Assembly (NCBI GenBank): GCA_965222895.1
Contig: CBDCVB010000002.1
Coordinates: 1,349,663 to 1,413,662, forward strand
Length of the DNA stretch: 64,000 nt
Source of the DNA: Dehalococcoidia bacterium
GTDB lineage: Bacteria > Chloroflexota > Dehalococcoidia > Lucifugimonadales > UBA3495
Direction of reading: 5' to 3'
Part shown: positions 1 through 64,000 of the stretch, piece by piece
How the letters are laid out: each line of letters begins with the position of its first letter
Numbering within the stretch: the stretch's first letter is position 1
Position numbers and translations under genes: made by a program
Notes under the pieces: model-generated
Database searches by the model: none
Seen by the model: the letters and a program-made list of their open reading frames with translations, nothing else
What the model was told of the DNA's origin: nothing

Positions 1-692
1 CAACCTGAACCGGTTGCTCACCCCGTTGCGCTGGTATTCGTAATCGTAGGTCTGGGCCGCCCCAGGCCGCGACGGGCGGGGCGGACGGGTCGCGCTTACC
101 TGCGGCTTGCTGGTCTCGTCCAGGCACACCAGCACTTCGTTGTCTCCATAGGCGCGATGATAGACTCCAGCACGTCTTCCATCGCGCACACGAACTCGGC
201 GCTGCCCTGGGGCGGGATGCACCAGCATTCTTTCAGCCAAGGCTTGGGTTCGTTTTTTTGAGCGTCTGGCGCACCGTTTCAGGGCTGATGCTCTCCACTA
301 TCTCCCGTTCTACCAACCGGTCGGCCAACAACTTCAGCGTCCAACTGGCCCGACCCTCGGGCGGTTCTCCGCAGGCCAGGGCAATCAGATGGGCTTCCCC
401 CTGACCGTCCAACCGCTTCTGCCTCCGGTTCAGTTGCTCCTTGCGCCCCAAGGCCCGCTCCAGACCCTCTGCCACGCAGCGGCGGCGCACCCGTTCCACC
501 GTCGCCCGGCCAATCTGGCAGGCCCCCGTCCCCTTGCTCCTCATCACTCAACAGCAGGATGCGGGCGTGGGTCTGCAGCAGGATGCGGGCGTGGGTCTGC
601 CGGTAGGCCGCCGCCCGCCCTCTCATTACCATTGCCTTCAATTCCTCCCGCTCCTCCACGCTCAGTTTGACCCGGTACTTCTTCTCCATCAC
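1..692 (-). pseudogene. IS630-family transposase gene, about the first 230 codons (continues past the window start), broken by at least three frameshifts
   Basis: Minus-strand reading gives MMEKKYRVKLSVEEREELKAMV..THARILLLSDE (ORF 279..692). A second frame gives ..RATVERVRRRCVAEGLERAL..EAHLIALACGEPPEGRASWTLKLLADRLVEREIVESISPETVRQTLKK (ORF 233..547). Two further frames below 260 give KNEPKPWLKECWCIPPQGSAEFVCAMEDVLE and VYHRAYGDNEVLVCLDETSKPQ..YDYEYQRNGVSN. This is the canonical IS630/Tc1-like order of HTH, HTH and start of the DDE domain. Frame changes lie near 520-545, at the T7 run 253-259 and near 165-175. Confidence 0.75.
552..599 (-). repeat. perfect 24-bp tandem duplication (2 x CAGCAGGATGCGGGCGTGGGTCTG) inside the IS630 reading frame
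   Basis: 552-575 and 576-599 are identical. The duplication is in frame and duplicates QTHARILL in ORF 279..692. Confidence 0.95.
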
Positions 693-764
693 TCACTCCC
701 CGCACCTTATTCTTTAGCTCCTTTAATTCACCTCATTATCAATCAGTTCAAAGCTGTTGGACTA

Positions 765-907
765 CTAGTATTACAACGACGGGTTATTGTGGCGCTTCGG
801 AAACGCTTCGTAAGGCGGGTCTGCTGCGATAGCTGGCGGGCGCAAATCTAAGAAGGGAACGAATGGGCATCAGAGGTCGCACCTCGAATGCGTCGTTGTA
901 ATACTAG
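765..907. repeat. 17-bp perfect inverted repeat pair separated by 109 bp, just upstream of the IS630 transposase start
   Basis: CTAGTATTACAACGACG (765-781) is the exact reverse complement of 891-907, and the outer flanks GGACTA / GGATC are also similar. It could be an IS630 terminal IR plus a solo IR, or a MITE-like hairpin. Confidence 0.8.
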
Positions 908-1304
908 GATCCCGTACGAAGAAAGGGGGGAAGCGTGGAATGCGCCTCCCCCTTTCACATCCAAACGCAAAAGCAGGAGAAAAGCGATGATACTATGGCC
1001 TTTTGGCTAACAAGTTCACAAGCTTTCGCAAGAGTTGCGCCGTGAGTTGCTCAACAAATTTAGTATTGCGTCGGAGGATGCCGGGGCGATGCGCTACGTG
1101 GCTAAACGAGGCAGGCCTGGCACCGGGCACGTCAACCGGGTGTTCATCTTCAATCCGGCCATGCTTTCTCATCTGGAGTTAGCGTCAGCCAACTATGAAA
1201 ACCTGACGACTCTGAAGAAGGGTCTGCTCTTCACCGGGCACATCATGAAGGGCCACGAAACCTCGAAAGCAAACTTGGTCGTTCTCTCAGATCAACGCGC
1301 CTTG

Positions 1305-2280
1305 TAAGAGCCTATCCTAATAACCCTGCGGCTCTGAGGGTGATGAGAGCACAGGCGAAATGCAGGAAGGCGATGTAGTGCTCGGGGGCCTTGTCCCAGC
1401 GCACCAGAATGCGTCGAAACCGGTTCAGCCAACTGTGGGTGCGTTCCACCACCCAGCGCCGCGCCTTGAACCCGGCTGCCCGCTTGATCGCCTTTGCCTC
1501 CTCGCCCCGACTGCGGATGTGGGCGGTGAAGCCAAACTCTGCCAACGTGCGGCGAACCTCGCCATAGTCGTAGACCTTGTCCAGGCACATGCCCTGGGGA
1601 GTCTCCGGACCCGGCGTCGGTCGCGGTATCGGCACACTGTCCAAGGTCGCCCGTACCAGCTTCATGTCGTGGCGGTTGGCTCCGTCCACCGCCAGCCCCA
1701 CCGGAATGCCCCGGGCTTCGGCCAACAGGCGGCGCTTGACCCCGCTCTGACCCCGGTCGGTGGGATTGGGCCCGGTTTTTCCCCCGCCCAGGGGCGCTTT
1801 GGTCAGCGCCCCGTCCCTGCTCAGCCAACTCCAGTCCAGCCCCGGCAATTCATCGAACCGTTCCAGACCCTCCCGCCACAACTCCAGGAACACCCCGGCC
1901 GCGGTCCATTCCTGAAAGCGCAGATGGGCCGTGGAGCCGGAACAGCTGCCGGTGGCATCCAGGGCTTTCCACTGACCGCCGGTGCGCAGCACGTAGCAGA
2001 TGCCGTCGGCGCAGGTGCGGTCGGGAACTCGGGGCCGGCCCCCGCCCAGGGGATGGGTATTCACATGCTGGGGGATCAGGGGCGCCAGCACTTCCCAAAG
2101 CTGGTCGGAAACCCGGAAAGCGCCGGTGGTGGGATTGGTTCTGTTGGTTGGGCCGTCCCGCTGCGGTCGGGACGGCTTGGCATCATTCGCTTTGGTCATT
2201 CCTCAACCATAGCCGCAACCCGGTCCAGCTGCCTTTTCCTGCTCATGCGGGTTTTTATCGGTTTTTAGGATAGGCTCTTA
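1305..2280 (-). mobile_element. complete IS5-family insertion sequence (about 976 bp) with 16-bp perfect terminal inverted repeats
   Basis: TAAGAGCCTATCCTAA at 1305-1320 is the exact reverse complement of 2265-2280. A single transposase ORF fills the interior. The outermost TA at both ends may be the target duplication. Confidence 0.85.
1312..2199 (-). CDS. IS5-family DDE transposase (IS427/IS1031-like)
   Basis: 295-aa ORF with motifs typical of IS5 transposases: ..DGICYVLRTGGQWKALD..STAHLRFQEWTAAGVF..GGKTGPNPTDRGQSGVKRRLL..VDGANRHDMKL..GFKARRWVVERTHSWLNRFRRILVRWDK. Confidence 0.85.
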   Translation of the reverse strand: MTKANDAKPSRPQRDGPTNRTNPTTGAFRVSDQLWEVLAPLIPQHVNTHPLGGGRPRVPDRTCADGICYVLRTGGQWKALDATGSCSGSTAHLRFQEWTAAGVFLELWREGLERFDELPGLDWSWLSRDGALTKAPLGGGKTGPNPTDRGQSGVKRRLLAEARGIPVGLAVDGANRHDMKLVRATLDSVPIPRPTPGPETPQGMCLDKVYDYGEVRRTLAEFGFTAHIRSRGEEAKAIKRAAGFKARRWVVERTHSWLNRFRRILVRWDKAPEHYIAFLHFACALITLRAAGLLG

Positions 2281-2699
2281 GGACATCAAAAGTAAATGTC
2301 GTGATGCTTCGATATCTGCAAATTTATACAAGGGCGAAGCATCATGAGACCAACCGCCATATCATTCTTGGACATAGCTAGCTTGGTGCAAATGGGCTTC
2401 AAGTTACTGATTCTGCAGGATTGCTGGCAGGAAATATGGGCTTTGGTCCCTGGTTAAGGCCGTGCGTTAATAGCGCGATGGCCGCCAACCACGGATAGGT
2501 GGTACCGATTGTCCGCGAGCCCATACCGACCAGTGGTTGGTCGCACACGCTCGAAAAGCATCGGCAGCAAACGGAGTTGCCCAGCAGCGTTTTCGAGAAA
2601 CGCGGTTAGCCTTGTGGCGGAGGCATGATGTGGGAAGTGCCCGCCGAGCGGAGTGGTTGTTGAGCAAGACCTACCCCTCCTGTCCTGCGATACCGACCA

Positions 2700-3420
2700 G
2701 TCCTACTACACCGACGAGCAGTCGGTGCTCCCGTGGCCCTCAGCGAGTGGCTGCCCTCTGACGATCTGGCCTATTTCGTCTCCGAGGTGGTGGGCCAGAT
2801 GGACTTGTCGGACATCACGGCCCGCCGGGGACGGGGAGCAACAGGCCGAATTGAAGGCGGCGGTGCAGGGATTGCCGTCGCAAGCAGGCATCGACTCATC
2901 CAACTGGAAATGGAAGGCGGTCCGCCGGAATGTGCAGCACGGCTTCGCGTTGGCGCTGAGCCGGAGTAGTTGTCTGAACCACCCGCACCGCTTGGGATTT
3001 GTGCTGAAACGGTCCAAGAAACGTTTGCGCAAGGGCGGACCGAGTGCGGCGTTATGCTTTTATGGCGGAATATCGCGCGCTGACGGCAGCGGCGCGACGG
3101 ACGTGAGCCAAGATATTCTTCGCCGACGAGGCCCGTTTCCGAGCAGATGGCGACTTGAGGGGCAATGGGTTCTCAAGGGGGAACCAGCCCTAGTGGACTC
3201 CAACCGCACCGCCATCGGAAGGCTGAAGATGGGCAGCCGATGCAACAGCCACGCCAATGACTGCCCCCGTCTTCTACCTCCTGAACATTGGCCGCAAGGT
3301 CTGGTTGCCGGACCATCACCGGAGATGACGCACTCTCAAACCATTCACAGGACGCTTCCGCACCGACTATTTCCTACGCAAATACAACATTACGCCCATT
3401 GGCATACCGGCGTGGGTCAG
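2700..3420 (+). pseudogene. mosaic of IS remnants: an IS5/IS1182-type transposase N-terminal fragment followed by a degraded IS630-family transposase
   Basis: ORF 2733..2969 starts ..LSEWLPSDDLAYFVSEVVGQMDLSDI, a DUF772-like transposase N-terminus. ORF 2653..3423 contains ..NWKWKAVRRNVQHGFALALSRSSCLNHPHRLGFVLKRSKKRLRKG.. and ..RWRLEGQWVLKGEPALVDS.., resembling the IS630 winged helix and start of the DDE domain. No frame is intact. Confidence 0.5.
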
Positions 3421-3792
3421 TAACAATAGATACATAACGGCAGCGGGCGGTGGTCAGGGTGTTTGACGAAGGGAGGCGGCGACTACCCGGTATGCCTACC
3501 AGCGCGCTTCATGGGGCCATGAGAATTCGGCGGCCCAGCCTCGAAGCGTCCCCGGGATCTGAATTCCCCCGAGTGCTCCAGCGTGGCGCGCCGGAAGTTT
3601 CACCCAGTACCGATCATCCACACGGGCTCCGGGCAAGGTCCCGCGAAAGGTTCAGGTTTCTACACCACGGACCGCGCCCGTAACCAGTAACCCGGTCGGC
3701 ACAGGATGGCGAGATTGTCCACTACCCGACCAAACTTATCATCCACAAACCACAACATTAAACCACAACATTCCAACCCAGGGAGGCACTCA

Positions 3793-5786
<1,994 letters not shown>

Positions 5787-5812
5787 TCCCACTGAATCCA
5801 GCGGGAATTGCA

Positions 5813-5847
5813 GCCGGGGCGGTCACGGCGACTGCCCCGGCGTTTTT
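5813..5847 (+). terminator. rho-independent terminator after groEL
   Basis: GCCGGGGC (5813-5820), a 13-nt loop and GCCCCGGC (5834-5841), followed by GTTTTT. Confidence 0.7.
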
Positions 5848-6177
5848 AACGATGGTCGCCAACCGTGTCCGCAACACTTCAGGTTTGAGGGGAACCGGGT
5901 AATTGTAGGCACGGGAAGAGCTATTGAACCGGCGCTGCCGTCGCTCCAGGTAGCGTTTATCCGCCACCCTTGACACGAGGGCTCTCGTCAAGTTCAGCTC
6001 ACCAAGTTTTACGTTTGAGTTGCGGGGTACCGCACGTACTTGACGCCGCTTACCACCTTGCCACTGGTCTGCGCTCTGCAGGGCCCGGCAGAAACGGGGA
6101 TCAGCCTCGGTTGTCGGGACAGCAGGCAGTTGTCCGCACCGACCACGATCAGGGCCAATCAAACAAGGAGGAAACCC

Positions 6178-6381
6178 ATGTTCAGGAACATCCCAAGCAT
6201 CCGATTCGGAGTGACCGACGGCCGGAAGGCCGACGTTTTCATCAACGACCGGCCCGCCGGGGCTATCCAATTCTACCAGGGGACGACCTGGACCTACGAC
6301 CACCACGGTCTGACCCTGGTGGGAAGCCAACTGGACATCAGGAAGGCCATAGTGGGCCACAATCAGCCAGTGGGGGCTTAA
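6178..6381 (+). CDS. hypothetical small protein (67 aa)
   Basis: ATG 6178 is preceded by AAGGAGGAAACCC. The product MFRNIPSIRFGVTDGRKADVFINDRPAGAIQFYQGTTWTYDHHGLTLVG.. matches no family I recognise. Confidence 0.5.
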   Translation: MFRNIPSIRFGVTDGRKADVFINDRPAGAIQFYQGTTWTYDHHGLTLVGSQLDIRKAIVGHNQPVGA

Positions 6382-6483
6382 TGAAATGAGCGCTGGTCGC
6401 CGTGATTATCGTCTGCGCCGCCGCGCGCTACAACAAGCCCTGGACCTTGACTGACAACGGACCCACCGGCACTGATCGGATCG

Positions 6484-7023
6484 ATGGAGACAACAATGAC
6501 GACTTCGGACGAACACACTCCAGCGTTGGACCAGCTGTCCACGCCGGCCAGCAAATCGCAACAACAGACTTGGGCTCAGGACCTGCTGGATGTCATCAAG
6601 ACAAACCGAGACAACAAACCCGGCACCACAGCGCGGCTATCCCGACCACACCCCCCAAACGAAGCTGAGATTCAGACGCTGACTGCCGAGTTCATGGCCA
6701 ACGTCGATTCTGAACAGCACACGCCGGGAACCGGAGCGAATCGCCGTGACGGCCACAGCAGCAGCCGCGAATTCGCCATCGCTGCCCAGCAGGTCATGGG
6801 CGGCGCCACGGACGATACCCGCCGCCAGATGGCTGCCGCATTCGCCACTCTGATCGTCGAGCCGGCCCGCGCTGCGGCCGAACGTCGGAAAGACCGGGAC
6901 GTCGGCGTCAGGATCGTGGCCATGCAGGAGTTCATACAACTCCATCTGTTCAAAGGCGACGCCCAAGTCTACCTGGCCCGCCCGTTTGCTCAATTGACCT
7001 GTATCGCTGAGCCAGACCGCTAG
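6484..7023 (+). CDS. hypothetical protein (about 175-179 aa)
   Basis: Open frame following the small ORF. An alternative start at ATG 6496 has GGAGA upstream. No family recognised. Confidence 0.4.
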   Translation: METTMTTSDEHTPALDQLSTPASKSQQQTWAQDLLDVIKTNRDNKPGTTARLSRPHPPNEAEIQTLTAEFMANVDSEQHTPGTGANRRDGHSSSREFAIAAQQVMGGATDDTRRQMAAAFATLIVEPARAAAERRKDRDVGVRIVAMQEFIQLHLFKGDAQVYLARPFAQLTCIAEPDR

Positions 7024-7199
7024 ACGCCAGCGCAACGTTCGGCCGGGGTCGCCAACGATTTATCAGGTGGGACTTGCCAACAGGGCCATCGCGTTGCCGG
7101 CGTAACCCGGGATGATGGCCCAAGCCAACTGTCGGCGCTCTCAAGGGTATTTTAGGCTCAGAATTCGCTTCTTCTTCCATCTGTTGTCGCCATCGGTGT

Positions 7200-7860
7200 T
7201 CGCGGATAGCGTGTGCGTCCCGTTAACGTAGATGCGCATACACGTGATACGGACAGTAGACTGGTTAAAACAGACCCAGAATTTGGCTTGTGGGCTCGGT
7301 GTTCGAATTCTGGATTCTTCGTATCAGCCAGTTCCTCAGAACCGCCGGGGACTGCCGTGGCGTGCCAGCCGAATCCCCAGCGGGGCATTCCCATTCCCTC
7401 CAGCTTGCAGGTTACGTTGGGGCAGGCGGCCACGGCGCTGATCCCTCCCGCCACGCGGGGATTACTTCATCGTCCGGGTTGGCATAAATCCCGGATCGGC
7501 TAACGCCCCTGATGTGGTTGAGGATAATGAGCGATTCGGGCACCGCCGGGGCGAATTCGGCAAACTCGGTCAGTTGAGGGAAGGGCAGCATCACGTCCAG
7601 GGACAATCCATCCTGGCCAGGACCCGGGCCCCAGTGCGGAAGGCGTCGTTGGCCGATATTCCTTCAGCGTCCCGGTTGTCCAATTCCGGGTCCGGGCTCC
7701 AGGTAACGTTGTGGCGGATGCCCTTGAACCGATTGAGGCTCGCCGCCTGCAACGTCTCCAATACCGGAGCGACGCCCTCTCCCAGCTTAAGGTCGGTATG
7801 GCCTACAATGTCCGCCGCCCGGTTTTCACCGTAGACGCCGCTCGGGAGCTACCGGCCGTT
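7200..7860 (-). pseudogene. amidohydrolase-2 family (metal-dependent hydrolase) gene remnant, frameshifted and N-terminally truncated
   Basis: Three minus-strand frames together read ..NRFKGIRHNVTWSPDPELDNRDAEGISANDAFRTGARVLA.. / ..SLDVMLPFPQLTEFAEFAPAVPESLIILNHIRG..IYANPDDEVIPAWREG / ..ISAVAACPNVTCKLEGMGMPRWGFGW. This is the order expected for amidohydrolase_2 proteins. Confidence 0.5.
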
Positions 7861-8308
7861 CCCCTAACCGCGCTCCCCAACATGGCCGTTCCACCGACCG
7901 CGAATCGATTGCTATCCATTCCAATGGTGTTCCTACCATTGCTACCAATCCTTCCCGTGTCCCGGCGCCGGCGACCCGGGCAAACGGATAAAGCATCCCG
8001 GGCCCTTTCACCACAATGACAGCAACTAGTCAGATCACCAGGGGGTGAGAGAATGCTCAGCTGCGTTGCCTGCGGGGCCGAACTGGAGCCGCCCGTCCGC
8101 GTTCCCCACACCGTCTACGTCAAGAGCCTGTACCGGATCGGCGGCGAGGGCTACTGCCGCCATCACGTCATCAATGCGGCGCCGGCCCTAGCCCGGGGAG
8201 CGTCCTCAGACGAGCGGGCCCGACCTTACCAGCACTGACTCGATGTACGCCATCACCCTGCTCCATGGCCACAGTGTAACTCCGAGAACGATCATTTTCG
8301 CCTGCTGA

Positions 8309-9715
8309 CTAGTCGTCACCACCTGCAGGGCTGGTGGCAGCCGCGATTGGGCGGGCCGTGCCCCGAAAGTAGATATCGCGCCAGAAGCCGCTGGCGACCA
8401 CGGTGCCAACAACTACCAGGGTGAACGCGGCTCCCGCCACGGCCATGACATTACCCGCGGACCAGAAGTCCGCCAATCGGCCGTAGAGCAGGTTGGCGAA
8501 GGCCATGCTGCCGCCGATGTGCATGGAATACGCCGATGCAACCCGGCCCCGGATCTCGTCCGGCACCACGGACTGAATTATGGTGTGGGTGATGGTCATG
8601 AACCCGGAGGTACCAAGGCCCATCATAACCGCAGCGATCATGGAAATGCCGGTTTGCGACGATAGTCCCATCCCGATGGGCGTCAGGCTGCTGGTGAAAC
8701 CCAGCAGCAGGAACACTCTCCCTCGGGTCATGTGATTGATAATGCCCCCTACGAATACCGAAGAGAACAACGAGCCAATGCCCAGGGCTGCCATCAGGGC
8801 GTAAACGTCGTTCCCATTGAACGTTACCCCGTCGGGCGAGAGTTTCTCCAATGCCAGGGGCGGCAGCATTGACTCGAAGGACATCACTAGTACGCAGTGG
8901 GCCACCGCCATCAGAAGGATGCCGAAGACCAGCGGTGTGCTGTACACGTAAGCGAAGCCGGCGGCGGTGTTGCCCCAGAAACCGCGGCGCCGGTCGATGA
9001 CTCCCGACGATACCGTCCTGATGTTGAGCGCGGATATCAACGCCACCAGGTAGAAAGCCGCGCAGGCCCAGAAGACGATGGTGGAGGTGCCCAGGGTGAG
9101 CGCCAGGTTCTGGAGCGAGAACGAAAACCCTTCGGATCCAAAAATGGCGCTGCTGCCCACCGTGACGGAAATCGCCAGCAGGATGGCGGGCCCTACGGCG
9201 CGGGAACCCTGCTGCATGGCCTGGTTCAAGGCAACGGCGTTGGGCAAACGCTCCCGGTCCACCAGGTTGGGCGTCAACGACTGGGCAGCGGTCATCTGCG
9301 TGGAGCGCAACGTCCCGTTCACCACCGCCAGGACCACCACGTACCATGGGTTGGTGATGCCAATCATCACCAAAACGGCCATGACGGACGCCTGGGCGAT
9401 TTGGAGCAGATACACCCGCTGCAGCAGGGTTTTGCGGGTCATCTTGTCGGCCAGATAACCGATGAACGGGGTTGCAACGAAACGCGGCGACATGGCCGCG
9501 AAGGTGATTAGCCCAACCCACAAGCCCTGGGTGCCCTCCAGCTCGGGGATGCTGTAAACCCACGCTCCGCGAGCGACGATAAGGGCCCAGGCGCCGCTGC
9601 TGCTGCACAGCGTGGCAAAGGCCATGAATCGAAAATCCCGATAGACCAGCGCTGCAAGGAACCGATGCGCTCTCTGGGCAAAGAAGTTAGGTTGCGGTAC
9701 CGGGGTTGTGGTCAT
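8309..9715 (-). CDS. MFS transporter
   Basis: About 468 aa starting at MTTTPVPQPN.. (ATG 9715, AGGAGA upstream). It has many hydrophobic spans and resembles the EntS/MFS_3 type (..YRDFRFMAFATLCSSSGAWA..GYLADKMTRKTLL..). Confidence 0.8.
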   Translation of the reverse strand: MTTTPVPQPNFFAQRAHRFLAALVYRDFRFMAFATLCSSSGAWALIVARGAWVYSIPELEGTQGLWVGLITFAAMSPRFVATPFIGYLADKMTRKTLLQRVYLLQIAQASVMAVLVMIGITNPWYVVVLAVVNGTLRSTQMTAAQSLTPNLVDRERLPNAVALNQAMQQGSRAVGPAILLAISVTVGSSAIFGSEGFSFSLQNLALTLGTSTIVFWACAAFYLVALISALNIRTVSSGVIDRRRGFWGNTAAGFAYVYSTPLVFGILLMAVAHCVLVMSFESMLPPLALEKLSPDGVTFNGNDVYALMAALGIGSLFSSVFVGGIINHMTRGRVFLLLGFTSSLTPIGMGLSSQTGISMIAAVMMGLGTSGFMTITHTIIQSVVPDEIRGRVASAYSMHIGGSMAFANLLYGRLADFWSAGNVMAVAGAAFTLVVVGTVVASGFWRDIYFRGTARPIAAATSPAGGDD

Positions 9716-10832
9716 ATCTCGTCTCCTGCTGCCTCCGAAACCGGTTGGCAACGGCGGAAGAGCCTGGCCAGGCGGGCAGGAATGATCGAACATTGCTCAG
9801 CATCCGCGCAGTTGCCGTCGTTACCTGCAGTTTACGTGATGGTCACCGACGCATTGTAACCCACCGCGGCATGGGTCGAGATCCGAAACCCCCTACCGCT
9901 ACGGCGCCGACGGCTTTGCCTACGCCGCCCAGGGCAACCTGGACGCCCTCGTCATCGCCATGGACAACCGCCGCATCCGCTTCGTCCTGGAACTCCCAAA
10001 CCCTGAGGACTTCCGCCACACCAATCACAACCCGCCCCGGGAGTGCAGCGTCAGGGCCCATGAGGGGGCCCACGACCAGTCCTATCGCCAGAATTGGCGA
10101 GCTCTGCTGCTGGTGGTCAAGGCCAAGCTGGAGGCGGTGAGAGCCGGCATCTCCACCCTGGAGGATGTGAATGCCGCAGGACGATGCCCCGACCCAACAG
10201 ATTTGGAACGGCATCGGCTGGCGTTATGGCGACCCGACGTGCGTCCCGGAAGGTGGGTGCATCCTGACCGCCGTAAGTGGTAGACACATTGGTATGCTAA
10301 GAGCGCGAGATCCCGTTTTTTGACGGAATCCCCGTACAAATTGCTGGTGAAATCTAAGGACACTCACTCCGCCAGTTGTACGACATTTTGTGACCCCAGT
10401 CACTGCGTGTATCCTGACTGGATGGCTTCCAGTGGGATGAACCAACGGTAGCCGTCGGCGCTCGGATTGGGTCCGGAGCGCGAGCCCAATGCGGCGAATA
10501 GGGGTTTCGGGCGGCCCGGTCGTGTGCCATCTCGACCATCTGTTGCTGGGTTAGCATCAGGATGACAGAAAATTGTTGAACATGGTGGGTATCACCTGTC
10601 CTGGAGGTTATACTGTTTCGGCGCAGGATTTGTACGAGCACCGAAATCGCGCGGTGCGTACCACCATCTTCATCAGTTTTGAGAGCCGTGCATTGCGGGC
10701 CTGGACCAAAACGGTCAACCGGGACCAATCGGCAATGGGGGTGGCCGCCGTCCTGGAAGGGGACCAAACAAAATCGGCACGCAAACGGCACGGGCAGCCG
10801 ATAACCAGATAAACAAGGCCTGGTTTTTCGCC

Positions 10833-11975
10833 GTGCTTTCGCTGGCGGTGTTTTCCGCTCTAAGCGCGGTGTTTATTGTTCCGCCGCTCCTGGTGGAAAT
10901 TGCATCGGATCTGGATGTGTCGGTGCCGGTTGCGGGTCAGTTGGCGACCGCAACCTTTGCGGCCTGGGCCGTTTCCCTGTTGACGGTGGGCCCGTTGTCT
11001 GATTCTTTCGGCCGCCGCCCGGTGGCTCTAACCGGCCTGTTGGTGCTTTCCGTGTCCGTGCTGGCGTCGGCTTTTGCGCCCAATATCGAAGCGCTGCTGG
11101 CACTCAGGGTGCTGACGGGACTGGCCGGGGGAACACTGCCGCCCACCGCGGTGGGGGTAGTGTCCGACATCATATCGCCGGCCAGACGTGCCCAGGCGGT
11201 AACCGCCCTGTTGGCCCTCAACGGGGTGGTTTCGGCCATCACCGTCCCAATGGTCGCGGTGTTGGCAAATTGGGGTGGCTGGCAGGTTCCCTTCCTGGTT
11301 GCGGGCCTGCTGCTGATATTGGCGTTGCTGACGAACTGGATTTGGTGGCCGCGCGACAGCAGGGACCGAGTTGGCAACTGGGTATTTTTCTCGAGATACC
11401 GGTCGCTGCTGTCCGTGCGTTTTTTCCGGGTGGCCGTTGCGGTTGGTATGACGCAACGCATAGCTTTCTGGGCGACACTCAGCTTTTTCCCCGCCTATTT
11501 GATACATACCCACGAGGTGAGCGTAGGATTCGTGGCTTTACCGCTGGTTATAACTGCCATGGGGCAGGTGATTGGAAGCTATTCGGCGTCGTTCGTGACG
11601 CAACGAAGGCACCGCGCCATCCTCCTCGCTGGCACTTCCGTCGTGGGTGGGATTTGCGCATTCCTGTTCTTCTCTGTCGAGCTGGGACTCTGGGTATCAG
11701 TGGCCGTGGCCACGGTAGGCACGGGATTGCTGAGCGTGACAATGCCCGCCCTGGTCGCCGCAAGCACCGAGTATTCGGGAGAATCCAAGTCCACGGGAGC
11801 CAGTCTGATGGGTCTGAGCAACCAGTCCGGAGGCGCGCTGGGGGCTGCGATCGCCGGCGTGTTGCTGGCCAACACGGGCTACGTGGGAATCGGCTACCTG
11901 TGCCTCGGCGCTACCATTGCAAGCGCACTCATGACGGGGCTCTTCGGCCGGCAGTTCGTACCGAGGAGCGGTTAA
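10833..11975 (+). CDS. MFS transporter
   Basis: 380 aa with about 12 hydrophobic segments and the MFS loop motif GPLSDSFGRRPV after TM2. Confidence 0.8.
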   Translation: MLSLAVFSALSAVFIVPPLLVEIASDLDVSVPVAGQLATATFAAWAVSLLTVGPLSDSFGRRPVALTGLLVLSVSVLASAFAPNIEALLALRVLTGLAGGTLPPTAVGVVSDIISPARRAQAVTALLALNGVVSAITVPMVAVLANWGGWQVPFLVAGLLLILALLTNWIWWPRDSRDRVGNWVFFSRYRSLLSVRFFRVAVAVGMTQRIAFWATLSFFPAYLIHTHEVSVGFVALPLVITAMGQVIGSYSASFVTQRRHRAILLAGTSVVGGICAFLFFSVELGLWVSVAVATVGTGLLSVTMPALVAASTEYSGESKSTGASLMGLSNQSGGALGAAIAGVLLANTGYVGIGYLCLGATIASALMTGLFGRQFVPRSG

Positions 11976-12218
11976 ACGGCCGGCAATATGTACCACCAAA
12001 GGGGAACAGATTGCAATCGGGACGGAGACGGAACCAGCCGGCGATGGTGGGGATGGACAAGCGCTGCTGTGCGGTTGGTTGACACACTTCGCGGAACGAC
12101 CACCGAGTACCGGCGTTTACGTGGTGGTTCAGCTCATGCTTCCACCGGGTAGCCGTTCGTCGATTACCGCGATGGCTGGCGAGAATCGATACACCCTGGC
12201 TTCTGCAACCGGTTTAAT

Positions 12219-12427
12219 GCGTACCCACTTTGTCATTGCGGGCGTAGCGTGGTAATTCCGTCGCCTTGGCAGCGGTGGTTCGTCGACGTGTGTTCAACCT
12301 CATCGAGATTGCCACGTCGCTATGCTCCTCGCAATGACAGATTAATTTGCGAGATTGCCACGTCCCTCGACGAGCTCGGGATGACCGGGCTCTCCTCGCA
12401 ATGACAGATTAAAAAGTATGCACGCGT
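12219..12427. repeat. MITE-like dispersed repeat, copy A (about 209 bp, carries an extra internal unit)
   Basis: The ends GCGTACCCACTTTGTCATTGCG (12219-12240) and ..CTCGCAATGACAGATTAAAAAGTATGCACGC form terminal inverted repeats. The whole element aligns in reverse orientation to 32988-33146. The internal unit GAGATTGCCACG..CTCGCAATGACAGATTAA occurs twice (12305-12345 and 12351-12413). Confidence 0.85.
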
Positions 12428-12560
12428 GGCGCAGCTGGTTGATTGACACGACATACCGTGGGGCGCAAAATGGCCGTAAATGCGAGGTGACCGAATGCCC
12501 CGCCCGTTGCTAAATGAACGGAAATGCACGCCTGCATTTCCCGCTGGAGGAGGTCCTGAT

Positions 12561-13730
12561 ATGGCGTTTCCCGACCGAATGAAGTTTGGCATCTTCCTCG
12601 GACCATTCCACCGCGTTGGTGAGAACCCCACTTTGGCCATCGAACGCGACTTGGAACTGGTGGAATGGCTGGACAAGCTGGGGTTCGATGAGGCGTGGGT
12701 GGGCGAGCACCACAGCGCCGGCTGGGAGATTATCTCTTCCCCGGAGGTATTCATCGCCGCCGCCGCCCAGCGCACCAACCGTATCAAGCTGGGTACCGGC
12801 GTCGTCAGCTTGCCTTACCACCACCCGCTGATGGTGGCGAACCGCATGGTGCAACTGGACCACATGACCTACGGGCGCGTGCTCTTCGGCGTCGGGCCGG
12901 GCGCCCTGCCCGGCGACGCTTACATGATGGGCATTCCTCACGAATTGCAGCGTGAGCGCATGGACGAGTCGCTGGGCATCATCCTGCGCCTGTTCACCGA
13001 AACCGAGCCAATCACCTACAAGAGCGACTGGTTCGAGCTCAAGGAGGGCCTGCTCCAGCTGCGGCCCTATCAGCGTCCGTATATGCACACCGCAGTAGCC
13101 TCGGTACAATCTCCGGCCGGCGTAACCCTGGCTGGCAAACACGGCTGCTCGGTCTTGACCATTACCGTGCCGAGAGATCCCTCCGCCGGTCCCTCCGACT
13201 TGCAGGGACTGTGGAACATAGCTGAAGAGTCCGCCGCCGAGCATGGGCAGATCATGAACCGCGATGATTGGCGGTTAGTGCTCCCGTGCCACCTGGCCGA
13301 GTCAAGGGAGGAAGCCCTGAACGATGCCCGGCTCGGCGCGGGCCGCTACCTGCGGGAATACAGCGAGGGCACCAACGGCCGCAAGCCGGTTTTCGATGGC
13401 CCGCTGGACAAGGTGATTGACCACATGGCCGACACCGGCAGCTGGATTATCGGCACTCCCGACGACTGCATCGAAGCCATTGAGCGGTTGGGTGAGCAGA
13501 GCGGCGGCTTTGGCGCGTTCTTGGTTCAGACCATCGACTGGGCGCCCCGGGAAAAGATGATGCGCAGCTATGAATTGATGGCCCGCTACGTTATGCCTCA
13601 CTTCCAGGGCAGTGTGCTCAGCACGGTGGCTTCCAATCAGTGGGCCACGGAGCGGCAGGACGAGCTGGTCGGCGGCCGGGTTCGCGCCCTCGACCGGGCC
13701 AGGGAGGCTTATGCTCAGCGCCCGGCATAA
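12561..13730 (+). CDS. LLM-class (luciferase-like) flavin/F420-dependent oxidoreductase
   Basis: MAFPDRMKFGIFLGPFH..LELVEWLDKLGFDEAWVGEHHSAGWEIISSPEVFIAAAAQRTNRIKLGTGVVSLPYHHPLMVANRMVQLDHMTYGRVLFGVGPG. GGAGGAGG lies upstream of ATG 12561. Confidence 0.85.
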   Translation: MAFPDRMKFGIFLGPFHRVGENPTLAIERDLELVEWLDKLGFDEAWVGEHHSAGWEIISSPEVFIAAAAQRTNRIKLGTGVVSLPYHHPLMVANRMVQLDHMTYGRVLFGVGPGALPGDAYMMGIPHELQRERMDESLGIILRLFTETEPITYKSDWFELKEGLLQLRPYQRPYMHTAVASVQSPAGVTLAGKHGCSVLTITVPRDPSAGPSDLQGLWNIAEESAAEHGQIMNRDDWRLVLPCHLAESREEALNDARLGAGRYLREYSEGTNGRKPVFDGPLDKVIDHMADTGSWIIGTPDDCIEAIERLGEQSGGFGAFLVQTIDWAPREKMMRSYELMARYVMPHFQGSVLSTVASNQWATERQDELVGGRVRALDRAREAYAQRPA

Positions 13731-13814
13731 TCCGGGTTAGCGCCAGGCCATCGCGCACAAAGGCGAACGCAGCCGATGCTGTTCCGCATTGCGTGGTTCA
13801 GTTGCGGGGACAAT

Positions 13815-13841
13815 GAGGGGCAACCGCTATGGTTGCCCCTC
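13815..13841. terminator. bidirectional hairpin terminator between convergent genes
   Basis: Perfect 11-bp stem GAGGGGCAACC / GGTTGCCCCTC with a 5-nt loop, lying between the LLM gene (+) and thuA-like gene (-). Confidence 0.6.
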
Positions 13842-13893
13842 ACTTGGTCAACAAGCAAACCCCTTCGATACCCGGATTTGCCCGGATTTTCGA

Positions 13894-14598
13894 TTAAACC
13901 GCTGCTCGCACCGCAGCCCATTCCACGCCGTTGAGGACGATCCGCTGGAACTCGGCGGTCTCAAAGCTGCGGCCATCGTGCCCCAGGAGCAGGACGAAGA
14001 CGTTGCCCTCTCCATATTGGCGGGTCCAACCGAGGGGATAGGTGCCGCCCGGCATAAACTGAGGGTTCCGGTCGGGGCCCCAGGGGTAGGTGCCGTCTTC
14101 GGCAGCGCCGGTGAGGAAGACATTGTTTCCCTCTTTCAGCGCCAGCCCCATGTACAGTTCGTCGTTAGTGGAAAAGTCCGCAACGCCCGAGACTCCTGGG
14201 TGGCCGCCATCGCTAATGTTGACCGTGAATTCGCCGTAAGGGGGGTGGAAGCTGGTGCCGGAAATCCACCCGCCGCCGGTGATGTCGTGGTATTCGGGCC
14301 ACGTCGCAGCTACGCAGGTGGCGATGTGGATGCAGACGAACCCCTTGCCGCCGCTCACAAAGTCTCGCAGGCCCTCCTGCTGCGGCGTGGTCAGAGACCA
14401 GTCGCCAAAGTCCGGGACGTTCTCCCGGCGCGTGTTGAAAATCAAAACGTCATAGCCGCTCATTGCAGAGCGGTCGGCCAGTACCGACCCATCCTCGGTT
14501 ACCGTTACCTCGTGACCTGCCCCGTTGAGAAAAGACTCCAATATCGGCGTCGATTCCTCGTAGGGATGACGACCCCCAGACACTACCAAAAGCCTCAT
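13894..14598 (-). CDS. ThuA domain-containing protein
   Basis: MRLLVVSGGRHPYEES..YDVLIFNT..GKGFVCIHIA..WPEYHDITGGGW..HPPYGEFTV..PLGWTRQYGEGNVFVLLLGHD fits the ThuA (trehalose utilisation) fold pattern. Confidence 0.8.
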   Translation of the reverse strand: MRLLVVSGGRHPYEESTPILESFLNGAGHEVTVTEDGSVLADRSAMSGYDVLIFNTRRENVPDFGDWSLTTPQQEGLRDFVSGGKGFVCIHIATCVAATWPEYHDITGGGWISGTSFHPPYGEFTVNISDGGHPGVSGVADFSTNDELYMGLALKEGNNVFLTGAAEDGTYPWGPDRNPQFMPGGTYPLGWTRQYGEGNVFVLLLGHDGRSFETAEFQRIVLNGVEWAAVRAAV

Positions 14599-14754
14599 AA
14601 TCTGATACCTCCATCCAAGTGCCGGGTATTGTAGGTTCCCCGGCCGTCGGTGGCAAATCCCGGCGACGGGCCGATAGTATTTTGCCGAATTGCTGGGCCG
14701 GTTTGTTGTTGCAGGGGTGTGTCCTGCGACGGCGAAGGCGAGGATCAGGCGACG

Positions 14755-16194
14755 TTATACTCGATTGCCCCAGTCGATGTAACGTGTGTTACCGACGGCG
14801 CTAATCTGGATTTCCTGACGGTAATCGCCGGTTTCGGCGTGATGGTTGGTTGTTACGGCATCGAGCGGGGCGGGAGCTGCGCCAGCCAGGGCTTCTTTCA
14901 GGACCCGTCCGTCCATCAAGTTGCCGGCGGGCGCGATGCCCAGCAGGTGAAGCACCGTGGGGGCGACGTCGATGTTTCCTGAAGGTGTGTCGATGACTGA
15001 CCCGTTGCGGAAGGAAGGGCCGCGCGCCAGGCCGACGTTGCGCAGTTCGTGGCGGCTCATGCTGCCGTGCTGGCCCTGGCCGACCTTGCCTCCGGTTGAC
15101 GGGGCGTGGCCTGGGTAACCGGCCAGGTTGGCTTCGCTGTCCCAACGGAAGGACATGGCAAGGTCGGGAGAGCGTGGGCCGTCGCAACCGATGAGGGCTG
15201 TGGGAAGTGTGCCGGCAATGTGCCCGAGCGGTTCGGCGGCGCATAGCGTGCCGCACCAGGGTTGCGAGGTCAGCCAGCGGGTTAGCCTGGCGGCGGCGGT
15301 GGCGTCCTGGTGGTTGATATAAAAGAGAGCCGAGCCGCCGTTATTCGCCACTGCAACGCCGCCGGTTTGGGTGATCGCCGGGAACCCGGCATCCCGTAGC
15401 ATCGCCTCGACAGGTACGGTTTCGCTGATCGTGGAATATCCGTGGTCAGAGAGGACGATTATATCGGTGGATTGCGAGCGGCCGCTATCGTCCAGGTAGT
15501 CCATCAGATTGCCGAACTCGGCATCGGCTTCGGCCAACGCCGAGACCACCTGACCCATCCCAACGCCGAACTCGTGCTGCGACTTGTCAGGCTCGGACGA
15601 CCACAGCAGAGCAACGGCCGGGTTGCGTTCGGTCAGGATGTATTCGGTCAGGATACGGCGGGCGTGGCTGAGGCGCGGTGTGTTGGGCAAATCCGGCTCC
15701 GGCCACGCGCCGAATCGGGCAGCTAACTCCGAGTGCAGCGGGCGCGGGAGGGTGAAATCGGGATGAATGGTTGCTCCGCCCGAGGTTGCGGCGTTGGGGT
15801 TGTGCAGGTAGGCGTTGCCGCTGGTGCCGGTACCGATGGCGACGTATTCCCGCCCGTGGTGCGCCAGTGTATCAGCCAGGATGGGAGCCAGCAGGACCGG
15901 CAGTCGGGCATCGGCCATGGACTGAAGCGTTGGTTCCAGCGCGCCAATGATGCGGGTTGGGTCGAAGTCGCGCGCGAGGAATGTGTTGGCGGACAACCCG
16001 TGCCGGCCCGGCGAGCAACCCGTAACTAGCGAAGACACGTTGGCACGGGTTACCGTCGGGTAGGCTGGGTGATGATTCTGGAACCGCACGCCGTCGCTGG
16101 CGAATTTTGCCAGATTGGGCATCAAGACCGGCGTGATTTGCGACGGCTGCAAACCGTCGAATACGATGATGAGGACGGAACCGGTTTGATCCAT
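14755..16194 (-). CDS. alkaline phosphatase family protein (type I phosphodiesterase / nucleotide pyrophosphatase-like)
   Basis: VLIIVFDGLQPSQITPVLMPNLAKFASDGVRFQNHHPAYPTVTRANVSSLVTG..HG.. and ..IIVLSDHGYS are the metal-ligand and nucleophile-Thr motifs of the family. Confidence 0.8.
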   Translation of the reverse strand: MDQTGSVLIIVFDGLQPSQITPVLMPNLAKFASDGVRFQNHHPAYPTVTRANVSSLVTGCSPGRHGLSANTFLARDFDPTRIIGALEPTLQSMADARLPVLLAPILADTLAHHGREYVAIGTGTSGNAYLHNPNAATSGGATIHPDFTLPRPLHSELAARFGAWPEPDLPNTPRLSHARRILTEYILTERNPAVALLWSSEPDKSQHEFGVGMGQVVSALAEADAEFGNLMDYLDDSGRSQSTDIIVLSDHGYSTISETVPVEAMLRDAGFPAITQTGGVAVANNGGSALFYINHQDATAAARLTRWLTSQPWCGTLCAAEPLGHIAGTLPTALIGCDGPRSPDLAMSFRWDSEANLAGYPGHAPSTGGKVGQGQHGSMSRHELRNVGLARGPSFRNGSVIDTPSGNIDVAPTVLHLLGIAPAGNLMDGRVLKEALAGAAPAPLDAVTTNHHAETGDYRQEIQISAVGNTRYIDWGNRV

Positions 16195-16231
16195 TGGTGT
16201 TAGCCTCTAATGCCAGATGCGTCGCGACGGG

Positions 16232-17173
16232 TTACCGCCACTCTAACAGGTTGCCGATGACATTAAGGGCTCGTTGGCTGTCCACGCCTTCGGCAGCGGA
16301 CACCGATATTGAGCCGGCGGCGGCGTTGGTGATGCGGCAGTGTCCCCACTCGGATGGATTATCGGTGGTGTCGGAGTCGTCGACGGCCAGCGTTACCCGG
16401 CGCATCCGGAGGACGTTTGAGTCTATGGCCGCGGCGACCGCTAGCGGGTCGTAGAGGTTGAAGCGTTCTCGGCCAGCGTCTTTGCGGAACCAACCGGCCA
16501 GCATTTCTGCCGCCAGTGTACCGGCCTTGCTGGCGCCGGTGATGCCGTGCAGCTGCGTTCGGGAGAAATACACCCGGCGGCAGGGGGCGAGGTCAATCAG
16601 TTCGATGGGCAGTCCAGACTCGATGACCTGGCGGGCTGCGGTTGGGTCGCTGAAAAAGTTGAACTCTGAGTGAGGCGTGGCATTGCCGGGGGTCTCGACG
16701 GCTCCGCCCATGACCACGATGCGGCCGGCATCACGAAGCGCGGTGGGGTGTCGCCGTAGCAGGCGGGCCAGATTGGTCAACGGGCCCAGGGCAATTAGCG
16801 TTACGGGGTTGGTCGCTGCCGTGAGCGCATCGGCCAGGAATCGGACGGCTGATGTGTCGGAGGGCGGCGTGGTCGGTTCCGGCAAGCGTCGCGTGAGGCC
16901 GGCGGCAGAATGGACGTGGCGCGCGTAGGCGAATCGGCCACGGACGGGCCGGGCAGCGCCGCGAAACACCGGGACGTCGGTGCGCCCGACGTGCTCCAGC
17001 AGCGCCAAGGCGTTGCGCGTGGCGCGGGCCAGCGGAACGTTGCCGGCAGTAGTCGTTAGGCCAATCACTTCGAATTCAGGGCAGGAGAGGGCCATCAGGA
17101 TGGCGATGGCGTCGTCCACGCCGGGGTCGGTGTCAATGATGACCTGGGTTTGCTGCTGGCTAGATTGCAACAT
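16232..17173 (-). CDS. nucleoside hydrolase (IUNH family)
   Basis: MLQSSQQQTQVIIDTDPGVDDAIAILMAL contains the DxDxxxDD fingerprint. ATG 17173 overlaps the upstream stop by 1 nt (TGATG). The 5' extension of the ORF track to 17392 overlaps the upstream gene and is not used. Confidence 0.85.
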   Translation of the reverse strand: MLQSSQQQTQVIIDTDPGVDDAIAILMALSCPEFEVIGLTTTAGNVPLARATRNALALLEHVGRTDVPVFRGAARPVRGRFAYARHVHSAAGLTRRLPEPTTPPSDTSAVRFLADALTAATNPVTLIALGPLTNLARLLRRHPTALRDAGRIVVMGGAVETPGNATPHSEFNFFSDPTAARQVIESGLPIELIDLAPCRRVYFSRTQLHGITGASKAGTLAAEMLAGWFRKDAGRERFNLYDPLAVAAAIDSNVLRMRRVTLAVDDSDTTDNPSEWGHCRITNAAAGSISVSAAEGVDSQRALNVIGNLLEWR

Positions 17174-18144
17174 CAGCGGGTTGGGTCCGGTTCCATAAGC
17201 ACCGAGTGGCAGTAAGCCCTGAATGCCTGGCCGGAGGAATATTTGTAATTGAAATGGGCTTCCTGCTTGAACTTGGTGTTGCTGATTACCACTGGATGCT
17301 GAGTCGGGTCGCCGGCGTTCTTGAGCGATGGCGCCGGGCCGGATCCGGGGGATTCGCCGCTCCGGTTGGCGCGCGGCAGAGCGGATTGGCACGCGCTGGC
17401 AACGTCGTGCAGGAAGATCGATTTATCGCCGGCCAGATTGTAGATTCCGTACAAGCGGTGGTTGATGGTATTGCTGACGGCGCGGGCCAGGTCGTACTCG
17501 TGCAGGAACTGTAGCGGCGGGTTCTGCTTGCCGCCAGGGCGTATTGGGCGGGCGAAAAACTCCACTGCCGCCGGGCTGGCGCCGCTGGGCCCGACTGTCA
17601 TGGCAGTGCGAATCACGGCGACACGCATCTCCTCCGGAGGCGCCGGGATATTTTGCGGCCGGCGCGATTTGGGTTCGGCATAGGCGAGGCGCCGGTGGGC
17701 CGGCATTGGGTCGGTATCGGCACGCTCGGTGACGGGCATGGGCTGGTCCGGCTTGATGCCGTAGACGCGGTAATCGGACAGGTAGATGAACTGGCGCACA
17801 CCGGCGCGGCGGCTGGCATCCACCCACCGGGGAGTTTGTTCCAGGAAGCTGGCGGGACCAGCGCCGTCGTAGTGGCTGCCGACGTAAATCAGCGAATCCA
17901 CCGATTCCAGTTCCAACAGGTCGGGGATGTCGTCGACGGTGACGTTTTCGCCGGCATAGTCGCGGCCCATGCGGTGGGCCGATGCGCCGTGGACTGGCCA
18001 GCGCAGCGGCGCGTTGTCCAGGGCGACGAGTCGACAATCCGGCGATTCTGATTCCAGGTGCAGCAGGATTCTGGAACCAACCAGCGACGAAGAGCCGGCG
18101 ACGGCAATGACCTGGGTCGCTACGGGTGCGTTGCTGGTGGTCAT
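17173..18144 (-). CDS. NAD-dependent epimerase/dehydratase-type SDR family protein
   Basis: MTTSNAPVATQVIAVAGSSSLVGSRILLHL.. has a Rossmann-like N-terminus. Length about 323 aa; ATG at 18144. Confidence 0.6.
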   Translation of the reverse strand: MTTSNAPVATQVIAVAGSSSLVGSRILLHLESESPDCRLVALDNAPLRWPVHGASAHRMGRDYAGENVTVDDIPDLLELESVDSLIYVGSHYDGAGPASFLEQTPRWVDASRRAGVRQFIYLSDYRVYGIKPDQPMPVTERADTDPMPAHRRLAYAEPKSRRPQNIPAPPEEMRVAVIRTAMTVGPSGASPAAVEFFARPIRPGGKQNPPLQFLHEYDLARAVSNTINHRLYGIYNLAGDKSIFLHDVASACQSALPRANRSGESPGSGPAPSLKNAGDPTQHPVVISNTKFKQEAHFNYKYSSGQAFRAYCHSVLMEPDPTR

Positions 18145-18202
18145 GGCCGGATACTTGGCGTGGGGGGGTTGCGGACGGATTACGAACAGCGTCGGGGTTG
18201 CG

Positions 18203-18865
18203 TCACCGGCGGTCACGGTACATCTGTAGCTCGGTAGCGACGGCGTCGTCGGGCAGTGCAGCGGCGGCGCGGGGGCCGAAGTTGCGGGCAAGGACGAAGA
18301 TGTGAGCCAGTCGTTCAACCAGGTCGCACACTTCCAGAGCCTCCCAGATGTCTGGGCCGACGCCAACCACGCCATGGTTACGGAGCAGGGCGGCGTTGCG
18401 GTCGCCGAGGGCTGCGTAGGCCGCATCGGCCAGCAGTTGGGTGCCGGGGAAGGCGTAGTCGCTGACTTTAATTGGGCCGCCGATGGTCAGCAGCATCTCG
18501 TCAATCAAGGGCGGGATGTCGCGGCCAACCACGGCTGCAACCGAAGCGTAGATTGAATGGGTATGCACCACCGCCTGCACGTCGTCGCGACGGCGGTAGA
18601 TTTCGAGGTGCAGCTGCGTCTCCGAGGACGGGTTCATGCCGCCGGGGGAAACCGGCTTGCCGGCCAGGTCAACCACCACCAGTTCTTCGGGTTGCAGCCG
18701 GTAGTAGGGATGGTGCGTTGGCGTTACGAGCAGCAAGCCATCGTCGCCGACGCCGGTGAGGCGCAGGCTGGTGTTGCCGGAATAAGCTCCGACCAGTCCG
18801 CGGCGGTACATCTCCCGGGTGGCCTCGGTTAGGTCCTGACGCTGCGCTGCCCACTGGTCTACCAC
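18203..18865 (-). CDS. class II aldolase/adducin family protein
   Basis: ..YSGNTSLRL..VVHTHSIYASVAAVVG..ALLRNHGVVGVGPDIWEALEVCDLVERLAHIF. The start lies 3 nt after the hpnE stop. Confidence 0.8.
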   Translation of the reverse strand: MVDQWAAQRQDLTEATREMYRRGLVGAYSGNTSLRLTGVGDDGLLLVTPTHHPYYRLQPEELVVVDLAGKPVSPGGMNPSSETQLHLEIYRRRDDVQAVVHTHSIYASVAAVVGRDIPPLIDEMLLTIGGPIKVSDYAFPGTQLLADAAYAALGDRNAALLRNHGVVGVGPDIWEALEVCDLVERLAHIFVLARNFGPRAAAALPDDAVATELQMYRDRR

Positions 18866-18868
18866 GGC

Positions 18869-20268
18869 CTATGCTCCAAAAGGGTCCTCGTGCGGCGATG
18901 CAGAGTCGATTACCGCAGCAGCCGCATTATAGCCGCTGATGATGGCGCTCTCCATAGTGGAAGGCCAACCCGTGCGAGTCCATTCACCGGCCAGGAAAAA
19001 GTTGGGGACGGGAGTGATGGGGCCCGGTCGCAGGCGATTGGCGCCCGGGGTGCAGCGGAAGGTAGCGTTGGGCTGCTTGACCACGGTGGCCCGCAGCAGG
19101 GTGGCGCGCCGTGCGGCGGGGAAGGCGCGCCGCATCTCGGCGGCGATGGTTGCCGCCAGTTCAGCGCGGTCGGTATCAATGTGTTCCCAGGCGGCGCTGA
19201 TGGACACGGTGAGCAACTGGCTGGTGTCGCCGTCGGTTTGCCCTCGAATTACGGAACGATTGAACACCCACTGCAACGGGCTGTCCACGAAGTAGCAAAA
19301 ATCTCGTGACATTACGGGTGTGTCGTACTGGAGATGCACGTTCACAATGGGAGATGTTTGCAAGGTGAGCAGGCTGGGGAACGGTTCCAGGTCGATCAGA
19401 CTATCGGGAAGAACGTTGGGTAGCACCCAGAATGGTAGCGCGCAGACGTAGGCGTCCGCCGACAGGGTTTGGTCGTCGCCGACGGAAATGCTGCTCACCG
19501 TGTTGTTGTCACCGGTGTTGATGTCGCGCACCGGGCTACCCAACCACAGGTGAACGCCCAGGGATTCCAGGTGCCGCCGCGCGGGTTCTCCGATTGCATC
19601 GCCGAGAGCGACTTTCGGATAGCCAATGTTGGCGTCCTGGCGGCCATTCAGCAAGCCATCCTGAACGATCATCAGGCCCATGGCGGCGCTGACATCGCGG
19701 ATGTTGTCGTTCAATGTGCCCTCAATCAGCACGTTCCAAAGGTTGTAGATGGTGCGTTCCGACTGCCCGTGAGCGCGCAGCCAGTGATAGAAGGTGATGT
19801 TTTCCACGCTGGCGTCATTGCGCTGGGCGGACATTGCGGCGACGAGGCCGCGAATGGCTCGCATCTTGTCCCACAGGCCGAGGTGCGGGTAGGTCAGGAA
19901 GGCGGGTAGCAGGTGCGCCGGCGGTCGCAGGTTGACGCCGTAGAGTCGACCGCTTCGGCCACGGCGGTCGTAAATGGCGACATCGAGTGCGGATTGCAGG
20001 CTCCAGCTGTCCCAGACGCCAATTTGGCCGAGGAAGTCGATCAAATTCCGGCAGGCGCCGACGATGACGTGCTGGCCGTTGTCGATGGCATCGTCATCGT
20101 CGTCGGGGTCGCGGAAGGAGAAGGCCCGCCCGCCCAGCGACTTGCGAGCTTCGATGAGGGTCACCCCCCAGCCGGCTTCAGCGAGGCGAACCGACGCGGC
20201 GATACCGGCCAGTCCGCCGCCCAACACAATCGCAGTTGGTGAATTGCCGCGGCTGGGGTGGCGCGTGG

Positions 20269-20272
<4 letters not shown>
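18869..20272 (-). CDS. hpnE: hydroxysqualene dehydroxylase HpnE (FAD amine-oxidase/phytoene-desaturase-like)
   Basis: AIVLGGGLAGIAASVRLAEAGWGVTLIEARKSLGGRAFSF is a dinucleotide-binding motif. The gene is 467 aa, follows hpnC-hpnD, and its start overlaps the hpnD stop (20269-20272). Confidence 0.85.
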
Positions 20273-21161
<889 letters not shown>

Positions 21162-21165
<4 letters not shown>

Positions 21166-22187
21166 CGGGACGTGTCCGCGGTGGGCAGGCCGTAGCCGAA
21201 GCCGAGCAGGTTGCCCAGCCACGCCGATGCCAGCAGCCATCCCTTGCGCCCTTTGGACAGCCTGGGCCGGCGCGTTAGCACGTCGTAGTCCTGCCGGTGG
21301 ATAGCTTCCAGGACGGCCACGCCGCCGCGGGTAAAGAGGGCTATCGGCAGGCGGGCGCGGCGGTCCAGCGTCTCAATCAGCGGGGCGCCCCTCCCGAACA
21401 GGTGCATTGCCACGGCGCATTCGTAGTGGAGCAGAGCGCGGAAGGCATCGGTTGGGGACCCGGCGGCGAGGTCGGCTTCGGTTACTCCGAAACGGGCCAG
21501 GTCGTGCTGTGGAATGTAGATGCGACCCCGGTCGCGATAGTCGCGTGCCACATCCTGCCAGAAGTTGGTGAGTTGGAGGGCGGTGCAGGTGAAGTCGGCA
21601 AGGCGCTGCCGCTCGGGATCGCTGTAGTCGAACAGGTGCAGATACAGATGGCCCACCGGGTTCGCGGAATGTTCGCAGTAGTGCAGCACGTCATCGTGAG
21701 ACGCGAACCGGCCGTTGCCCTGATCCATACGGTTGGCGTGAATCAGCTTGCGGAAAGGGTCGGGCGGGATGGTGAACTGGGCTACCGTGCTCTGCAACGC
21801 AATGTTGACCGGGTGAGTGGGCTGGCCGTGGTAGACGGCATCTAGTTCTGATTCCCACCAATCGAGGCGGGCCAGGCGGTGTTGGGCAATGTCGGCATCG
21901 AGATGTCCGGGCTGGGGCAGGTCAGTGGAGTGTGCCTCGGGTAGTGTCTCGTCGCCGAGGTCGTCGACGGTGCGACACCAGGCGTAGATGGTGTGGATAT
22001 GGGGCAGTTTGTCCCGGGGCGTAATCCAGCCGCCGACATTGAAGTTTTCGTAATGACTGCGGGCCAGTTGGGCGCAGTAGTCCCGGGCCTGCTCGACGGT
22101 GGGCAGCCGAGCAGCGTCTGGCAGCCCGGATGAAATGGCGCTGGCGATGTCAGTGTCGGTGTCGGTTGTGGCAGACATAACATTCAA
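21162..22187 (-). CDS. hpnC: hydroxysqualene synthase HpnC (squalene synthase family)
   Basis: ARSHYENFNVGGWITPRDKLPHIHTIYAWCRTVDDLGDE and LQLTNFWQDVARDYRDRGRIYIPQHD. Confidence 0.85.
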
Positions 22188-22203
22188 CTGCGGGGCTGGA
22201 GGG

Positions 22204-22656
22204 TCAGTCTCCGACGATCTGGAGCATTACCTCGCGGGGCCGGGGGTGATCCAGCTCGATGAAGAAGATGCTCTGCCACCGGCCAAAGGGCAGCTTGCCG
22301 TTGATGAGGGGAATGGTTTCGCTGCAACCCAGCATCAGATGCTGGAGGTGGGCGTGGCCGTTGGGCGATTCATTCTCGTTCATGTTGACGGTGCGGATGG
22401 TGAAGTCGTTGTGTCGGTAGTCGCCATAGCGCGGGCACATCTGCTCCAGGAAGCGCGTCATGTCTTCAATCAATAACGGCTCATTCTCATTAATCTTCAC
22501 CGCCGCCGTGGTGTGGCGGGAGTAAACAACGACAAAGCCGTTGCTGACGTGGGATTTGCCGACACATTGCTTGACCCAATCGGTGATGTCGATGAACTGG
22601 GGAGCGTCGTCCGTGTTGACTTTCAGGGTGAAGTTTTTGGTTTTCATAACCTTCAT
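22204..22656 (-). CDS. YjbQ/UPF0047 family protein (secondary thiamine-phosphate synthase-like)
   Basis: ..FIDITDWVKQCVGKSHVSNGFVVVYSRHTTAAVKINENEPLLIEDM..NGHAHLQHLMLGCSETIPLINGKLPFGRWQSIFFIELD. The start is at MKVMKTKNF. Confidence 0.8.
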   Translation of the reverse strand: MKVMKTKNFTLKVNTDDAPQFIDITDWVKQCVGKSHVSNGFVVVYSRHTTAAVKINENEPLLIEDMTRFLEQMCPRYGDYRHNDFTIRTVNMNENESPNGHAHLQHLMLGCSETIPLINGKLPFGRWQSIFFIELDHPRPREVMLQIVGD

Positions 22657-22723
22657 AAACAGGCTGGTATGAGTCGATAATTGTTGGTACTGACGATGTT
22701 GTACCGGCGGACGGGGACGAAGT

Positions 22724-24796
22724 TCAGGCGGGGGAGTGGCCGTTGGTGCGCAGTTGGAAATGCCCGGAGGCATCGGCGCAAAGTTTGGCACGATATCTGG
22801 CCAGCGCCAGCAGCGGCCAGGTGTTGCGGTACAGATGGTAGTTGATCATGAACCCGGCGGAGAGTTCAGGGCCCTGAAACCCGCGTTCGCCAGGCTGGGG
22901 GATTTTATCGACTCTGGCGCCTTTCAGGTAGCCGGGGAAGCCGGTGCCGGTGAAGTAGGGTTCGTCCCACTGGCCGTCGGGTCGCTGGGTGTCCAGCAAG
23001 AATGCTACGCCGCGACGGGTGGTGGGCTGGTCGGTGCGACCGGCGGCGACGAGGGCCATAATGGCCCAGGCGGTTTGGGACGCGGTGCTGGGGCCGACGC
23101 CGCGCTGGGTTGGGTCGATGTATGAGACGCAGGATTCTCCCCAACCGCCGTCGTCATTTTGATGAGAGACGAGCCAATCCATGGCGCGCTGGATAAAGGG
23201 TTGGCTCAGGTCTTCGCCGATGGATTCCAGGGCGGGCAGGACGGCGCCGAGGCCATATATGTAGTTGACGCCCCACCGACCGAACCAGCTGCCATCCGGT
23301 TCCTGCTCGTAGCGGATGTAGCGGTAGGCGTCCTGCATTTTTCGGTCGTCGGGGCCGTAGCCGAGTTTTCCGTACATTTCCACGACGTGAGCGGTTACGT
23401 CGGCGCTGGATGGATCCAGGACCTCGCCGAAGTCGCTGAACGCAAGGGCGGTGAGGTAGTTGTGGTTGTTGTTCTTGTCAAAGGAGGCCCAGCCTCCGTC
23501 GCGGTTCTGCATACCGGACACCCAGGTTACGGCGCGATTGATCGCCTGCTGGCGACGTTCGTCCTCGGCGCCGGGCAGTTTAGTGAGGCGCAATCCGAGT
23601 ACAACCTCGGCGGTGTCGTCGACATCGGGGTAGCAGTCGTTGTGGAACTCGAAGGCCCAGCCGCCGGGGGGGAGGTTGTTGGCTTGCACCTGCCAGTCGC
23701 CGCCGTCCAGGATTTGCTGGTCGAGGATCCAGCGGGTGGCTCCTTGCAGCATGGGGTCGTCGGCCGGCACGCCGCTCTCCGCGAGGGCCTGCATAATCAG
23801 GCAAGTGTCCCACACGGGCGAGATGCAGCCTTGAATCGTCCACTGGTCGCCTTTCTGGATGCCAAATCCCTCGAGGCCGCTGAAGCCGCGCTGGATTGCC
23901 GGGTGATGGTCGGCGTAACCGTAGGTGCTGAGGGCAATAAGACTGTACACCCAGGGTGGTTGGATGCCGCCCCAGCTGCCGTCCTGCTCCTGGTGTTGGA
24001 GAATCCAGCGGATTGCCTTGCGCTCGGCCCACCGGCGGACGGGGTTGGACGGGAGACGGTGGTACAGGGAAACAATGCTCTTTTCGGCGAGCGCCAGCAG
24101 CCTGGCGAGGTTAAAACCGGGGGGTGTGGGCAGCGAATAATCGGTGCCTTCCGGGCCGTCGGGCAACAACTCGTCAATGGTGTGTTCGGGCGGAATCTGG
24201 CGCACGGGCTGCCGAGCCGACACAATGGACAGTGGAACGATGCAGCCGCGGGCCCAGCTGGCGAAGCGGTAGATGTTGAAGGGCGCCCAGTTGGGTACGA
24301 GCAGCATTTCAGGCAGCAGCCGGGGGGTGCCGTTCCATTTCCACTGACCGAACAGCGATAGCCATATGCGGGTAAACATCCGCACTGCCGGGAGTCCGCC
24401 GCGGTCCAGGATGAATTCGCGGGCGCGGCGCATATAGTCAGCGTCGGGAGGTTCCCCGCACAGTTTGAGGGCGAAGTAGCATTCCACGGTGGTGGAAAGG
24501 TCGCCGGGGGCGCCGTAGTAAACCGCCCAGGAGCCGTCCGCGCGCTGTTTGCTGAGCAGGTAGTTGATGATGTGCCGCTCGCGGGCGGGGTTGCGGCGAC
24601 CCAGGAAGCGGCACAACATAACGTACTCGGCTTCCATGGTGTTGTTGGATTCCAGCTCGGCCCACCAGTATCCGCCGGTGTATTGTTCGCCACGGAAGAA
24701 TTGCTGCAAGCGGGCAATAGCCGAATCCAGCGCCGATTGAGACGGCGCAGACCCGTTGGTGCGCTGTTCCGTTGGTATTTGCTGCTGCTGTACCAT
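22724..24796 (-). CDS. shc: squalene-hopene cyclase
   Basis: 690 aa with the DxDDTA catalytic motif (CYPDVDDTAEVV) and repeated QW motifs (QRADGSWAVYYG, QEQDGSWGG, QNRDGGWASF, QEPDGSWFGRWG, QNDDGGWGE, QRPDGQWDE). Confidence 0.95.
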   Translation of the reverse strand: MVQQQQIPTEQRTNGSAPSQSALDSAIARLQQFFRGEQYTGGYWWAELESNNTMEAEYVMLCRFLGRRNPARERHIINYLLSKQRADGSWAVYYGAPGDLSTTVECYFALKLCGEPPDADYMRRAREFILDRGGLPAVRMFTRIWLSLFGQWKWNGTPRLLPEMLLVPNWAPFNIYRFASWARGCIVPLSIVSARQPVRQIPPEHTIDELLPDGPEGTDYSLPTPPGFNLARLLALAEKSIVSLYHRLPSNPVRRWAERKAIRWILQHQEQDGSWGGIQPPWVYSLIALSTYGYADHHPAIQRGFSGLEGFGIQKGDQWTIQGCISPVWDTCLIMQALAESGVPADDPMLQGATRWILDQQILDGGDWQVQANNLPPGGWAFEFHNDCYPDVDDTAEVVLGLRLTKLPGAEDERRQQAINRAVTWVSGMQNRDGGWASFDKNNNHNYLTALAFSDFGEVLDPSSADVTAHVVEMYGKLGYGPDDRKMQDAYRYIRYEQEPDGSWFGRWGVNYIYGLGAVLPALESIGEDLSQPFIQRAMDWLVSHQNDDGGWGESCVSYIDPTQRGVGPSTASQTAWAIMALVAAGRTDQPTTRRGVAFLLDTQRPDGQWDEPYFTGTGFPGYLKGARVDKIPQPGERGFQGPELSAGFMINYHLYRNTWPLLALARYRAKLCADASGHFQLRTNGHSPA

Positions 24797-24818
24797 TGGC
24801 GTCCGGTATTATCAGAAC

Positions 24819-25892
24819 CTAACGGTCATCCGGCAAGTATCCGTGATCGGTGAACCAGCGGATAGCTTTCTCCAGCGCGGATTCCACCGAATTTTGCGGC
24901 ATACCCAGCTGGGTGATTGCCTTGTGGCTGGTAACGTACATCGGGCGTTGGGACACCTTGATGGCTTCCACCGGGATGGTGGGCTGGCGATGCATTATGC
25001 CGCCTTCCACCGCCTGGTCCAGATAGGCGGCGCCCAGGACCAGCCAGTAGGGGAAGCGCCAACGGGGAACCCGCCGACCCGTGATTTCGGCCAGCATCTC
25101 GAAAATCTGCCGCAGCGTAAGGTTGCGGCTGCCCAGGATGTAGCGGTGGCCGGGTTCTCCCCGCTCCATCGCCAGGATGTGCCCTTCGGCCACATCGGCC
25201 ACGTCAACGAAGTTGAGGCCGGTATTCATGTAGCCGGGCATACGGCCGCGGGCGAAGTCAAGTGGGATTCGTCCGGTGGGCGTGGGTTTGACATCCCACT
25301 CACCGACCGGAGCGCAGGGGTTTACTACGACCACCGGAAGACCGTTTCCGTTGGCTTGCAGGGCCAACTGCTCGGACTGGTACTTGGAGCGTTTGTAGTG
25401 TCCGACCAGTTGCGACGGATCCAGCGGCGTGTTTTCATCTCCCAAAATGCCTGGATCACCCAACACGGATGTGTTGCCCAACCTGCCTGCGTTGCCCAAC
25501 TTGGTTGAGTCTATGCTGCCGCCGGGTTCCCGGGGCAAGCCGATGGTTACAACCGAGCTGGTGAACACCACCCGCTCGACGCCGGCTTCCCGGGCGGCGG
25601 TCAGGATGTTGCGCGTGCCTTCCACGTTGGAGCGGTAAATGTCGGTGGGGTGGCGGGCCCAGAACGAATAGGTGGCAGCGCAGTGGTAAACGAACCTGCA
25701 CCCGGCCATGGCGCGTCGCAGCGAATCAACGTCAAGCAGGTCGCCGGGGCATCGCTGGATTGAAGTATCCTGAATCGCCGCTTCGTTGGCACCGGGGCGG
25801 ACGAGCGCGCGCACGTCGTCGCCGCGCATCCAGAGCGCGCGAGCGACATTGCCGCCGACGAATCCGGTGGCGCCGGTTACCAGGCTGGTCAT
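24819..25892 (-). CDS. hpnA: hopanoid-associated sugar epimerase HpnA (SDR)
   Basis: MTSLVTGATGFVGGNVARAL (GxxGxxG) and YKRSKYQSE (YxxxK). The start overlaps the hpnG stop (25889-25892). Confidence 0.8.
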   Translation of the reverse strand: MTSLVTGATGFVGGNVARALWMRGDDVRALVRPGANEAAIQDTSIQRCPGDLLDVDSLRRAMAGCRFVYHCAATYSFWARHPTDIYRSNVEGTRNILTAAREAGVERVVFTSSVVTIGLPREPGGSIDSTKLGNAGRLGNTSVLGDPGILGDENTPLDPSQLVGHYKRSKYQSEQLALQANGNGLPVVVVNPCAPVGEWDVKPTPTGRIPLDFARGRMPGYMNTGLNFVDVADVAEGHILAMERGEPGHRYILGSRNLTLRQIFEMLAEITGRRVPRWRFPYWLVLGAAYLDQAVEGGIMHRQPTIPVEAIKVSQRPMYVTSHKAITQLGMPQNSVESALEKAIRWFTDHGYLPDDR

Positions 25893-26692
25893 GCGTTGGG
25901 TGCCGTTGTGAGAGGTTGTGCAGGAGGCCGGGAGTTTACGAAGTCCGCGACGCATCGGGTGAGACTGCGGCGGGCTACCCGAGCTTGGCGGGCGAGCTTG
26001 GTCAGCCGGAGCAGGTGGTGAGGGTGGGTAACGGCGCCCATGGCGACCAAAGCCGGGTTGCCGGCGGTGAGGTAGCCGGGGAGAGCCTCATCGGCGGTGT
26101 CCAGTACCACGCGAATAGAGGCGAAGGGGATACTGGCATCGGCTGCTACCTCGGCGGCCCAGTAGTCCTCCATGTTCACCGAGGCTGCGCCCAATGATTG
26201 CCGGTGGGTGGCTTTCGTAGCGGCGTCGGCAATCGTGAGCACGGTGGAGGATGGTTGGGTGTTTATGCTGCCGTCCTGACGGCGGGCCACGGCGCAGAGG
26301 GCCGAATGCAGGTTGGGGTCGGCCGGGATTTCGCCAGGTTGGGCGGACAGTCGGAAAGACGTGGCGATGTGCAGGTCTCCGGTGCGAAGGGAAGGATCGG
26401 CGGCGCCGCAGAACCCGACCATCAGCATTGCATCCGGCGCATCCGGTATGGCGCCGGGGAACATGGCATCGACAAACGTGGCAATGGATCGCTTTGCATC
26501 CAGCCTTTTGACGGCAATCGTGGATAGGCTGTTCAACGTGGCTTGCCGTCCGATGCCGGTGACGTGCAGCGAGACGTGAGTATGCGCCGGCGCTCCGACG
26601 TGTCGCCGGATGCCGGTTAGTTCGGTGGCCATGGGCGCGAGGATTGCCAGCATCGCAGGATGTTCCGTAGGAGGCGGAGGGTTAGTCACCAC
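25889..26692 (-). CDS. hpnG: hopanoid-associated nucleosidase/phosphorylase HpnG
   Basis: 267 aa with a PNP/MTAN-like N-terminus (MLAILAPMATELTGIRRHV). It lies between hpnH and hpnA, as in described hpn clusters. Confidence 0.7.
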   Translation of the reverse strand: MVTNPPPPTEHPAMLAILAPMATELTGIRRHVGAPAHTHVSLHVTGIGRQATLNSLSTIAVKRLDAKRSIATFVDAMFPGAIPDAPDAMLMVGFCGAADPSLRTGDLHIATSFRLSAQPGEIPADPNLHSALCAVARRQDGSINTQPSSTVLTIADAATKATHRQSLGAASVNMEDYWAAEVAADASIPFASIRVVLDTADEALPGYLTAGNPALVAMGAVTHPHHLLRLTKLARQARVARRSLTRCVADFVNSRPPAQPLTTAPNA

Positions 26693-26734
26693 GGCGAGGG
26701 GCGAGCGCCGTATTGGGCGGTGGCGGCCCGGGGA

Positions 26735-27811
26735 TCAACCGACACTGATGCCGCCCCGGTGAGCGGAGCCGGACTTGACGAGGGTCACCCAGTCTTTGGG
26801 TTTGCCGATGGCGTTGAAGATGGTGGCCGACTCAAAACCACAGTGCATCATGCAATTTGCGCAGCGCGGGTCGCGTCCAACGCCATACTTCTCTTCCCAG
26901 AGCTGAGGCTCGTAGAGGTCTTCCACATTATCGGTGTGTTCATCGGCCAGCGGGTAGCAGGGCTTGCGCCACCCCATCACGGTGTAGGTGGGGTTGGACC
27001 AGGCGGTGCACTGGTACTCGCGGTCGCCCCGCAGGAAGTTGAGGTACAGCGGGTTGTTGTACAACCGCATCCCATCCGTGCGGGTAGGATCCAGCAGGTT
27101 GCGGAATACATTGCGAGATTCCTGACGAGTCAGGAACAGGTCCTGATCGGGCGCGTCCTCAAAGTCATAGCCGGGTGAAATCATTGATCCCTCGACGCCG
27201 AGGTCGCTGACGTAGCGGAACATTTCGCGCAGGTCGTCCACATCGCTGTTGCGGAACACGGTGGTGTTGGTACAAACACGATAGCCCTGCTCGACGGCCA
27301 TCTGGATGCCAGCGACGGCGCGGCGAAACACACCGGAGCGGGCCACCGATTCGTCGTGCTTTTCTTCCATGCCATCCATGTGAATGACCCAGCAGAAGTA
27401 TTTGGACGGCGGGATTTTCTTAAGCATTCTCTCCAGGAGCAGAGCGTTAGTGCAGCAGTAGACGAAGTATTTTTCGGCCACCAGCGCGTTGATTATCCGG
27501 TCGATATGCGGGTGGATGGTGGGTTCGCCGCCGGCGATGGAAACGATGGGAGCGCCGGCTTTGTGGACGGCATCGAGGGCTTCATCGACGGGCATCATCT
27601 TGTCCAGAACGCCGCGGTATTCGCGGATGCGCCCGCAGCCAACGCAGGCCAGGTTACACATTTCCAGCGGCTCCAGCATGGTAACGAGAGGGAACCGTTT
27701 GCGTCCCCGCAGGCGGTTTTTGAGGATGTACCAACCCGTCTTCACCCCCAGTTCCAGAGGGCGCTTCGCCGGCTTGATGGCGGCGGGTTGGTCTTTCAGG
27801 GTTTGCACCAT
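26735..27811 (-). CDS. hpnH: adenosylhopane synthase HpnH (radical SAM)
   Basis: ..RKRFPLVTMLEPLEMCNLACVGCGRIREY contains the CxxxCxxC cluster, and ..DPRCANCMMHCGFE lies at the C-terminus. The likely start is MVQTLKD at 27811. Confidence 0.85.
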   Translation of the reverse strand: MVQTLKDQPAAIKPAKRPLELGVKTGWYILKNRLRGRKRFPLVTMLEPLEMCNLACVGCGRIREYRGVLDKMMPVDEALDAVHKAGAPIVSIAGGEPTIHPHIDRIINALVAEKYFVYCCTNALLLERMLKKIPPSKYFCWVIHMDGMEEKHDESVARSGVFRRAVAGIQMAVEQGYRVCTNTTVFRNSDVDDLREMFRYVSDLGVEGSMISPGYDFEDAPDQDLFLTRQESRNVFRNLLDPTRTDGMRLYNNPLYLNFLRGDREYQCTAWSNPTYTVMGWRKPCYPLADEHTDNVEDLYEPQLWEEKYGVGRDPRCANCMMHCGFESATIFNAIGKPKDWVTLVKSGSAHRGGISVG

Positions 27812-27925
27812 TTGGGGTCTCCCGTTAGTTATCCATGCGTAACTGTCGATGAGCGGATTTGCGCCGCCAATGGGCCGGTTCCGTTGAAATGTAGTTGAAA
27901 TGTAGATGATGGCCGGCAAAGTCGC

Positions 27926-28252
27926 CTACCGTGCCGGTGTCTGGGAAAATGTGGTCATCTCCCGCCAGTGTGATTGGTTGCACTCGCATCCGTCGTACCA
28001 AGACCGTGCTACAGGATGGGTGTCAGGGACGGGATTGAATTCTATCCCCCTTTCTGCCAAGAACCTGACCGGACCGCCCTGTCCCCAATCTTGATATGAA
28101 TACCAGCGCTGCGGTTGATGGGCAAGTGCTGTCAGACAGGCGTCTAAGTAGGCAAATTGTCGAGGCGTGCGCTCGCTGAGCGGGACCTCTATGATGTTTT
28201 TAATCGCGTCCACGCCTCCCTTATTCAGTTTCCCAGAGTTGTTAGTGGTCAT
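27926..28252 (-). CDS. hypothetical protein (108 aa) embedded in the hopanoid cluster
   Basis: Clean ORF with GGAAAGGA upstream of its ATG. It looks lower in GC than its neighbours. No family recognised. Confidence 0.45.
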   Translation of the reverse strand: MTTNNSGKLNKGGVDAIKNIIEVPLSERTPRQFAYLDACLTALAHQPQRWYSYQDWGQGGPVRFLAERGIEFNPVPDTHPVARSWYDGCECNQSHWREMTTFSQTPAR

Positions 28253-28337
28253 ATCCTTTCCTGTGGCATTCTATTTCCATCATCTATAATTCGACGGAAC
28301 CAATGCGCTGTCGGCATCCACGCCAAAACAGACGGTG

Positions 28338-29447
28338 CTAAAACAGACGGTGGGCGAGAAAGTCAACGAGATTTTCGGCATCCTGCGTTGCCCAGGGCGG
28401 TAGTTCGAGCATTGCCAAAGCTGAGCGGGCCTCGTCGGCGGTTACTTCGGTGAGGTGGTCGGTGTGGCGGGCGGCGCCGATTTCGTCCAGCACTTCCATA
28501 ACTTGGTCCACGTCTGATTCGTCCAGAGATTCCTGGGAGTAGATACGGAGCAACTCGGAGCGGGCGCCGCCGGTGGCTTCCTGAAAGGCGAACACAATCG
28601 GGTAGCTCTTTTTGCGCTGCACGATGTCGCTGTCGGTGGACTTGCCGGTGATGGCTTCGTCGCCCCAGATGCCGAGGTAGTCATCGCGAATCTGGAATAG
28701 GCGGCCCACGGAGCGTCCGAAGCGGGCGACGCCGCTGATGGTTGCTTCGTCATCGGTAGCGATGGTGGCCCCGATTTCCATGCCGCACCTGATGAGCGCG
28801 CCGGTTTTGAGGGCAATCATGTCCAGATATTCGTCGGCGGTGATGGTGTCGCGCTGCTCGAACTGCAGGTCGCGGCACTGGCCTTCGATCATCTCCAGAT
28901 AGCTGTCCGTAAGCAGACCGGACACGCGTATTGCGGTGTTGGGGGCGATGCCGTCATTGAACCCAATGGTAGCCAGGTCGCCCAGGGATTGCATCGCATC
29001 GCCGGCGACCAAGGCCCGCGGTGTGCCCCAGAGCGCCCACACGGTCGGTTGGTGGCGGCGTTCAAAACCCTCGTCCTGAATGTCATCGTGGACGAGGGAG
29101 AAGTTGTGGATGAGCTCCAGGGCGGCGGCGGCCGGGGCGGCATGGCCGGGTTCACCCTGCAGGGCCTCGCAGGCGAAGATGCAGAGGGTGGGACGCAGCG
29201 CCTTGCCCTGGGATGCGGGCGTGGACGACGGTACGCCGTTGCGGTTTGACCAGCCGAGGTGGTATCGAAGCAGGCTGTGTACAACGTGTTGCTCTGCGGG
29301 CGGGACACTTCCGGCCATCGCCTGTTCCACCTGGGAACGGTAGCGGTCGAACATTCCCGGCAACGCCGGGCCGACGCTTGGCGAGGTCATGAGAGGCTGA
29401 CGACTCGATTGTTGAGACGCCGCCGAAGCGGTTGGTGATGTGCCCAT
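28338..29447 (-). CDS. polyprenyl diphosphate synthase (FPP/GGPP synthase family)
   Basis: First Asp-rich motif LVHDDIQDE and second motif FQIRDDYLG. Confidence 0.9.
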   Translation of the reverse strand: MGTSPTASAASQQSSRQPLMTSPSVGPALPGMFDRYRSQVEQAMAGSVPPAEQHVVHSLLRYHLGWSNRNGVPSSTPASQGKALRPTLCIFACEALQGEPGHAAPAAAALELIHNFSLVHDDIQDEGFERRHQPTVWALWGTPRALVAGDAMQSLGDLATIGFNDGIAPNTAIRVSGLLTDSYLEMIEGQCRDLQFEQRDTITADEYLDMIALKTGALIRCGMEIGATIATDDEATISGVARFGRSVGRLFQIRDDYLGIWGDEAITGKSTDSDIVQRKKSYPIVFAFQEATGGARSELLRIYSQESLDESDVDQVMEVLDEIGAARHTDHLTEVTADEARSALAMLELPPWATQDAENLVDFLAHRLF

Positions 29448-29549
29448 GGTGTGTGTGGCCTGCCGAACAGTGGAATTGGAGGAGCAGCGCGGCGCGACTT
29501 GTAACAGAAGGGGCTATGTGTGCCAACGATGACAGAATGTAACCAACTG

Positions 29550-29577
29550 CCATCCGCCTGTCAAGCAAGGCGGATGG
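29550..29577. terminator. hairpin CCATCCGCC-N10-GGCGGATGG, partly duplicated by the IS insertion
   Basis: 9-bp perfect stem whose 3' arm is part of the 12-bp target-site duplication of the adjacent IS. Confidence 0.45.
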
Positions 29578-29581
29578 CGCC

Positions 29582-30814
29582 AGGGCAATCGCGTCTTAAT
29601 GGTAATTTTTTGAATTATGCTAATGTTGGCTGATTCGATAAAACTAGAGAGGGCGACGGGCCATGGCAGAATCACATCACGTATCGATCTTGGACCATTT
29701 CGACGACTTGGACGACCCACGGGTGGAACGGACCCGACGCCACCAGCTGGTGGATATTATAGCCATCGCCATCTGCGCCGCCATCTGCGGAGCCGATTCC
29801 TGGGTCCATGTGGAACTCTTTGGCAAGAGCAAGCTGGAATGGTTTCAAACCTTCCTGGAATTGCCCAACGGTGTCCCCTCCCATGACACCTTCGGCGATG
29901 TCTTTGCGCGTCTGGACCCAGCCCAATTCCAGAACTGCTTCGTGTCTTGGACCCAGGCCATCGCCGAACTGCTGCCCGGTGAGGTGGTCGCCATTGACGG
30001 CAAGACGGCCCGACGGTCCTACGACCGGGCGGGGAGCAAGGGAGCCATGCATCTGGTCAGCGCCTGGGCTACGCAGAACACCCTGACGTTGGGGCAGGTC
30101 AGGACGGCGGAGAAGTCCAATGAGATCACCGCCATTCCCCAACTGCTGGACTTGCTGGATCTGCACGGCTGCATCGTGACCATTGACGCCATGGGCTGCC
30201 AGCGGGAGATTGCCCAGCAGATCACAGACGGCGGGGCCAATTACGTCCTGGCGGTGAAGGAGAACCAGGGTCAACTCCACGAGGGCATCCGAGACCTGTT
30301 CGAGGGGGGCGGAGGCGTTGGGCTTTGACGGGGTGCCCTACGACTACTCCCAGACCGTGAACAAGGGACACGGACGGGTGGAACGGCGGGAATGCTGGAC
30401 CATCACCGCGACGGACTGCCTGGACTACATCAACCCTCACGGGCAATGGCCCCAACTGAAGGCCGCCATCAAAGTGGTCGGCCATCGTGAGACCGCAGCC
30501 GGCGCGATCAGTCAACCTCGCTACTACATCAGCAGCCTGCCAGCCCCAGCAGGACAACTGCTGGCTGCCGTCAGGAGCCATTGGAGCATCGAGAACTCAC
30601 TGCACTGGACTTTGGATGTAACCTTTCGAGAAGATCAGTGCCGAGTGCGCAAAGACCACGGGCCGCAGAATCTGGCCACCCTGCGTCAGATCTCCCACAA
30701 TCTACTGAAAAACGAAAACAGCATCAAAGTGGGCATCCAGGGCAAACGGCTCAACGCCGGTTGGCGTGAAGACTACCTACTAAAAGTACTCCTCGGATAA
30801 GACGCGATTGCCCT
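29582..30814 (+). mobile_element. ISAs1-family insertion sequence (1233 bp) with 17-bp perfect terminal IRs and a 12-bp target-site duplication
   Basis: IRL AGGGCAATCGCGTCTTA (29582-29598) is the reverse complement of IRR (30798-30814). The direct repeat GCGGATGGCGCC flanks the element at 29570-29581 and 30815-30826. Confidence 0.9.
29663..30800 (+). pseudogene. ISAs1-family (IS4-like, H-repeat) transposase split by a +1 frameshift in a G6 run
   Basis: ORF 29663..30328 (..ILDHFDDLDDPRVERTRRHQLVDIIAIAICAAICGADSW..VAIDGKTARRS..ITAIPQLLDLLDLHGCIVTIDAMGCQ..) continues in ORF 30318..30800 (..KGHGRVERRECW..VRSHWSIENSLHWTLDVTFREDQCRVRK..). Removing one G from 30304-30309 restores ..DLFEGAEALGFDGVPYDY... 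Confidence 0.85.
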
Positions 30815-30896
30815 GCGGATGGCGCCACCGGGGAAATCACCCCCGGCAATGTCGGCCGGTTGTGTTGGCGGGGCGGATGTTCGCCGGATCCGCCAA

Positions 30897-32000
30897 TCAG
30901 GTGGCGGCGATGAACGCCTGGCAGGCGCGGGCGGCGTCGAACACTTCGCTGATGCTGGCGGTTTCGCGGGTGGTGTGGAAATCGCGGACGCCAATGCCGA
31001 CGGGTAGCGCGACGATGCCATGCTCGAAGAACACGTTGGAATCTGAGCCGCCGCCGGTGGTTTCCAGCGCCGGTGTGAGTCCGATGTGGGTTACGGCGCG
31101 GGCGATGTCGGTCAGCGCCGGGTGGTCGTGGGGCACCTGGTAGGCGCGGTACTGGCTCCAGATGTTCAGGTCGATTTGGGCGTTCGGGAACAGTTGGCCG
31201 GCCTGGTCAAAGGCGCGGTGAAATTCCCGGGTGTAGTTGTCCAGCTTGGCCTGGTCTCGGGAGCGGATTTCGCCGTCCAGGAAAGCCGATTCGGGCACGA
31301 TGTTGCGCTTGAGGCCCCCGTTGAGAACCCCGATGTTGCTGGTGGTTTCATGGTCGATGCGACCGAGGGGCAGCCTGGTGAGGATGTGGGCGGCAACGAG
31401 CAGGGCGGAAGTGCCGTTTTCCGGTTCCAGGCCGGCATGGGCGGCGACGCCAGTGATGTTGCACTGCACGATGTTCTGCGCCGGAGCGCCCACGCAGATG
31501 CGGCTGACCGGGCCCTCGCCGTCGAACACCATGCCGGTGGTGGCCTTGACGAGGGAATAATCCAAGTTGCGGGCGCCATTCAGCCCGCCTTCCTCAGCGC
31601 GGGAGAACACGACCTGCACGGGTCGGCGCGGTTGGCCGGATTCGATGGCGGCAACCAGACCTTCCATGACGATGGCCAGACCGGCTTTGCAATCGCCGCC
31701 GAGGATGGTAGTGCCGTCTGAGTGCAGTGTGTCGCCGTTAGCATCCAGGGTTGGCTTGATGCCGCGGCCAGGTTCCACGGTGTCCATGTGGGCGGACAGC
31801 ATCACGGCGTCGGGACCGACGGATTGCGAAGTGCCGGCAAGTTCGGCGATGAGGTTGCCGAAATCGTCGTGGCGCACTACCGCGCCCAAATCGGTAAGCC
31901 AACGCGTCAGGTGGGCATCAATGGCGTCCTCTTCTCCGGTGGGGCTGTCGATGCGGATGAGGTCGATGAGTGAACCGGTGAGGCGGTCGCGATCTACCAT
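30897..32000 (-). CDS. M20/M25/M40 family metallopeptidase (peptidase T-like)
   Basis: ..LIDLIRIDSPTGEEDAIDAHL..MLSAHMDTVEPG..GGDCKAGLA..SRAEEGGLNGA... The preferred start is ATG 32000 (AGGAGA 10 nt upstream). Alternative starts lie at 32027 and 32042. Confidence 0.8.
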   Translation of the reverse strand: MVDRDRLTGSLIDLIRIDSPTGEEDAIDAHLTRWLTDLGAVVRHDDFGNLIAELAGTSQSVGPDAVMLSAHMDTVEPGRGIKPTLDANGDTLHSDGTTILGGDCKAGLAIVMEGLVAAIESGQPRRPVQVVFSRAEEGGLNGARNLDYSLVKATTGMVFDGEGPVSRICVGAPAQNIVQCNITGVAAHAGLEPENGTSALLVAAHILTRLPLGRIDHETTSNIGVLNGGLKRNIVPESAFLDGEIRSRDQAKLDNYTREFHRAFDQAGQLFPNAQIDLNIWSQYRAYQVPHDHPALTDIARAVTHIGLTPALETTGGGSDSNVFFEHGIVALPVGIGVRDFHTTRETASISEVFDAARACQAFIAAT

Positions 32001-32154
32001 CGTCAAAAATTCTCCTGCGTCAGACATTTTCACGGACGGCAACTCGTCGGCTGGTGTGCGGCGACGAGTTGCCGTAGGTTGTGGGAATCAGGGTGTTCAT
32101 GAGTATCATACACCGCGCCAGGCGGCGCGCGATGGCACCGTTGCCGGGCGTGGA

Positions 32155-32183
32155 TTGACGTTCCGTTGGAATACGGCCATAAT
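32155..32183 (+). promoter_or_regulatory. sigma70-like promoter for moaDE, possibly giving a leaderless mRNA
   Basis: TTGACG (32155-32160), a 17-nt spacer and CATAAT (32178-32183). The GTG start at 32190 lies 7 nt downstream of the -10 box. Confidence 0.4.
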
Positions 32184-32189
32184 TTTAGC

Positions 32190-32444
32190 GTGATACGTAT
32201 TGAAGTACGACTATTCGCTTTGTATCGGGAGCGGGCCGGGGCTGCGCTGGTGTCGGTAGATTTGCCGGACGACAGCACGGTGGGCGATCTTACGGCTACG
32301 GTGCGAGCCGACTATCCACGGCTGGCGCCGCCGGAAGTACGCATTGTGGTGGCGGTGAACGCCGAGTATGCTGACGATGACCAGACGTTGCAGGCGGGCG
32401 ACGAAGTGTGCCTGATACCTCCCGTTAGTGGAGGTTGCGGTTAG
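32190..32444 (+). CDS. moaD: molybdopterin synthase sulfur-carrier subunit MoaD (ThiS/MoaD fold) with two residues after the Gly-Gly
   Basis: VIRIEVRLFALYRERAG..LQAGDEVCLIPPVSGG-CG. The gene lies directly upstream of moaE. Confidence 0.8.
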   Translation: MIRIEVRLFALYRERAGAALVSVDLPDDSTVGDLTATVRADYPRLAPPEVRIVVAVNAEYADDDQTLQAGDEVCLIPPVSGGCG

Positions 32445-32460
32445 TGGAGGTCTCTGAACG

Positions 32461-32943
32461 ATGATCATATTGACGGATGCACCACTGGATGCGGATGCGG
32501 TAACCGAATCGGTGCGGCGCGACGGCAATGGGGCCGTGGTAACCTTCCTGGGTACTACCCGGGATAATTTTGGCGGCAAGACGGTTACGCGGCTGGAGTA
32601 CGAGGCATACGACGCAATGGCGGTGAAGAAGCTGGAAGAGGTGCGGGCCAGCCTGTGCGCGGATTACGGCATTGAGGATGTGGCAATCGCCCACCGGACG
32701 GGTCGAGTGGACGTGGGGCACATCAGCCTGGTGGTTGCGGTGGCGTCGCCGCACCGTCGTGAAGCGTTTGAAGCTTGCCACGAGGCGGTAAATCGTATCA
32801 AGACGATTGTGCCCATCTGGAAGAAGGAATGGTTCGCCGACGGCTCCCGTTGGGTGGCTTGCGAAGACCACGAGTTTGCCGACGAGGCTGAGCATCAGCA
32901 CGCCCACTCGGAACGGCACACTGCGGGTGCGGTGGGGGATTAG
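32461..32943 (+). CDS. moaE: molybdopterin synthase catalytic subunit MoaE
   Basis: ..GAVVTFLGTTRDNFGGKTVTRLEYEAYDAMAVKKLEEV..HRTGRVDVGHISLVVAVASPHRREAFEACHEAVNRIKTIVPIWKKE. Confidence 0.9.
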   Translation: MIILTDAPLDADAVTESVRRDGNGAVVTFLGTTRDNFGGKTVTRLEYEAYDAMAVKKLEEVRASLCADYGIEDVAIAHRTGRVDVGHISLVVAVASPHRREAFEACHEAVNRIKTIVPIWKKEWFADGSRWVACEDHEFADEAEHQHAHSERHTAGAVGD

Positions 32944-32987
32944 GGTAACTCACCCTCGCTCTGGACCAAGCCCACGTAGAATCTCAC

Positions 32988-33146
32988 GCGTACCCGCTTT
33001 AATCTGTCATTGCGAGGAGCGTCCGCTCATCCCGAGCTCGTCGAGGGAGGTGGCAATCTCGATGAGCCTGACCACGCGTAGACGAGCCGGCGTTGCTACG
33101 ACAACGGGATTGTCACGCTACGCTCGCAATGACAAAGTGGGTACGC
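32988..33146. repeat. MITE-like dispersed repeat, copy B (159 bp)
   Basis: Terminal inverted repeats GCGTACCCGCTTTAATCTGTCATTGCGAGG (left) and CTCGCAATGACAAAGTGGGTACGC (right). The interior aligns with the reverse complement of 12219-12427. Spurious ORFs through both copies read ..CHCEE(R/S)P(L/V)IPSSSR(E/D)VAIS... Confidence 0.85.
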
Positions 33147-33210
33147 CTGACCAGGTAGCGGGGATTGCTAATTGACGCCCGAATCCCGGATTGCCGGATT
33201 TGGTTGCGGG

Positions 33211-33789
33211 TTAGCGCAGGCCGTTGATGAGGTGGACTAGCACTTGTCCGGCGGCGATGTCGATTTGCTTCACGACGTGGTGTACTGCGGGCAGTAATAT
33301 CTCGGCGCCTTCGCTGGATTCGACTACGTAGACGTCGTTGCTGCCGGTGATCAGGACTTCGCGGATCTGGCCGAGGTTTTCGCCTTCGTCGGTAGTTACC
33401 TGCAAGCCGACCAGCTGGTAATGGTAGTACTCGCCGGGGGGCAGTTCCGGGCCGGAATCGGCGGCAGCATATAGCCACTGACCGGCAAGGAGTTGGGCGG
33501 CCTCGACGTTGCCGATGCCATTCAGACGCAAAATGGCGTACTCGCCCGGAAGGGATTGGCAGGAGACGATGGTGCGCTCGGCTCCGCCTACGGTCACCGA
33601 ATTGCCCGCGTGAAAACGCTGGGGGTTATCGGAATGGCATTTGATACGCAACGCGCCGTCGAGTCCGTGATTTCTGATCACGCGACCCACCACCACCTGG
33701 TGGTCTGCCGGCGCCGGGGCATCATTTGAAGCCCGGCTACTCTGAGGTGTTGGCCGGGAATTGCGCCGAGGGCGATTCCGGCTAGACAA
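33211..33789 (-). CDS. rimM: 16S rRNA processing protein RimM
   Basis: ..VVVGRVIRNHGLDGALRIKCHSDNPQRF..YYHYQLVGLQVTTDEGENLGQIREVLITGSNDVYVV... Operon context is rpsP-KH-rimM. Confidence 0.85.
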   Translation of the reverse strand: MSSRNRPRRNSRPTPQSSRASNDAPAPADHQVVVGRVIRNHGLDGALRIKCHSDNPQRFHAGNSVTVGGAERTIVSCQSLPGEYAILRLNGIGNVEAAQLLAGQWLYAAADSGPELPPGEYYHYQLVGLQVTTDEGENLGQIREVLITGSNDVYVVESSEGAEILLPAVHHVVKQIDIAAGQVLVHLINGLR

Positions 33790-34009
33790 TCTCCAGCACT
33801 GCGCGCGTGCCGTCTTTGACGGCGGCTACCCGGAGCAGGACTCGCATTGCCTGGGCCACTCGTCCCTGCCGACCGATGACTTTACCCTTGTCCTCCGGTG
33901 CGACTTCCAGGCGTATAACTATTTGGTCGCCTTCGTCGGACTCTGTGACCCGAACTGCTTCCGGGTTAGAGGTCAGCGACCGGGCGATAAACTCAATCAG
34001 ATCTTTCAT
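33782..34009 (-). CDS. KH domain RNA-binding protein (YlqC/UPF0109)
   Basis: MKDLIEFIARSLTSNPEAVRVTESDEGDQIVIRLEVAPEDKGKVIGRQGRVAQAMRVLL. Confidence 0.9.
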   Translation of the reverse strand: MKDLIEFIARSLTSNPEAVRVTESDEGDQIVIRLEVAPEDKGKVIGRQGRVAQAMRVLLRVAAVKDGTRAVLEIV

Positions 34010-34262
34010 CCGCGTGAACCTTGCTGAGGATGCCGTTGAAATCGAAAATACGACGCACTGGGTCGGAGGGTTGAGCGCCTTTGCGCAGCCACTCCACCGC
34101 CCGGTCTTCGTCCAGTGTTACCGCCGGCGGGTCCGCCATGGGGTCATAATGACCGATGCCATCAATGTAAGCGCCATCACGCGGGTTGCGCTGATCGGTG
34201 ACTACTATTCGGTAATATGGGCGGCCTTTCTTTCCCACTCTCCGCAGGCGAATCCGTAGCAT
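33993..34262 (-). CDS. rpsP: 30S ribosomal protein S16
   Basis: MLRIRLRRVGKKGRPYYRIVVTDQRNPRDGAYIDGIGHYDP. Confidence 0.95.
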   Translation of the reverse strand: MLRIRLRRVGKKGRPYYRIVVTDQRNPRDGAYIDGIGHYDPMADPPAVTLDEDRAVEWLRKGAQPSDPVRRIFDFNGILSKVHADERSD

Positions 34263-34411
34263 TTTTGCTCCAACGACGATTTACGTAGTAATCTGAGAAC
34301 TATTGTAAGGGAAAGGTACGTTACTTGCAAACCGGGATACGCAATCAGCGCTATCCGGCTAATACTACGGACGTACCGCCGCAACGATGAGACTCACTTT
34401 GCTGTTGAGTG

Positions 34412-34607
34412 AAAAAGTATCGGGCCCAGACTGGACCTTTGGTACACCGGTATCCCCAAGAACCCTGGGGCGACGGTAGACACTGGTCTGGGCCCGACGA
34501 ACGGGCTAAATGCCAACTTTTCGTAAGCGATGACGCTAAGAGACTTTCACCCCGTCGTGTCCAGACTGGTGCCTACCATCGCCCCAGCATGTTAAACTGT
34601 GTTCCAT
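34412..34607 (-). promoter_or_regulatory. candidate leader/attenuator upstream of rpsP: mini-ORF plus mutually exclusive hairpins and a U-run
   Basis: Perfect 11-bp stem 34421-34431 / 34486-34496, followed on the minus-strand RNA by AUACUUUUUC. An alternative imperfect 35-nt pairing joins 34465-34499 and 34553-34587 (29/35 matches). A 23-codon ORF (34607->34536) has AAGGAGG upstream. Confidence 0.35.
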
Positions 34608-34763
34608 TAGCCTTCACCTCCTTACTCAAATTCCGCACGAGCGCGGTTGAGTTCAATTTACAGTTGGGAGACAGACTTGTCAACCCATTTTACAGCCCGT
34701 TCCACAATAAATTTCGGAGCAAATTCCGCCGGCATTGCCGGAACCCCGTCGCGTTGCCAAGTT

Positions 34764-35684
34764 GTGTTTATGGGCACGCCGGATTTCGTGGTGCCGGTGC
34801 TGGATGGACTGGCGGCCAATCCTGCTCTAAACGTCGTCGCCGCTTACGTTCCGCCCGACCGACCGCGCGGACGGGGGCGGTCGCTGGAGGCAGCGCCGGT
34901 GAAGCAACGCGCGCTGGAGCTAGGCATTCCGGTGGCGCAACCGGCCACGCTGCGCAACTCTAACGTGGTTGCGGAACTGGCCGGTTTCGAGCCCGACGTG
35001 ATAGTGGTGGCAGCCTACGGGCGCATCCTGCCCCCGGACGTGCTGGGCCTGCCGCGTTTTGGCTGCCTGAACCTGCACCCGTCGTTGCTGCCCAGACACC
35101 GAGGGCCGTCACCGGTAGTGAGCGCGATACTGGCTGGCGACGAGACCACCGGCGTTACCCTGATGCTGCTGGACGAAGGTATGGACACCGGGCCGATTAT
35201 CGCCCAGCGCCAGCGGCCGGTATACTGGCACGACGACGCAAATTCGTTGACCGCGACGCTGTTCGCGGACGGCGTTGACCTGCTGAACGAATGTCTGCCC
35301 GGCTGGCTGGCTGGCGCTATCCACGCCAGTCCGCAGGATGATGCGCTGGCGACCTGGACGGCGAAGATCGAGCGGGCGGACGGTGCGGTCGACTGGACGT
35401 TGCCGGCCGCAACGCTGGCCCGCCGACTGCGCGCCTACACGCCGTGGCCCGGCCTGCACACTCGTTGGAACGGCATGGAGGTCAAGATATTGGCCGCCGA
35501 AGCGATTGTCGGGGATGGCGTCGATGCGGGAGTGGTGGTCGACACGGGTTCGTCAAATATTGCCATCGGCACCGGCGACGGCCTGCTGGTTGTGGGGCGG
35601 CTGCAACTGGAAGGCCGGCGTGCCGCAGATGCCGCCGAGTTCCGGCGTGGATACCCGAGCTTTGTCGGGTCTCATCTTGGATAG
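34764..35684 (+). CDS. fmt: methionyl-tRNA formyltransferase
   Basis: VVFMGTPDFVVPVLDGLA..LNLHPSLLPRHRGPSPV..GVTLMLLDEGMDTGPII... The probable start is GTG 34764, not the ORF-track 34647. Confidence 0.9.
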   Translation: MFMGTPDFVVPVLDGLAANPALNVVAAYVPPDRPRGRGRSLEAAPVKQRALELGIPVAQPATLRNSNVVAELAGFEPDVIVVAAYGRILPPDVLGLPRFGCLNLHPSLLPRHRGPSPVVSAILAGDETTGVTLMLLDEGMDTGPIIAQRQRPVYWHDDANSLTATLFADGVDLLNECLPGWLAGAIHASPQDDALATWTAKIERADGAVDWTLPAATLARRLRAYTPWPGLHTRWNGMEVKILAAEAIVGDGVDAGVVVDTGSSNIAIGTGDGLLVVGRLQLEGRRAADAAEFRRGYPSFVGSHLG

Positions 35685-35828
35685 AGGTTTGGGCAAAGTC
35701 CAGCCGTTTGCGCGTTGAGGTTTCCGCTCACCTCAACCCTCTCCCAACAAAGGGAGGAGGGGCTTAATTTGGTGTAAAATGCCCGCAGCGTTGTCTGGAT
35801 TAACCGGGATTATGCGAGGGAGGGAGCT

Positions 35829-36779
35829 ATGGCATTCGCAGGCATACCGACTGAAGCTCAGGTGCTGGAATGGTACCGGAATGAAAACAATTGGGGTCGC
35901 TGGGGCCAGCAGGACGAGCTGGGCGCATTGAATCTGATTACGCCGGCGAAACGGACGCAGGCGGCGGCGCTGGTGCAATCCGGAGAAACGGTCAGCTGCG
36001 CTCGCCCCATCACCACTGAGATCACGCCGGACATTACGTTCCAGGTGCAGCGGTATATGGTGGACAGCGGCGAGGGTCGTGATACCGACCCGCTGGAGCG
36101 GCGCAATTCCCGGCGCGGGGCCGCCGAGTTCATCGGCATGGTGTTTCACGGCCAGACCATAACGCACATTGATGCGCTCTCGCACTACTCTTACGATGGG
36201 CTGATGTATAATGGTGTGCCGGCGGGAGTGGTTACGTCCCGAGAGGGCGCCCAGAGTCATGCGATTGACCTTACTGCTCAGGGGCTGGTGACGCGGGGGG
36301 TTCTGCTGGACATCGCCCGAGTGCGCGGTGTCGACTGGCTGCCTCCGGATGCGCCGGTGATGCCGGAAGACCTGGACGCGGCGGAAAAGCAACTGGGGGT
36401 TACCGTAGAGACGGGCGATATTCTGCTGGTGCGGACGGGCAACTACCGCCGACGCATGGTGGAAGGGCCGTTGCCGGCAACGGAGCCGTCGGTGGCCTGC
36501 CACGTGGCCTGTGCGCCGTGGTTCAAGGAGCGTGGCATCGCCATGCTGGGCACCGACACGTCCAACGACATTCGGCCCAACGAGTATGGCAACATCGTCT
36601 CGCCGCTGCACATCGCGTGCCTGGTGTATCTGGGGGTTTGGCTGATTGACAACGCCAATCTGGAAGAGATTGCCGAGGCTGCCGCGCGCCACAACCGATG
36701 GGAATTCATGCTGTCGATAGGGCCGCTGCGGTTGCGGCACGTCACCGGCAGCCCGGTGAATCCCATAGCCATTTTCTGA
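35829..36779 (+). CDS. cyclase family protein (kynurenine formamidase-like)
   Basis: ..NNWGRWGQQDELGALNLITP..GQTITHIDALSHYSYDG..GTDTSNDI... Confidence 0.7.
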   Translation: MAFAGIPTEAQVLEWYRNENNWGRWGQQDELGALNLITPAKRTQAAALVQSGETVSCARPITTEITPDITFQVQRYMVDSGEGRDTDPLERRNSRRGAAEFIGMVFHGQTITHIDALSHYSYDGLMYNGVPAGVVTSREGAQSHAIDLTAQGLVTRGVLLDIARVRGVDWLPPDAPVMPEDLDAAEKQLGVTVETGDILLVRTGNYRRRMVEGPLPATEPSVACHVACAPWFKERGIAMLGTDTSNDIRPNEYGNIVSPLHIACLVYLGVWLIDNANLEEIAEAAARHNRWEFMLSIGPLRLRHVTGSPVNPIAIF

Positions 36780-36803
36780 CGGGTTGGGTCTCGATTGACG
36801 TTG

Positions 36804-36831
36804 GTGAGGGCGACAATTGTGTCGCCCTCAC
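36804..36831. terminator. hairpin terminator between convergent cyclase and htpX genes
   Basis: Perfect 11-bp stem GTGAGGGCGAC / GTCGCCCTCAC with a 6-nt loop. Confidence 0.55.
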
Positions 36832-36854
36832 GTCGGTTGGGGGAGTTGGTTCAG

Positions 36855-37712
36855 CTAGAAGTTGGGGCGGATATTCATTTCGCGGAGGCGACGCGTCCGC
36901 TCTTCAATTGGCGGGTGCGTGGAAAATAACCTGGCCATGGAACGTCCACTGAGCGGGTTGACGATGAACAGATGGGAGGCTGCTTCATTGACCTTCATGG
37001 GGCGAACCTCCGCACCCAGTTCCAGTTTCTCCAAAGCACGCGCCAGGGCCCCCGGATTGCCGCAGTTATGCGCTCCGGTGGCGTCGGCCTGAAATTCGCG
37101 GGCGCGGGAGATTGCCATCCGGATGACGGTGGCGGCCAGCGGCATGACGATGGCGATGATAAGCAGGCTGATGATGTTGCCGCCGCGGTCGCGTCCGCCC
37201 CCTCCCATGCCGCCGAAGATGGCGGCGAACTGGGCCATGATCGCCAGCATGGAGATGGCTCCGGCAATGGTGGCGACCACGGCCATAATGAGGGTGTCGC
37301 GATTGCCCACGTGCGCCATTTCGTGAGCCATCACGCCGGCCAGCTCATCGCGGGTCAGGATGCGCCGAATGCCGGTGGTAACGGCGACGGTGGCGTGCTG
37401 CGGGTTGCGTCCGGTGGCGAAGGCGTTGGGAGAATCGGTTTCGATTTCGTACACCTTGGGCATGGGCATATTAGCCAGTTGAGCCTGTTCGGCGACCAAA
37501 GCAAACAACGCGGGGTCATCCTCGACGGTAATCTGTTTGGCGTGGGCCATTCCGAGGGCAATCCGGTCGCTGAACCAGTAGGCCCCGAAATTCAATACCA
37601 CGGCGAATACCACAGCGACGACAATGCCCAGCTCTCCGCCAAAATAGGCTCCGATGAGCAGCAGCAATCCGGTGAGCATCATCAGCAGGAAAAACGTTTT
37701 GAGGGTGTTCAT
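36855..37712 (-). CDS. htpX: zinc metalloprotease HtpX (M48)
   Basis: MNTLKTFFLLMMLTGLLLLIG.. is an N-terminal TM segment. HEMAHVGNRD is the HExxH motif. The C-terminal part reads ..SHLFIVNPL..LFSTHPPIEERTRRL. Confidence 0.92.
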   Translation of the reverse strand: MNTLKTFFLLMMLTGLLLLIGAYFGGELGIVVAVVFAVVLNFGAYWFSDRIALGMAHAKQITVEDDPALFALVAEQAQLANMPMPKVYEIETDSPNAFATGRNPQHATVAVTTGIRRILTRDELAGVMAHEMAHVGNRDTLIMAVVATIAGAISMLAIMAQFAAIFGGMGGGGRDRGGNIISLLIIAIVMPLAATVIRMAISRAREFQADATGAHNCGNPGALARALEKLELGAEVRPMKVNEAASHLFIVNPLSGRSMARLFSTHPPIEERTRRLREMNIRPNF

Positions 37713-37918
37713 GATAGCCTCGTGTGCGAGCCAACTGAGTGTGAATCTACCTCTTATTGAATTGTACCATCGGGCATGGGGGAAAATATTAAGCCATTGT
37801 GAAGGCGCTCGCCCGGTGCAGCGCGTAGCCTTCAGGTACAAGTTTGGGATCGCCGGACCCGGTATAATTCTTTTGGTTTCGACCCATTGCGACCCATTGA
37901 TGGAAAGGCGGTGCAACA

Positions 37919-39022
37919 ATGCGTATTACCGATGTGGAAGCGGACATCGTCCGTATTCCCTTGAGCACTCGTTTCAGCGGCAGTGTGTATCAGATTGAAT
38001 CCCGCTGCACTATCGTTACCCGCGTGCATACCGATGCGGGGCTGGTGAGCGAGGTGTATTCGGGCGACGAACGGACCGGATACCAGCTGTTGAAGGACCT
38101 GGTGGTTGGCCCCATGAAGGAAGCGGTGGTGGGTGAGGATCCCATAACTATCGAGCGGTGCTGGCAGAAGATGTTTGCGCTGACGCCGCGCATTGCCGAC
38201 AAGGCAATTGCCATGCGCGCGGTGGCCGCCATCGACGTGGCGCTGTGGGACATTACCGGGAAAGCGCTGGGCACGCCAGTGCGGTCGCTGCTGGGCGGGT
38301 ATGCCGACCGCGCTCCGGTGGTGCGGTTTGCTTACTACGTGCAGGGACGCGACACCGAGGACATGGTGCAGGATTTGTTGCACCAACGCGAGCGGGGAAT
38401 CGGTGGTGTCAAGCTCAAGGTGGGCGGAGTGTCAGTTGCGGATGACCTGCTGCGGGTGCGGGCCATCCGCGATGCGCTGGGCGACGATTTCATCGTGGTT
38501 TGCGACGCCAACCAGGCTTGGACGCTGGACGAAGCGCTGGAGTTCGCAGCGCCGGCGAAGGAGATGGGCCTGGCCTGGCTGGAAGAACCGTGTCGCTGGC
38601 AGGACGCCGACCACGATATGCGCCAGGTGCGGCTGCGGACGGGCATTGCAGTGGCCGCCGGGCAGGGCGAAAGTAGTTCCTGGGGCTGCCAGCGCCTGAT
38701 GGATACCGAGGCGGTGGACATCCTGAATGTGGACGCCGCAATCTGTGGTGGCATCTCGGAGTGGCGGCGCGTGGCCGGAGCGGCGCAGATGCGCGGGGTC
38801 AGGATGGCGCACCACGAGGAACCGCAGCTGGCGGTGCAGTTGTTGCCGGCCCACGCTCACGGTCTGTTTGTTGAGGTGTTCGAGGAAGAACGCGACCCGG
38901 TGTACTACCAGCTCAACAGCGTGCTGCCGGAGTGGAACAACGGTGAAATAGTGGCGCCCACCGAGCCGGGCATGGGCCTGCACCTGGATGCGGCGGTGCT
39001 GGAGGAGTACAAGGTTTACTAA
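37919..39022 (+). CDS. mandelate racemase/muconate lactonizing enzyme family protein (enolase superfamily)
   Basis: MRITDVEADIVRIPL..VALWDITGKALGTPVRSLLGG..GGVKLKVG..VCDANQAW..LAWLEEP... Confidence 0.8.
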   Translation: MRITDVEADIVRIPLSTRFSGSVYQIESRCTIVTRVHTDAGLVSEVYSGDERTGYQLLKDLVVGPMKEAVVGEDPITIERCWQKMFALTPRIADKAIAMRAVAAIDVALWDITGKALGTPVRSLLGGYADRAPVVRFAYYVQGRDTEDMVQDLLHQRERGIGGVKLKVGGVSVADDLLRVRAIRDALGDDFIVVCDANQAWTLDEALEFAAPAKEMGLAWLEEPCRWQDADHDMRQVRLRTGIAVAAGQGESSSWGCQRLMDTEAVDILNVDAAICGGISEWRRVAGAAQMRGVRMAHHEEPQLAVQLLPAHAHGLFVEVFEEERDPVYYQLNSVLPEWNNGEIVAPTEPGMGLHLDAAVLEEYKVY

Positions 39023-39038
39023 TCACGCGACCGGGGGG

Positions 39039-39797
39039 CTATCCTGCGACATCTTCGAGCAATGCTATCTTGTCCCGGAACAGCGCGATGGCGCGTTCCT
39101 CCGGCACTCCGATGAAGAACCTCAGCCCCTGGACGTACTCCACCACTTCCCGCGGGAGCATCCGCAGGTCGTCGCGGGGGCCGGTCGATTTGTAGAGGTT
39201 ATTCATCCAGTCTTCTTGTCCGACGAAGAGGGCATCTTCGAGGACTACCCGGTCCTGCCGCTCCATCTCCGTACTGGCCATCCACCGGGAGAACACGAAG
39301 GGCAAACCCGTCCACGCCTGCCATTCTTCGCCGAGGTCGTAGCGGTAGGGGAATCCACGCGCGCCCCGGCGGTTGCGCAAGGCCGGATTGCCCGTCAACA
39401 GGAAAGCATCGTGTTCCGACTGCAGATCGACGAAAGCAGCCGGTGTTACTTCGCGCTGCTGGGCCAGCAGCACCCGCAGTAGAGTCACTGAGGTGGGGTC
39501 GCCATCGCCAAGGGCGATCCGGCCCCCGTTCAAGTCTGCAATGGGCGTCTTGGAAAGCAGTACGCTGGATGCTCCCATTCCGACTGACGCGACGCAGAAG
39601 CCGCTAATCGGATTGGCCTTTGGGGCCACGCGAAACGTATCCAACAGAGATACCGGCCCGGCGTCGATTTCACCCTGTTCCAGAGCCTCGGCCACGGAGT
39701 TGGGTTCCATGTTTAGCATTGCAATGCCGCGGCGTTCCATATCGAAATAGAACGCCTCGTATTCCAGGTTGGCTACGCGGGCTACGTTGATTGGCAT
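39039..39797 (-). CDS. MqnA/MqnD-family menaquinone (futalosine pathway) protein
   Basis: MPINVARVANLEYEAFYFD..GEIDAGPVSL..YRYDLGEEWQAWTGLPFVFSRWMAS resembles chorismate dehydratase MqnA. The assignment is from memory of the family pattern. Confidence 0.6.
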   Translation of the reverse strand: MPINVARVANLEYEAFYFDMERRGIAMLNMEPNSVAEALEQGEIDAGPVSLLDTFRVAPKANPISGFCVASVGMGASSVLLSKTPIADLNGGRIALGDGDPTSVTLLRVLLAQQREVTPAAFVDLQSEHDAFLLTGNPALRNRRGARGFPYRYDLGEEWQAWTGLPFVFSRWMASTEMERQDRVVLEDALFVGQEDWMNNLYKSTGPRDDLRMLPREVVEYVQGLRFFIGVPEERAIALFRDKIALLEDVAG

Positions 39798-40089
39798 GGC
39801 AAATACTCGCTCCCTGAAAGCTTGAAATCCGGTATTGAACGGGAGTAGAAAACTCGGCGGCGATTGCCACAGCGACAAAGGCGGATCGACGGGCCAACCC
39901 CAGGCGGGGCAAATGACGCACCGGGCAATGGCGAACAGGCTCGCCGCAGGTTCGATTGATTTATGCCAACGGACAACGACCGTTGGTCACGCATGAGAAG
40001 GCCCCCGTTGGTCACCAGCGAAGCCAGACAAGCGGCTTTCGTCCGGTTCTCTCCGGGGGCCTTCCCAAAGGGTCCAGTGCCGTCAGGGG

Positions 40090-41121
40090 TTACAGACGGG
40101 GCCCCATGAAGGTGGAAGATTGCTTGCGATAAACCTGGATGCGGTTGCGAGGTCCTTCACAGACGAAAACTGCATTGGAATCGTCAACTTCTACCCCGGT
40201 GGGGGCCCAGAAGTCCTTTTCCCGCTCCAGTCCTTGCGCGCGCTCTCGCTCCCCCCACATCTCGGGGTTAGCGTCCAGCTTGTCCTTGCCCCACTTGGAG
40301 ACGGTGGCATCGCCGGTTTTGAGGCCGCAGAAGGCGCCGTCAGGGTCGAAGATCTGGAGGCGGTCGTTCAGCCAGTCGGCGACATAGATGATGCCGTCTT
40401 TGTCAACGGCGACGTCGGTGGGACGGTTGAACTCCCCCTCGCCTGATCCGGTGGAACCGAACTTCATCAGGAACTTGCCATCGGCGGTGAATTTCTGGAT
40501 ACGGTCGTTCCGCCAGTCGGCGATGAATATGCTGCCCTGGTTGTCGATGGTGATGCCCCAGGGCATATTGAACTCGCCATCGCCATCGCCCTGCTTCCCG
40601 AACTGGGCCAGGAACTTTCCGTCGGGGGTGAACTTTTGGACGCGGTGGTTGCTGCTATCAACGACGAAGACGTTATCATCCTTGTCGATGGCCAGACCGG
40701 CGGGCCGGTCCAACTCACCCTCACCGCTGCCGTGGCGCTCTTCCCACTTTCCGATGTAGTCGCCGTCGCCGCTGAAGATGGATATGCGGTGCATCCATTC
40801 GTCGGAAACGTAGACGTTGCCGTTGCTGGCGATGGCCACGGTTACGGGCCAGACCAGGGAACCGTCGTCAAAGTTGTACTCGTGGGGGCCCTGCTGCGGT
40901 ACGCCACGGGCAAAGGCGTTGACGTATTCCTCGTCAACGGTGCAGACCGCGATGCGGGTGCCTTCGGGCCGGTACTCGGGAGACCGGCACAGGACATACA
41001 TCAGGTCGTCTTCGCCGCGGGCCATATTGACCGGGTAAGTGAAACCGGGCCCGAACTGCTCGCCACGCCCGATGGTGTGGCTGTACTGGAGCTGTACGTG
41101 CGATATTCTGGTGGGAGTCAT
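40090..41121 (-). CDS. NHL repeat beta-propeller protein
   Basis: Repeated units ..G(S/D)G(E/D)GE(L/F)(D/N)(R/M)P.G(L/I)(A/T)ID..(N/G).(I/V)(F/Y)(V/I)(A/V)D..N(H/D)R(V/I)Q(K/I)F..DGKFL... ATG 41121 has GAGGTGAG upstream. No signal peptide is seen. Confidence 0.85.
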   Translation of the reverse strand: MTPTRISHVQLQYSHTIGRGEQFGPGFTYPVNMARGEDDLMYVLCRSPEYRPEGTRIAVCTVDEEYVNAFARGVPQQGPHEYNFDDGSLVWPVTVAIASNGNVYVSDEWMHRISIFSGDGDYIGKWEERHGSGEGELDRPAGLAIDKDDNVFVVDSSNHRVQKFTPDGKFLAQFGKQGDGDGEFNMPWGITIDNQGSIFIADWRNDRIQKFTADGKFLMKFGSTGSGEGEFNRPTDVAVDKDGIIYVADWLNDRLQIFDPDGAFCGLKTGDATVSKWGKDKLDANPEMWGERERAQGLEREKDFWAPTGVEVDDSNAVFVCEGPRNRIQVYRKQSSTFMGPRL

Positions 41122-41141
41122 ACTCACCTCAAAGTGTCTGA

Positions 41142-42275
41142 CTAGATGAACGCCATCTGCTCGAACGTGCCGTTCACGATGGGTTGGGCATCCAGGCCCA
41201 TCCACTTCTCCAGGAGGGTGGAGTAGAGGCCACGGAAGTCGTTGTTGAAGTGCAGGTCGCCCTCCAGGAGCTTGTCCTGTTCCAGCGAGGGGTATTCGCC
41301 GTAGAGGCCGCCCTTGACCGACTCACCGACCATGAAGGCTACGCCTCCGGAGCCGTGGTCGGTGCCGGAGCCGTTGTCGTGAACCCGGCGTCCAAACTCG
41401 GTGAAGACCAACAGCACCACGTTGTCGCCAGCGTTGTGCTCCTTCAGATCGTCGTAGAAGTCGGCAACCGCGTGGGAGGTCTCGTTCCACAGCCTAGTGT
41501 GGTTCAATAGTTCGCCGGCGTGGGTGTCGAAGCTGTTGTAGGGCGCCGTGGTGTAGAACACCCTGGTGCCCAATCCGGCCAGATGCACCTGGGCGATGTT
41601 GCGCATATACTGGGCAACGGTGTCGCCGCCGTACTCCACGCTGGAGGAATACATGGCGGGGGCGGTGCTGAGAATGTCAGCGCCTTCCAGCGCGTCCAGT
41701 CCGGTATGAGCGAAGTAGTCCAGCACCGGGCCCTGGCCGATCATGGGCGAGTAGACCCGGGAGAACACGTCGAGGGCCTTGGTTCGCTGATCTTCCATTT
41801 CGATGCCGGTCAGCACGCCGTAGGTCTCGAGGTTGCCTACCGAAGCCACGGGGACACCGGGGGCCACCAGGGACCGGGGGAGACCGCGCCCGAAGTTGAC
41901 GCCGGTGAGCACGTTTTCCTTCTGCGGGTCAAGGTCGCGCACGGCCCGACCCAGCCAGCCCTCATCGCCCACTTTGTCAGGCTCACAGGTGTGCCAGATG
42001 TCCATGGAGCGGAAGTGGGAACGGCTCGGGTTGGGGTATCCGACGCCCTGGATGATGGCGACCTTGCCCTCATCGTACAGACGCTTCATCGGCCCCATTG
42101 CCGGGTTGAAGCCAATCCGGTCGTTGATAGGAAGGACCTGGTCGATTGGAATTCTTACGTTGGGCCGGTTGTCCAGATACAGGGGATCGCCGTAAGGGAC
42201 GATCGTGTTCAGTCCGTCATTGCCCCCTGACAACTGGAGGACCACCAGCACCGGGTCTTTTTTGGTGGATGTCAT
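41142..42275 (-). CDS. DUF1501 domain-containing protein (sulfatase-like fold)
   Basis: ..VLVVLQLSGGNDGLNTIVPYGDPLY..IIQGVGYPNPSRSHFRSMDIWHT..GTDHGSGGVAFMVG... It lacks the usual twin-arginine leader. Confidence 0.8.
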   Translation of the reverse strand: MTSTKKDPVLVVLQLSGGNDGLNTIVPYGDPLYLDNRPNVRIPIDQVLPINDRIGFNPAMGPMKRLYDEGKVAIIQGVGYPNPSRSHFRSMDIWHTCEPDKVGDEGWLGRAVRDLDPQKENVLTGVNFGRGLPRSLVAPGVPVASVGNLETYGVLTGIEMEDQRTKALDVFSRVYSPMIGQGPVLDYFAHTGLDALEGADILSTAPAMYSSSVEYGGDTVAQYMRNIAQVHLAGLGTRVFYTTAPYNSFDTHAGELLNHTRLWNETSHAVADFYDDLKEHNAGDNVVLLVFTEFGRRVHDNGSGTDHGSGGVAFMVGESVKGGLYGEYPSLEQDKLLEGDLHFNNDFRGLYSTLLEKWMGLDAQPIVNGTFEQMAFI

Positions 42276-42293
42276 TTCTTTAGTCCTCCTCGG

Positions 42294-43700
42294 TTACGCG
42301 AATAGGTACTCGGTGGTGGCCACGATGGACTGTAGCATCTGGCCAACCCTTTGGCCGAACTCGTCGGATCCAGTCTGCAACTCGCCTTCGCCGCGGGCCA
42401 GCGACACCAGCTCGGTGCGGGTGACATCGGCCAACTCGTATGCGCCCAGCATATCCAGGCAGCCGTCGACCAACTGTTCGGGCGAGATGGTGGCTCCCTG
42501 GGAACCCAGGCGGCTGATGATGGCCTGCACTCCACGGTGGGAGGTGTTACCCACTGCGTCGGCGGTGAAGTTGATGCGCTCGACCAGGGTGCCGCTGTCG
42601 ATCCACTCCCGTCCGGTATGCCAGCCCTCCACCGTCGGAGGGTTGAGCAGATCCTGACCCATGTAACGAATGGTCAGGGTCATGGCGTTCAGGCCGGGTT
42701 TGGGCATATCGAAATCGCCAACCAGGCGCATCGTGCCGACCACCGTCTCGGTGGGGCTCTTCACCTTGGTGAAGCGGGCATCCTTGAAGAAGTCGGAGTT
42801 GAAGAGCACCCGCAGCATCGAGCGGACGTCATAGTTGGAGCGGAAGTACTCGTCCTCCAGCATCTTGACGGCTTCGGGGTCCCGGGGTGGAGTGTCCTTC
42901 CATGCGGGAACCTGGGGCTCGTCAGCGACGAAGAAGTTGTACAAATGCCTGGCAATGAACCTGCCGGCGCCGGGCTGCCTGGCGATAATGCGGACGACGT
43001 CCTCGCCGTTCCAGTTGCCGGATTCGCCCAGGAACGTCTTCTCGCCATAGTCGTGGTCGGACGGATCGTAAATGAAGGCCGCTTCGTACTTGCCGTAGGG
43101 GTACCTGGGCACCGAGTTGGTAACTGTCCATCCGGTGAAGGCGCGGGCGCACTCCTGGACGTCATCCTCGGAATAGTTGTCCAGACCGTCCATTCCGACG
43201 CCCAACGAGAACAATTCCAGGAGCTCGCGGCCCCAGTTCTCATTGATGGCGTCTTTGTGGCTCATGCAGTTGTCCAGGTAGAACATCATTGCCGGGTCCA
43301 TGGACAAACCCAGGAGCAGGTCGTGGAAGTTGCCCATGCCCATGGTGCGGAACATTTCGAACTCAATTTGCTGCTGCTTTGGATACTCGCACTTGGCGTG
43401 TCCGGTGCAGAAAATCTGGTGCCAGAAGAGGGCAATCTTTTCCTCTAGCGGGCGCTTGGTGTTGATCATCCGGAAGGTCCATTCTTCCTGTTGACCCTCC
43501 AGTCCGGCCTGGGAAACCCACTGTGGCTGATAGCGCATCAGAATGTCGCGCTCAATCTCCGGCTGCGTATCCGGATTCAGCAATTCCTCCACAGTGGCCT
43601 CGTAGCCCTGGGCGACACGGGCTTCCAGTTCTTCATACGTCGCCCCAAAACCAGCGCGGCGCATCAAGTGAGCCATTAAAGCGATGTCTTTGTCTGCCAT
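42294..43700 (-). CDS. DUF1800 domain-containing protein
   Basis: ..HLMRRAGFGATYEELE..LFWHQIFCTG..MMFYLDN..NENWGRELLELFSLGVG... It is paired with DUF1501, as is usual for this family. Confidence 0.75.
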   Translation of the reverse strand: MADKDIALMAHLMRRAGFGATYEELEARVAQGYEATVEELLNPDTQPEIERDILMRYQPQWVSQAGLEGQQEEWTFRMINTKRPLEEKIALFWHQIFCTGHAKCEYPKQQQIEFEMFRTMGMGNFHDLLLGLSMDPAMMFYLDNCMSHKDAINENWGRELLELFSLGVGMDGLDNYSEDDVQECARAFTGWTVTNSVPRYPYGKYEAAFIYDPSDHDYGEKTFLGESGNWNGEDVVRIIARQPGAGRFIARHLYNFFVADEPQVPAWKDTPPRDPEAVKMLEDEYFRSNYDVRSMLRVLFNSDFFKDARFTKVKSPTETVVGTMRLVGDFDMPKPGLNAMTLTIRYMGQDLLNPPTVEGWHTGREWIDSGTLVERINFTADAVGNTSHRGVQAIISRLGSQGATISPEQLVDGCLDMLGAYELADVTRTELVSLARGEGELQTGSDEFGQRVGQMLQSIVATTEYLFA

Positions 43701-44142
43701 TCTTTCTCCTCCTGAATACGTCTCAACGGTTGTTACTCGGCAACCCCGTTTCTTTTACGGTTTCCTACCGCGTGCATCCATACCGAGGTGGTATACGCAA
43801 GTGATTACCCGTTTAGCACCGCAATATAGATCGGCTTGCGTCGGTCCCTTTTCTGGTACCGGCACCATCGTATGCTTAACGTTGACATACGTCAACATTT
43901 TGGAAGCAGGTCAGGGCATACCAAACGCCACCGATAATTGAACGGCGCCAGTATATGGTGACGAAATCCTTTGACGCCATGGCGATGACGCCAAGATGAT
44001 TCCCGCATCGGTGCGGGTTGGTTTCGGCACTTCCGCAGCGGCAGCCGGAGGATTCCCGTGCTGCGATTACAGGACAAATTCTGGCCCTGAACCTCCTTCA
44101 ATCCGACTCTGAATAATCCAACTCTAACCCAACGATCCGACT

Positions 44143-44532
44143 CTAACCCAACTCGGCGATGGCCTCTATCTCCACGTCCAGGTCGTCCTCGGCCAGGGCG
44201 GTGATTTCAACCAGAGTGTTGGCGGGGTATTCACCCCGGAAATACTCCACGAACAACGCTTCCTGCTCTTCGCGATGAGCCCGCCAGTGGGGAATGCTGG
44301 TGACAAAAGTGGTGATTTTGACTATGTCGGAGGAATCACCACCTTCCTCGGCTACGATCCGGGTGATTCTGTCCAGGGTGACCCTGAGCTGCTGCATCAC
44401 ATCTTTACCCTGAGCGTCGGTGCCGCGAGCGGTGCAGCCGGCAATGAACAGCAGGTTGCCGACTCGCACGCCACGGCTGAAGGTGGGCCCCGACGGGGCG
44501 ATATCCGGATAATTTTTCCTGACCTTCTCCAA
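44143..44532 (-). CDS. RidA/YjgF family protein
   Basis: ..GVRVGNLLFIAGCTARGTDAQGKD..QLRVTLDRITRIVAEEGGDSSDIVKITTFV..PANTLVEITALAEDDLDVEIEAIA. The probable start is TTG 44532 with AGGAGG 7 nt upstream. Confidence 0.75.
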   Translation of the reverse strand: MEKVRKNYPDIAPSGPTFSRGVRVGNLLFIAGCTARGTDAQGKDVMQQLRVTLDRITRIVAEEGGDSSDIVKITTFVTSIPHWRAHREEQEALFVEYFRGEYPANTLVEITALAEDDLDVEIEAIAELG

Positions 44533-44841
44533 GATTTGGCCTCCTGAGGCTGGAATGTCATCGGCCGGCTTTCCATAAACCCATGCCAAGCCGACGCCGT
44601 TCAAGGATACAGCGCACGGATGCATCAAGCACAACGGCCGAGACCATCGGATCACCGTAGTTCCAGATCCCACGTGCTGGCACGATGGGAGCAATGGCAC
44701 CACCGGCGCCGGTAGCTGAGGGAGTTCCAACGTAACGGTGAGACCGCCAGCCTCGAACATTGCCGCCGATGCAGGGTCTTTCGATTATCGGAACGTAGCG
44801 GTCAAAAGTGCGCTGTCGCCAGCGTTGGTCGATGCGGCGAC

Positions 44842-44870
44842 GAGATTGCCACGCTGCGCTCGCAATGACA
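44842..44870. repeat. solo unit of the MITE-like repeat, copy C
   Basis: GAGATTGCCACGCTGCGCTCGCAATGACA matches the internal unit GAGATTGCCACG..CTCGCAATGACA of copy A, in the same orientation. Confidence 0.6.
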
Positions 44871-44992
44871 TTCGGGGACAATCGAAAGACCCTGGCCGCC
44901 GACGGCCCTCGCGTTGACCCGGTATACCGCTAGTGCTACATTGACGGCATCGAGAGGGACTTACACGCCAGCTTACGGAGGGGGGCGCGAAC

Positions 44993-46111
44993 ATGGACTT
45001 TGGACTATTTAACACTTGGAACGCGTTATATGAGGGGGGCAAGGTTCCCTGGGACGCTGAATATAGCGGAGGGAAGCTCCTTGAGGAAGAGGCTTACGTT
45101 CAGAACTGGGCAGAGATTGACGCGGTAGAGCAGATGGGGTGGGACTACGTCTGGCTCGGGGGAGGACACTTCTCCAAGCAGGCGAGCATGGATCCCCAGG
45201 TCCTGATGCTATCCGCCGTGATAGCGGCCCGCACCGAAAGGATCAAAATTGGGTCATCCATCCACCGGCCGGTGATGAAACAGGCGGGTGAGACGGTGTC
45301 TGCATCAGCGCTTCCGCACGAGAGATATGGGTTCGACAACCTGATGATGGAGGACCCCATCCAGACCGCGGAGCAGGTCGCCATTGTTGACCAAATCAGC
45401 AAAGGCCGCTTCATTTACGGCGCCGGCGGGCGCACGCGTGGCTCCGATACGCGTCGCGAGCAGTTTTTCGAATACTTGGAAGTTATGAAGCAGCTTTGGA
45501 CCGAGGATCAGTTCTCCGGGTTCGAAGGCAAGTATTACAACTACCCGGCATTCTACGAGCCGTACCTGGCCATCCCCAAGCCCTACCAGAAGCCCTACCC
45601 GGCCATGCTGTTGCCAGTGGACAGCCAGGAAAGCTTCGTACCCATGGGAGAGCAGGGCTATCGCATCGCGGTGGGCGCGGGCAGCTCACCCCACAACCTC
45701 CGCGGAACCACGGTTCTGATTGAGGACGTGAAGCGCTACAAGCAGGCCTGGCGGGATGCCGGACACCCCGGCGAACCCACCACCGTGGTTCGCATACCGA
45801 CGCTGGTAGCCGACACGAAGGAAGAGGCCACACGCGAAGTTGACGCACTGATGAGTCTGGCCAGGCGGTATTACTCGGGCCGGGTGGGTATCGGGAGCAC
45901 CGATGCCGGCGCGGCGAGCCCAGATGCTACTGAGGAAGTAAACCTGTTTGGCACACCCGAGGAAGTGGTCGACAAGATCGAAGTCCTCCGCGAGGACTTC
46001 GGCACCGACGAGATCATGTTCGAGGTCAACTGGACTTCATCGGTGCCACGGGACGTGGTGATGAACACCATGCGAATCCTCACCGACAAGGTAATTCCGA
46101 AGTTCAAGTAA
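44993..46111 (+). CDS. LLM-class (luciferase-like) flavin/F420-dependent oxidoreductase
   Basis: MDFGLFNTWN..AEIDAVEQMGWDYVWLGGGHFS..VLMLSAVIAARTERIKIGSSIHRP..GRFIYGAGGR... Confidence 0.8.
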   Translation: MDFGLFNTWNALYEGGKVPWDAEYSGGKLLEEEAYVQNWAEIDAVEQMGWDYVWLGGGHFSKQASMDPQVLMLSAVIAARTERIKIGSSIHRPVMKQAGETVSASALPHERYGFDNLMMEDPIQTAEQVAIVDQISKGRFIYGAGGRTRGSDTRREQFFEYLEVMKQLWTEDQFSGFEGKYYNYPAFYEPYLAIPKPYQKPYPAMLLPVDSQESFVPMGEQGYRIAVGAGSSPHNLRGTTVLIEDVKRYKQAWRDAGHPGEPTTVVRIPTLVADTKEEATREVDALMSLARRYYSGRVGIGSTDAGAASPDATEEVNLFGTPEEVVDKIEVLREDFGTDEIMFEVNWTSSVPRDVVMNTMRILTDKVIPKFK

Positions 46112-46290
46112 ATCGCGGACTGAATCAATGGCTACCACCGGCGCGGTGGTGTGAATCAGGTCAGATGCCCGGGGGATTGCGCCACGCATTTCGCCGGGCG
46201 TTTGACTGATTATCGTTACTAGGCAGCGGGAGATGAGCGTCGGGGCCGTGTTTAGGATGGTCAATGTCTTGGAATCTGGAGGGTTTCTTA

Positions 46291-47261
46291 ATGGTGAATT
46301 TGGGGGCGATTGAAAAGGTTGACCTGCGGGAGGTTTGGCCGAACGAGGCGTCGGACTTTACTCCGTGGCTATGCGATAACCTGGACAAATTGGGCGCTGC
46401 CCTGGGGCTGGATTTGGAGCTGCAATCACCGGAAGCCCCGGTGGGCGCGTTTTCGCTTGACGTGCTGGCGCACGACCTGGGGAGCAACCGGCCGGTAATC
46501 ATCGAGAATCAATTGGAGGCAACCGACCACGACCATCTTGGGAAACTGCTTACCTACGCCGCCGGCTACGATGCTTATGCCGTCGTCTGGCTGACGCGGG
46601 AATTTCGGGATGAGCACCGGCAGGCGCTCGACTGGCTGAACCAGCGTACCGGAGACGACACCCAATTTTTCGGCGTAGTAGTCGAGGCCTGGAAAATCGA
46701 CGAATCTCGGCCGGCGCCACATTTCAGGCCGGTGGCTATGCCGAATGAATGGCAAAAGCGGACAGCCACTGAATCGGCAAAAAACAGTTTCGGTAATGTT
46801 TCCGAGAGGGGGGAACGCTATCGCGCGTTCTTTCAGAGTCTTATGGACACGTTGCGCGAGAAGCATCGTTTCACCAACGCCCGTAAAGGACAGCCGCAAA
46901 GTTGGTACAGTTTCAGTTCCGGGTATTCTGGGGTTGCCTACGGAGCGTCATTTTCGAGGGATGGAAAACCACTGCGTACATTGACATTGCCCGCCGAGAC
47001 ACTGCTAGCCGAGACGAAGAGTGGAATAAGCGGCTGTTCGATAGATTGGCGCAACGCACGGAATGTATCCAATCACAGTTTTCGGAAAAGTTGGTATGGG
47101 ATTACGTTGAAAACCGTTCGGTCTGCTACATCATGGTCGAACGCGATGGGCAAATTATCGATGACCAGGAGACGTTGAGCGAAATTCAGGAATGGATGGT
47201 GAAGCAGTTGCTGGCCTTCAAGCGCGTTTTTGGGCCGCATTTGGCGGAGTTGGTAAAGTAG
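46291..47261 (+). pseudogene. PD-(D/E)xK nuclease-like / DUF4268 protein gene, split by a 1-nt frameshift at an A-run
   Basis: ORF 46264..47178 (..FSLDVLAHD..VIIENQLEATDHDHLGKLLTYAAG..) switches to ORF 46902..47261 (..KTTAYIDIARRD..EEWNKRLFDRLAQRTECIQSQFSEKLVWDY..). Adding one A to the run at 46965-46968 restores ..ASFSRDGKTTAYIDI... Confidence 0.7.
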
Positions 47262-47311
47262 TGGGTGATACACTGGCAATTGTCAGCAACCATCATGCGA
47301 GGTGATTGGGT

Positions 47312-47698
47312 ATGGGAACATTCAACGTGGAATTGCGAATCGGCGCGCTTGATTTTTCGGCGTGGGAGACGGTTAGCGCACTGGCAGATACAGGTGCCAT
47401 ATATTCCATGGCGCCGGCCAGCCTGTTGCGTCGGTTGGGAGTGGAACCGGAGGAATCGGTGGAATTTGAACTCGCCGGCGGTGAGATCGTCCAATACGAA
47501 ACGGGGTATGCAGCCTTCGCCGTAATGGACAGGCTCGGCCGGGCACGGGTCATTTTTGGCCCGGATGGCGAATACCTGATGGGAGCAACTACATTGGAAG
47601 ACCTGGCGCTGATGGTCGATCCGGTGAACTATCGCCTGATTCCCACGAGACATTTGCTGAAACGGGAGTTTCCTACCAACGACTCTGAACCCGGTTAG
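47312..47698 (+). CDS. retropepsin-like (clan AA) aspartic protease, copy 1
   Basis: MGTFNVELRIG..VSALADTGAIYSMAPASLL..GEYLMGATTLEDLALMVDPVNYRLIP carries a DTG active-site motif. GAGGTGA lies 6 nt before ATG 47312. Confidence 0.7.
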   Translation: MGTFNVELRIGALDFSAWETVSALADTGAIYSMAPASLLRRLGVEPEESVEFELAGGEIVQYETGYAAFAVMDRLGRARVIFGPDGEYLMGATTLEDLALMVDPVNYRLIPTRHLLKREFPTNDSEPG

Positions 47699-47742
47699 AT
47701 TGCTGATGCGAAACATAGATTAACGATGCTTATAGATTAAAG

Positions 47743-48441
47743 ATGACTATTGAAGTTGGTGAATACGACGCAGCGCTGGCGCTGGCTTATGAAGCAGGGT
47801 GGACTGATGGGTTGCCAATCGTGCCGCCTACTGCCGAGCGGGTGCGGGCGTTTCTGGATGTGTCGGGTCGGTCGGCGCTGGAACTGGTTGGGGAGATACC
47901 GCCCCGCGGCGGGCGGGCCACGGTGGAGAAGCTGGCGACCAACGCGGTGATGGCGGGGTGTCTGTCGGAGTATTTTCCGGTAGTGATTGCCGCGATTGAG
48001 GCGCTGCTACTGCCGCGGTTCAACTTGGCATCGGTGCAATGTTCGACGCATATTGCTACACCTTTAGTGGTGGTGAACGGGCCGATTGCGCGGGAACTGG
48101 AGATGAATGGCGCCGGCAACTGTTTCGGGCAGGGCAACCGGGCTAACGCAACCATCGGGCGCGCGGTCAAGCTGGCGCTGACCAATCTGGGCGGCGCGCT
48201 GCCGGGCGACGAAGACCGCGCCACGTTCGGACACCCGGGCAAGTACACGTACTGCATTGCTGAAAACGAGGTGGAGAACCCCTGGGAGCCGTATCACGTG
48301 GAACACGGCTACCGCCCCAATGAGTCGGTGGTGACGGTGCATCCGGCGGAAGCGCCCCACAACCTGAACAACCACGGAGTAGAGCAGTTGATGGCCTTCA
48401 AGCGGGTGTTTGGCCCGCATTTAGCGGAGTTGGTGAAGTAG
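47743..48441 (+). CDS. truncated paralogue of gene X fused to a DUF4268-derived C-terminal tail (chimeric product of the duplication)
   Basis: Residues 8-213 are almost identical to ORF 48870..49898. After ..PHNLNNHG it continues VEQLMAFKRVFGPHLAELVK, which matches the end of the DUF4268 gene (..VKQLLAFKRVFGPHLAELVK). No obvious SD. Confidence 0.55.
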   Translation: MTIEVGEYDAALALAYEAGWTDGLPIVPPTAERVRAFLDVSGRSALELVGEIPPRGGRATVEKLATNAVMAGCLSEYFPVVIAAIEALLLPRFNLASVQCSTHIATPLVVVNGPIARELEMNGAGNCFGQGNRANATIGRAVKLALTNLGGALPGDEDRATFGHPGKYTYCIAENEVENPWEPYHVEHGYRPNESVVTVHPAEAPHNLNNHGVEQLMAFKRVFGPHLAELVK

Positions 48442-48492
48442 CGGGAGATGACCTCTGCAAGCGCCAACCTTCATAACCAGGAGGCAATCGGT

Positions 48493-48873
48493 ATGGGCAT
48501 TTTTAGCGTTGAGCTGACGGTGAGGAACCGCGATACCCTGGTGGGTGAGACGGTGACGGCAGTGGTTGATACCGCAGCAACGATTTCGGTTATGCCGGTC
48601 AGCTTGCTGAATCGGCTGGGCATCTCGCCGGCCAGGACACGCCGGTTTCGCCTTGCCAACGACCAGACAATAGAGTACCAAACCGGAATGGCGCTGTTTG
48701 CAACCGCCGGCAGGGACGGGGAAGCCAGCGTAGCTTTCGGGCCGGAAGACCGCTACCTGATGGGCGCAACCACCATTGAGGAACTGACATTCGTCGTTGA
48801 CCCGATACATAAGCGGCTGATTCCCGAGGATATGCTGCTGCTGCGCAGCCGGACAGAGAATGATGACAGATGA
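48493..48873 (+). CDS. retropepsin-like (clan AA) aspartic protease, copy 2 (DTA variant)
   Basis: MGIFSVELTVRN..VTAVVDTAATISVMPVSLL..DRYLMGATTIEELTFVVDPIHKRLIP. AGGAGG lies 8 nt before ATG 48493. Its stop overlaps the start of the next gene (ATGA 48870-48873). Confidence 0.7.
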   Translation: MGIFSVELTVRNRDTLVGETVTAVVDTAATISVMPVSLLNRLGISPARTRRFRLANDQTIEYQTGMALFATAGRDGEASVAFGPEDRYLMGATTIEELTFVVDPIHKRLIPEDMLLLRSRTENDDR

Positions 48874-49898
48874 CAATGGATAGCCACTACGACGCAGCGC
48901 TGGCGCTGGCTTATGAAGCAGGGTGGACTGACGGGTTGCCCATTGTGCCGCCTACTGCCGAGCGGGTGCGGGCGTTTCTGGATGTGTCGGGTAGGTCGGC
49001 GCTGGAACTGGTTGGGGAAATACCGCCCCGCGGCGGACGGGCCACGGTGGAGAAGCTGGCGACCAACGCAGTGATGGCGGGGTGTCTGCCGGAGTATTTC
49101 CCGGTGGTGATTGCCGCGATTGAGGCGCTGCTGCTGCCCCGGTTCAACCTGGCATCGGTGCAATGTTCGACTCACATTGCTACGCCGCTAGTGGTGGTCA
49201 ATGGGCCGATTGCGCGGGAACTGGAGATGAATGGCGAAGGCAACTGTTTCGGGCAGGGCAACCGGGCCAACGCAACCATCGGGCGGGCGGTCAAGCTGGC
49301 GCTGACCAATTTGGGCGGCGCGCTGCCGGGCGACGAAGACCGCGCTACGTTCGGACACCCGGGCAAGTACACGTACTGCATTGCTGAGAACGAGGTGGAG
49401 AACCCCTGGGAGCCGTATCACGTGGAACACGGCTACGGTCCCGATGAGTCGGTGGTGACGGTGCATCCGGCGGAAGCGCCCCACAACCTGAACAACCACG
49501 GAGCCGACAATCCCAGGGACCTGCTGACCACATTTGCGATGTCGATGGCGATACCAGGCTGCAACAACATCCACGTGATGGGCGACGTGCTGCTGGTGCT
49601 GGGGCCGGAGCACGCTGACATCATTGCCAGCGCCGGCTGGAGCAAGAATGACGTGCGGTCGTACCTGTACGAACTGGCGCGCCAGCCTCTATCCGTCCTG
49701 AAACTGGGCGGCATCCACGGGCGTCATGCCCACCGCAACACGCTGTGGCCGCGCTGGATCGACCGCAACGACGATGACGCCATGGTTCCGGTGGTGCGCC
49801 GTGCGGAGGATATTCACATTATGGTTGCCGGTGGGCCGGGCCGGCATTCGTTGTACATACCGGGCTGGGGTTCGCGGATTACGTCGGCTGCGGTTTAA
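48870..49898 (+). CDS. conserved-looking hypothetical protein X (342 aa), family not recognised
   Basis: ..AGWTDGLPIVPPTAERVRAFLD..EKLATNAVMAGCLPEYFPVVIAAIEALL..VQCSTHIATPLVVVNGPIARELEMNGEGNCFGQGNRANATIGRAVKLALTNLGG... It is translationally coupled to protease copy 2. Confidence 0.7.
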   Translation: MTMDSHYDAALALAYEAGWTDGLPIVPPTAERVRAFLDVSGRSALELVGEIPPRGGRATVEKLATNAVMAGCLPEYFPVVIAAIEALLLPRFNLASVQCSTHIATPLVVVNGPIARELEMNGEGNCFGQGNRANATIGRAVKLALTNLGGALPGDEDRATFGHPGKYTYCIAENEVENPWEPYHVEHGYGPDESVVTVHPAEAPHNLNNHGADNPRDLLTTFAMSMAIPGCNNIHVMGDVLLVLGPEHADIIASAGWSKNDVRSYLYELARQPLSVLKLGGIHGRHAHRNTLWPRWIDRNDDDAMVPVVRRAEDIHIMVAGGPGRHSLYIPGWGSRITSAAV

Positions 49899-49960
49899 TT
49901 TGCCCGGTTTGATTAACATGGATGAACAGGATGAAAAGGATACTGTTGGGAGGAGATTGG

Positions 49961-50539
49961 ATGATGAGCGATAGCAGAGTTGATTTGCAGGCTCGCATCG
50001 CCGCGTTGGGATTGCTGGATCCCACCGACCGGCAGGAAGCGCCGAAGCGACGCGCGGCGACACCGCTGGAGACATTGGAAGGACGAACCGGCGGGTTCCT
50101 GGACAATCACAAAGGCAATGCCGACGTAATACTGGAAGCCATTCGCCGGGAGTTGTCCGCCGGGTACGGCATGACCGATTCGGTGGTGCTGGCCAAGTGG
50201 GTGTTTTCGGCCCCGGCGGCGCCGGAGATTGTCGACGAACTGGCGCAGTGCGATTTCGTGGTTACGGCGGTGGGGGATTGAGGGAGCTGTGTGGCGCGCA
50301 GTTTGCGCGATGCGGTGGAACTGGAAGACCGGGGTGTGCGGACGGTGGTAGTGCATACCGAGGCATTCTGCTCGGCAGCCGAGCAGCACATCGTATCGTT
50401 GGGCCGACCCGATTACGAAGGTTCGGTGTACATTAAACACCCGGTGGCGGCGCTGGACGAGGCAGCAATCAACCAACGCGTCGAACCCGTGGTGGGTGAC
50501 ATCGTGTCCGCGCTGTTGGGGCACCGGCGGGAGGATTGA
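49961..50539 (+). CDS. probable selenoprotein with a U-G-S-C motif (in-frame UGA at 50279-50281)
   Basis: ORFs 49922..50281 and 50291..50539 share one frame. Read through, the sequence is ..VVTAVGD-U-GSCVARSLRDAVELEDRGVRTVVVHTEAF... GGGAGGAG lies 5 nt before ATG 49961, and there is no SD before 50291. Confidence 0.6.
50295..50309 (+). other. candidate SECIS apical hairpin
   Basis: CGCGCA-GUU-UGCGCG is a perfect 6-bp stem starting 14 nt after the UGA. Confidence 0.3.
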
Positions 50540-50563
50540 TCCGGGCGGGCCGGCGGTGGAATG

Positions 50564-51754
<1,191 letters not shown>

Positions 51755-51833
51755 TTACTCGCAGTGTCCACCCGAACGCAATGCAGCGATTCAGAGGCAA
51801 GTGTTGTCGGAGGCACGTGTTGAGGGAAAGGTG

Positions 51834-52010
51834 ATGTACCTGGTTTTGTCCGATTTCCTGGTGGCGCTGAGCAGCAACGCTGGCATCTGGGCGGTTTCGG
51901 TAGTGGCGTCGATGGCAGTCACGGCGGTGGCATTGTTCATATTCTGGGATCTGGTTGGGCGGGCCGTGTCATTGACGGCGCGGGTTTGCGGCTCAATTCG
52001 GCGCGGCTGA
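51834..52010 (+). CDS. small hydrophobic protein (58 aa)
   Basis: MYLVLSDFLVALSSNAGIWAVSVVASMAVTAVALFIFWDLVG.. has two hydrophobic spans. GAGGGAAAGG lies upstream, and the gene sits directly before the TauE gene. Confidence 0.35.
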   Translation: MYLVLSDFLVALSSNAGIWAVSVVASMAVTAVALFIFWDLVGRAVSLTARVCGSIRRG

Positions 52011-52028
52011 CCCGGCAGACGAATTCCA

Positions 52029-53117
52029 GTGTATTTTCCCATCTCCGACGTTGTAATCTCGCCGCTGTTGCTGGCGTTGCTGGGGATGATAGTCGGCACG
52101 ATGACCGGCTTTTTTGGCGTCGGCGGCGGGTTCCTCATCACGGGCGGTTTGCTGGTGCTGGGCGTGCCCACCATCTACGCGGTGGGCACCGGACTGCTGA
52201 TGGTAATGGGCACGGCAATCACCAGTACCTTGCGTCACCGGCGGCTGGGCAACGTGGATTTCCGCCTGGCGATTCTCATTGTTTGCGGCACCGTGCCGGG
52301 CGGGCTGATTGCGGAGCGGGTGAACGCCGTGCTGGAGCAGGCCGGCCTGGGTGGGTTGGTCATCGGGCTGGTATATTTTGTGCTGCTGCTGGGGTTGGGT
52401 TCGTGGATGACCGGCAGCTGGTTGCGGAGACTCAATTGCAAACCAGCTGGCGCTCAGGTTGGCGGCATCGCGCAACGGCTGCACAACTTGCGGGTTGGCC
52501 CCGCAGCGATTTGGGTGCCCGGCAAGGGGCGGGTTTCGACCCGGATTCCGTTTCCAAATTCCGGCATCGCTGAAATGTCGGCGTTCGTTCCGATAACCGC
52601 CGGTTTCGCCATTGGTTTCATCGCCCTGTTGTTGGGAGCCGGCGGCGGGTTCATCCTGATGCCGTTTCTGGTGTACGGGCTGGGCGTGCCCACCGCGGTG
52701 GCCATCGGAACCGACCTGTTTCAAATTATTATCACGGGCACACTGGGAGCATTTTTGTATTCGCTGGGAGGCCACGTTGACCCGGTAATCGCAATCATCA
52801 TGTTTGCGTCGGCCTCGGTGGGAACGCAGTTGGGCGCGCTGGCGACGCGATTCGTCAACGCCAGCCGGATAATGGGCTTGTTCGGGGTAACGGTACTGAA
52901 CGCCGGCATTGCCATCGGGTTGCGCCAGTTGGCTCAGCTGCTCGACTCCGCGGTGTTGGCACAGGTTGGGCAGGCGTTGCTGCTGGGAGCATCGGGTGCG
53001 GTAGCCGTGGCCATTCTGTGTATGTTGGCCGTGTCTGCCTTCAGGCAGCTGCGGCGGGGACGGCGGCTGGCGATGCTGCGGCACAATCGGGCGGCGAGCC
53101 GTGGATTTAGAAGTTGA
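52029..53117 (+). CDS. TauE/SafE family sulfite/anion exporter (DUF81)
   Basis: ..GMIVGTMTGFFGVGGGFLITGGLLVLGVP.. and, in the second half, ..LLLGAGGGFILMPFLVYGLGVP... Confidence 0.8.
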   Translation: MYFPISDVVISPLLLALLGMIVGTMTGFFGVGGGFLITGGLLVLGVPTIYAVGTGLLMVMGTAITSTLRHRRLGNVDFRLAILIVCGTVPGGLIAERVNAVLEQAGLGGLVIGLVYFVLLLGLGSWMTGSWLRRLNCKPAGAQVGGIAQRLHNLRVGPAAIWVPGKGRVSTRIPFPNSGIAEMSAFVPITAGFAIGFIALLLGAGGGFILMPFLVYGLGVPTAVAIGTDLFQIIITGTLGAFLYSLGGHVDPVIAIIMFASASVGTQLGALATRFVNASRIMGLFGVTVLNAGIAIGLRQLAQLLDSAVLAQVGQALLLGASGAVAVAILCMLAVSAFRQLRRGRRLAMLRHNRAASRGFRS

Positions 53118-53156
53118 CGGATGGCTTGAGTTAGACTAGACTAGTCCTTGAAACTT

Positions 53157-53200
53157 CCCCGCCGTCCGGGTTTAGGCCCGCACTGGCGGGCGTTTTTTTT
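53157..53200 (+). terminator. rho-independent terminator after the TauE gene
   Basis: CCCGCC..GGCGGG outer stem with an inner CGGG/CCCG stem, followed by C and T8 (53192-53200). Confidence 0.75.
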
Positions 53201-53210
53201 GAGAGGATTT

Positions 53211-53828
53211 ATGGCACACCGCGTCGTGATTTTCGTGGATTACCAGAATGTTTATATGCGCGCCCGCGACGCATTTCATAATCCCCTTGCAGACCCGTAC
53301 TGGATGGGACAAATAAATCCTACTGAATTAGGCAGACACATTGTCGGAGAAGATGCGACTTCGGAACGGGATTTGTATGGGGTGCGCATATATCGGGGAA
53401 TGCCGAATAACGAACGAGACCCCAAAGGTTATAGAGCTGCCCGCCGTCAGATTGCGGCATGGGAGCGATAGCCCTTGGTAACGGTGACTACCAGGCAGCT
53501 CCGTTACCCTCGAAATTACCCGGATGCCAAAGCTGAGGAGAAGGGTATAGATGTTCAATTAGCCCTGGATTTTGTGATGATGGCGGTACGAAACGAGTAC
53601 GAAGTCGGGGTTCTCATGTCCAATGATACGGACTTGCGTCCCGCTCTCGAGGAGGTCATTAAACTCGGTTCCCATACTGTTGAAGTCGCTACTTGGGAAC
53701 CGCGAGAAGGCCGTCCCAGATACCACCTCCGTCTTGCACAACGCCGGGTGAACACCCAACCATACTGTCACTGGATTAACTTGGATGCTTATAACAGAAT
53801 CAGCGACGATACCAACTACGCCCTCTGA
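53211..53828 (+). pseudogene. NYN-domain (LabA-like) protein gene interrupted by one in-frame TAG (53469-53471)
   Basis: MAHRVVIFVDYQNVYMRARDAF.. then stop, then ..EEKGIDVQLALDFVMMAVRNEYEVGVLMSNDTDLRPALEEV.. in the same frame (ORFs 53148..53471 and 53475..53828). The segment is visibly AT-richer than its surroundings. Confidence 0.65.
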
Positions 53829-53838
53829 TTCAATTTGG

Positions 53839-54939
53839 TTATTGCGTCAGCCAGGCCAGCGTGTCGTCTACCAGCTCGGTGGGAATATCGCGGCGGACGG
53901 TGGCTTTGCCTACATCCTCCAGCAAGACCCAGCGGTTGGCTCCGCCGACGGTTTTCTTGTCCAGGGACATGGCCCTTCGTACTGCATCCAGGTCAATATC
54001 AGGCGCGGTGATGGGCAGATTGAACCGTTGCAGCAGGGTGCGCTGGCGGGCCACGATGTCGTCGCCAATCATGCCCATCTCCCCGGCGATGCGGGCCGCG
54101 CCCATCATGCCGACCGAGACGCCTTCGCCGTGCATGAAGCGTCCGTACTCGGTGGACGCTTCCAGCGCGTGGCCGATGGTGTGGCCGTAGTTGAGCAGAA
54201 TGCGGATGCCGAGGGTTTCGCGCTCGTCCTGGCTGACGATGTCGGCTTTGATGGCCATGCTGCGGCGGATAACTTCGGTGGATATTTCCGGTTCAACGTC
54301 CATGAGGGCTTCGGCGTGTTCCTCGAAGACATCCACCAGTGAAGGATCCAGTATGAGGCCGTGTTTGATCGCTTCGGCCCAACCTTCCGCCAGCTCGCGT
54401 TTGCCGAGGGTGGACAGTGCCTGCACATCGGCGAGGACGGCCCGGGGCTGGTAGAACGCGCCCACCATGTTTTTGGCCTGGGGCAGGTTGACGGCGACTT
54501 TGCCGCCGATGGAGGCATCGACCATTGCCGCCATGCTGGTGGGAACCTGTACGAAGGGCACGCCCCGCAGGAAGGTGCTGGCGATGAAACCGCCGAGGTC
54601 TCCGGAGACGCCGCCCCCGATGGCAACGATAGGATGTCCACGTTCCGCTTTCAGGCCGACCAGCCATTCGTAGATTTCCTGGGCCAGCTGGAATGACTTG
54701 CTGGTTTCGCCCGCCGGTATGATGAAGCAATGGGCCTTGATGCCGGCCCGCTGCAACGCCCACTGCGCGTTGCGCCCGTAGGGACGCATCACGTTCTCAT
54801 CGGTGATGATGTAGGCTGTGTCGCCGAGTCCCAACTCTGCCAGGTGCTCGCCGAGGCGTTCGATGGTGCCCCAGCCGGCAATCACCGGGTAGCTGCCGCC
54901 GGAGTGCTGTACGGTTGCGGCGAGGTCAGAGTTGGTCAT
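53839..54939 (-). CDS. aroB: 3-dehydroquinate synthase
   Basis: ..IVAIGGGVSGDLGGFIASTFLRGVPFVQVPTSMAAMVDASIGGKVAVN..NYGHTIGHALE... ATG 54939 has AGGAGG upstream. Confidence 0.92.
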   Translation of the reverse strand: MTNSDLAATVQHSGGSYPVIAGWGTIERLGEHLAELGLGDTAYIITDENVMRPYGRNAQWALQRAGIKAHCFIIPAGETSKSFQLAQEIYEWLVGLKAERGHPIVAIGGGVSGDLGGFIASTFLRGVPFVQVPTSMAAMVDASIGGKVAVNLPQAKNMVGAFYQPRAVLADVQALSTLGKRELAEGWAEAIKHGLILDPSLVDVFEEHAEALMDVEPEISTEVIRRSMAIKADIVSQDERETLGIRILLNYGHTIGHALEASTEYGRFMHGEGVSVGMMGAARIAGEMGMIGDDIVARQRTLLQRFNLPITAPDIDLDAVRRAMSLDKKTVGGANRWVLLEDVGKATVRRDIPTELVDDTLAWLTQ

Positions 54940-55546
54940 TGTTGTCCTCCTGATTGGGGAACTGTTGATTGGCGAACTGTAGACGAGGATGGGTCGGCTC
55001 AGAGTTGCGTGCGGCGTCGAAGATTTGCAGGACGTGATCGGCGACCTGCTCAGGGGTGCGGTCATCCGTGGGGACGGCGTGGTGCGCCCGGGCGTAAGAA
55101 TCGGCGCGTTCGTTGAGCAGCTGGCTGATACGCTCCAGGGGGTCGCCGTCGCCCAGCATGGGTCGTACCGCTGCGTTGGGGCTGCCGCGGGTGATTCGGT
55201 AGTGGATGGTTTCCGGACGTGCAGTCAGGCAGAATACCGTACCGCTTTCGAGAAGGATTTGACGGGTGGATTCCTGGGCGAAGGCGCCGCCGCCGGCGGA
55301 TATAATCTTGCCCCCACCTTCACACAGGGACATGGCGGCGTGGCGTTCCATGGCCCGGAATACAGCCTCGCCGTCTTCGGCGAATATGCTGTCGATGGGT
55401 TTACCGGCGCGACGCACAATCTCCTCGTCCAAGTCCGCCATCTGGCGTCCGGTGACGCGGGAAATGATGCGACCGACGTGGCTCTTGCCGGTGGCCATGA
55501 AGCCCACCAGAATGATGTTGTCTGCGACCACCGGTTCGCCAATCAC
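54926..55546 (-). CDS. aroK: shikimate kinase
   Basis: IILVGFMATGKSHVGRIISRVTGRQMADLDEEIVRRAGKPIDSIFAEDGEAVFR contains a P-loop. The gene overlaps the aroB start. Confidence 0.9.
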   Translation of the reverse strand: MIGEPVVADNIILVGFMATGKSHVGRIISRVTGRQMADLDEEIVRRAGKPIDSIFAEDGEAVFRAMERHAAMSLCEGGGKIISAGGGAFAQESTRQILLESGTVFCLTARPETIHYRITRGSPNAAVRPMLGDGDPLERISQLLNERADSYARAHHAVPTDDRTPEQVADHVLQIFDAARNSEPTHPRLQFANQQFPNQEDNNDQL

Positions 55547-55567
55547 GGGTTGAGCTGACAGCAGGTG

Positions 55568-55969
55568 TTAGGCGGGACGGGCCGGCGCCGGAGCGTAGCC
55601 CGAGGCGGTGCAGAACTCCACGCTGTTGCCATCGGGGTCGGAGATGAAGAAGTAGGCTTGCCCGTCGTAGCGAACCCCGCCGCGCAGAATTTCGAAGCCA
55701 TTGCTTTCCAGGGTGGTCTGGGTGGCTTCAAGGTCGTCCACCTGAAAAGCGTGGTGGATGTTGCCGGGTTTGGCCGGGGCTTCATCGGTCTCGATAAGGT
55801 GCACCATGATGCCATTATCCAGCTGCAGCCAGGTAATGGCGGGGTTGTCGACCTGGCTCTGGATCTGCTTGATGCCCAGCAGGTTGTTGTAAAACTCCAT
55901 CGCGCGGGCAGTGTCTTTGACCATTGTGGTCACGTGGTTGATCTGGCGAATTTCAATCTGTCCGGCCAT
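55568..55969 (-). CDS. VOC (glyoxalase/dioxygenase) family protein
   Basis: MAGQIEIRQINHVTTMVKDTARAMEFYNNLLG..HHAFQVDDLE..FFISDPDGNSVEF. GGAGGAAAT lies upstream of ATG 55969. Confidence 0.8.
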   Translation of the reverse strand: MAGQIEIRQINHVTTMVKDTARAMEFYNNLLGIKQIQSQVDNPAITWLQLDNGIMVHLIETDEAPAKPGNIHHAFQVDDLEATQTTLESNGFEILRGGVRYDGQAYFFISDPDGNSVEFCTASGYAPAPARPA

Positions 55970-56075
55970 ATTTCCTCCGGCAGGATGCGGTTGATTAACC
56001 AAATGCGTGGTGTCCCGGGCCGATTGGCGCCGTTGCCGGCGTGCGACCACCGGCGTCGGCAAAATCGTGCCGTTA

Positions 56076-56771
56076 TTATGACACAGGCAGGATGTCGACG
56101 TCGGCAGTGTGGGCGCCACTACCCTCGTCCGGCCAACCGCCGTCGCCGAGCAGGGGGACATAGCGACATACGCCCAGGCTTTCCGCCCTGAACCCCGCAG
56201 CAACCCGGCGCACACGGGTCAGAATTTGCGTATCACGGTCGCCGATGGGTATTACCAGCCGTCCGGCGTGCGTCAGCTGGCTGAGCAGCGCTTTGGGGGC
56301 AGAGGGCGCGGCGGCGGACACCAGGATGGCATCGTAGGGACCCAGGTCTGGACAACCGAGAGTGCTTGCGGAGTCAACGACATCAACGTTGGTAATGCCG
56401 CTGCGGGCGAGGTTCGCTCGGGCGCGCTGAGCCAGCTGCGGTATACGTTCAACGGACACGACGGCGCCGAAGGGCAGCAATTCGGCGAGCACGGCGGCCT
56501 GATATCCGCTGCCGGCGCCCACCTCCAGGACACGCTCGTCGCCGCTGAGTTGCAGGCTCTCTGCCGCTTTGGCCACCATGAAGGGCTGGGAGATGGTCTG
56601 GCCGTGGCCGATAGACAGGGGTACGTTGCAGTAGGCCAGTTGGCGCTGGTCGGAGGGGACGAACAGTTCCCGCGGCACGCAGCGCATGGCAGCCAGCACC
56701 GGGCTGTTTCCCAAGTGCTTTGCCAACTCGGTCAACAAACGGCTCCGCTCGATTTCGAGCTCGCGAACCAT
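56076..56771 (-). CDS. pcm: protein-L-isoaspartate O-methyltransferase
   Basis: ..VPRELFVP..AYCNVPLSIGHGQTISQPFMVAKAAE..VLEVGAGSGYQAAVLAEL..RLVIPIG... Confidence 0.9.
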   Translation of the reverse strand: MVRELEIERSRLLTELAKHLGNSPVLAAMRCVPRELFVPSDQRQLAYCNVPLSIGHGQTISQPFMVAKAAESLQLSGDERVLEVGAGSGYQAAVLAELLPFGAVVSVERIPQLAQRARANLARSGITNVDVVDSASTLGCPDLGPYDAILVSAAAPSAPKALLSQLTHAGRLVIPIGDRDTQILTRVRRVAAGFRAESLGVCRYVPLLGDGGWPDEGSGAHTADVDILPVS

Positions 56772-57009
56772 GGCAGTCCTCGGTATCTGATTCGTCTCGG
56801 CAGGCATTCGTCTCCTAACATAATATAGCACTTTCGCCACATTTTAGGCACGTTGTTGCTGCCAAGTTTCGTGGCGCCATTGCCGTTGCGCGAGAGCGTC
56901 CGTTTCAATTGACGCCCGGATGTCGTTTGACGCCCGGATGTCGTTGTGCTAGGATTGGCGCGCAAAACTAACTGCCTGCACCGGTTTGTTGAGAATTCTA
57001 CAGGTTTTT

Positions 57010-57639
57010 ATGGCAACGCGGACTCAGAACATATCGCGCTGGATGTCGTTGGGCGAGGTTAGCCGCACGCTGGACATCAATGAGGCGACGTTGCGCCAGT
57101 GGGCCGACCGGGGACGTTTGCCGGTGTTCCGGACGCCGGGCGGACATCGGCGGTTCCTGCGCGAAGATGTCGAAGCCCTGATGCAGGGTTCAGTAAGCGC
57201 CGCAACCACCGGGCCCGACCCGGAGGAGATGGTGCTGCGTCGAATCCGGCGCAAACTGAGCCAGATGGATCCGTCGGTGCAAACCTGGATTGGCGGGTTT
57301 CAGGCCGAGGGTCGCGACCGAATGCGGTTGTTCGGCCGGCGTCTATTGTCTTTGCTGTTGCAGGAAGGGCTGAACGGGCGGGGCCGACGCAAGGGTGAAA
57401 CCCTGTCGGAAAGCCATATGCTGGGCCACGAATACGGGGCCGAAATGGCAGACCGCGCGGTGTCGCTGTCCGACAGTGTGCAGGCGTTTCTGTTCTTCCG
57501 ACAGGCCGTGGTGGAAGTAGTGCGGCCGGAGCGGTTGAAGCAGGTGATTGAAATTTCGGACCGGGTGCTCCTGGGTCTGGTGGACGCATACGGGGCCAGG
57601 TTGACCGATATTGACGCAGCAGCCGACCAGAACGCGTAA
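57010..57639 (+). CDS. MerR/excisionase-type HTH transcriptional regulator
   Basis: ..MSLGEVSRTLDINEATLRQWADRGRLPVFRTPGGHRRFLREDVEAL.. followed by a helical C-terminal domain. Confidence 0.7.
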   Translation: MATRTQNISRWMSLGEVSRTLDINEATLRQWADRGRLPVFRTPGGHRRFLREDVEALMQGSVSAATTGPDPEEMVLRRIRRKLSQMDPSVQTWIGGFQAEGRDRMRLFGRRLLSLLLQEGLNGRGRRKGETLSESHMLGHEYGAEMADRAVSLSDSVQAFLFFRQAVVEVVRPERLKQVIEISDRVLLGLVDAYGARLTDIDAAADQNA

Positions 57640-57667
57640 CCCGTGGGCGGCAACAAAGAGAGGCGAG

Positions 57668-58750
57668 ATGACCACCGGAACGATGGACATTACGGACCGC
57701 AAGCTCCTGAACATTATCCAGACCGAGTTTCCGGTTGCGGAAGAACCGTACCGAGCGGTTGCGGAGCAGCTGGGCATCGCCGAAGCGGATGTTCTGGAGC
57801 GGCTGGCCGAGTTGAAACGCCAGAACGTGGTGCGTCAGGTCAGCGCGATTTTCGACACGCGACGGCTGGGTTACAAGACTACGCTGGTGGCCTTCGCCTA
57901 TGCCGACCCCGACCTGCACAGCGGGGCAATTTTCATTAACCGACACCCCGGCGTCAGCCACAACTACGCCCGGGAAGGTTCCTACTACAACCTCTGGTTC
58001 ACGCTGGCCGTGCCGCCGGATGGCGACCTTGAGGCGACCGTCCGATGGATGGCGGAACAGACCCATGCAATCGAATTTCGCGTTATGCCGACCATCCGGT
58101 TTTTCAAGATTGGCGTGAACTTCGATATGGTCAAGCAGCGCAGCGACGCCCATAACTACAGTCCTGATGGCATTGGCAACCCGCAAATTCCGTCGGCCGG
58201 TTGGGATCAGGCGCAGGCGATCACCGACTGGGATAAAGACGTGATTAGGGAGGCGCAGGAAGACCTGCCGCTGGTGTCGCGCCCGTTTGATGCCATGGCC
58301 TCTCGATTGGGGTTGTCGGTGCCGGAGCTGTTCGCCCAGTTGGCGGAGTACCAGGAGCGCAAATTAATGCGCCGTTTCAGCGCGGTGCTGCACCACCGAC
58401 GCTCCGGGTTCCGGGCCAACGCCATGATTGTGTGGAAGGTTCCGTCGGAACGCTCGGAGGAAGTGGGCATGATAATGGCCCAGAATTCGGCGGTGACCCA
58501 CTGTTACGAGCGTCCCACGTTCCCCGACTGGGAGTACAGCCATTTCACCATGGTACACGCGCCGACGCGCGACGAGTGCGAGGATATTGGCAGGGATATT
58601 GCGGCAGCCACCGGCATCAGCGACAACCTGTTGCTGTACAGCACGCGGGAGTACAAGAAGACTCGTGTTCGCTACTTCGTCGAGGACTACGAGCGGTTTT
58701 GGGATACTGCCGAGGAGGCCGAAGCATTGGCCGAGCCGGTAGGTGACTGA
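57668..58750 (+). CDS. ahbAB: siroheme decarboxylase, fused AhbA/AhbB (NirD/L-like, Lrp/AsnC fold duplicated)
   Basis: Two homologous halves. The first reads ..DITDRKLLNIIQTEFPVAEEPYRAVAEQLGIAEADVLERLAELKRQNVVRQVSAIFDTRRLGY..HPGVSHNYAR... The second reads ..DKDVIREAQEDLPLVSRPFDAMASRLGLSVPELFAQLAEYQERKLMRRFSAVLHHRRSGF..AVTHCYERP... Confidence 0.8.
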   Translation: MTTGTMDITDRKLLNIIQTEFPVAEEPYRAVAEQLGIAEADVLERLAELKRQNVVRQVSAIFDTRRLGYKTTLVAFAYADPDLHSGAIFINRHPGVSHNYAREGSYYNLWFTLAVPPDGDLEATVRWMAEQTHAIEFRVMPTIRFFKIGVNFDMVKQRSDAHNYSPDGIGNPQIPSAGWDQAQAITDWDKDVIREAQEDLPLVSRPFDAMASRLGLSVPELFAQLAEYQERKLMRRFSAVLHHRRSGFRANAMIVWKVPSERSEEVGMIMAQNSAVTHCYERPTFPDWEYSHFTMVHAPTRDECEDIGRDIAAATGISDNLLLYSTREYKKTRVRYFVEDYERFWDTAEEAEALAEPVGD

Positions 58751-58849
58751 CGTAATTCCCGGACGGCTATCCGCCACGGACGGTTGCCGCCGATGTTTTA
58801 CCGAACCTGTACCACTTGCCGATTTCTAGTTTTCGTTTGGATTGCATAG

Positions 58850-59569
58850 ATGCCTGAATACTATCCCGTCTACCTGAACCTGACCGGTAAATGCTGCGTG
58901 ATTTTGGGCGGCGGCACCATCGCGCAGGGCAAAATTGCGGCCCTCCGGGACGCCGGCGCCAGCATCACGGTGATTAGTCCGGAAGCCACCGATGGGATCA
59001 AGCGGGCCGCCCAGCGCCGGGACGTTACCTGGCTGGAACGGGAATACCAGCCGGGCGACCTGGAGGGCGCATTCATCGCCGTGGCCGCCACCAACGTGTG
59101 GCATGTGAATCGGCAGATTCATGAGGAAGCCGAGGCCAGGGGCGTATTGTTGAATGTCGTTGACGACCCCGACCAATGCTCGTTCATTGCCCCGTCGATA
59201 GTGCGGCGGGATCCTATTACGCTGGCAATTTCAACCGGCGGGGCCAGTCCTGCTCTGGCGCGCAAGATGCGCGAAGTTCTGTCCGAGGCGCGGGTGTTGC
59301 AGTGGGCCGAACTGGCTGGCGTGCTGGCCCAGGCGAGGCGGGTCATCAAGGAGCAACGGACGATCATCGACCCGACACGTTGGCAGTGTGTCATCACCGA
59401 GGAACTGTTGGAACTGACGCGAAATGGCGACGACGCTAAGGCGGTCCACATCATCCTGAATCAATTGCAGGACTCGGAGATACCGGAGATGTGCGCTGAT
59501 TTGTCGAAATGCCGTCCCGGGGGCTGTGCGAAGCGGGCCGCCCTGCGCGCTGCGGAGGCGGTAAGTTGA
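58850..59569 (+). CDS. sirC: precorrin-2 dehydrogenase / sirohydrochlorin ferrochelatase (SirC/Met8-like)
   Basis: YYPVYLNLTGKCCVILGGGTIAQGKIAALRDAGASITVISPE..AFIAVAATN..LLNVVDDPDQCSFIAPSIVRRDPITLAISTGGASPALA. Confidence 0.85.
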   Translation: MPEYYPVYLNLTGKCCVILGGGTIAQGKIAALRDAGASITVISPEATDGIKRAAQRRDVTWLEREYQPGDLEGAFIAVAATNVWHVNRQIHEEAEARGVLLNVVDDPDQCSFIAPSIVRRDPITLAISTGGASPALARKMREVLSEARVLQWAELAGVLAQARRVIKEQRTIIDPTRWQCVITEELLELTRNGDDAKAVHIILNQLQDSEIPEMCADLSKCRPGGCAKRAALRAAEAVS

Positions 59570-60846
59570 GCCTGCTAGTGCTGGGTCTGGACCACCGCAC
59601 AGCGCCGGTGGACGTGCGCGAGCGGTTGAGCGTAGAGCGGGAACAGTTGCCCGACGCGCTGGAACAACTCGCGGCCTACGTGCCACAGTCGGTGATTCTG
59701 TCCACCTGCAACCGCACCGAGATTTACACCTACGACCGGGACGATATTGGCCTCGTGGGGCGCGTCGGCAATTTTCTGATTGGCTATTCGGGGATCGATG
59801 GGCCGGTGCTGGAGCGGCATCTGTATCAGGCTTGGGAAGGCGAGTGTGTGCAGCATCTGTTCCGGGTAGCTGGCGGCCTGGAATCAATGATTGTGGGCGA
59901 GCGGCAGATTTTGGGGCAGGTGCGCGCATCCTTCAGCACGGCCAGCCAAACGGGATCCGTGCAGAGCCCGTTAACCAGGGTGTTCCACAGCGCCCTGCGG
60001 GCCGGCCGACGGGTGCATCGTGAAACCAACATTGGCCGCCACTCGCGGTCGGTGAGTCGGGCCGCCGTGCAGCTGGCCAGGGGGATGTTTGACCGACTGG
60101 ATAACCGTCGGGCGCTGGTCATCGGGGCCGGCGACGCGGGTCGCATGGTGGTCCGGGCGCTGGGCGACGCCGGGGTCAAGGCGATTACCGTTGCCAACCG
60201 CACTCAGTGGCGCGCGGAAGACCTGGCAAAAGAGCTGGGCGGCGTCGCGGTGCCGTTTGAGGGTCTGCAAAGCGCGCTGGCCGACGCCGATTTGGTAATC
60301 AGCAGCACGGGTTCGCCCGGTTACGTGGTGGATGCCGGGATGGTGTCCGAAGCCGTGCGCAACCGCGCCGCATCAGATCCGTTGATGCTAATTGACATTG
60401 CCGTTCCCCGCGATGTCGATCCGGCGGTGGCGGAGCTGGATGGCGTGCGGCTGTACGACATTGACGCGCTGGGGCAGGTCGCAGAAACCGCGCTGGACAG
60501 TCTGGACGCCGAGGTAAGCGCCGCGACCGGAATCATCGACGAGGAATGGACCCGGTTCGTCGAACGGTGGAATTCGTCCGACACGCTGGAACTGGTTGCG
60601 GCGATGCGTCAGCGCGCGGAGGAAGTGCGCCGGCTGGAAGTGGAGCGAACGCTCAAACAGCTGGGCGCCGATGCAGATGGAGCAACAGCGGAACGGCTGC
60701 ACGCCATGACTGCTGCGTTGGTCAAGAAGTTGCTGCATCAGCCGACGGTTGGGCTGCGCACCGGCGACAGTGCTTCGGTGTTTCCGGTGGCCAAACAACT
60801 CTTCGACTCTGACGCCAAACCCGGCCGGGGCCGTGGTCGCCGGTAA
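59566..60846 (+). CDS. hemA: glutamyl-tRNA reductase
   Basis: LSLLVLGLDHRTAPVDVRERL..ILSTCNRTEIY..GLESMIVGERQILGQVR..VIGAGDAGRMV... TTG 59566 overlaps the sirC stop (TTGA), with GGAGG upstream. Confidence 0.9.
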   Translation: MSLLVLGLDHRTAPVDVRERLSVEREQLPDALEQLAAYVPQSVILSTCNRTEIYTYDRDDIGLVGRVGNFLIGYSGIDGPVLERHLYQAWEGECVQHLFRVAGGLESMIVGERQILGQVRASFSTASQTGSVQSPLTRVFHSALRAGRRVHRETNIGRHSRSVSRAAVQLARGMFDRLDNRRALVIGAGDAGRMVVRALGDAGVKAITVANRTQWRAEDLAKELGGVAVPFEGLQSALADADLVISSTGSPGYVVDAGMVSEAVRNRAASDPLMLIDIAVPRDVDPAVAELDGVRLYDIDALGQVAETALDSLDAEVSAATGIIDEEWTRFVERWNSSDTLELVAAMRQRAEEVRRLEVERTLKQLGADADGATAERLHAMTAALVKKLLHQPTVGLRTGDSASVFPVAKQLFDSDAKPGRGRGRR

Positions 60847-60859
60847 CGGGCCGCGCGCC

Positions 60860-61774
60860 GTGGTGCGGGTGGGCACCAGGGGTAGCCGGCTGGCCCTGAT
60901 CCAGACTGAATTGACGCTGGCTATCCTGCAGGCAGCGTTCCCGGACGTGTCCTTTGAGGTTGTAACGGTTACAACCCAGGGCGACGCCAATCAGACGGCG
61001 CCGTTGGCCGGCATGGGCCTGGGTGTGTTCGTCAAAGAGATTGAGCGCCGCCTGGAAGATGGCGATATCGACATGGCGGTGCACAGCCTGAAGGATATGC
61101 CCACCGTGTTGCCGGCGGGGATGACTATCGGGGCGGTGCTAGAGCGGGCCGACCCTCGGGATGTGCTGGTTACGCACCTGGGCATGGGTCTGGCGGATTA
61201 TCCGTCGGGGGGATTGATTGGAACCAGCAGTCCCCGGCGCGTGGCCCAGATTGCCGGCAGCCGTCCCGACGTTGCCATTGTGCCGATTCGCGGCAACGTG
61301 GAGACTCGGCTCCGCAAAGCCGGCGGCGAGGAGTGTGACGGAACGGTAGTGGCCGCCGCCGGGTTGCTCCGTTTGGGAATGGCTGACGTAATCACCGAGT
61401 ACCTGCCGCCGCAGGAATTTGTCCCGCCGCCAGGCCAGGGTGCGATGGCAGTGGAGATTCGCACGGACGACGACTGGATGCGCGAGGTGGTGTCCTCGGC
61501 GCACCACCAGGCTACGGGTGCGGCGGTTAGTGCCGAGCGGTCGTTTCTGGAGGCGTTGGGCGGGGGATGTCAGGTGCCGGTGGGCGCTTATGCCGATACG
61601 GTCGGCGCCGATGCTGCGCGGTTGGAGCTGAACGTGTTCCTGGCATCGCCCGACGGCGGCCGGGCTTACCGCGCCACCGTCAGTGGCGCCACGGTTGATC
61701 CGTCCGACCTGGCAGCGGCGGCGTGGGAGCAGCTGCGGCAGCAGGGTGCCGACACGCTCCTGACCAGCGTCTAG
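60860..61774 (+). CDS. hemC: hydroxymethylbilane synthase (porphobilinogen deaminase)
   Basis: VVRVGTRGSRLALIQTE..VTTQGD..GVFVKEIERRLEDGDIDMAVHSLKDMPT..GTSSPRR..IRGNVETRL... The probable start is GTG 60860. Confidence 0.9.
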   Translation: MVRVGTRGSRLALIQTELTLAILQAAFPDVSFEVVTVTTQGDANQTAPLAGMGLGVFVKEIERRLEDGDIDMAVHSLKDMPTVLPAGMTIGAVLERADPRDVLVTHLGMGLADYPSGGLIGTSSPRRVAQIAGSRPDVAIVPIRGNVETRLRKAGGEECDGTVVAAAGLLRLGMADVITEYLPPQEFVPPPGQGAMAVEIRTDDDWMREVVSSAHHQATGAAVSAERSFLEALGGGCQVPVGAYADTVGADAARLELNVFLASPDGGRAYRATVSGATVDPSDLAAAAWEQLRQQGADTLLTSV

Positions 61775-61799
61775 TGTACGCCGAGTCGAGCGTCGGGCA

Positions 61800-63335
61800 A
61801 TGAGCGCGTCAACGGGCAAGGTTTACCTGGTGGGAGCCGGGCCGGGGGATCCGGGTTTGCTCACGGTGAAGGGCGCGCGAGCGCTCGCCGCCGCCGATGT
61901 GGTCGTGTACGACCGACTGCTGGATCCATCGTTGTTGACGTTGACCGGAGAGACGGCCCGCAGCATCTTCGTTGGCAAGGAGCGGGGACGGCAGGCGCTG
62001 TCGCAGGGTGAGATTAACGACCTGCTGGTGTCGGAAGGCTTGGCCGGCAATTGCGTGGTGCGGCTGAAAGGTGGGGATCCGTTTGTGTTTGGGCGCGGCG
62101 GTGAGGAGGCTTTGGCGTTGGCCGAGGCCGGGGTGCCTTTTGAGGTGGTGCCGGGAGTTACTTCGGCTATTGCGGCGGCAGCCTACGCCGGTATCCCGGT
62201 AACGCACCGCGGTGTCTCCACGGCGGTAACCATCGTTACGGGCAGCGAAGACCCCACCAAGGGTGAAACGTCCACGCCGTGGCCGGCGTTGGCCAGAGCT
62301 GGCGGCACGCTGGTAGTGCTGATGGGTTGGGCAACCCTCCCCGGCATTGTCACGACGCTGCAGGATAACGGCATGGCCGCCGACACACCGGTGGCGCTGG
62401 TGCAGTGGGGCACGTGGAGTCGGCAGCGCACGGTGTCGGGCACGCTGGCCGACATTGCGAAACGCGGCAAAGCGGCCGGCATCGGGTCCCCGGTGGTGGC
62501 AATCATCGGTGCGGTGGCCGCGCTGCGCGACGACATCGCCTGGTTCGACCGGAGGCCGTTGTGGGGCAAGCGCGTGCTGGTAACGCGGTCGCGCACCCAG
62601 GCATCGCATCTTATTGAGTTGCTGGTTGATTTGGGCGCGGAGCCGATTGAATTGCCGTCCATCGAGATTGGCCCGCTGGACGACTATGACGAGCTGGATG
62701 GGGTGTTGACTGATACGGCCGGCGTGAAGGGTCGCTGGATTATTTTCGCGAGCGCCAATGCCGTCGAATACGTGTGGGCGCGGTTGCAGGCTATGGGGCA
62801 TGACGCCCGTTACTTCGCCGGCGCCACGATAGCCGCCATTGGGCCAGCGACTTCGGATGCGCTGGTCAGGCGTGGCATACAGCCCGATTTCGTTCCGCAA
62901 CGGTCGGTGTCGGCAGAGGTTATTGCCGAGCTGGAGGGTCGGGACTGGAACGGCCGTCTGGCGCTGCTGCCGGGGTCTGCGATTGGCCGAGATGAGTTGG
63001 CCAGCGGGTTGGCGAGGCTGGGCGCGAACGTCCGCAGGGTCGCCGCCTACCGGAACGTGCGCCCCGAGGGTATTGCAGCTCAGGCCCTTGAGACGCTGCA
63101 AAAAGGGGTCGATGTGGTAACCTTCACGAGTTCGTCTACGGTGCGCAACCTGCTGGAAATACTGGGCGAACAGCGCGATTTGCTGCGCGGCAGCGTAACG
63201 GCGTGTATCGGGCCGATTACCGCCGCCACCGCCGCCGAGAGTGGGTTGCAGGTTGACATAATCGCCAATACGCACAATGTGCAAGGGCTGGCCGACGCGC
63301 TGGTCAGCCACTTTGCCGATGGCCGCGACGTTTAG
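61800..63335 (+). CDS. cobA/hemD: uroporphyrinogen-III C-methyltransferase fused to uroporphyrinogen-III synthase
   Basis: The N-terminal half reads GKVYLVGAGPGDPGLLTVKGARALAAADVVVYDRL..LKGGDPFVFGRGGEE.., the SUMT pattern. The C-terminal 250 or so aa read ..GKRVLVTRSRTQAS..ANAV..VTFTSSSTV.., the HemD pattern. Confidence 0.9.
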   Translation: MSASTGKVYLVGAGPGDPGLLTVKGARALAAADVVVYDRLLDPSLLTLTGETARSIFVGKERGRQALSQGEINDLLVSEGLAGNCVVRLKGGDPFVFGRGGEEALALAEAGVPFEVVPGVTSAIAAAAYAGIPVTHRGVSTAVTIVTGSEDPTKGETSTPWPALARAGGTLVVLMGWATLPGIVTTLQDNGMAADTPVALVQWGTWSRQRTVSGTLADIAKRGKAAGIGSPVVAIIGAVAALRDDIAWFDRRPLWGKRVLVTRSRTQASHLIELLVDLGAEPIELPSIEIGPLDDYDELDGVLTDTAGVKGRWIIFASANAVEYVWARLQAMGHDARYFAGATIAAIGPATSDALVRRGIQPDFVPQRSVSAEVIAELEGRDWNGRLALLPGSAIGRDELASGLARLGANVRRVAAYRNVRPEGIAAQALETLQKGVDVVTFTSSSTVRNLLEILGEQRDLLRGSVTACIGPITAATAAESGLQVDIIANTHNVQGLADALVSHFADGRDV

Positions 63336-63360
63336 TCGCCGATGACGAGGAGGCTTCACC

Positions 63361-64000
63361 ATGCTGAAACACCCTGATTTGCGCTTGCGACGAGTGCGTG
63401 AAAAGGCGTCGGTACGCGATCTGGTGCGTGAGACGCGGATGAGCGCCGCCAACTTCATCTACCCGATGTTCGTTACCCACGGCGAGAATGTTCGGCAGGA
63501 GATTGAGCCGATGCCCGGGTGCTATCACACGTCCGTCGACCGGCTGAGCGAAGAGATTGATGAGGTGGTGGAACTGGGAATACCGTCGGTGTTGCTCTTC
63601 GGTTTGCCGCCGGACAAGGACGCGGTGGGCAGCGGGGCCTACGACCCGGAGGGCATTATTCAGGAAGCAACGCGCGCCATCAAGCAGCGCGCGCCGGGAC
63701 TGATGGTCATTGGCGACGTGTGCCTGTGCGAATACACCGACCACGGCCATTGCGGCGTCATCGACAACGGCAAGGTGGACAACGACGCCACGCTGGAGCT
63801 GTTGGCGCGCTCGGCGTTAACGCAGGTGCAGGCTGGCGCCGACATGGTGGCTCCGTCGTCGATGATGGACGGGCAGGTGCGTGCCATACGGGAAACGCTG
63901 GACGCACACGGCTACTATGACACGCCGATAATGGGGTATGCTGCCAAGTACGCCTCGTCGTTCTACGGGCCGTTTCGCATCGCCGCCGACTCCACGCCGC
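63361..64000 (+). CDS. hemB: porphobilinogen synthase (5-aminolevulinate dehydratase), 5' part, runs off the window end
   Basis: My own translation from ATG 63361 (GAGGAGG upstream) gives MLKHPDLRLRRVREKASVRDLVRETRMSAANFIYPMFV..GDVCLCEYTDHGHCGVID..MVAPSSMMDGQV..YAAKYASSFYGPFR. This includes the Cys-rich Zn site. The gene is not in the ORF track because it has no stop. Confidence 0.9.
   Translation, partial: MLKHPDLRLRRVREKASVRDLVRETRMSAANFIYPMFVTHGENVRQEIEPMPGCYHTSVDRLSEEIDEVVELGIPSVLLFGLPPDKDAVGSGAYDPEGIIQEATRAIKQRAPGLMVIGDVCLCEYTDHGHCGVIDNGKVDNDATLELLARSALTQVQAGADMVAPSSMMDGQVRAIRETLDAHGYYDTPIMGYAAKYASSFYGPFRIAADSTP

What the first reader, a model, noticed from the sequence alone, without database searches (positions are those of the whole stretch)
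46291..50539. Unassigned cassette: DUF4268 nuclease-like gene, retropepsin-like protease(s), unknown protein X and a U-G-S-C selenoprotein
- **Location.** Seven plus-strand reading frames sit between a housekeeping LLM oxidoreductase (ends 46111) and convergent tgt (ends 50564). I cannot place them in any described pathway.
- **Gene order.** The order is: PD-(D/E)xK/DUF4268 gene (frameshifted), clan-AA aspartic protease 1 (DTG), truncated X1, aspartic protease 2 (DTA), full-length X2 (342 aa), then, after a 62-nt gap, a 192-aa protein with an in-frame UGA in D-U-G-S-C.
- **Coupling.** The stop of protease 2 overlaps the X2 start (ATGA at 48870-48873), which implies translational coupling.
- **Why it is unusual.** Free-standing retropepsin-like proteases have almost no assigned function in bacteria. 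X has strongly patterned motifs (GLPIVPPT, NAVMAGC, VQCSTHIATP, NCFGQGNRANATIGRA) that I do not recognise.
- **Working idea (inference only).** X plus the Sec/Cys protein form a redox enzyme pair, and the protease matures or regulates X.
Basis: partly seen in the sequence, partly recalled or inferred. Interest (0 to 1): 0.75.

Follow-up and report, generated by a model that had tools for sequence, protein, structure and literature searches.

The report
Orphan selenoprotein pair beside variable islet
The region is two separate things: a widespread two-gene enzyme of unknown substrate (the UGSC selenoprotein and an unnamed partner, X), which probably works as a redox pair, and next to it a strain-variable patch of small protease genes and a broken candidate phage-defence gene that has nothing to do with that enzyme.

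Summary
The cassette is composite.

- **Conserved core (48870-50539).** This is X plus a UGSC-family selenoprotein (Pfam PF24696).
  - A UGSC gene lay directly beside X in all 81 loci with enough flank.
  - The Sec position is TGA in 79 of 86 adjacent genes. A covarying SECIS-like hairpin follows the TGA and decays in the Cys-type genes.
  - X and UGSC are often fused, in both orders. Rarer fusions join X to thioredoxin-reductase-like, ferredoxin:thioredoxin-reductase-beta or peroxiredoxin-like domains.
  - A few operons add thioredoxin or thioredoxin reductase genes.
  - X has no Pfam, NCBIfam or PDB relative. Its family has 7268 clusters.
  - The redox-pair idea is therefore supported.
- **Variable islet (46216-48868).** The protease idea is not supported.
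  - Proteases and DUF4268 occur only in the closest Dehalococcoidia relatives, in varying numbers.
  - 79 of 80 protease-homologue loci elsewhere lack X, UGSC and DUF4268.
  - DUF4268 matches the PADLOC defence candidate PDC-S11 and carries a 1-nt deletion.
  - "Truncated X1" is a duplication scar fused to a copy of the DUF4268 3' end.

UGSC is a catalogued orphan family. The substrate remains unknown.

The parts
46291..47261 (+). DUF4268 / PD-(D/E)xK-like gene, a member of the PADLOC defence-candidate family PDC-S11. It is disrupted by a 1-nt deletion between 46964 and 46965 and carries a 15-nt in-frame insertion relative to L004.
   Evidence: Pfam PF14088. PADLOC PDC-S11 at E 1.3e-93; the intact L004 homologue scores 5.3e-111. 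Frameshift mapped.
47312..47698 (+). Stand-alone retropepsin-like (clan AA) aspartic protease 1, catalytic motif D-T-G-A.
   Evidence: PF13650 at 24.9 bits (cut-off 24.3). TIGR03698 at 24.7 bits, below its cut-off of 57.35. Alignment.
47743..48441 (+). Chimeric ORF X1. X residues 1-213 (47743-48378) are fused to a copy of the DUF4268 3' end (48379-48441). It is a duplication scar that lacks the C-terminal third of X.
   Evidence: There are 5 amino-acid differences from X2 over 207 aligned residues.
47203..47269 (+). Direct repeat copy 1: the genuine 3' end of DUF4268. Copy 2 is at 48383-48449 (88% identical).
   Evidence: (family D2).
47764..48378 (+). Direct repeat copy 1: the head of X. Copy 2 is at 48888-49502 (about 95% identical). 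The protease segments between the repeats are only about 50-60% identical.
   Evidence: (family D1).
48493..48873 (+). Retropepsin-like protease 2, with the atypical motif D-T-A-A. Its stop overlaps the X2 start (ATGA). An upstream ATG at 48448 is an alternative start.
   Evidence: PF13650 at 30.6 bits and PF13975 at 28.9 bits. 48% identical to protease 1. Alignment.
48870..49898 (+). X2, the full-length partner subunit of the UGSC selenoprotein (342 aa). It belongs to an unmodelled family. E173 is invariant (150/150), R139 is 149/150, and C72 (93%) and C170 (90%) are conserved.
   Evidence: No Pfam, NCBIfam or PDB hit. 7268 clusters at E<=1e-3. AF2 pLDDT 89.4. Residue conservation.
49961..50539 (+). 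UGSC-family selenoprotein (192 aa), with Sec encoded by UGA at 50279-50281 in the motif D-U-G-S-C.
   Evidence: PF24696 at 149.7 bits. NF041046 at 114.3 bits, below its cut-off of 125. TGA at this position in 79 of 86 adjacent homologues.
50292..50312 (+). SECIS-like hairpin starting 11 nt after the UGA. The core stem is CGCGC (50295-50299) paired with GCGCG (50305-50309), with loop AGUUU.
   Evidence: Covariation: 87.8% of cells paired, 5 of 8 pairs with compensatory changes, 0 of 500 shuffles as good. The hairpin decays in the Cys-type genes.
46216..48868 (.). Strain-variable islet. A 92-95% identical relative (L007) has about 630 nt with one frameshifted protease gene in place of this whole segment.
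   Evidence: The content differs again in L004, L008 and L087.

Best explanation
The locus is a composite of two unrelated parts.

**(1) 48870-50539: a conserved two-gene module.**
- It encodes a two-subunit Sec/Cys-dependent oxidoreductase.
- The UGSC subunit is a flavodoxin-like alpha/beta domain. It carries the redox centre U-G-S-C at the start of a helix.
- UGA is decoded as Sec through the hairpin at 50292-50312.
- X is a novel-fold subunit. I infer that it holds the substrate site, because its conserved residues include Arg139, Asn134 and Glu173 (suggestive of carboxylate binding) together with Cys72 and Cys170.
- Inferred cycle: the selenolate attacks a substrate bound at the X/UGSC interface. 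A selenenyl-sulfide forms with the resolving Cys of UGSC or with a Cys of X. A thioredoxin-type donor (Trx/TrxR, FTR-like or Prx-like module) then re-reduces it.
- The substrate is unknown. The neighbours point loosely to carboxylic acids or their CoA esters.

**(2) 46216-48868: a lineage-specific, recombination-prone accessory islet inserted between the LLM gene and X.**
- It holds a frameshifted PDC-S11/DUF4268 candidate defence nuclease and diverged copies of a stand-alone retropepsin-like gene.
- It also holds a duplication scar (X head fused to the DUF4268 tail).
- The protease genes sit just upstream of X and may be co-transcribed with it, as a result of where the islet lies. They are not part of the X-UGSC function.

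**Shown:** the obligate pairing, the fusions, the Sec recoding signal, and the variability and independence of the islet.
**Inferred:** the physical complex, the catalytic cycle, the electron donor in this organism, and the substrate class.
For: **Pairing**
- A UGSC homologue lies directly beside X in all 81 of 86 loci that have flank, across at least 10 phyla.
- Starting from UGSC in Nesterenkonia and Pimelobacter, the neighbouring gene is X (38-42% identical).

**Fusions**
- Of 72 X-family representatives of at least 400 aa, 43 contain UGSC (N- or C-terminal), 2 FeThRed_B, 2 Redoxin/AhpC-TSA and 1 TrxR-like Pyr_redox_2.
- The natural fusion P0204 models at pLDDT 92.7 and pTM 0.93 despite a low-confidence linker.

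**Electron donor**
- Trx and TrxR lie beside UGSC-X in Pimelobacter.
- TrxR-like genes lie within about 3 kb downstream of the pair in Candidimonas L051, Achromobacter L078 and L056, and immediately downstream of X in L073.

**Selenocysteine**
- The codon is TGA in 79 and TGC in 7 genes.
- The hairpin covaries. On average 6.8 of 8 pairs form in the TGA genes and 4.4 of 8 in the TGC genes, where the AGU loop is also lost.

**X itself**
- It has no family or PDB match.
- C72 is kept in 139/150, C170 in 135/150, E173 in 150/150 and R139 in 149/150 representatives.

**Islet**
- Proteases and DUF4268 occur only in L004, L007 and L008 among 86 X loci.
- L007 replaces 46216-48868 with about 630 nt.
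- L004 has four proteases and its own X-head/DUF4268-tail relic.
- 79 of 80 protease-homologue loci lack X, UGSC and DUF4268, and their neighbours are heterogeneous.
- DUF4268 matches PDC-S11.
- Genes in the islet are decaying: frameshifts in the window's DUF4268 and in the L007 protease.
Against: - There is no biochemical evidence, and the substrate is unknown.
- I could not read model coordinates, so the distance between Sec and Cys72/Cys170 is untested.
- Trx/TrxR genes or fusions accompany only a minority of pairs. None lies in this window.
- No Sec-insertion genes or tRNA-Sec are in the 64 kb, so Sec decoding in this organism rests on comparative evidence.
- The window UGSC scores below the NCBIfam equivalog cut-off (114.3 against 125).
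- In the three lineage members that carry a protease next to X (window, L004, L007), the protease gene abuts X closely: an ATGA overlap here and 9 nt in L004. A lineage-specific functional link cannot be excluded.
- PDC-S11 is only a candidate defence family.
Confidence: 0.7

Rival explanations
1. One reading: all seven frames form one functional cassette, in which the retropepsin-like protease matures or regulates X.
For: - The protease genes are co-directional with X and lie immediately upstream of it.
- The stop of protease 2 overlaps the X2 start.
- A protease gene also abuts X in L004 and L007.
Against: - There is no protease near X in the 83 X loci outside L004, L007 and L008.
- 79 of 80 protease-homologue loci lack X and UGSC.
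- Copy number ranges from 0 to 4 among close relatives: L008 has none, and the L007 copy is frameshifted.
- Protease 2 has DTA in place of the catalytic DTG.
Confidence: 0.06
2. X-UGSC is a two-subunit iron-sulfur hydro-lyase of the class I fumarate hydratase / tartrate dehydratase type, with X as the alpha subunit and UGSC as the beta subunit.
For: - The best Foldseek hit for X is the alpha subunit of the M. jannaschii two-subunit fumarate hydratase (E 1.3e-4, probability 0.95).
- Leishmania class I fumarases follow.
- Both systems consist of two adjacent genes.
Against: - TM-scores are only 0.28-0.32 with an rmsd of about 15 A.
- Only two Cys are conserved in X (C72, C170). C99 is kept in 18/150 and C126 in 46/150, so I find no third conserved Cys for the three-Cys cluster site I expect in class I fumarases.
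- The UGSC domain matches flavodoxin-like folds, and no fumarase chain is among the 50 best PDB matches.
- There is no Pfam Fumerase hit even at E<=10.
Confidence: 0.04
3. X-UGSC is a real obligate pair, but its chemistry is not net redox. It could be an isomerase, racemase, lyase or transferase that uses Sec/Cys as nucleophile or general base. In that case the thioredoxin-type partners only keep the selenol reduced.
For: - Only a minority of loci carry Trx/TrxR or redox-domain fusions.
- One subfamily lacks the resolving Cys (U-G-S-S).
- Frequent neighbours are family III CoA-transferases, acyl-CoA dehydrogenases and MmgE/PrpD, which fits acid or CoA-ester catabolism.
Against: - Apart from X-X tandem forms, every domain identified fused to X other than UGSC is a thiol-redox module.
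- Sec is strongly preferred over Cys (79:7).
- The UxxC spacing is conserved; both it and the Sec preference are, to my knowledge, usual in redox catalysis.
Confidence: 0.18
4. The tandem repeat (X1, the second DUF4268 tail and protease 2) is an assembly artefact that joins two strain haplotypes.
For: - The source is probably a metagenome-assembled genome; the nearest records are MAGs.
- The two X heads differ by 5%, mostly at synonymous sites, as alleles from two strains would.
- The tail copy resembles the L004 allele more than the window's own tail.
Against: - The junction at 48378/48379 joins non-homologous sequences, which an overlap assembler would not create.
- An independently assembled relative (L004) carries an analogous X-head/DUF4268-tail relic between two protease genes.
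Confidence: 0.08
5. The in-frame TGA is a true stop or a sequencing error, so the U-G-S-C protein is a pseudogene or two separate small genes.
For: - Gene callers split it into pieces of 105 and 80 aa in all public records seen.
- No Sec machinery is visible in the window.
Against: - The TGA sits at exactly this codon in 79 of 86 homologues, with Cys in the remainder.
- The frame and the Pfam domain continue across it.
- A covarying hairpin follows it and is lost in the Cys forms.
- The family is a published selenoprotein family (PMC2398784).
Confidence: 0.02

Closest known systems
UGSC family (seleno)protein (Pfam PF24696, NCBIfam NF041046); the 'UGSC-containing protein' of Zhang and Gladyshev (PMC2398784, PMC1976440)
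   Same: - The 49961-50539 product matches the Pfam model end to end (149.7 bits).
- It has the U-G-S-C motif, an in-frame UGA and a SECIS-like hairpin.
- As in the GOS survey (255 Sec against 21 Cys), Sec forms dominate here too (79:7).
   Different: - It scores below the NCBIfam equivalog cut-off (114.3 against 125).
- The literature calls the family thioredoxin-fold-like and of unknown function. The fusion model instead matches flavodoxin-like alpha/beta domains.
- The 2008 paper noted only a 'UGSC/Unknown_1' fusion in a few aquatic organisms. I could not confirm that Unknown_1 is X, because that figure is held only as an image.
- Here X is the partner in every informative locus.
Glycine / sarcosine / betaine reductase and D-proline reductase (Grd/Prd) selenoenzyme complexes
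   Same: - From general knowledge, these systems place a Sec next to a Cys on one subunit, work with a separate substrate-binding subunit, and regenerate the Se-S intermediate through thioredoxin and thioredoxin reductase, whose genes often lie in the operon.
- Some X-UGSC loci carry Trx and TrxR genes, and some X proteins are fused to TrxR-like domains.
   Different: - Neither X nor UGSC hits Pfam GRDB, Gly_reductase or GRDA, even at E<=10.
- The hosts are mostly aerobic or aquatic lineages rather than Stickland fermenters.
- No pyruvoyl-proenzyme signature was tested or seen.
- This is an analogy of mechanism, not membership.
Two-subunit class I fumarate hydratase (PDB 7xky) and related Fe-S hydro-lyases
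   Same: It gives the best, but weak, structural match to X, and it is also built from two adjacent genes.
   Different: - TM-scores are about 0.3.
- X has no conserved three-Cys cluster site.
- The UGSC domain does not resemble the beta subunit.
PDC-S11 (PADLOC phage-defence candidate, single-gene) / DUF4268 proteins
   Same: The 46291-47261 gene matches PDC-S11 models at E 1.3e-93, and its intact L004 orthologue at 5.3e-111.
   Different: - The window copy is frameshifted.
- PDC-S11 is a candidate family, not a demonstrated defence system.
Stand-alone bacterial and archaeal retropepsin-like proteases (PF13650 Asp_protease_2; TIGR03698 clan_AA_DTGF)
   Same: - The proteins are about 125 aa with a D-T/S-G-A motif and a C-terminal G-A-T-T-L-E motif.
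- They hit Pfam just above threshold.
   Different: - Both score far below the TIGR03698 cut-off.
- Protease 2 has DTA.
- The genes occur as a diverging local array between repeats, which was not seen in the 79 homologue loci outside the window's lineage (L087 belongs to it).

Membership tests
UGSC family (seleno)protein | Full-length match to the family HMM above the curated threshold | tested here: met
   Pfam PF24696 at 149.7 bits (cut-off 25), covering profile positions 2-171 of 172. The stricter NCBIfam equivalog NF041046 gives 114.3 bits against a cut-off of 125, so that threshold is not reached.
UGSC family (seleno)protein | U/C-G-S-C motif with Sec encoded by an in-frame UGA | tested here: met
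   The motif V-G-D-U-G-S-C has TGA at 50279-50281. The same codon is TGA in 79 and TGC in 7 homologues.
UGSC family (seleno)protein | Bacterial SECIS hairpin just downstream of the UGA | tested here: met
   An 8-bp hairpin starts 11 nt after the UGA. 87.8% of cells pair, 5 pairs show compensatory changes, and 0 of 500 shuffles do as well. Slid controls reach at most 53%. The hairpin is degraded in Cys-type genes. Rfam has no matching model.
UGSC family (seleno)protein | Sec-insertion machinery (selA, selB, selD, tRNA-Sec) in the genome | not testable with these tools
   No tRNA lies in the 64 kb. The rest of the genome is not available.
Thioredoxin-fold oxidoreductase (the literature's prediction for UGSC) | Thioredoxin fold with the redox motif at the N-terminus of helix 1 | tested here: not met
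   In the fusion model the UGSC domain is beta-alpha repeated, with the motif after the strand at residues 90-96. The Foldseek hits are flavodoxin-like, lumazine synthase, GH3 C-domain, MccF and GATase.
Retropepsin-like clan AA aspartic protease | HMM match above threshold | tested here: met
   PF13650 gives 24.9 and 30.6 bits against a cut-off of 24.3, which is marginal. TIGR03698 gives 24.7 and 28.4 bits against 57.35, which is not reached.
Retropepsin-like clan AA aspartic protease | Catalytic D-T/S-G-A motif | tested here: inconclusive
   Protease 1 has DTGA. Protease 2 has DTAA, so the Gly is lost. The L004 paralogues have DTGA, DTGS or DSGS.
PDC-S11 / DUF4268 candidate defence nuclease | Full-length match to PDC-S11 models and an intact reading frame | tested here: not met
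   The match is strong (E 1.3e-93 for the 5' frame and 4.8e-13 for the 3' frame). The frame is broken by a 1-nt deletion at 46964/46965, which could be a sequencing error.
Class I (Fe-S) fumarate hydratase-type hydro-lyase | Three conserved Cys ligands for a 4Fe-4S cluster, and the Fumerase/Fumerase_C domains | tested here: not met
   Only C72 and C170 are conserved. There is no Pfam hit at E<=10. Fold similarity is weak, with TM about 0.3.
Grd/Prd-type Stickland selenoreductases | GRDB, GRDA or Gly_reductase domains and a pyruvoyl proenzyme subunit | tested here: not met
   No such Pfam hits appear for X, UGSC or the fusion at E<=10. Pyruvoyl formation cannot be tested here.
Grd/Prd-type Stickland selenoreductases | Dedicated thioredoxin / thioredoxin reductase supplying electrons | tested here: inconclusive
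   This is present in some loci and fusions but not in the window or in most loci.

The most novel reading that the evidence does not exclude
X-UGSC is a previously uncharacterised class of two-subunit selenoenzyme. A flavodoxin-like Sec subunit pairs with a novel-fold substrate subunit, and thioredoxin-type donors recharge the pair. It would catalyse a reductive step in the catabolism of small organic acids or their CoA esters, in abundant aquatic and soil bacteria. This would finally assign a function to one of the most frequent prokaryotic selenoprotein families in ocean and freshwater metagenomes.
Probability: 0.45. Interest if true: 0.8.

Novelty: new variant of a known kind. Interest (0 to 1): 0.55.

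Why it matters
The UGSC-containing protein has ranked among the most abundant prokaryotic selenoproteins in aquatic metagenomes since 2007-2008. A 2026 review (PMC13188914) groups it with selenoproteins whose biological functions remain largely uncharacterised.

This work makes the problem experimentally approachable in four ways:
- UGSC always travels with one specific partner, X, which has no family model although its family has 7268 clusters.
- The two are often fused.
- The only other fused domains identified are thiol-redox modules.
- Cys-type versions exist in cultivable Achromobacter, Candidimonas, Pimelobacter, Nesterenkonia and Mycobacterium gordonae.

There are also two annotation lessons. 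X deserves a family model and a name. Public gene calls split UGSC genes at the Sec codon. The protease/DUF4268 part is an ordinary variable islet, and it shows how adjacency within one genome can mislead.

Tried and rejected
- **Sequence searches for X.** Pfam and NCBIfam at E<=0.01, then Pfam at E<=10, PDB with phmmer and with a profile, PADLOC: nothing.
- **Profile search of UGSC against PDB.** Only chance-level hits, to the WHEP domain of His-tRNA synthetase.
- **Structure of the window's own UGSC with U changed to C.** I used a natural Cys-type fusion instead.
- **Fe-S hydro-lyase idea from the Foldseek hit.** Rejected on Cys conservation and low TM.
- **Single-sequence fold of the region after the UGA.** Not significant (z -0.56). 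Only the comparative analysis revealed the SECIS.
- **Rfam.** No family in the region or in the window.
- **Promoter and terminator scans.** At chance level.
- **Exact-sequence lookup of X2 in public assemblies.** Not on record.
- **An AIRS-domain gene upstream of X in L001, L005 and L006, considered as a possible SelD.** It has no homologue in the window, so I did not pursue it.
- **LLM (luciferase-like) genes near X-UGSC.** They recur in Dehalococcoidia loci. They are only 21-30% identical to the window's LLM, and several loci carry more than one copy, so I do not count this as functional linkage.
- **Neighbour survey of protease homologues.** No conserved partner; RraA-like in 13 of 127 and the rest heterogeneous.
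- **Search for a compensating Cys in X in the U-G-S-S subfamily.** Suggestive only; position 122 in 4 of 6.

Full report
**1. What is in the sequence**

- a DUF4268 gene in two frames (46291-47261);
- protease 1 (47312-47698, motif DTGA);
- X1 (47743-48441);
- protease 2 (48493-48873, motif DTAA), whose stop overlaps the X2 start in ATGA;
- X2 (48870-49898, 342 aa);
- after 62 nt, a 192-codon frame (49961-50539) with TGA at 50279-50281 inside V-G-D-U-G-S-C.

Family scans confirm DUF4268, weak clan-AA protease matches and a full-length match of the last protein to the UGSC family. The UGSC scores are Pfam PF24696 149.7 bits and NCBIfam NF041046 114.3 bits, the latter below its cut-off of 125. 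X has no hit in Pfam, NCBIfam, PADLOC or PDB.

**2.

- X1 is X residues 1-213 joined at 48378/48379 to a second copy of the last about 20 codons of DUF4268 (...AFKRVFGPHLAELVK*).
- The segment [DUF4268 tail - protease - X head] is therefore present twice in tandem.
- The tails are 88% identical and the X heads about 95% identical, with 5 amino-acid differences in 207 residues. The enclosed protease genes are only 48% identical at protein level.
- The junction joins non-homologous sequence with at most 1-3 nt of microhomology.
- The tail copy looks more like the allele of relative L004 than like the window's own tail.
- The DUF4268 frameshift is a single missing base at 46964/46965 relative to the intact L004 orthologue.

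**3. X and UGSC are an obligate pair**

- X has a very large family. At least 8000 candidate 90%-identity clusters were scored. An exhaustive profile search found 7268 clusters at 50% identity with E<=1e-3. All named members are called 'hypothetical'.
- I examined 86 loci, 80 of them from one genome per species. A UGSC homologue lies directly beside X, on the same strand, in every locus with enough flank. It is downstream in most and upstream in about 25. The five exceptions all have X at a contig edge.
- The hosts span Dehalococcoidia and other Chloroflexota, Beta- and Alphaproteobacteria, Acidobacteriota, Binatia, Rokubacteria/Methylomirabilota, Nitrospinota, Actinomycetota, Eremiobacterota and Entotheonella.
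- Starting from UGSC proteins of Nesterenkonia flava and Pimelobacter simplex, the overlapping downstream gene is again X (38-42% identical).
- Some loci hold two or three X-UGSC pairs (L050, L052, L054, L059, L079).

**4. Rosetta-stone fusions point to redox chemistry**

- Among the 150 best 50%-cluster representatives, 72 are at least 400 aa long. Of these, 43 contain a UGSC domain, either N- or C-terminal to X. Many are cut by gene callers at the Sec codon.
- Two contain the catalytic beta chain of ferredoxin:thioredoxin reductase, two a Redoxin/AhpC-TSA domain, and one a thioredoxin-reductase-like flavoprotein domain with a C-A-V-C motif.
- Candidimonas nitroreducens has X, UGSC(Cys), CoA-transferase III and a TrxR-like gene in series.
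- Pimelobacter has TrxR and Trx next to UGSC-X.
- TrxR-like genes also lie near the pair in L056, L073 and L078.
- Other neighbours are diverse. CoA-transferase III, TctC, LysR, acyl-CoA dehydrogenases, an AMP-binding ligase and luciferase-like oxidoreductases recur. This hints at organic-acid or CoA-ester metabolism but does not fix a substrate.

**5. Structures**

- X2 models confidently (pLDDT 89.4, pTM 0.90) but has no convincing PDB neighbour.
- Its best hit is the alpha subunit of a two-subunit class I fumarate hydratase (E 1.3e-4, but TM about 0.3). Weak hits to Toblerone-fold hydrolases, CyuA and PrpD follow.
- Across 150 diverse members, E173 is kept in 150/150, R139 in 149/150, N134 in 145/150, C72 in 139/150 and C170 in 135/150. 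C99 (18/150) and C126 (46/150) are not conserved, so a three-Cys Fe-S site is unlikely.
- A natural Cys-type UGSC-X fusion (P0204, 561 aa) models at pLDDT 92.7 and pTM 0.93 despite a low-confidence linker. I infer a defined domain interface from this.
- In that model the UGSC domain is a beta-alpha-repeat sandwich. Its Foldseek neighbours are flavodoxin-like folds, not thioredoxins.
- The U/CxxC motif follows a beta strand and opens a helix.
- I could not access the coordinates, so the distance from the motif to the X cysteines is untested.

**6. Selenocysteine decoding**

- The codon aligned with U is TGA in 79 and TGC in 7 adjacent homologues. The Cys forms are in Alcaligenaceae, Mycobacterium and another actinomycete.
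- An 8-bp hairpin with an A-G-U-N-U loop begins 11 nt after the UGA. In the window it spans 50292-50312.
- On 42 distinct sequences, 87.8% of cells pair and 5 of 8 pairs show double changes (for example C-G to G-C in 14 sequences). No shuffle of 500 reaches the observed values for percent paired, compensatory cells or the covariation score. Slid registers give at most 53% pairing.
- In the seven Cys-type genes the hairpin is degraded (mean 4.4 of 8 pairs against 6.8) and the AGU loop is lost. The structure therefore tracks the UGA rather than the protein sequence.
- Rfam has no model for it.
- No tRNA or Sec machinery lies in the window.

**7. The proteases and DUF4268 form a separate, variable islet**

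- Among the 86 X loci, they occur only in the three closest relatives.
  - L004 (X 90% identical, same tgt neighbour) has protease, protease, DUF4268, protease, an X-head/DUF4268-tail relic, protease, X, UGSC.
  - L007 (X 97% identical; flanks 92-95% identical at DNA level) has a single frameshifted protease in about 630 nt where the window has 46216-48868.
  - L008 has only DUF4268 next to X.
- A metagenome scan for protease homologues returned 80 loci. Only one (L087, same lineage) has DUF4268, X or UGSC within 4 kb.
- The neighbours of the other 79 are heterogeneous, mostly housekeeping-type genes, with no conserved partner.
- DUF4268 matches the PADLOC phage-defence candidate PDC-S11 (E 1.3e-93; the intact L004 copy 5.3e-111).
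- Variable copy number, frameshifts and repeated illegitimate junctions indicate a recombination-prone accessory islet.
- The tight spacing and the ATGA overlap with X2 suggest co-transcription. They are not evidence of a shared function.

**8. Comparison with what is known**

- The 'UGSC-containing protein' is a published selenoprotein family of unknown function. It is among the most abundant in GOS samples (255 Sec against 21 Cys sequences) and is enriched in non-marine waters.
- It was predicted to be thioredoxin-fold-like and was seen fused to a domain called 'Unknown_1' (PMC2398784; also PMC1976440, PMC9312934). It is still listed without a function in 2026 (PMC13188914).
- I found no paper that describes X as its constant partner, or the TrxR, FTR or Prx fusions.
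- The closest working analogy is the glycine / D-proline reductase type of selenoenzyme. From general knowledge, those have a Sec subunit, a substrate subunit and a dedicated Trx/TrxR. No sequence membership was found.

**9. Verdict**

- The redox-pair idea is supported, and the protease link is not.
- The core is a catalogued but functionally orphan selenoprotein together with an unmodelled obligate partner.
- The instance in this window is an ordinary member of that pair. The general picture it led to makes an old open question directly testable.

Noticed in passing
window 44844-44869 and 33108-33133; L004 12829-12854; L007 3980-4005: A 26-nt intergenic palindromic element (GATTGCCACGCTGCGCTCGCAATGAC; arms ATTGC/GCAAT) occurs twice in the window against 0 expected by chance. 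It is 100% conserved at an unrelated position in L004, whose genome is otherwise about 75% identical. It looks like a small REP-like repeat.
   Followed up: partly
L007 5613-5964: The single protease gene upstream of X in the 97%-identical relative is split over two frames. This is either a frameshift or a sequencing error, and it fits decay of the islet genes.
   Followed up: no
L050, L052, L054, L059, L079: Two or three paralogous X-UGSC pairs lie within 13 kb in some genomes, which suggests a diversified enzyme family with several substrates.
   Followed up: no
L028, L034, L036, L042, L050, L075, L083; P0191: One subfamily of the selenoprotein has U-G-S-S or U-G-T-S (H-U-G-S-S in six of the seven loci, D-U-G-T-S in L083) and so lacks the resolving Cys. 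The partner X keeps C170 in all seven loci and C72 in six of them, and often gains a Cys at position 122.
   Followed up: partly
P0187, P0194, P0207, P0220, P0256, P0275 (about 710-740 aa): Some proteins show two or three matched stretches to the X profile, which suggests two tandem X domains. The two I scanned (P0187, P0194) have no UGSC domain in the same chain.
   Followed up: no
L010-L024, L033 (Dehalococcoidia loci); window 44993-46111: Luciferase-like (LLM) oxidoreductase paralogues, often several, lie within 0.06-3.5 kb of X-UGSC in about 15 Dehalococcoidia loci. Without the islet, the window's LLM would be the direct upstream neighbour of X. This may only reflect locally repeated LLM genes (several loci carry more than one copy).
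   Followed up: partly
L001-L006 and hits P0121-P0170: In every public record inspected, the gene caller splits the UGSC selenoprotein gene at the UGA into pieces of about 105 and 80 aa, or merges the distal piece into X in fusion genes. This is a systematic misannotation.
   Followed up: yes
window 46987-47001: The window's DUF4268 gene has a 15-nt in-frame insertion (TGCCCGCCGAGACAC) relative to L004, just downstream of the frameshift.
   Followed up: no

Follow-up and report, generated by a model that had tools for sequence, protein, structure and literature searches.

Partial tandem duplications in bacteria create chimeric genes at the duplication junctions, and bacterial paralogues such as tufA and tufB show concerted evolution by gene conversion. 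A further type of array has been described under the terms homology-facilitated illegitimate recombination (HFIR) and "displacement", covering the orphan immunity-gene arrays of Vibrio cholerae T6SS clusters and C-terminal displacement at Rhs loci (PMC5361080); the sources given for HFIR in that article include de Vries & Wackernagel (2002) and Prudhomme et al. (2002).

Here, we analysed a tandem repeat in a 64,000-nt stretch of DNA (the window) from an uncultured SAR202-type Dehalococcoidia bacterium. Genomes of this group have a hypervariable island that is bounded on one side by a core gene (LLM or MR_MLE) and on the other by the conserved X-UGSC-tgt genes. Within it lie the candidate defence gene D (DUF4268, PDC-S11) and exchangeable cassettes for small retropepsin-like proteases, which vary in number and belong to several ancient types. 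Our analysis documents this small island in sponge-associated SAR202 genomes, beside a conserved, uncharacterised pair formed by X and the UGSC selenoprotein. With moderate confidence, we read the repeat as two different protease cassettes that were joined, the chimeric open reading frame X1 being a young scar or by-product at the edge of the island.

Structure of the repeat and its junction

The initial annotation had described a block that runs from the tail of the DUF4268 gene through a protease gene into the 5' part of X and is present twice in tandem, and this description holds for the two segments given in Table 1. A repeat search combined with MAFFT alignment yielded 88% identity over 67 nt for the D tail (47203-47269 against 48383-48449) and 95.1% identity for X (47764-48379 against 48888-49503), with a nucleotide identity of only about 55-60% in the protease segment between them. 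The junction, placed in that annotation at 48379/48380, proved exact on comparison of the X1, X2 and D sequences. X1 follows X up to Gly212 (48376-48378; Gly211 in X2 numbering), passes from X codon 212 into DUF4268 codon 300 at 48379 and continues with VEQLMAFKRVFGPHLAELVK and a stop codon, which is a copy of DUF4268 codons 300-319. The proposed switch into the DUF4268 C-terminus was right, and the contribution of X, estimated at about 213 codons, is corrected to 212. D is accordingly the source type of the C-terminal tail of X1, and the microhomology at the join consists of a single G at 48379, common to X2 (GCC), D (GTG) and X1 (GTA). The arrangement has the geometry of a tandem duplication, with two adjacent head-to-tail copies and one novel junction that connects the end of one unit to the start of the other.

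Table 1. Coordinates of the features at the locus, counted from the first letter of the window
Feature	Position	Strand	Description
D	46291..47261	+	DUF4268-family gene, PADLOC candidate defence gene PDC-S11; PF14088 in two frames
Head-to-tail repeat	47203-48379 and 48383-49503		Block of DUF4268 tail, protease and 5' part of X
D tail, copy A	47203..47269	+	Last 20 codons, stop codon and 8 nt; direct repeat, family D2
P1	47312..47698	+	Small retropepsin-like aspartic protease, 128 aa, DTG, P1-type; PF13650 24.8 (cut-off 24.3)
X1	47743..48441	+	Chimeric ORF, 232 aa; X codons 1-212 in frame with D codons 300-319 and the D stop
Hypervariable patch in X1	47965..48078	+	Differences nearly all synonymous; read as at least one recombination tract
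Illegitimate junction	48378..48380	+	1 nt microhomology; comparison of X1, X2 and D sequences
D tail, copy B (Dt')	48379..48449	+	C-terminus and stop of X1; start of unit 2
P2	48490..48873	+	Small retropepsin-like protease, 126 aa, DTA, P2-type; ATG 48490; PF13650 30.1
X2	48870..49898	+	Full-length X, 342 aa; uncharacterised conserved partner of UGSC selenoprotein
UGSC	49964..50539	+	Predicted UGSC-family selenoprotein gene; PF24696 E 1.4e-43 and NF041046, TGA read as Cys/Sec

The genes around the repeat can be assigned with differing precision. In the window, a 1-nt frameshift splits D within the A-run that follows 46964, where L087, an independent assembly, and three of the public runs discussed below (run labels X1-X3) have an extra A; the intact D orthologue of genome L001 matches PDC-S11 with E 5e-111 over residues 2-314. 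For X, we found at least 7,996 homologues and no Pfam domain. It adjoins UGSC in every close X-carrying SAR202 locus examined, and the AF2 model of X2 has a pLDDT of 87.7. In UGSC, an in-frame TGA (50280-50282) stands at the U of UGSC and is followed by GSC.

Both proteases exceed the gathering score of Pfam Asp_protease_2 (PF13650), and both match TIGR03698 below its cut-off. They share about half of their residues, as first noted (48% amino acid identity), with ADTGAI in P1 and VDTAAT in P2. The catalytic D-T/S-G motif is found in P1 only; the DTA of P2 lacks the canonical Gly and is kept in the L005 orthologue. The P2 stop codon overlaps the start of X2 (ATGA). Of the two options considered initially, fast divergence or different origins, the second one stands: synonymous divergence between the proteases is saturated, and the two types have separate orthologues in other genomes, each set under purifying selection. 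The 128-aa P1 is 97% identical to its orthologue in L087, 86% in L088 and 85% in L089 (omega 0.05-0.06), and P2 is 89% identical at the amino acid level to the L005 protease whose gene immediately precedes X (omega 0.10). Judged by this sequence divergence (dS 2.65), P1 and P2 are ancient cassette types.

Origin of the two units

The window comes from a metagenome-assembled genome, and several related strains and species co-occur in the same samples, visible as loose ends and multiple haplotypes, which would suit a concatenation or collapse of two strain haplotypes by the assembler. We regard such an artefact as extremely improbable. The 1-nt overlap at the join is one that an assembler would not create, and the same join is present in L087, which is 98.6% identical at the nucleotide level over 46312-50418 and has the same gene order and an intact 232-aa X1. 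Besides, a junction contig (48350-48917) occurs in the Logan contigs of four public runs (labels X1-X4) from at least two studies, with depths of 474x, 485x, 28x and 2.8x. This equals the single-copy depth of the contigs that cover D-P1 (458x, 460x) and the 3' part of X2 with UGSC (472x), so that unit 1, unit 2 and the unique flanks are represented equally (458x, 474x, 472x). The independent join in L087, the four runs and the equal depth effectively refute an artefact and exclude a collapse or chimerism of strain variants.

Related genomes carry the two modules separately. Window positions 47181-48377 are colinear with D'-P1-X in L088 (76%), where X is full length, and in L089 P1 lies directly upstream of a full-length X, while 48399-53635 are colinear with D'-P2-X-UGSC-tgt in L005 (75%). 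The two-unit junction is shared with L087, and all strains in which it was found are at least 98.5% identical. The sister genome L007 (X 97% identical in amino acids, flanks 92-96% in nucleotides) has the order LLM-P-X, with neither D nor X1; X1 is absent from L007-L012, no second X occurs in L008-L012, and the junction pattern had 0 matches in JGI metagenome contigs. Within the protein cluster of a 15-billion-protein collection, the only chimeras among the 15 members listed of 28 are those of the window and L087.

Based on these comparisons, we propose that the window strain and L087 descend from a recent ancestor in which a [D-P1-X] and a [D-P2-X] haplotype were placed in tandem. A single illegitimate join with 1 nt of microhomology would have linked X codon 212 of the first haplotype to D codon 300 of the second, most likely by one-sided homologous recombination with the homologous anchor in or downstream of X and the illegitimate join at the other end. 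Such a route would be of the HFIR or "displacement" type; the join would have come to lie in frame by chance, giving a 232-aa ORF that ends at the stop codon of D itself. In line with HFIR, where the illegitimate join at one end has 0 to few nt of microhomology, we find 1 nt, and the inserted haplotype differs from the resident one in a heterogeneous array, P1 and P2 having their own orthologues and L001 carrying the pair Pa/Pb. L007 is 96-98% identical to the window upstream and 91-97%, in a patchy manner, downstream; the comparison gave no clear end of a donor tract, and a donor genome was not identified. Since an old two-unit ancestor might likewise have given rise to single P1-X and P2-X loci, through recombination between its direct repeats, we infer the direction of the event from the narrow distribution of the junction.

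Fragments at other loci suggest that the process is recurrent and that its by-product decays. L001 has the order D-Pa-X'::D-tail remnant-Pb-X, in which X' comprises codons about 4-50 and is frameshifted; protease types and the break in X differ from those in the window, which marks this analogue as independent, and its X' is a decayed, frameshifted and deleted remnant. In L005, a tail fragment of MR_MLE stands in front of the protease gene.

The geometry of the repeat, being exactly that of a tandem duplication junction, would also result if one unit of D tail, protease and 5' part of X had been duplicated in place by illegitimate sister-strand exchange, after which the protease and the first 7 codons of X were swapped for an allelic cassette via D/X homology and X1 and X2 were kept alike by gene conversion. 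The flanking homology would ease such a replacement, X1 and X2 are mutually closest (95.1%, compared with 93.1% to L007), and signs of conversion exist (site 47861 and three X2-derived states in L087 X1, see below). However, this scenario requires two events where one is otherwise enough, and an in-place duplication should leave equal neutral divergence along the unit. What we observe is a dS of 0.18 in X, three times as much in the D tail (0.57 over 19 codons, omega 0.08) and saturation between P1 and P2, so that the parts cannot date from a single event. Each unit, from the D tail through the spacer into the N-terminal codons of X, is moreover colinear with a different single-unit haplotype (L088/L089 and L005, respectively), and two units with the same protease type were seen in no genome. 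We therefore consider an in-place duplication rather unlikely. The repeat and the novel in-frame junction, seen initially as the signature of a head-to-tail duplication, are real, whereas the duplication of one unit in place gives way to the probable joining of two cassette haplotypes.

Divergence and possible function of X1

X1 and X2 differ at exactly 30 of 616 nt, with 24 synonymous and 4 non-synonymous codons (S/P, A/E, R/G, N/D), which reproduces the earlier hand count. The Nei-Gojobori estimates are dN 0.010 and dS 0.177, and the resulting omega of 0.057 is far below 1. When a truncated paralogue is compared with the full-length copy, a low pairwise dN/dS is no demonstration of selection on the fragment; in recombining populations it can be inherited or imported, and the present locus is a clear example. 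For X1/X2, the low ratio is probably explained by the descent of both copies from functional full-length alleles, by the fact that roughly half of the differences arose in X2, which is functional, and by later recombination or gene conversion that would have brought functional X tracts into X1.

The distribution of the changes points to such imports. Comparing X1 of the window with X1 of L087 gives 21 differing sites (18 synonymous, and 3 non-synonymous that account for 3 amino acid differences between ORFs of the same 232 aa), and 17 of the 21 fall into the 114 nt of the hypervariable patch. In the matching 616 nt of X2, only 2 sites differ between these genomes, 0 of them synonymous. Such a contrast (18 synonymous differences in X1, 0 in X2) is impossible under clock-like mutation (P about 4e-6), and the rate clash together with the clustering suggests that the synonymous excess stems from imported tracts of functional alleles. 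The patch also holds 8-9 of 14 X1-derived changes (P about 0.002), and several of its haplotypes occur in public runs; a donor allele for the window's version was not found among 90 loci, the nearest being X2 itself with 13 mismatches in 126 nt. Divergence between the window and L087 is mosaic in general, with a second hot patch in the UGSC N-terminus (12/316). Signs of gene conversion, namely sharing within and difference between genomes as well as mosaic tracts, are present at a small number of sites: at 47861 (V40A) both copies are alike within each strain and the strains differ, and L087 X1 has X2-derived states at 47976, 47982 and 48048.

If the patch is left out, 3 synonymous and 3-4 non-synonymous changes are assigned to the X1 lineage (omega about 0.36-0.48), compared with 10 and 2, respectively, in the X2 lineage (omega about 0.07); the counts are small and Fisher's test gives P = 0.13-0.27. 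These X1 changes are compatible with neutrality. They fit an omega of 0.06 poorly (P = 0.01 with P75S, 0.04 without it) and an omega of 0.10 marginally (P = 0.05 and 0.13, respectively). P75S replaces a proline whose conservation across the family is at least 90%.

Some observations count against a mere by-product and would fit a functional new gene under purifying selection, such as a regulator of X/UGSC or an N-terminal module that acts on its own. Apart from the low X1-X2 omega, the whole X1 branch has 11 synonymous and 3 non-synonymous changes, which is very unlikely under neutral point mutation (P about 1e-4), and the D-tail copy is synonymous-biased as well (5 synonymous, 2 non-synonymous) and 100% conserved between strains (0/60 differences between the window and L087 in copy B). 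The ORF is intact and of equal length in both assemblies with 0 indels in the four public runs, its spacer and start codon are inherited from the native P1-X arrangement seen in L088, and the truncation lies in a loop between predicted secondary-structure elements, which makes a folded N-terminal fragment conceivable. Nevertheless, we judge a function of X1 improbable. The synonymous excess is packed into one patch and time-inconsistent with X2, and the changes elsewhere include the one at the conserved Pro. The junction has the narrow distribution described above, and its ORF was seen intact in such close strains only. Of neutral copies of this age, about 65-79% would still be stop-free, so that an intact ORF is expected by chance in view of the young junction. 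The analogous fragment in L001 has decayed, and X1 lacks 131 residues of X (212-342), including the invariant A270, R271, P307, G321, G322 and G334. No RNA evidence was found either: the RNA runs hold only X and UGSC of relatives about 95% identical, and D, P1, the junction and P2 have no coverage in them. The claim in the initial annotation that the truncated chimera evolves under purifying selection was thus not borne out, given 17 of 21 differences in one patch, an omega of about 0.4 elsewhere and a young junction; selection on X1 is not shown, and X1 is probably without function.

Two further readings, one in which X1::D-tail is very young and already a functional chimeric gene and a broader one in which the protease genes travel as cassettes, appear doubtful to us. 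In the first, the N-terminal two-thirds of X may be capped by a helix from the defence gene and kept by selection. In the second, small aspartic-protease genes may move with about 60-80 nt of the upstream gene's tail, forming displacement arrays at a fixed chromosomal hotspot. If true, the cassette system would be new for the small aspartic-protease class, and a functional chimera would represent a datable birth of a new gene in an uncultured bacterium, which is unlikely on present evidence.

Comparison with known systems

In our preferred reading, the joining of two cassette haplotypes, the locus is ordinary in kind. The turnover of cassettes in the island leaves gene-fragment scars. The likeness to concerted evolution of the tufA/tufB type is that X1 and X2 are mutually closer than to the orthologue of the sister genome, that one substitution is common to both copies within a strain and different between strains, and that tracts are mosaic. 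In contrast to it, one partner is a truncated fragment, and the exchange, seen at few sites, seems to have occurred largely with third alleles, X1-specific states being absent from X2. As in duplication-junction fusions, a head-to-tail repeat has brought the 5' part of one gene into frame with the 3' end of an upstream gene at a novel junction; unlike in these, the central genes are not copies of each other (P1/P2 48% at the amino acid level, dS saturated) and divergence along the unit is grossly uneven.

In comparison to HFIR and displacement arrays, small retropepsin-like proteases beside a DUF4268/PDC-S11 gene take the place of effector-immunity pairs, the leftover fragment is long (212 codons) and in frame, and neither an anchor crossover nor a donor was found. 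The likenesses lie in the architecture: a conserved gene borders the variable region and offers a possible homologous anchor, illegitimate joining with minimal microhomology is seen at the opposite end, and heterogeneous cassettes are spaced by leftovers of neighbouring genes. These leftovers are X' plus D-tail in L001, L087 and the window, and a fragment of the MR_MLE tail in L005. Simple duplication does not explain the heterogeneity of such arrays.

The repeat and its junction across assemblies

The head-to-tail repeat described in the initial annotation was upheld by a repeat search, a MAFFT alignment and inspection of the junction. Two protease-containing units follow each other downstream of D, the DUF4268 gene, and the second unit starts with another copy of the D tail (Dt'). 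The D-tail copies (47203-47269 and 48383-48449) are 88% identical and the X segments (47764-48379 and 48888-49503) 95.1%, and the small protease genes P1 and P2 between these repeat arms share about 55-60% of their DNA and 48% of their protein residues. X1, the truncated X copy, consists of X through Gly212 followed by VEQLMAFKRVFGPHLAELVK and a stop, which equals D codons 300-319. X and D share one base at the join, the G at 48379, so the microhomology amounts to 1 nt. With 30 of 616 nt differing between X1 and the full-length X2, in 24 synonymous and 4 non-synonymous codons, the earlier hand count proved exact. By the Nei-Gojobori method these differences correspond to a dN of 0.010, a dS of 0.177 and an omega of 0.057, and the D-tail copies give a dS of 0.57 and an omega of 0.08. 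No RNA genes turned up when the window was scanned with Rfam and for tRNAs, and PADLOC returned no match for P1, P2, X1 or X2.

Genes around the repeat in the window, and scars at two related loci
Locus	Feature	Position	Strand	Basis
Window	LLM, luciferase-like monooxygenase	44993-46111	+	ORF map, profile searches
Window	D, DUF4268 gene, two reading frames	46291-47261	+	ORF map, profile searches
Window	P1, small retropepsin-like protease, DTG	47312-47698	+	ORF map, profile searches
Window	X1, 232-aa ORF	47743-48441	+	ORF map
Window	P2, second protease, DTA	48490-48873	+	ORF map, profile searches
Window	X2, 342-aa ORF	48870-49898	+	ORF map
Window	UGSC-family selenoprotein gene	to 50539, in-frame TGA 50280-50282	+	profile searches
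Window	tgt	past UGSC	opposite	ORF map, profile searches
L001	decayed X start and D-tail fragment before protease cassette	4885-5042		
L005	26-codon MR_MLE C-terminal fragment before protease gene	6611-6688		

The initial annotation had named strain variants joined by assembly as an outcome that would refute it. A search with P1 led to an independently assembled strain (L087; ENA ERZ25072794, contig_5), which is 98.6% identical to window 46312-50418 and has the same gene order, D-P1-X1-P2-X2-UGSC, with an intact X1 of 232 aa that differs at 3 residues. In Logan contigs of four public sequencing runs (at least two studies), a single contig covers 48350-48917 and so reaches from the final 30 nt of X across the junction and P2 into the beginning of X2. 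The depth of this contig (474x, 485x, 28x and 2.8x) matches that of the flanks (458x and 460x for the D-P1 contig, 472x for the X2-3'/UGSC contig), and X1 is free of indels in the four runs. Because L087 carries the join and the spanning contigs match the flank depth, the artefact reading fails and an assembly chimera is ruled out. A 626x haplotype in run X1, weighed as a sign that genes X1 and X2 are identical in the dominant strain, was dropped, since it resembles the sister genome L007 and may come from another co-occurring organism.

Testing for selection on the truncated X copy

X1 had been regarded as apparently still under purifying selection. With its branch polarised by L007, it shows 11 synonymous and 3 non-synonymous changes; 15 random mutations would yield three or fewer non-synonymous changes with P of about 1e-4, and taken at face value the selection signal is strong. 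The X1-derived changes are clustered, with 8-9 of 14 falling within 48009-48078 (P about 0.002). A four-way comparison took X1 and X2 of the window and of L087, which have the junction in common. Of 616 sites, 2 in X2 differ between the strains, none of them synonymously, and 21 in X1, of which 18 are synonymous and 17 lie inside 47965-48078. Since 18 versus 0 synonymous changes are incompatible with equal-rate mutation (P about 4e-6), the divergence of X1 and X2 is inconsistent in time. The peptide encoded by the patch 47965-48078, EYFPVVIAAIEALLLPRFNLASVQCSTHIATPLVVVNG, is the one that the family conserves most, and any X allele would therefore differ there synonymously only. Several more patch haplotypes are present in the runs, site 47861 differs between strains and yet is the same in X1 and X2 of each strain, and X1 of L087 bears X2-derived states at three sites. 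Window and L087 also diverge in a second patch, at the UGSC N-terminus (49964-50279; 12 of 316 nt, background 0.3-1.5%). A search of the 90 loci for a donor of the X1 patch gave none. From the clustering and the rate inconsistency we infer that the locus is a recombination mosaic and that the synonymous excess of X1 was imported.

Outside the patch, the X1 lineage carries 3 synonymous (47913, 48144, 48162) and 3-4 non-synonymous changes: I52L in L087, G191R, D193N and P75S, the last at a proline that is at least 90% conserved. The resulting omega of about 0.36-0.48 is compatible with neutrality (P = 0.2-0.3), fits a value of 0.06 poorly (P = 0.01 including and 0.04 excluding P75S) and a value of 0.10 marginally (P = 0.05 and 0.13). 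In the X2 lineage, 10 changes are synonymous and 2 non-synonymous (omega about 0.07), and Fisher's test on the small numbers of both lineages gives P = 0.13-0.27. By these counts, the pattern of X1 outside the patch looks relaxed. Besides, in simulations of neutral copies with 15 mutations, 65-79% are free of stop codons, so an intact X1 reading frame is unremarkable at this age. X1 is without X residues 212-342, including the invariant A270, R271, P307, G321, G322 and G334. Since the cut falls in a predicted loop between strand 205-208 and helix 215-226 (confident AF2 model, pLDDT 87.7), a folded N-terminal X1 fragment is possible. The metatranscriptome runs contained X and UGSC of relatives only. 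Given the clustered changes, the time inconsistency and the relaxed pattern outside the patch, the still-selected reading was not supported, and we consider it unlikely that the truncated copy remains under selection.

The X family and further features of the locus

The X family comprises at least 7,996 matches of about 345 aa without a Pfam domain, and searches of Pfam, NCBIfam families and PDB sequences for its function gave no match. Foldseek matches of the AF2 model of X were weak only, with TM below 0.3, and pointed to class I fumarate hydratase and Toblerone-fold hydrolases. Residues Cys72 and Cys170 are invariant. Wherever X occurs in the close SAR202 loci examined, UGSC follows directly downstream, and UGSC is among the most abundant marine selenoprotein families (PMC2398784). 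Runs X1-X4 have one base fewer at 49971 than the window, which makes the UGSC start codon or frame uncertain there.

D is frameshifted in the window at 46960-46970 (GGAAAACC, one A short), and an extra A after 46964 in L087 and runs X1-X3 restores DGKTTAYIDI; the window frameshift is due either to a mutation that inactivates D in this strain alone or to a homopolymer error of the assembly. In L087, a 2.9-kb insertion (L087 2137-5000; window site 46312-46319) breaks D close to the 5' end. It carries an IS1595-family transposase as well as two N6_N4 methyltransferase ORFs, and its 8-nt flank overlap looks like a target-site duplication. An IS66 transposase lies between UGSC and tgt in the same strain. 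Finally, a short palindromic repeat, GAGATTGCCACGCTGCGCTCGCAATGAC, occurs intergenically at window 44842-44869 and 33106-33133, has no Rfam match and resembles REP elements. L001 perfectly matches a 36-nt stretch around the repeat at a non-orthologous place, and the repeat core is also found in L007 and L087.

Protease cassettes and the origin of the tandem arrangement

A genome search puts the window among SAR202-type Dehalococcoidia MAGs, and we mapped relatives by tblastn and added further loci.

Gene orders at related loci (Pa and Pb, further protease cassette types)
Locus	Order	Remark
Window, L087	D-P1-X1::Dt'-P2-X2	
L007	LLM-P(b-type)-X	sister; X 97% aa, flanks 92-96% nt; D and X1 absent
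L088	D'-P1-X	X full length
L089	P1-X	X full length
L005	D'-P2-X	P2 89% aa
L008	D-Pa-X	
L009, L010, L012	P...D-X	
L011	D'-X	
L001	P-P-D-Pa-[X' remnant]::[D-tail remnant]-Pb-X	

In PADLOC, D falls into the candidate defence family PDC-S11 (E 5e-111 for the intact L001 orthologue). Based on this match and the variable gene orders, the region from the flanking core gene to X is classed as a hypervariable, defence-island-like hotspot whose protease cassettes are interchangeable and belong to several ancient types. P1 and P2 have a saturated dS of 2.65 and a dN of 0.54, and each type has its own conserved orthologues, with an omega of 0.05-0.06 for P1 and of 0.10 for P2 against its L005 orthologue. 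This supports the alternative offered initially, that the proteases are of different origin. The P2 type is thus conserved although DTA replaces DTG, DTA being present in the L005 protein too. The protease genes, whose types (P1, P2, Pa, Pb and others) share 46-57% identity in the window, L001, L005, L007, L008 and L088-L090, form arrays of one to four at a single chromosomal hotspot. The sole protease gene upstream of X in L007 (5595-5964) spans two frames, owing to a frameshift or an assembly error.

Window 47181-48377 (D tail, P1, spacer and X1) is colinear with the single unit of L088 (76%), and window 48399-53635 (Dt', P2, X2 and onward) with the single unit of L005 (75%). Neutral divergence between the units is uneven, with 0.18 for X, 0.57 for the D tail and saturation for the proteases. 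This separate colinearity and uneven divergence indicate two haplotypes of one locus in tandem. Therefore, of the proposed tandem duplication the head-to-tail repeat stands, whereas the duplication of one unit appears less likely, and the arrangement is better described as two protease-cassette haplotypes juxtaposed on the margin of a hypervariable island. One illegitimate join would suffice to place both in tandem. The arrangement probably arose by import of the type of homology-facilitated illegitimate recombination (HFIR, 'displacement'), and less probably by duplication in place followed by cassette replacement. The junction was seen only in the window, L087 and near-identical strains of the runs; the tblastn map shows none in L007-L012, and a degenerate junction pattern search of JGI metagenome contigs gave 0 matches. 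This narrow distribution marks the junction as young. Among the 15 listed members of the 28-member protein cluster of X1, only the window and L087 proteins are chimeras, and the remaining short ones are frameshift pieces of full-length X.

L001 bears an analogous but independent scar with protease types different from those of the window. Its X' retains about codons 4-50, frameshifted, and its D-tail remnant is without a stop codon and seemingly starts about 4 codons further upstream (GWM). The reading of L001 and the window as the same ancient duplication, homogenised in the window by conversion, was rejected, since both protease types differ, the X' break lies near codon 46-50 and the D-tail start differs. 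The left breakpoints of window and L001 both fall within the final 20-24 codons of D, a coincidence that could reflect a hotspot or the need to keep the protease promoter. The type of event is already known, and this instance is new. One-sided homologous recombination (HFIR) has been proposed for T6SS immunity arrays and Rhs loci, and the scars in the window, L001 and L005 are of the kind that it is proposed to leave (PMC5361080).

Follow-up and report, generated by a model that had tools for sequence, protein, structure and literature searches.

Proteins containing the motif U-G-S-C (U, selenocysteine or Sec) have been described as a family since the mid-2000s and are listed in selenoproteome surveys. 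In the Global Ocean Sampling sequences, UGSC ranked fifth in abundance among prokaryotic selenoprotein families, being represented by 255 Sec forms and 21 Cys forms, and recent reviews still call its function uncharacterised. A 2008 paper gives the fold as 'likely Trx-like' and notes a UGSC/Unknown_1 fusion. The bacterial SECIS model used by bSECISearch, as summarised in a 2026 review (PMC13188914), calls for an apical loop of 3-9 nt on an upper stem of 4-16 bp. The first two positions of the loop include a G, often with G or U after it, the loop lies 16-37 nt from the UGA, and the folding energy is -7.5 kcal/mol or lower. A 2026 selenoprotein database paper places Dehalococcoidia genomes that carry 46-49 selenoprotein genes among the richest known.

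We analysed a 64-kb stretch of DNA, here called the window, which contains a gene with an in-frame TGA inside a D-U-G-S-C motif. This gene adds a divergent member, from a Dehalococcoidia/SAR202-type genome, to the known UGSC family and does not represent a new kind of element.

Gene layout and start codon

A scan of one genome per species identified 37 UGSC loci (L001-L037), giving 38 sequences together with the window. Twenty-nine of these loci belong to close relatives, of Dehalococcoidia or SAR202 type, with 73-92% protein identity; the remaining eight are distant (35-46% identity) and come from other Chloroflexota, Candidatus Dormiibacterota and one Betaproteobacterium. The principal features of the window gene are as follows.

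49961-50539 (+): UGSC-family selenoprotein gene (predicted), complete, 192 codons, with UGA-Sec as codon 107 and the stop TGA at 50537-50539
49948-49955 (+): Shine-Dalgarno-like sequence GGGAGGAG, 5 nt before ATG 49961, read directly
50279-50281 (+): in-frame UGA, predicted to be read as selenocysteine, the U of U-G-S-C; TGA in 38/38 sequences, with Cys aligned in homologues
50288-50290 (+): codon for the putative resolving Cys of the UxxC redox pair; TGY in 38/38 sequences, and C110 invariant among aligned full-length members

The open reading frame upstream of the in-frame TGA begins at ATG 49922 or ATG 49961 and runs to 50279-50281, and the open reading frame from GTG 50291 to 50539 lies in the same frame. 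A preliminary description, made from the letters of the window, had proposed a frame shared across the TGA at an offset of 369 nt, and this was confirmed, the same frame continuing to TGA 50537-50539. Read through, the junction is ...DFVVTAVGD-U-GSCVARSLRDAVELEDRGVRTVVVHTEAF..., with GSCVARSLRD after the U. The UGA thus occupies the first residue of a UxxC/CxxC-type pair, as had also been proposed: the read-through product has U-G-S-C where homologues have DCGSC.

The program-made list of open reading frames places the UGSC start at ATG 49922. Two relatives (L001 and L007), however, have a stop codon immediately 5' of the counterpart of ATG 49961, and homologous proteins start at the counterpart of this same codon, so that we take ATG 49961, and not 49922, as the start. 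AGGA/GGAG-like runs lie 5' of the UGSC start in many relatives. The preliminary description assigned a ribosome-binding sequence to the first half of the gene and none to the second; the former stood, whereas the latter did not, as a purine run, GAGGGAG, is present at 50280-50286, 4 nt 5' of GTG 50291.

Membership of the UGSC family

With U replaced by C for the search, the read-through product matched the Pfam family PF24696 (UGSC) at 149.7 bits, against a cutoff of 25 bits (E 1.1e-43). The match spans residues 18-186 and profile positions 2-171 of 172, covering both halves of the protein. The NCBIfam equivalog NF041046 (UGSC_fam) matched over profile positions 2-146 of 147 with 114.3 bits (E 4.7e-33), below its curated cutoff of 125 bits. 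The family membership that had been tentatively suggested therefore holds end to end for the Pfam model and falls short of the cutoff for the NCBIfam model. By these sequence scores, the window protein is a divergent subfamily, which the NCBI rule would not name from NF041046 alone.

A sequence search recovered 62 database relatives, around 50 of which are stubs of 105-126 aa, hypothetical or unnamed, that end exactly at ...AVGD, evidently because the UGA was taken as a stop in gene calling. Relatives of full length (174-202 aa) share 32-39% identity with the window protein and have Cys aligned to the UGA, in a DCGSC motif. Homologues spanning both halves with Cys at this position, which the preliminary description had named as a check on its reading, thus exist, mostly in Actinobacteria. 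A profile search added 1434 further members, many of them Actinobacterial and carrying the NCBI name 'UGSC family (seleno)protein', and an exhaustive profile search gave 4572 representative clusters at E <= 0.001.

A conserved hairpin after the UGA

The hairpin CGCGCA-GUU-UGCGCG occupies positions 50295-50309, beginning 13 nt after the UGA, and forms the upper part of a larger stem-loop.

50286-50316 (+): SECIS stem-loop (putative), with lower stem 50286-50292/50310-50316, bulge 50293-50294, upper stem 50295-50300/50304-50309 and loop GUU 50301-50303

Set against the published SECIS model, the hairpin has a loop of GUU, an upper stem of 6 bp, a spacing of 19 nt and an energy of -7.8 kcal/mol for the upper hairpin, which reaches -14.1 kcal/mol when the 7-bp lower stem and 2-nt bulge are included. 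Within the window, 34 of 1650 TGA trinucleotides (2.1%) are followed by a hairpin that satisfies the SECIS criteria with six Watson-Crick pairs, and 2 of 1650 by one that combines six Watson-Crick pairs with a G-U-N triloop. Relative to shuffled sequences, the 67-nt segment after the UGA does not fold with exceptional energy (z = -0.66), and the weight of the evidence for the hairpin lies in its conservation and not in its energy.

The upper stem is paired in 37 of the 38 sequences, the exception being a single C-A mismatch in L002, and the G and U of the loop are invariant in all 38. Compensatory changes were identified at two pairs of the upper stem, from C-G to U-A in eight sequences and from C-G to G-C in two, and one pair of the lower stem changes on both sides in five sequences. 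When the 3' partners were slid by one to three columns, pairing fell from 93% to 12-57%. As the stem lies within coding sequence, the compensatory changes appear as coupled amino-acid replacements, from ...VARSLRD (R...R, CGC/GCG) to ...VSCSVHD (C...H, UGC/GCA) and to ...T(A/S)W(G/S)(L/V)HD (W...H, UGG/CCA). These changes represent few independent events, in about two or three clades. The hairpin thus lies where the preliminary description had placed it, orthologues retain it, with compensatory changes, and it agrees with the published model of bacterial SECIS elements.

A simple contiguous-stem SECIS test was applied to the 38 Sec forms and to six Cys forms. It was passed by 34 of the Sec forms and failed by five of the Cys forms, although the failing Cys forms are still paired at four to five of the six stem positions. 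One Cys form (L044, 48-572, P0061) retains a 19-nt hairpin, GUCGUGGAGUGUCCACGAC, that is the same as in the Sec-type Betaproteobacterial locus (L037), and its sequence suggests that Sec was recently replaced by Cys and that the hairpin is a fossil SECIS.

Decoding of the in-frame UGA

We searched for the selenocysteine machinery in the window and in the regions flanking the related loci. ARAGORN detected no tRNA genes in the window, and in the flanks of the 37 loci it detected tRNA-Leu and tRNA-Arg and no tRNA-Sec. The window has no Rfam matches at gathering thresholds, and SelA, SelB and SelD are not among the approximately 50 window genes scanned with Pfam. None of selA, selB, selD and tRNA-Sec was found across the 64-kb window and approximately 450 kb of related flanks. 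For the window this says little, as 64 kb is a small part of a genome of approximately 4 Mb, and such an outcome is expected by chance.

The missing machinery is nonetheless what would be seen if the UGA were read through without selenocysteine, by a near-cognate Trp or Cys tRNA or following a lineage-specific reassignment, with the hairpin as a generic stimulator; downstream hairpins can stimulate read-through in other systems. We consider this explanation improbable, however. TGA is the ordinary stop of 12 of 39 other Pfam-supported window genes, indicating that the code has not been reassigned and that recoding is site-specific. The UGA falls on the catalytic residue of a UxxC/CxxC pair, with Cys in homologues; the G-U of the loop and the spacing after the UGA match the SelB-type SECIS consensus; UGSC is a recognised selenoprotein family; and the Dehalococcoidia include selenoprotein-rich genomes.

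Alternatively, the TGA could be a real stop, in two genes or a pseudogene, with a 106-aa N-terminal protein ending at 50281 and an 82-aa piece starting at GTG 50291. The purine run before this GTG kept such a reading alive until it was tested against relatives, and in public gene calls the N-terminal piece, of 105-107 aa, stands as a protein of its own in approximately 50 clusters. Conservation across the junction nevertheless makes it very improbable. The TGA in D-U-G-S-C and a conserved open frame after it were found in all 37 related loci, bearing out the expectation of the preliminary description that orthologues would retain both. Over the 30 close sequences, pN/pS is 0.197 in the 60 codons before the TGA and 0.159 in the 72 codons after it, indicating that purifying selection on the downstream half is as strong as on the upstream half, and the variable sites are distributed as 32, 21 and 65 over codon positions 1, 2 and 3. 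The codons immediately following the UGA vary synonymously across the 38 sequences, with Gly encoded by all four GGN codons, Ser switching between AGY and TCN, and Cys by TGY. The stretch between the TGA and the GTG is consequently selected as protein, with translation running straight through the UGA. Moreover, the counterpart of GTG 50291 is ACC, ACA or ACG in L034, L036 and L037, and the GAGGGAG run is missing from L030-L037 in the same 38-sequence alignment, so that distant relatives argue against independent initiation of the second half. The Cys homologues and the fusion proteins described below are single chains across the junction, and a split would part the two redox residues.

A sequencing or assembly error for TGC or TGT, which a single base difference would suffice to produce, is refuted by the same TGA in 37 independently assembled genomes from several phyla.

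Taken together, these comparisons make it very likely that 49961-50539 is a Sec-decoding UGSC gene with a SECIS element, and we infer that selenocysteine is actually inserted at the UGA. No convincing second selenoprotein candidate emerged when the window was scanned for further in-frame TGAs flanked on either side by coding-like sequence.

A conserved partner gene

Immediately upstream of the UGSC gene, and probably co-transcribed with it, we identified a second conserved gene.

48870-49898 (+): conserved partner gene, 342 aa, with no Pfam or NCBIfam model, adjoining the UGSC gene upstream

A partner gene is adjacent to UGSC in 36 of the 37 Sec-type loci. In most of these it precedes UGSC, in L036 and L037 it follows, and the one Sec-type locus without it is L028. 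It is likewise adjacent in five of the six Cys-type loci (Actinobacteria and others), with 38-55% identity. The partner family contains at least 7996 clusters, all of them unnamed or 'hypothetical'. No Pfam or NCBIfam model matches the partner, Pfam searches at E <= 10 added no family for either the partner or UGSC, and a PDB sequence search returned nothing for the partner and only noise for UGSC. The structure model of the partner (pLDDT 86.5) had no Foldseek match at E <= 0.001; its best match, the alpha subunit of class I fumarate hydratase (E 9e-3, TM 0.31), was not relied on. Two cysteines, C72 and C170, are invariant in the partner and are kept from Chloroflexota to the Actinobacterial partners.

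We additionally identified single-chain fusions of UGSC and partner, of 485-657 aa, in P0314, P0366, P0378, P0392 and P0430. Alignment of the first two to the window partner gave 43-45% identity, and the remaining three were recognised by eye. These fusions probably correspond to the UGSC/Unknown_1 fusion of the 2008 paper. New here are the near-obligate 342-aa neighbour, sometimes fused to UGSC, the fusions to other redox domains, and the flavodoxin-like predicted fold.

Genomic surroundings

The region upstream of the partner gene contains a second, incomplete copy of it, which is not part of the selenoprotein system.

47743-48441 (+): near-identical second copy of the partner, truncated to its first two thirds, approximately 1.1 kb upstream

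Positions 47764-48063 and 48888-49187 form a direct repeat with 94% DNA identity over 300 nt, and tblastn gave 90% protein identity over 228 aa between duplicate and partner. The duplicate ends in a foreign 20-aa tail (...FKRVFGPHLAELVK), which is also found at 47203-47260. Two genes for retropepsin-like aspartyl proteases (PF13650/PF13975), at 47270-47683 (+) and 48448-48873 (+), are 46% identical to each other, and both lie between a luciferase-like monooxygenase gene and the partner gene. The open reading frame at 47186-47716 (-) is an antisense artefact of one of these copies. In the 29 loci L001-L029, the region upstream of the partner contains between zero and four aspartyl protease copies, sometimes with short fragments of the partner 5' end (L004, L017). 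This spot is a variable recombination hotspot.

The DUF4268 protein encoded at 46264-47178 (+) has a match (E 7e-95) to PDC-S11, a phage-defence candidate in PADLOC, but this covers only positions 1-229 of the 318-position profile. The DUF4268 gene looks frameshifted, as the C-terminal tail (47151-47260) lies in another frame. PADLOC gave no defence match for UGSC, the partner or the aspartyl proteases.

Elsewhere in the window, a hopanoid biosynthesis cluster at 18869-29447 (-) encodes an amine-oxidase-type oxidoreductase, two squalene/phytoene synthases, squalene-hopene cyclase, epimerase-family and phosphorylase-family proteins, a radical SAM protein with DUF3463, and a polyprenyl synthetase. 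A DDE_Tnp_1 transposase at 29663-30800 (+) is present as two open reading frames (221 and 160 aa) and is probably a frameshifted or decayed insertion sequence. A tetrapyrrole cluster at 57611-63999 (+) encodes a siroheme decarboxylase (NirDL-like), a siroheme synthase-like NAD-binding protein, glutamyl-tRNA reductase, porphobilinogen deaminase, a fused uroporphyrinogen methylase/synthase and ALA dehydratase, which suggests an alternative, siroheme-dependent haem pathway.

Predicted fold and proposed redox function

A Cys homologue, P0256, which shares 43% identity with the window protein, was modelled with AlphaFold (pLDDT 89.9). The model shows a beta-alpha repeat of five strands, with the CGSC motif placed after strand 88-94 and before helix 97-112. 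In the PDB it is most similar to TIR, lumazine synthase, flavodoxin-like and FMN-reductase domains (TM 0.4-0.5), all of them generic flavodoxin-like domains, and no thioredoxin is among these matches. The UGSC fold is accordingly predicted to be flavodoxin-like; the thioredoxin fold is not supported by this model.

Domain fusions were found with redox proteins other than the partner. In P0364, UGSC is fused to a Pyr_redox_2 domain, which is thioredoxin-reductase-like. In relatives of Dormiibacterota type, a NifU-like domain with its own CxxC is attached to the C-terminus of the UGSC selenoprotein (PF01106, 32 bits; cutoff 27 bits).

L031, 6316-6850: UGSC-NifU-like fusion
L032, 6286-6820: UGSC-NifU-like fusion
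L033, 6316-6850: UGSC-NifU-like fusion

In a further locus (L038), a thioredoxin gene and a thioredoxin-reductase-like gene flank the UGSC-partner pair. The fusions to thioredoxin-reductase-like and NifU-like domains suggest that UGSC acts as a redox carrier.

We propose the following mechanism for the locus. The UGA at 50279-50281 would be recoded to selenocysteine with the hairpin at 50286-50316 as its SECIS, which, by analogy with characterised bacterial systems, would bring SelB and its Sec-tRNA(Sec) to a ribosome positioned at the UGA. In the product, the Sec residue and the Cys three residues further on (U-G-S-C) would then lie at the start of a helix in the modelled flavodoxin-like alpha/beta domain, where the pair may cycle between selenol/thiol and selenenylsulfide states. 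A thioredoxin-reductase-like flavoprotein would reduce UGSC, and UGSC would in turn hand electrons to the 342-aa partner.

That UGSC is a dedicated redox carrier for the adjacent 342-aa protein is the best supported of the functional models, though still a tentative proposal, drawn from gene context and fusions. We hold with the same reserve the broader possibility that UGSC and the 342-aa protein constitute a widespread two-component redox enzyme, seleno-dependent in some lineages, in which the partner would be the catalytic subunit and UGSC its dedicated electron carrier, fed by the thioredoxin-reductase-like flavoprotein, with a NifU-like link in some lineages. The direction of electron flow and the chemistry of the partner are part of this proposal.

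The partner gene and the fusions provide a concrete, testable hypothesis for UGSC function. Public gene calls split UGSC genes at the UGA; a single selenoprotein of 192 aa is the appropriate annotation for the window gene and its relatives. The coupled changes of the SECIS-stem amino acids between clades constitute a clear case of RNA structure constraining protein, and the locus adds to the evidence that sponge- and marine-associated Dehalococcoidia/SAR202 use selenocysteine.

Comparison with known systems

The window protein resembles the known UGSC family (PF24696/NF041046) in having the domain end to end, U/C-G-S-C at the same position and a putative SECIS right after the UGA, with Cys forms elsewhere in the family. 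It differs in being only around 30-43% identical to the Actinobacterial Cys forms that dominate NF041046, and in having an N-terminal extension of approximately 17 residues.

The hairpin likewise resembles the bacterial SECIS consensus, with its 3-nt loop, 6-bp stem, G followed by U, 19-nt spacing and energy of -7.8 kcal/mol or lower, although its loop is of the minimum size, 3 nt. The SECIS of Escherichia coli fdhF has a bulged U, with no counterpart evident in the window element.

Finally, UGSC shares with the relays of thioredoxin and thioredoxin reductase a U/CxxC motif at the N-terminus of a helix, as modelled, a fusion to Pyr_redox_2, and thioredoxin system genes in one locus. In contrast to these relays, the UGSC model does not have a thioredoxin fold, and the proposed electron acceptor is an uncharacterised 342-aa protein.
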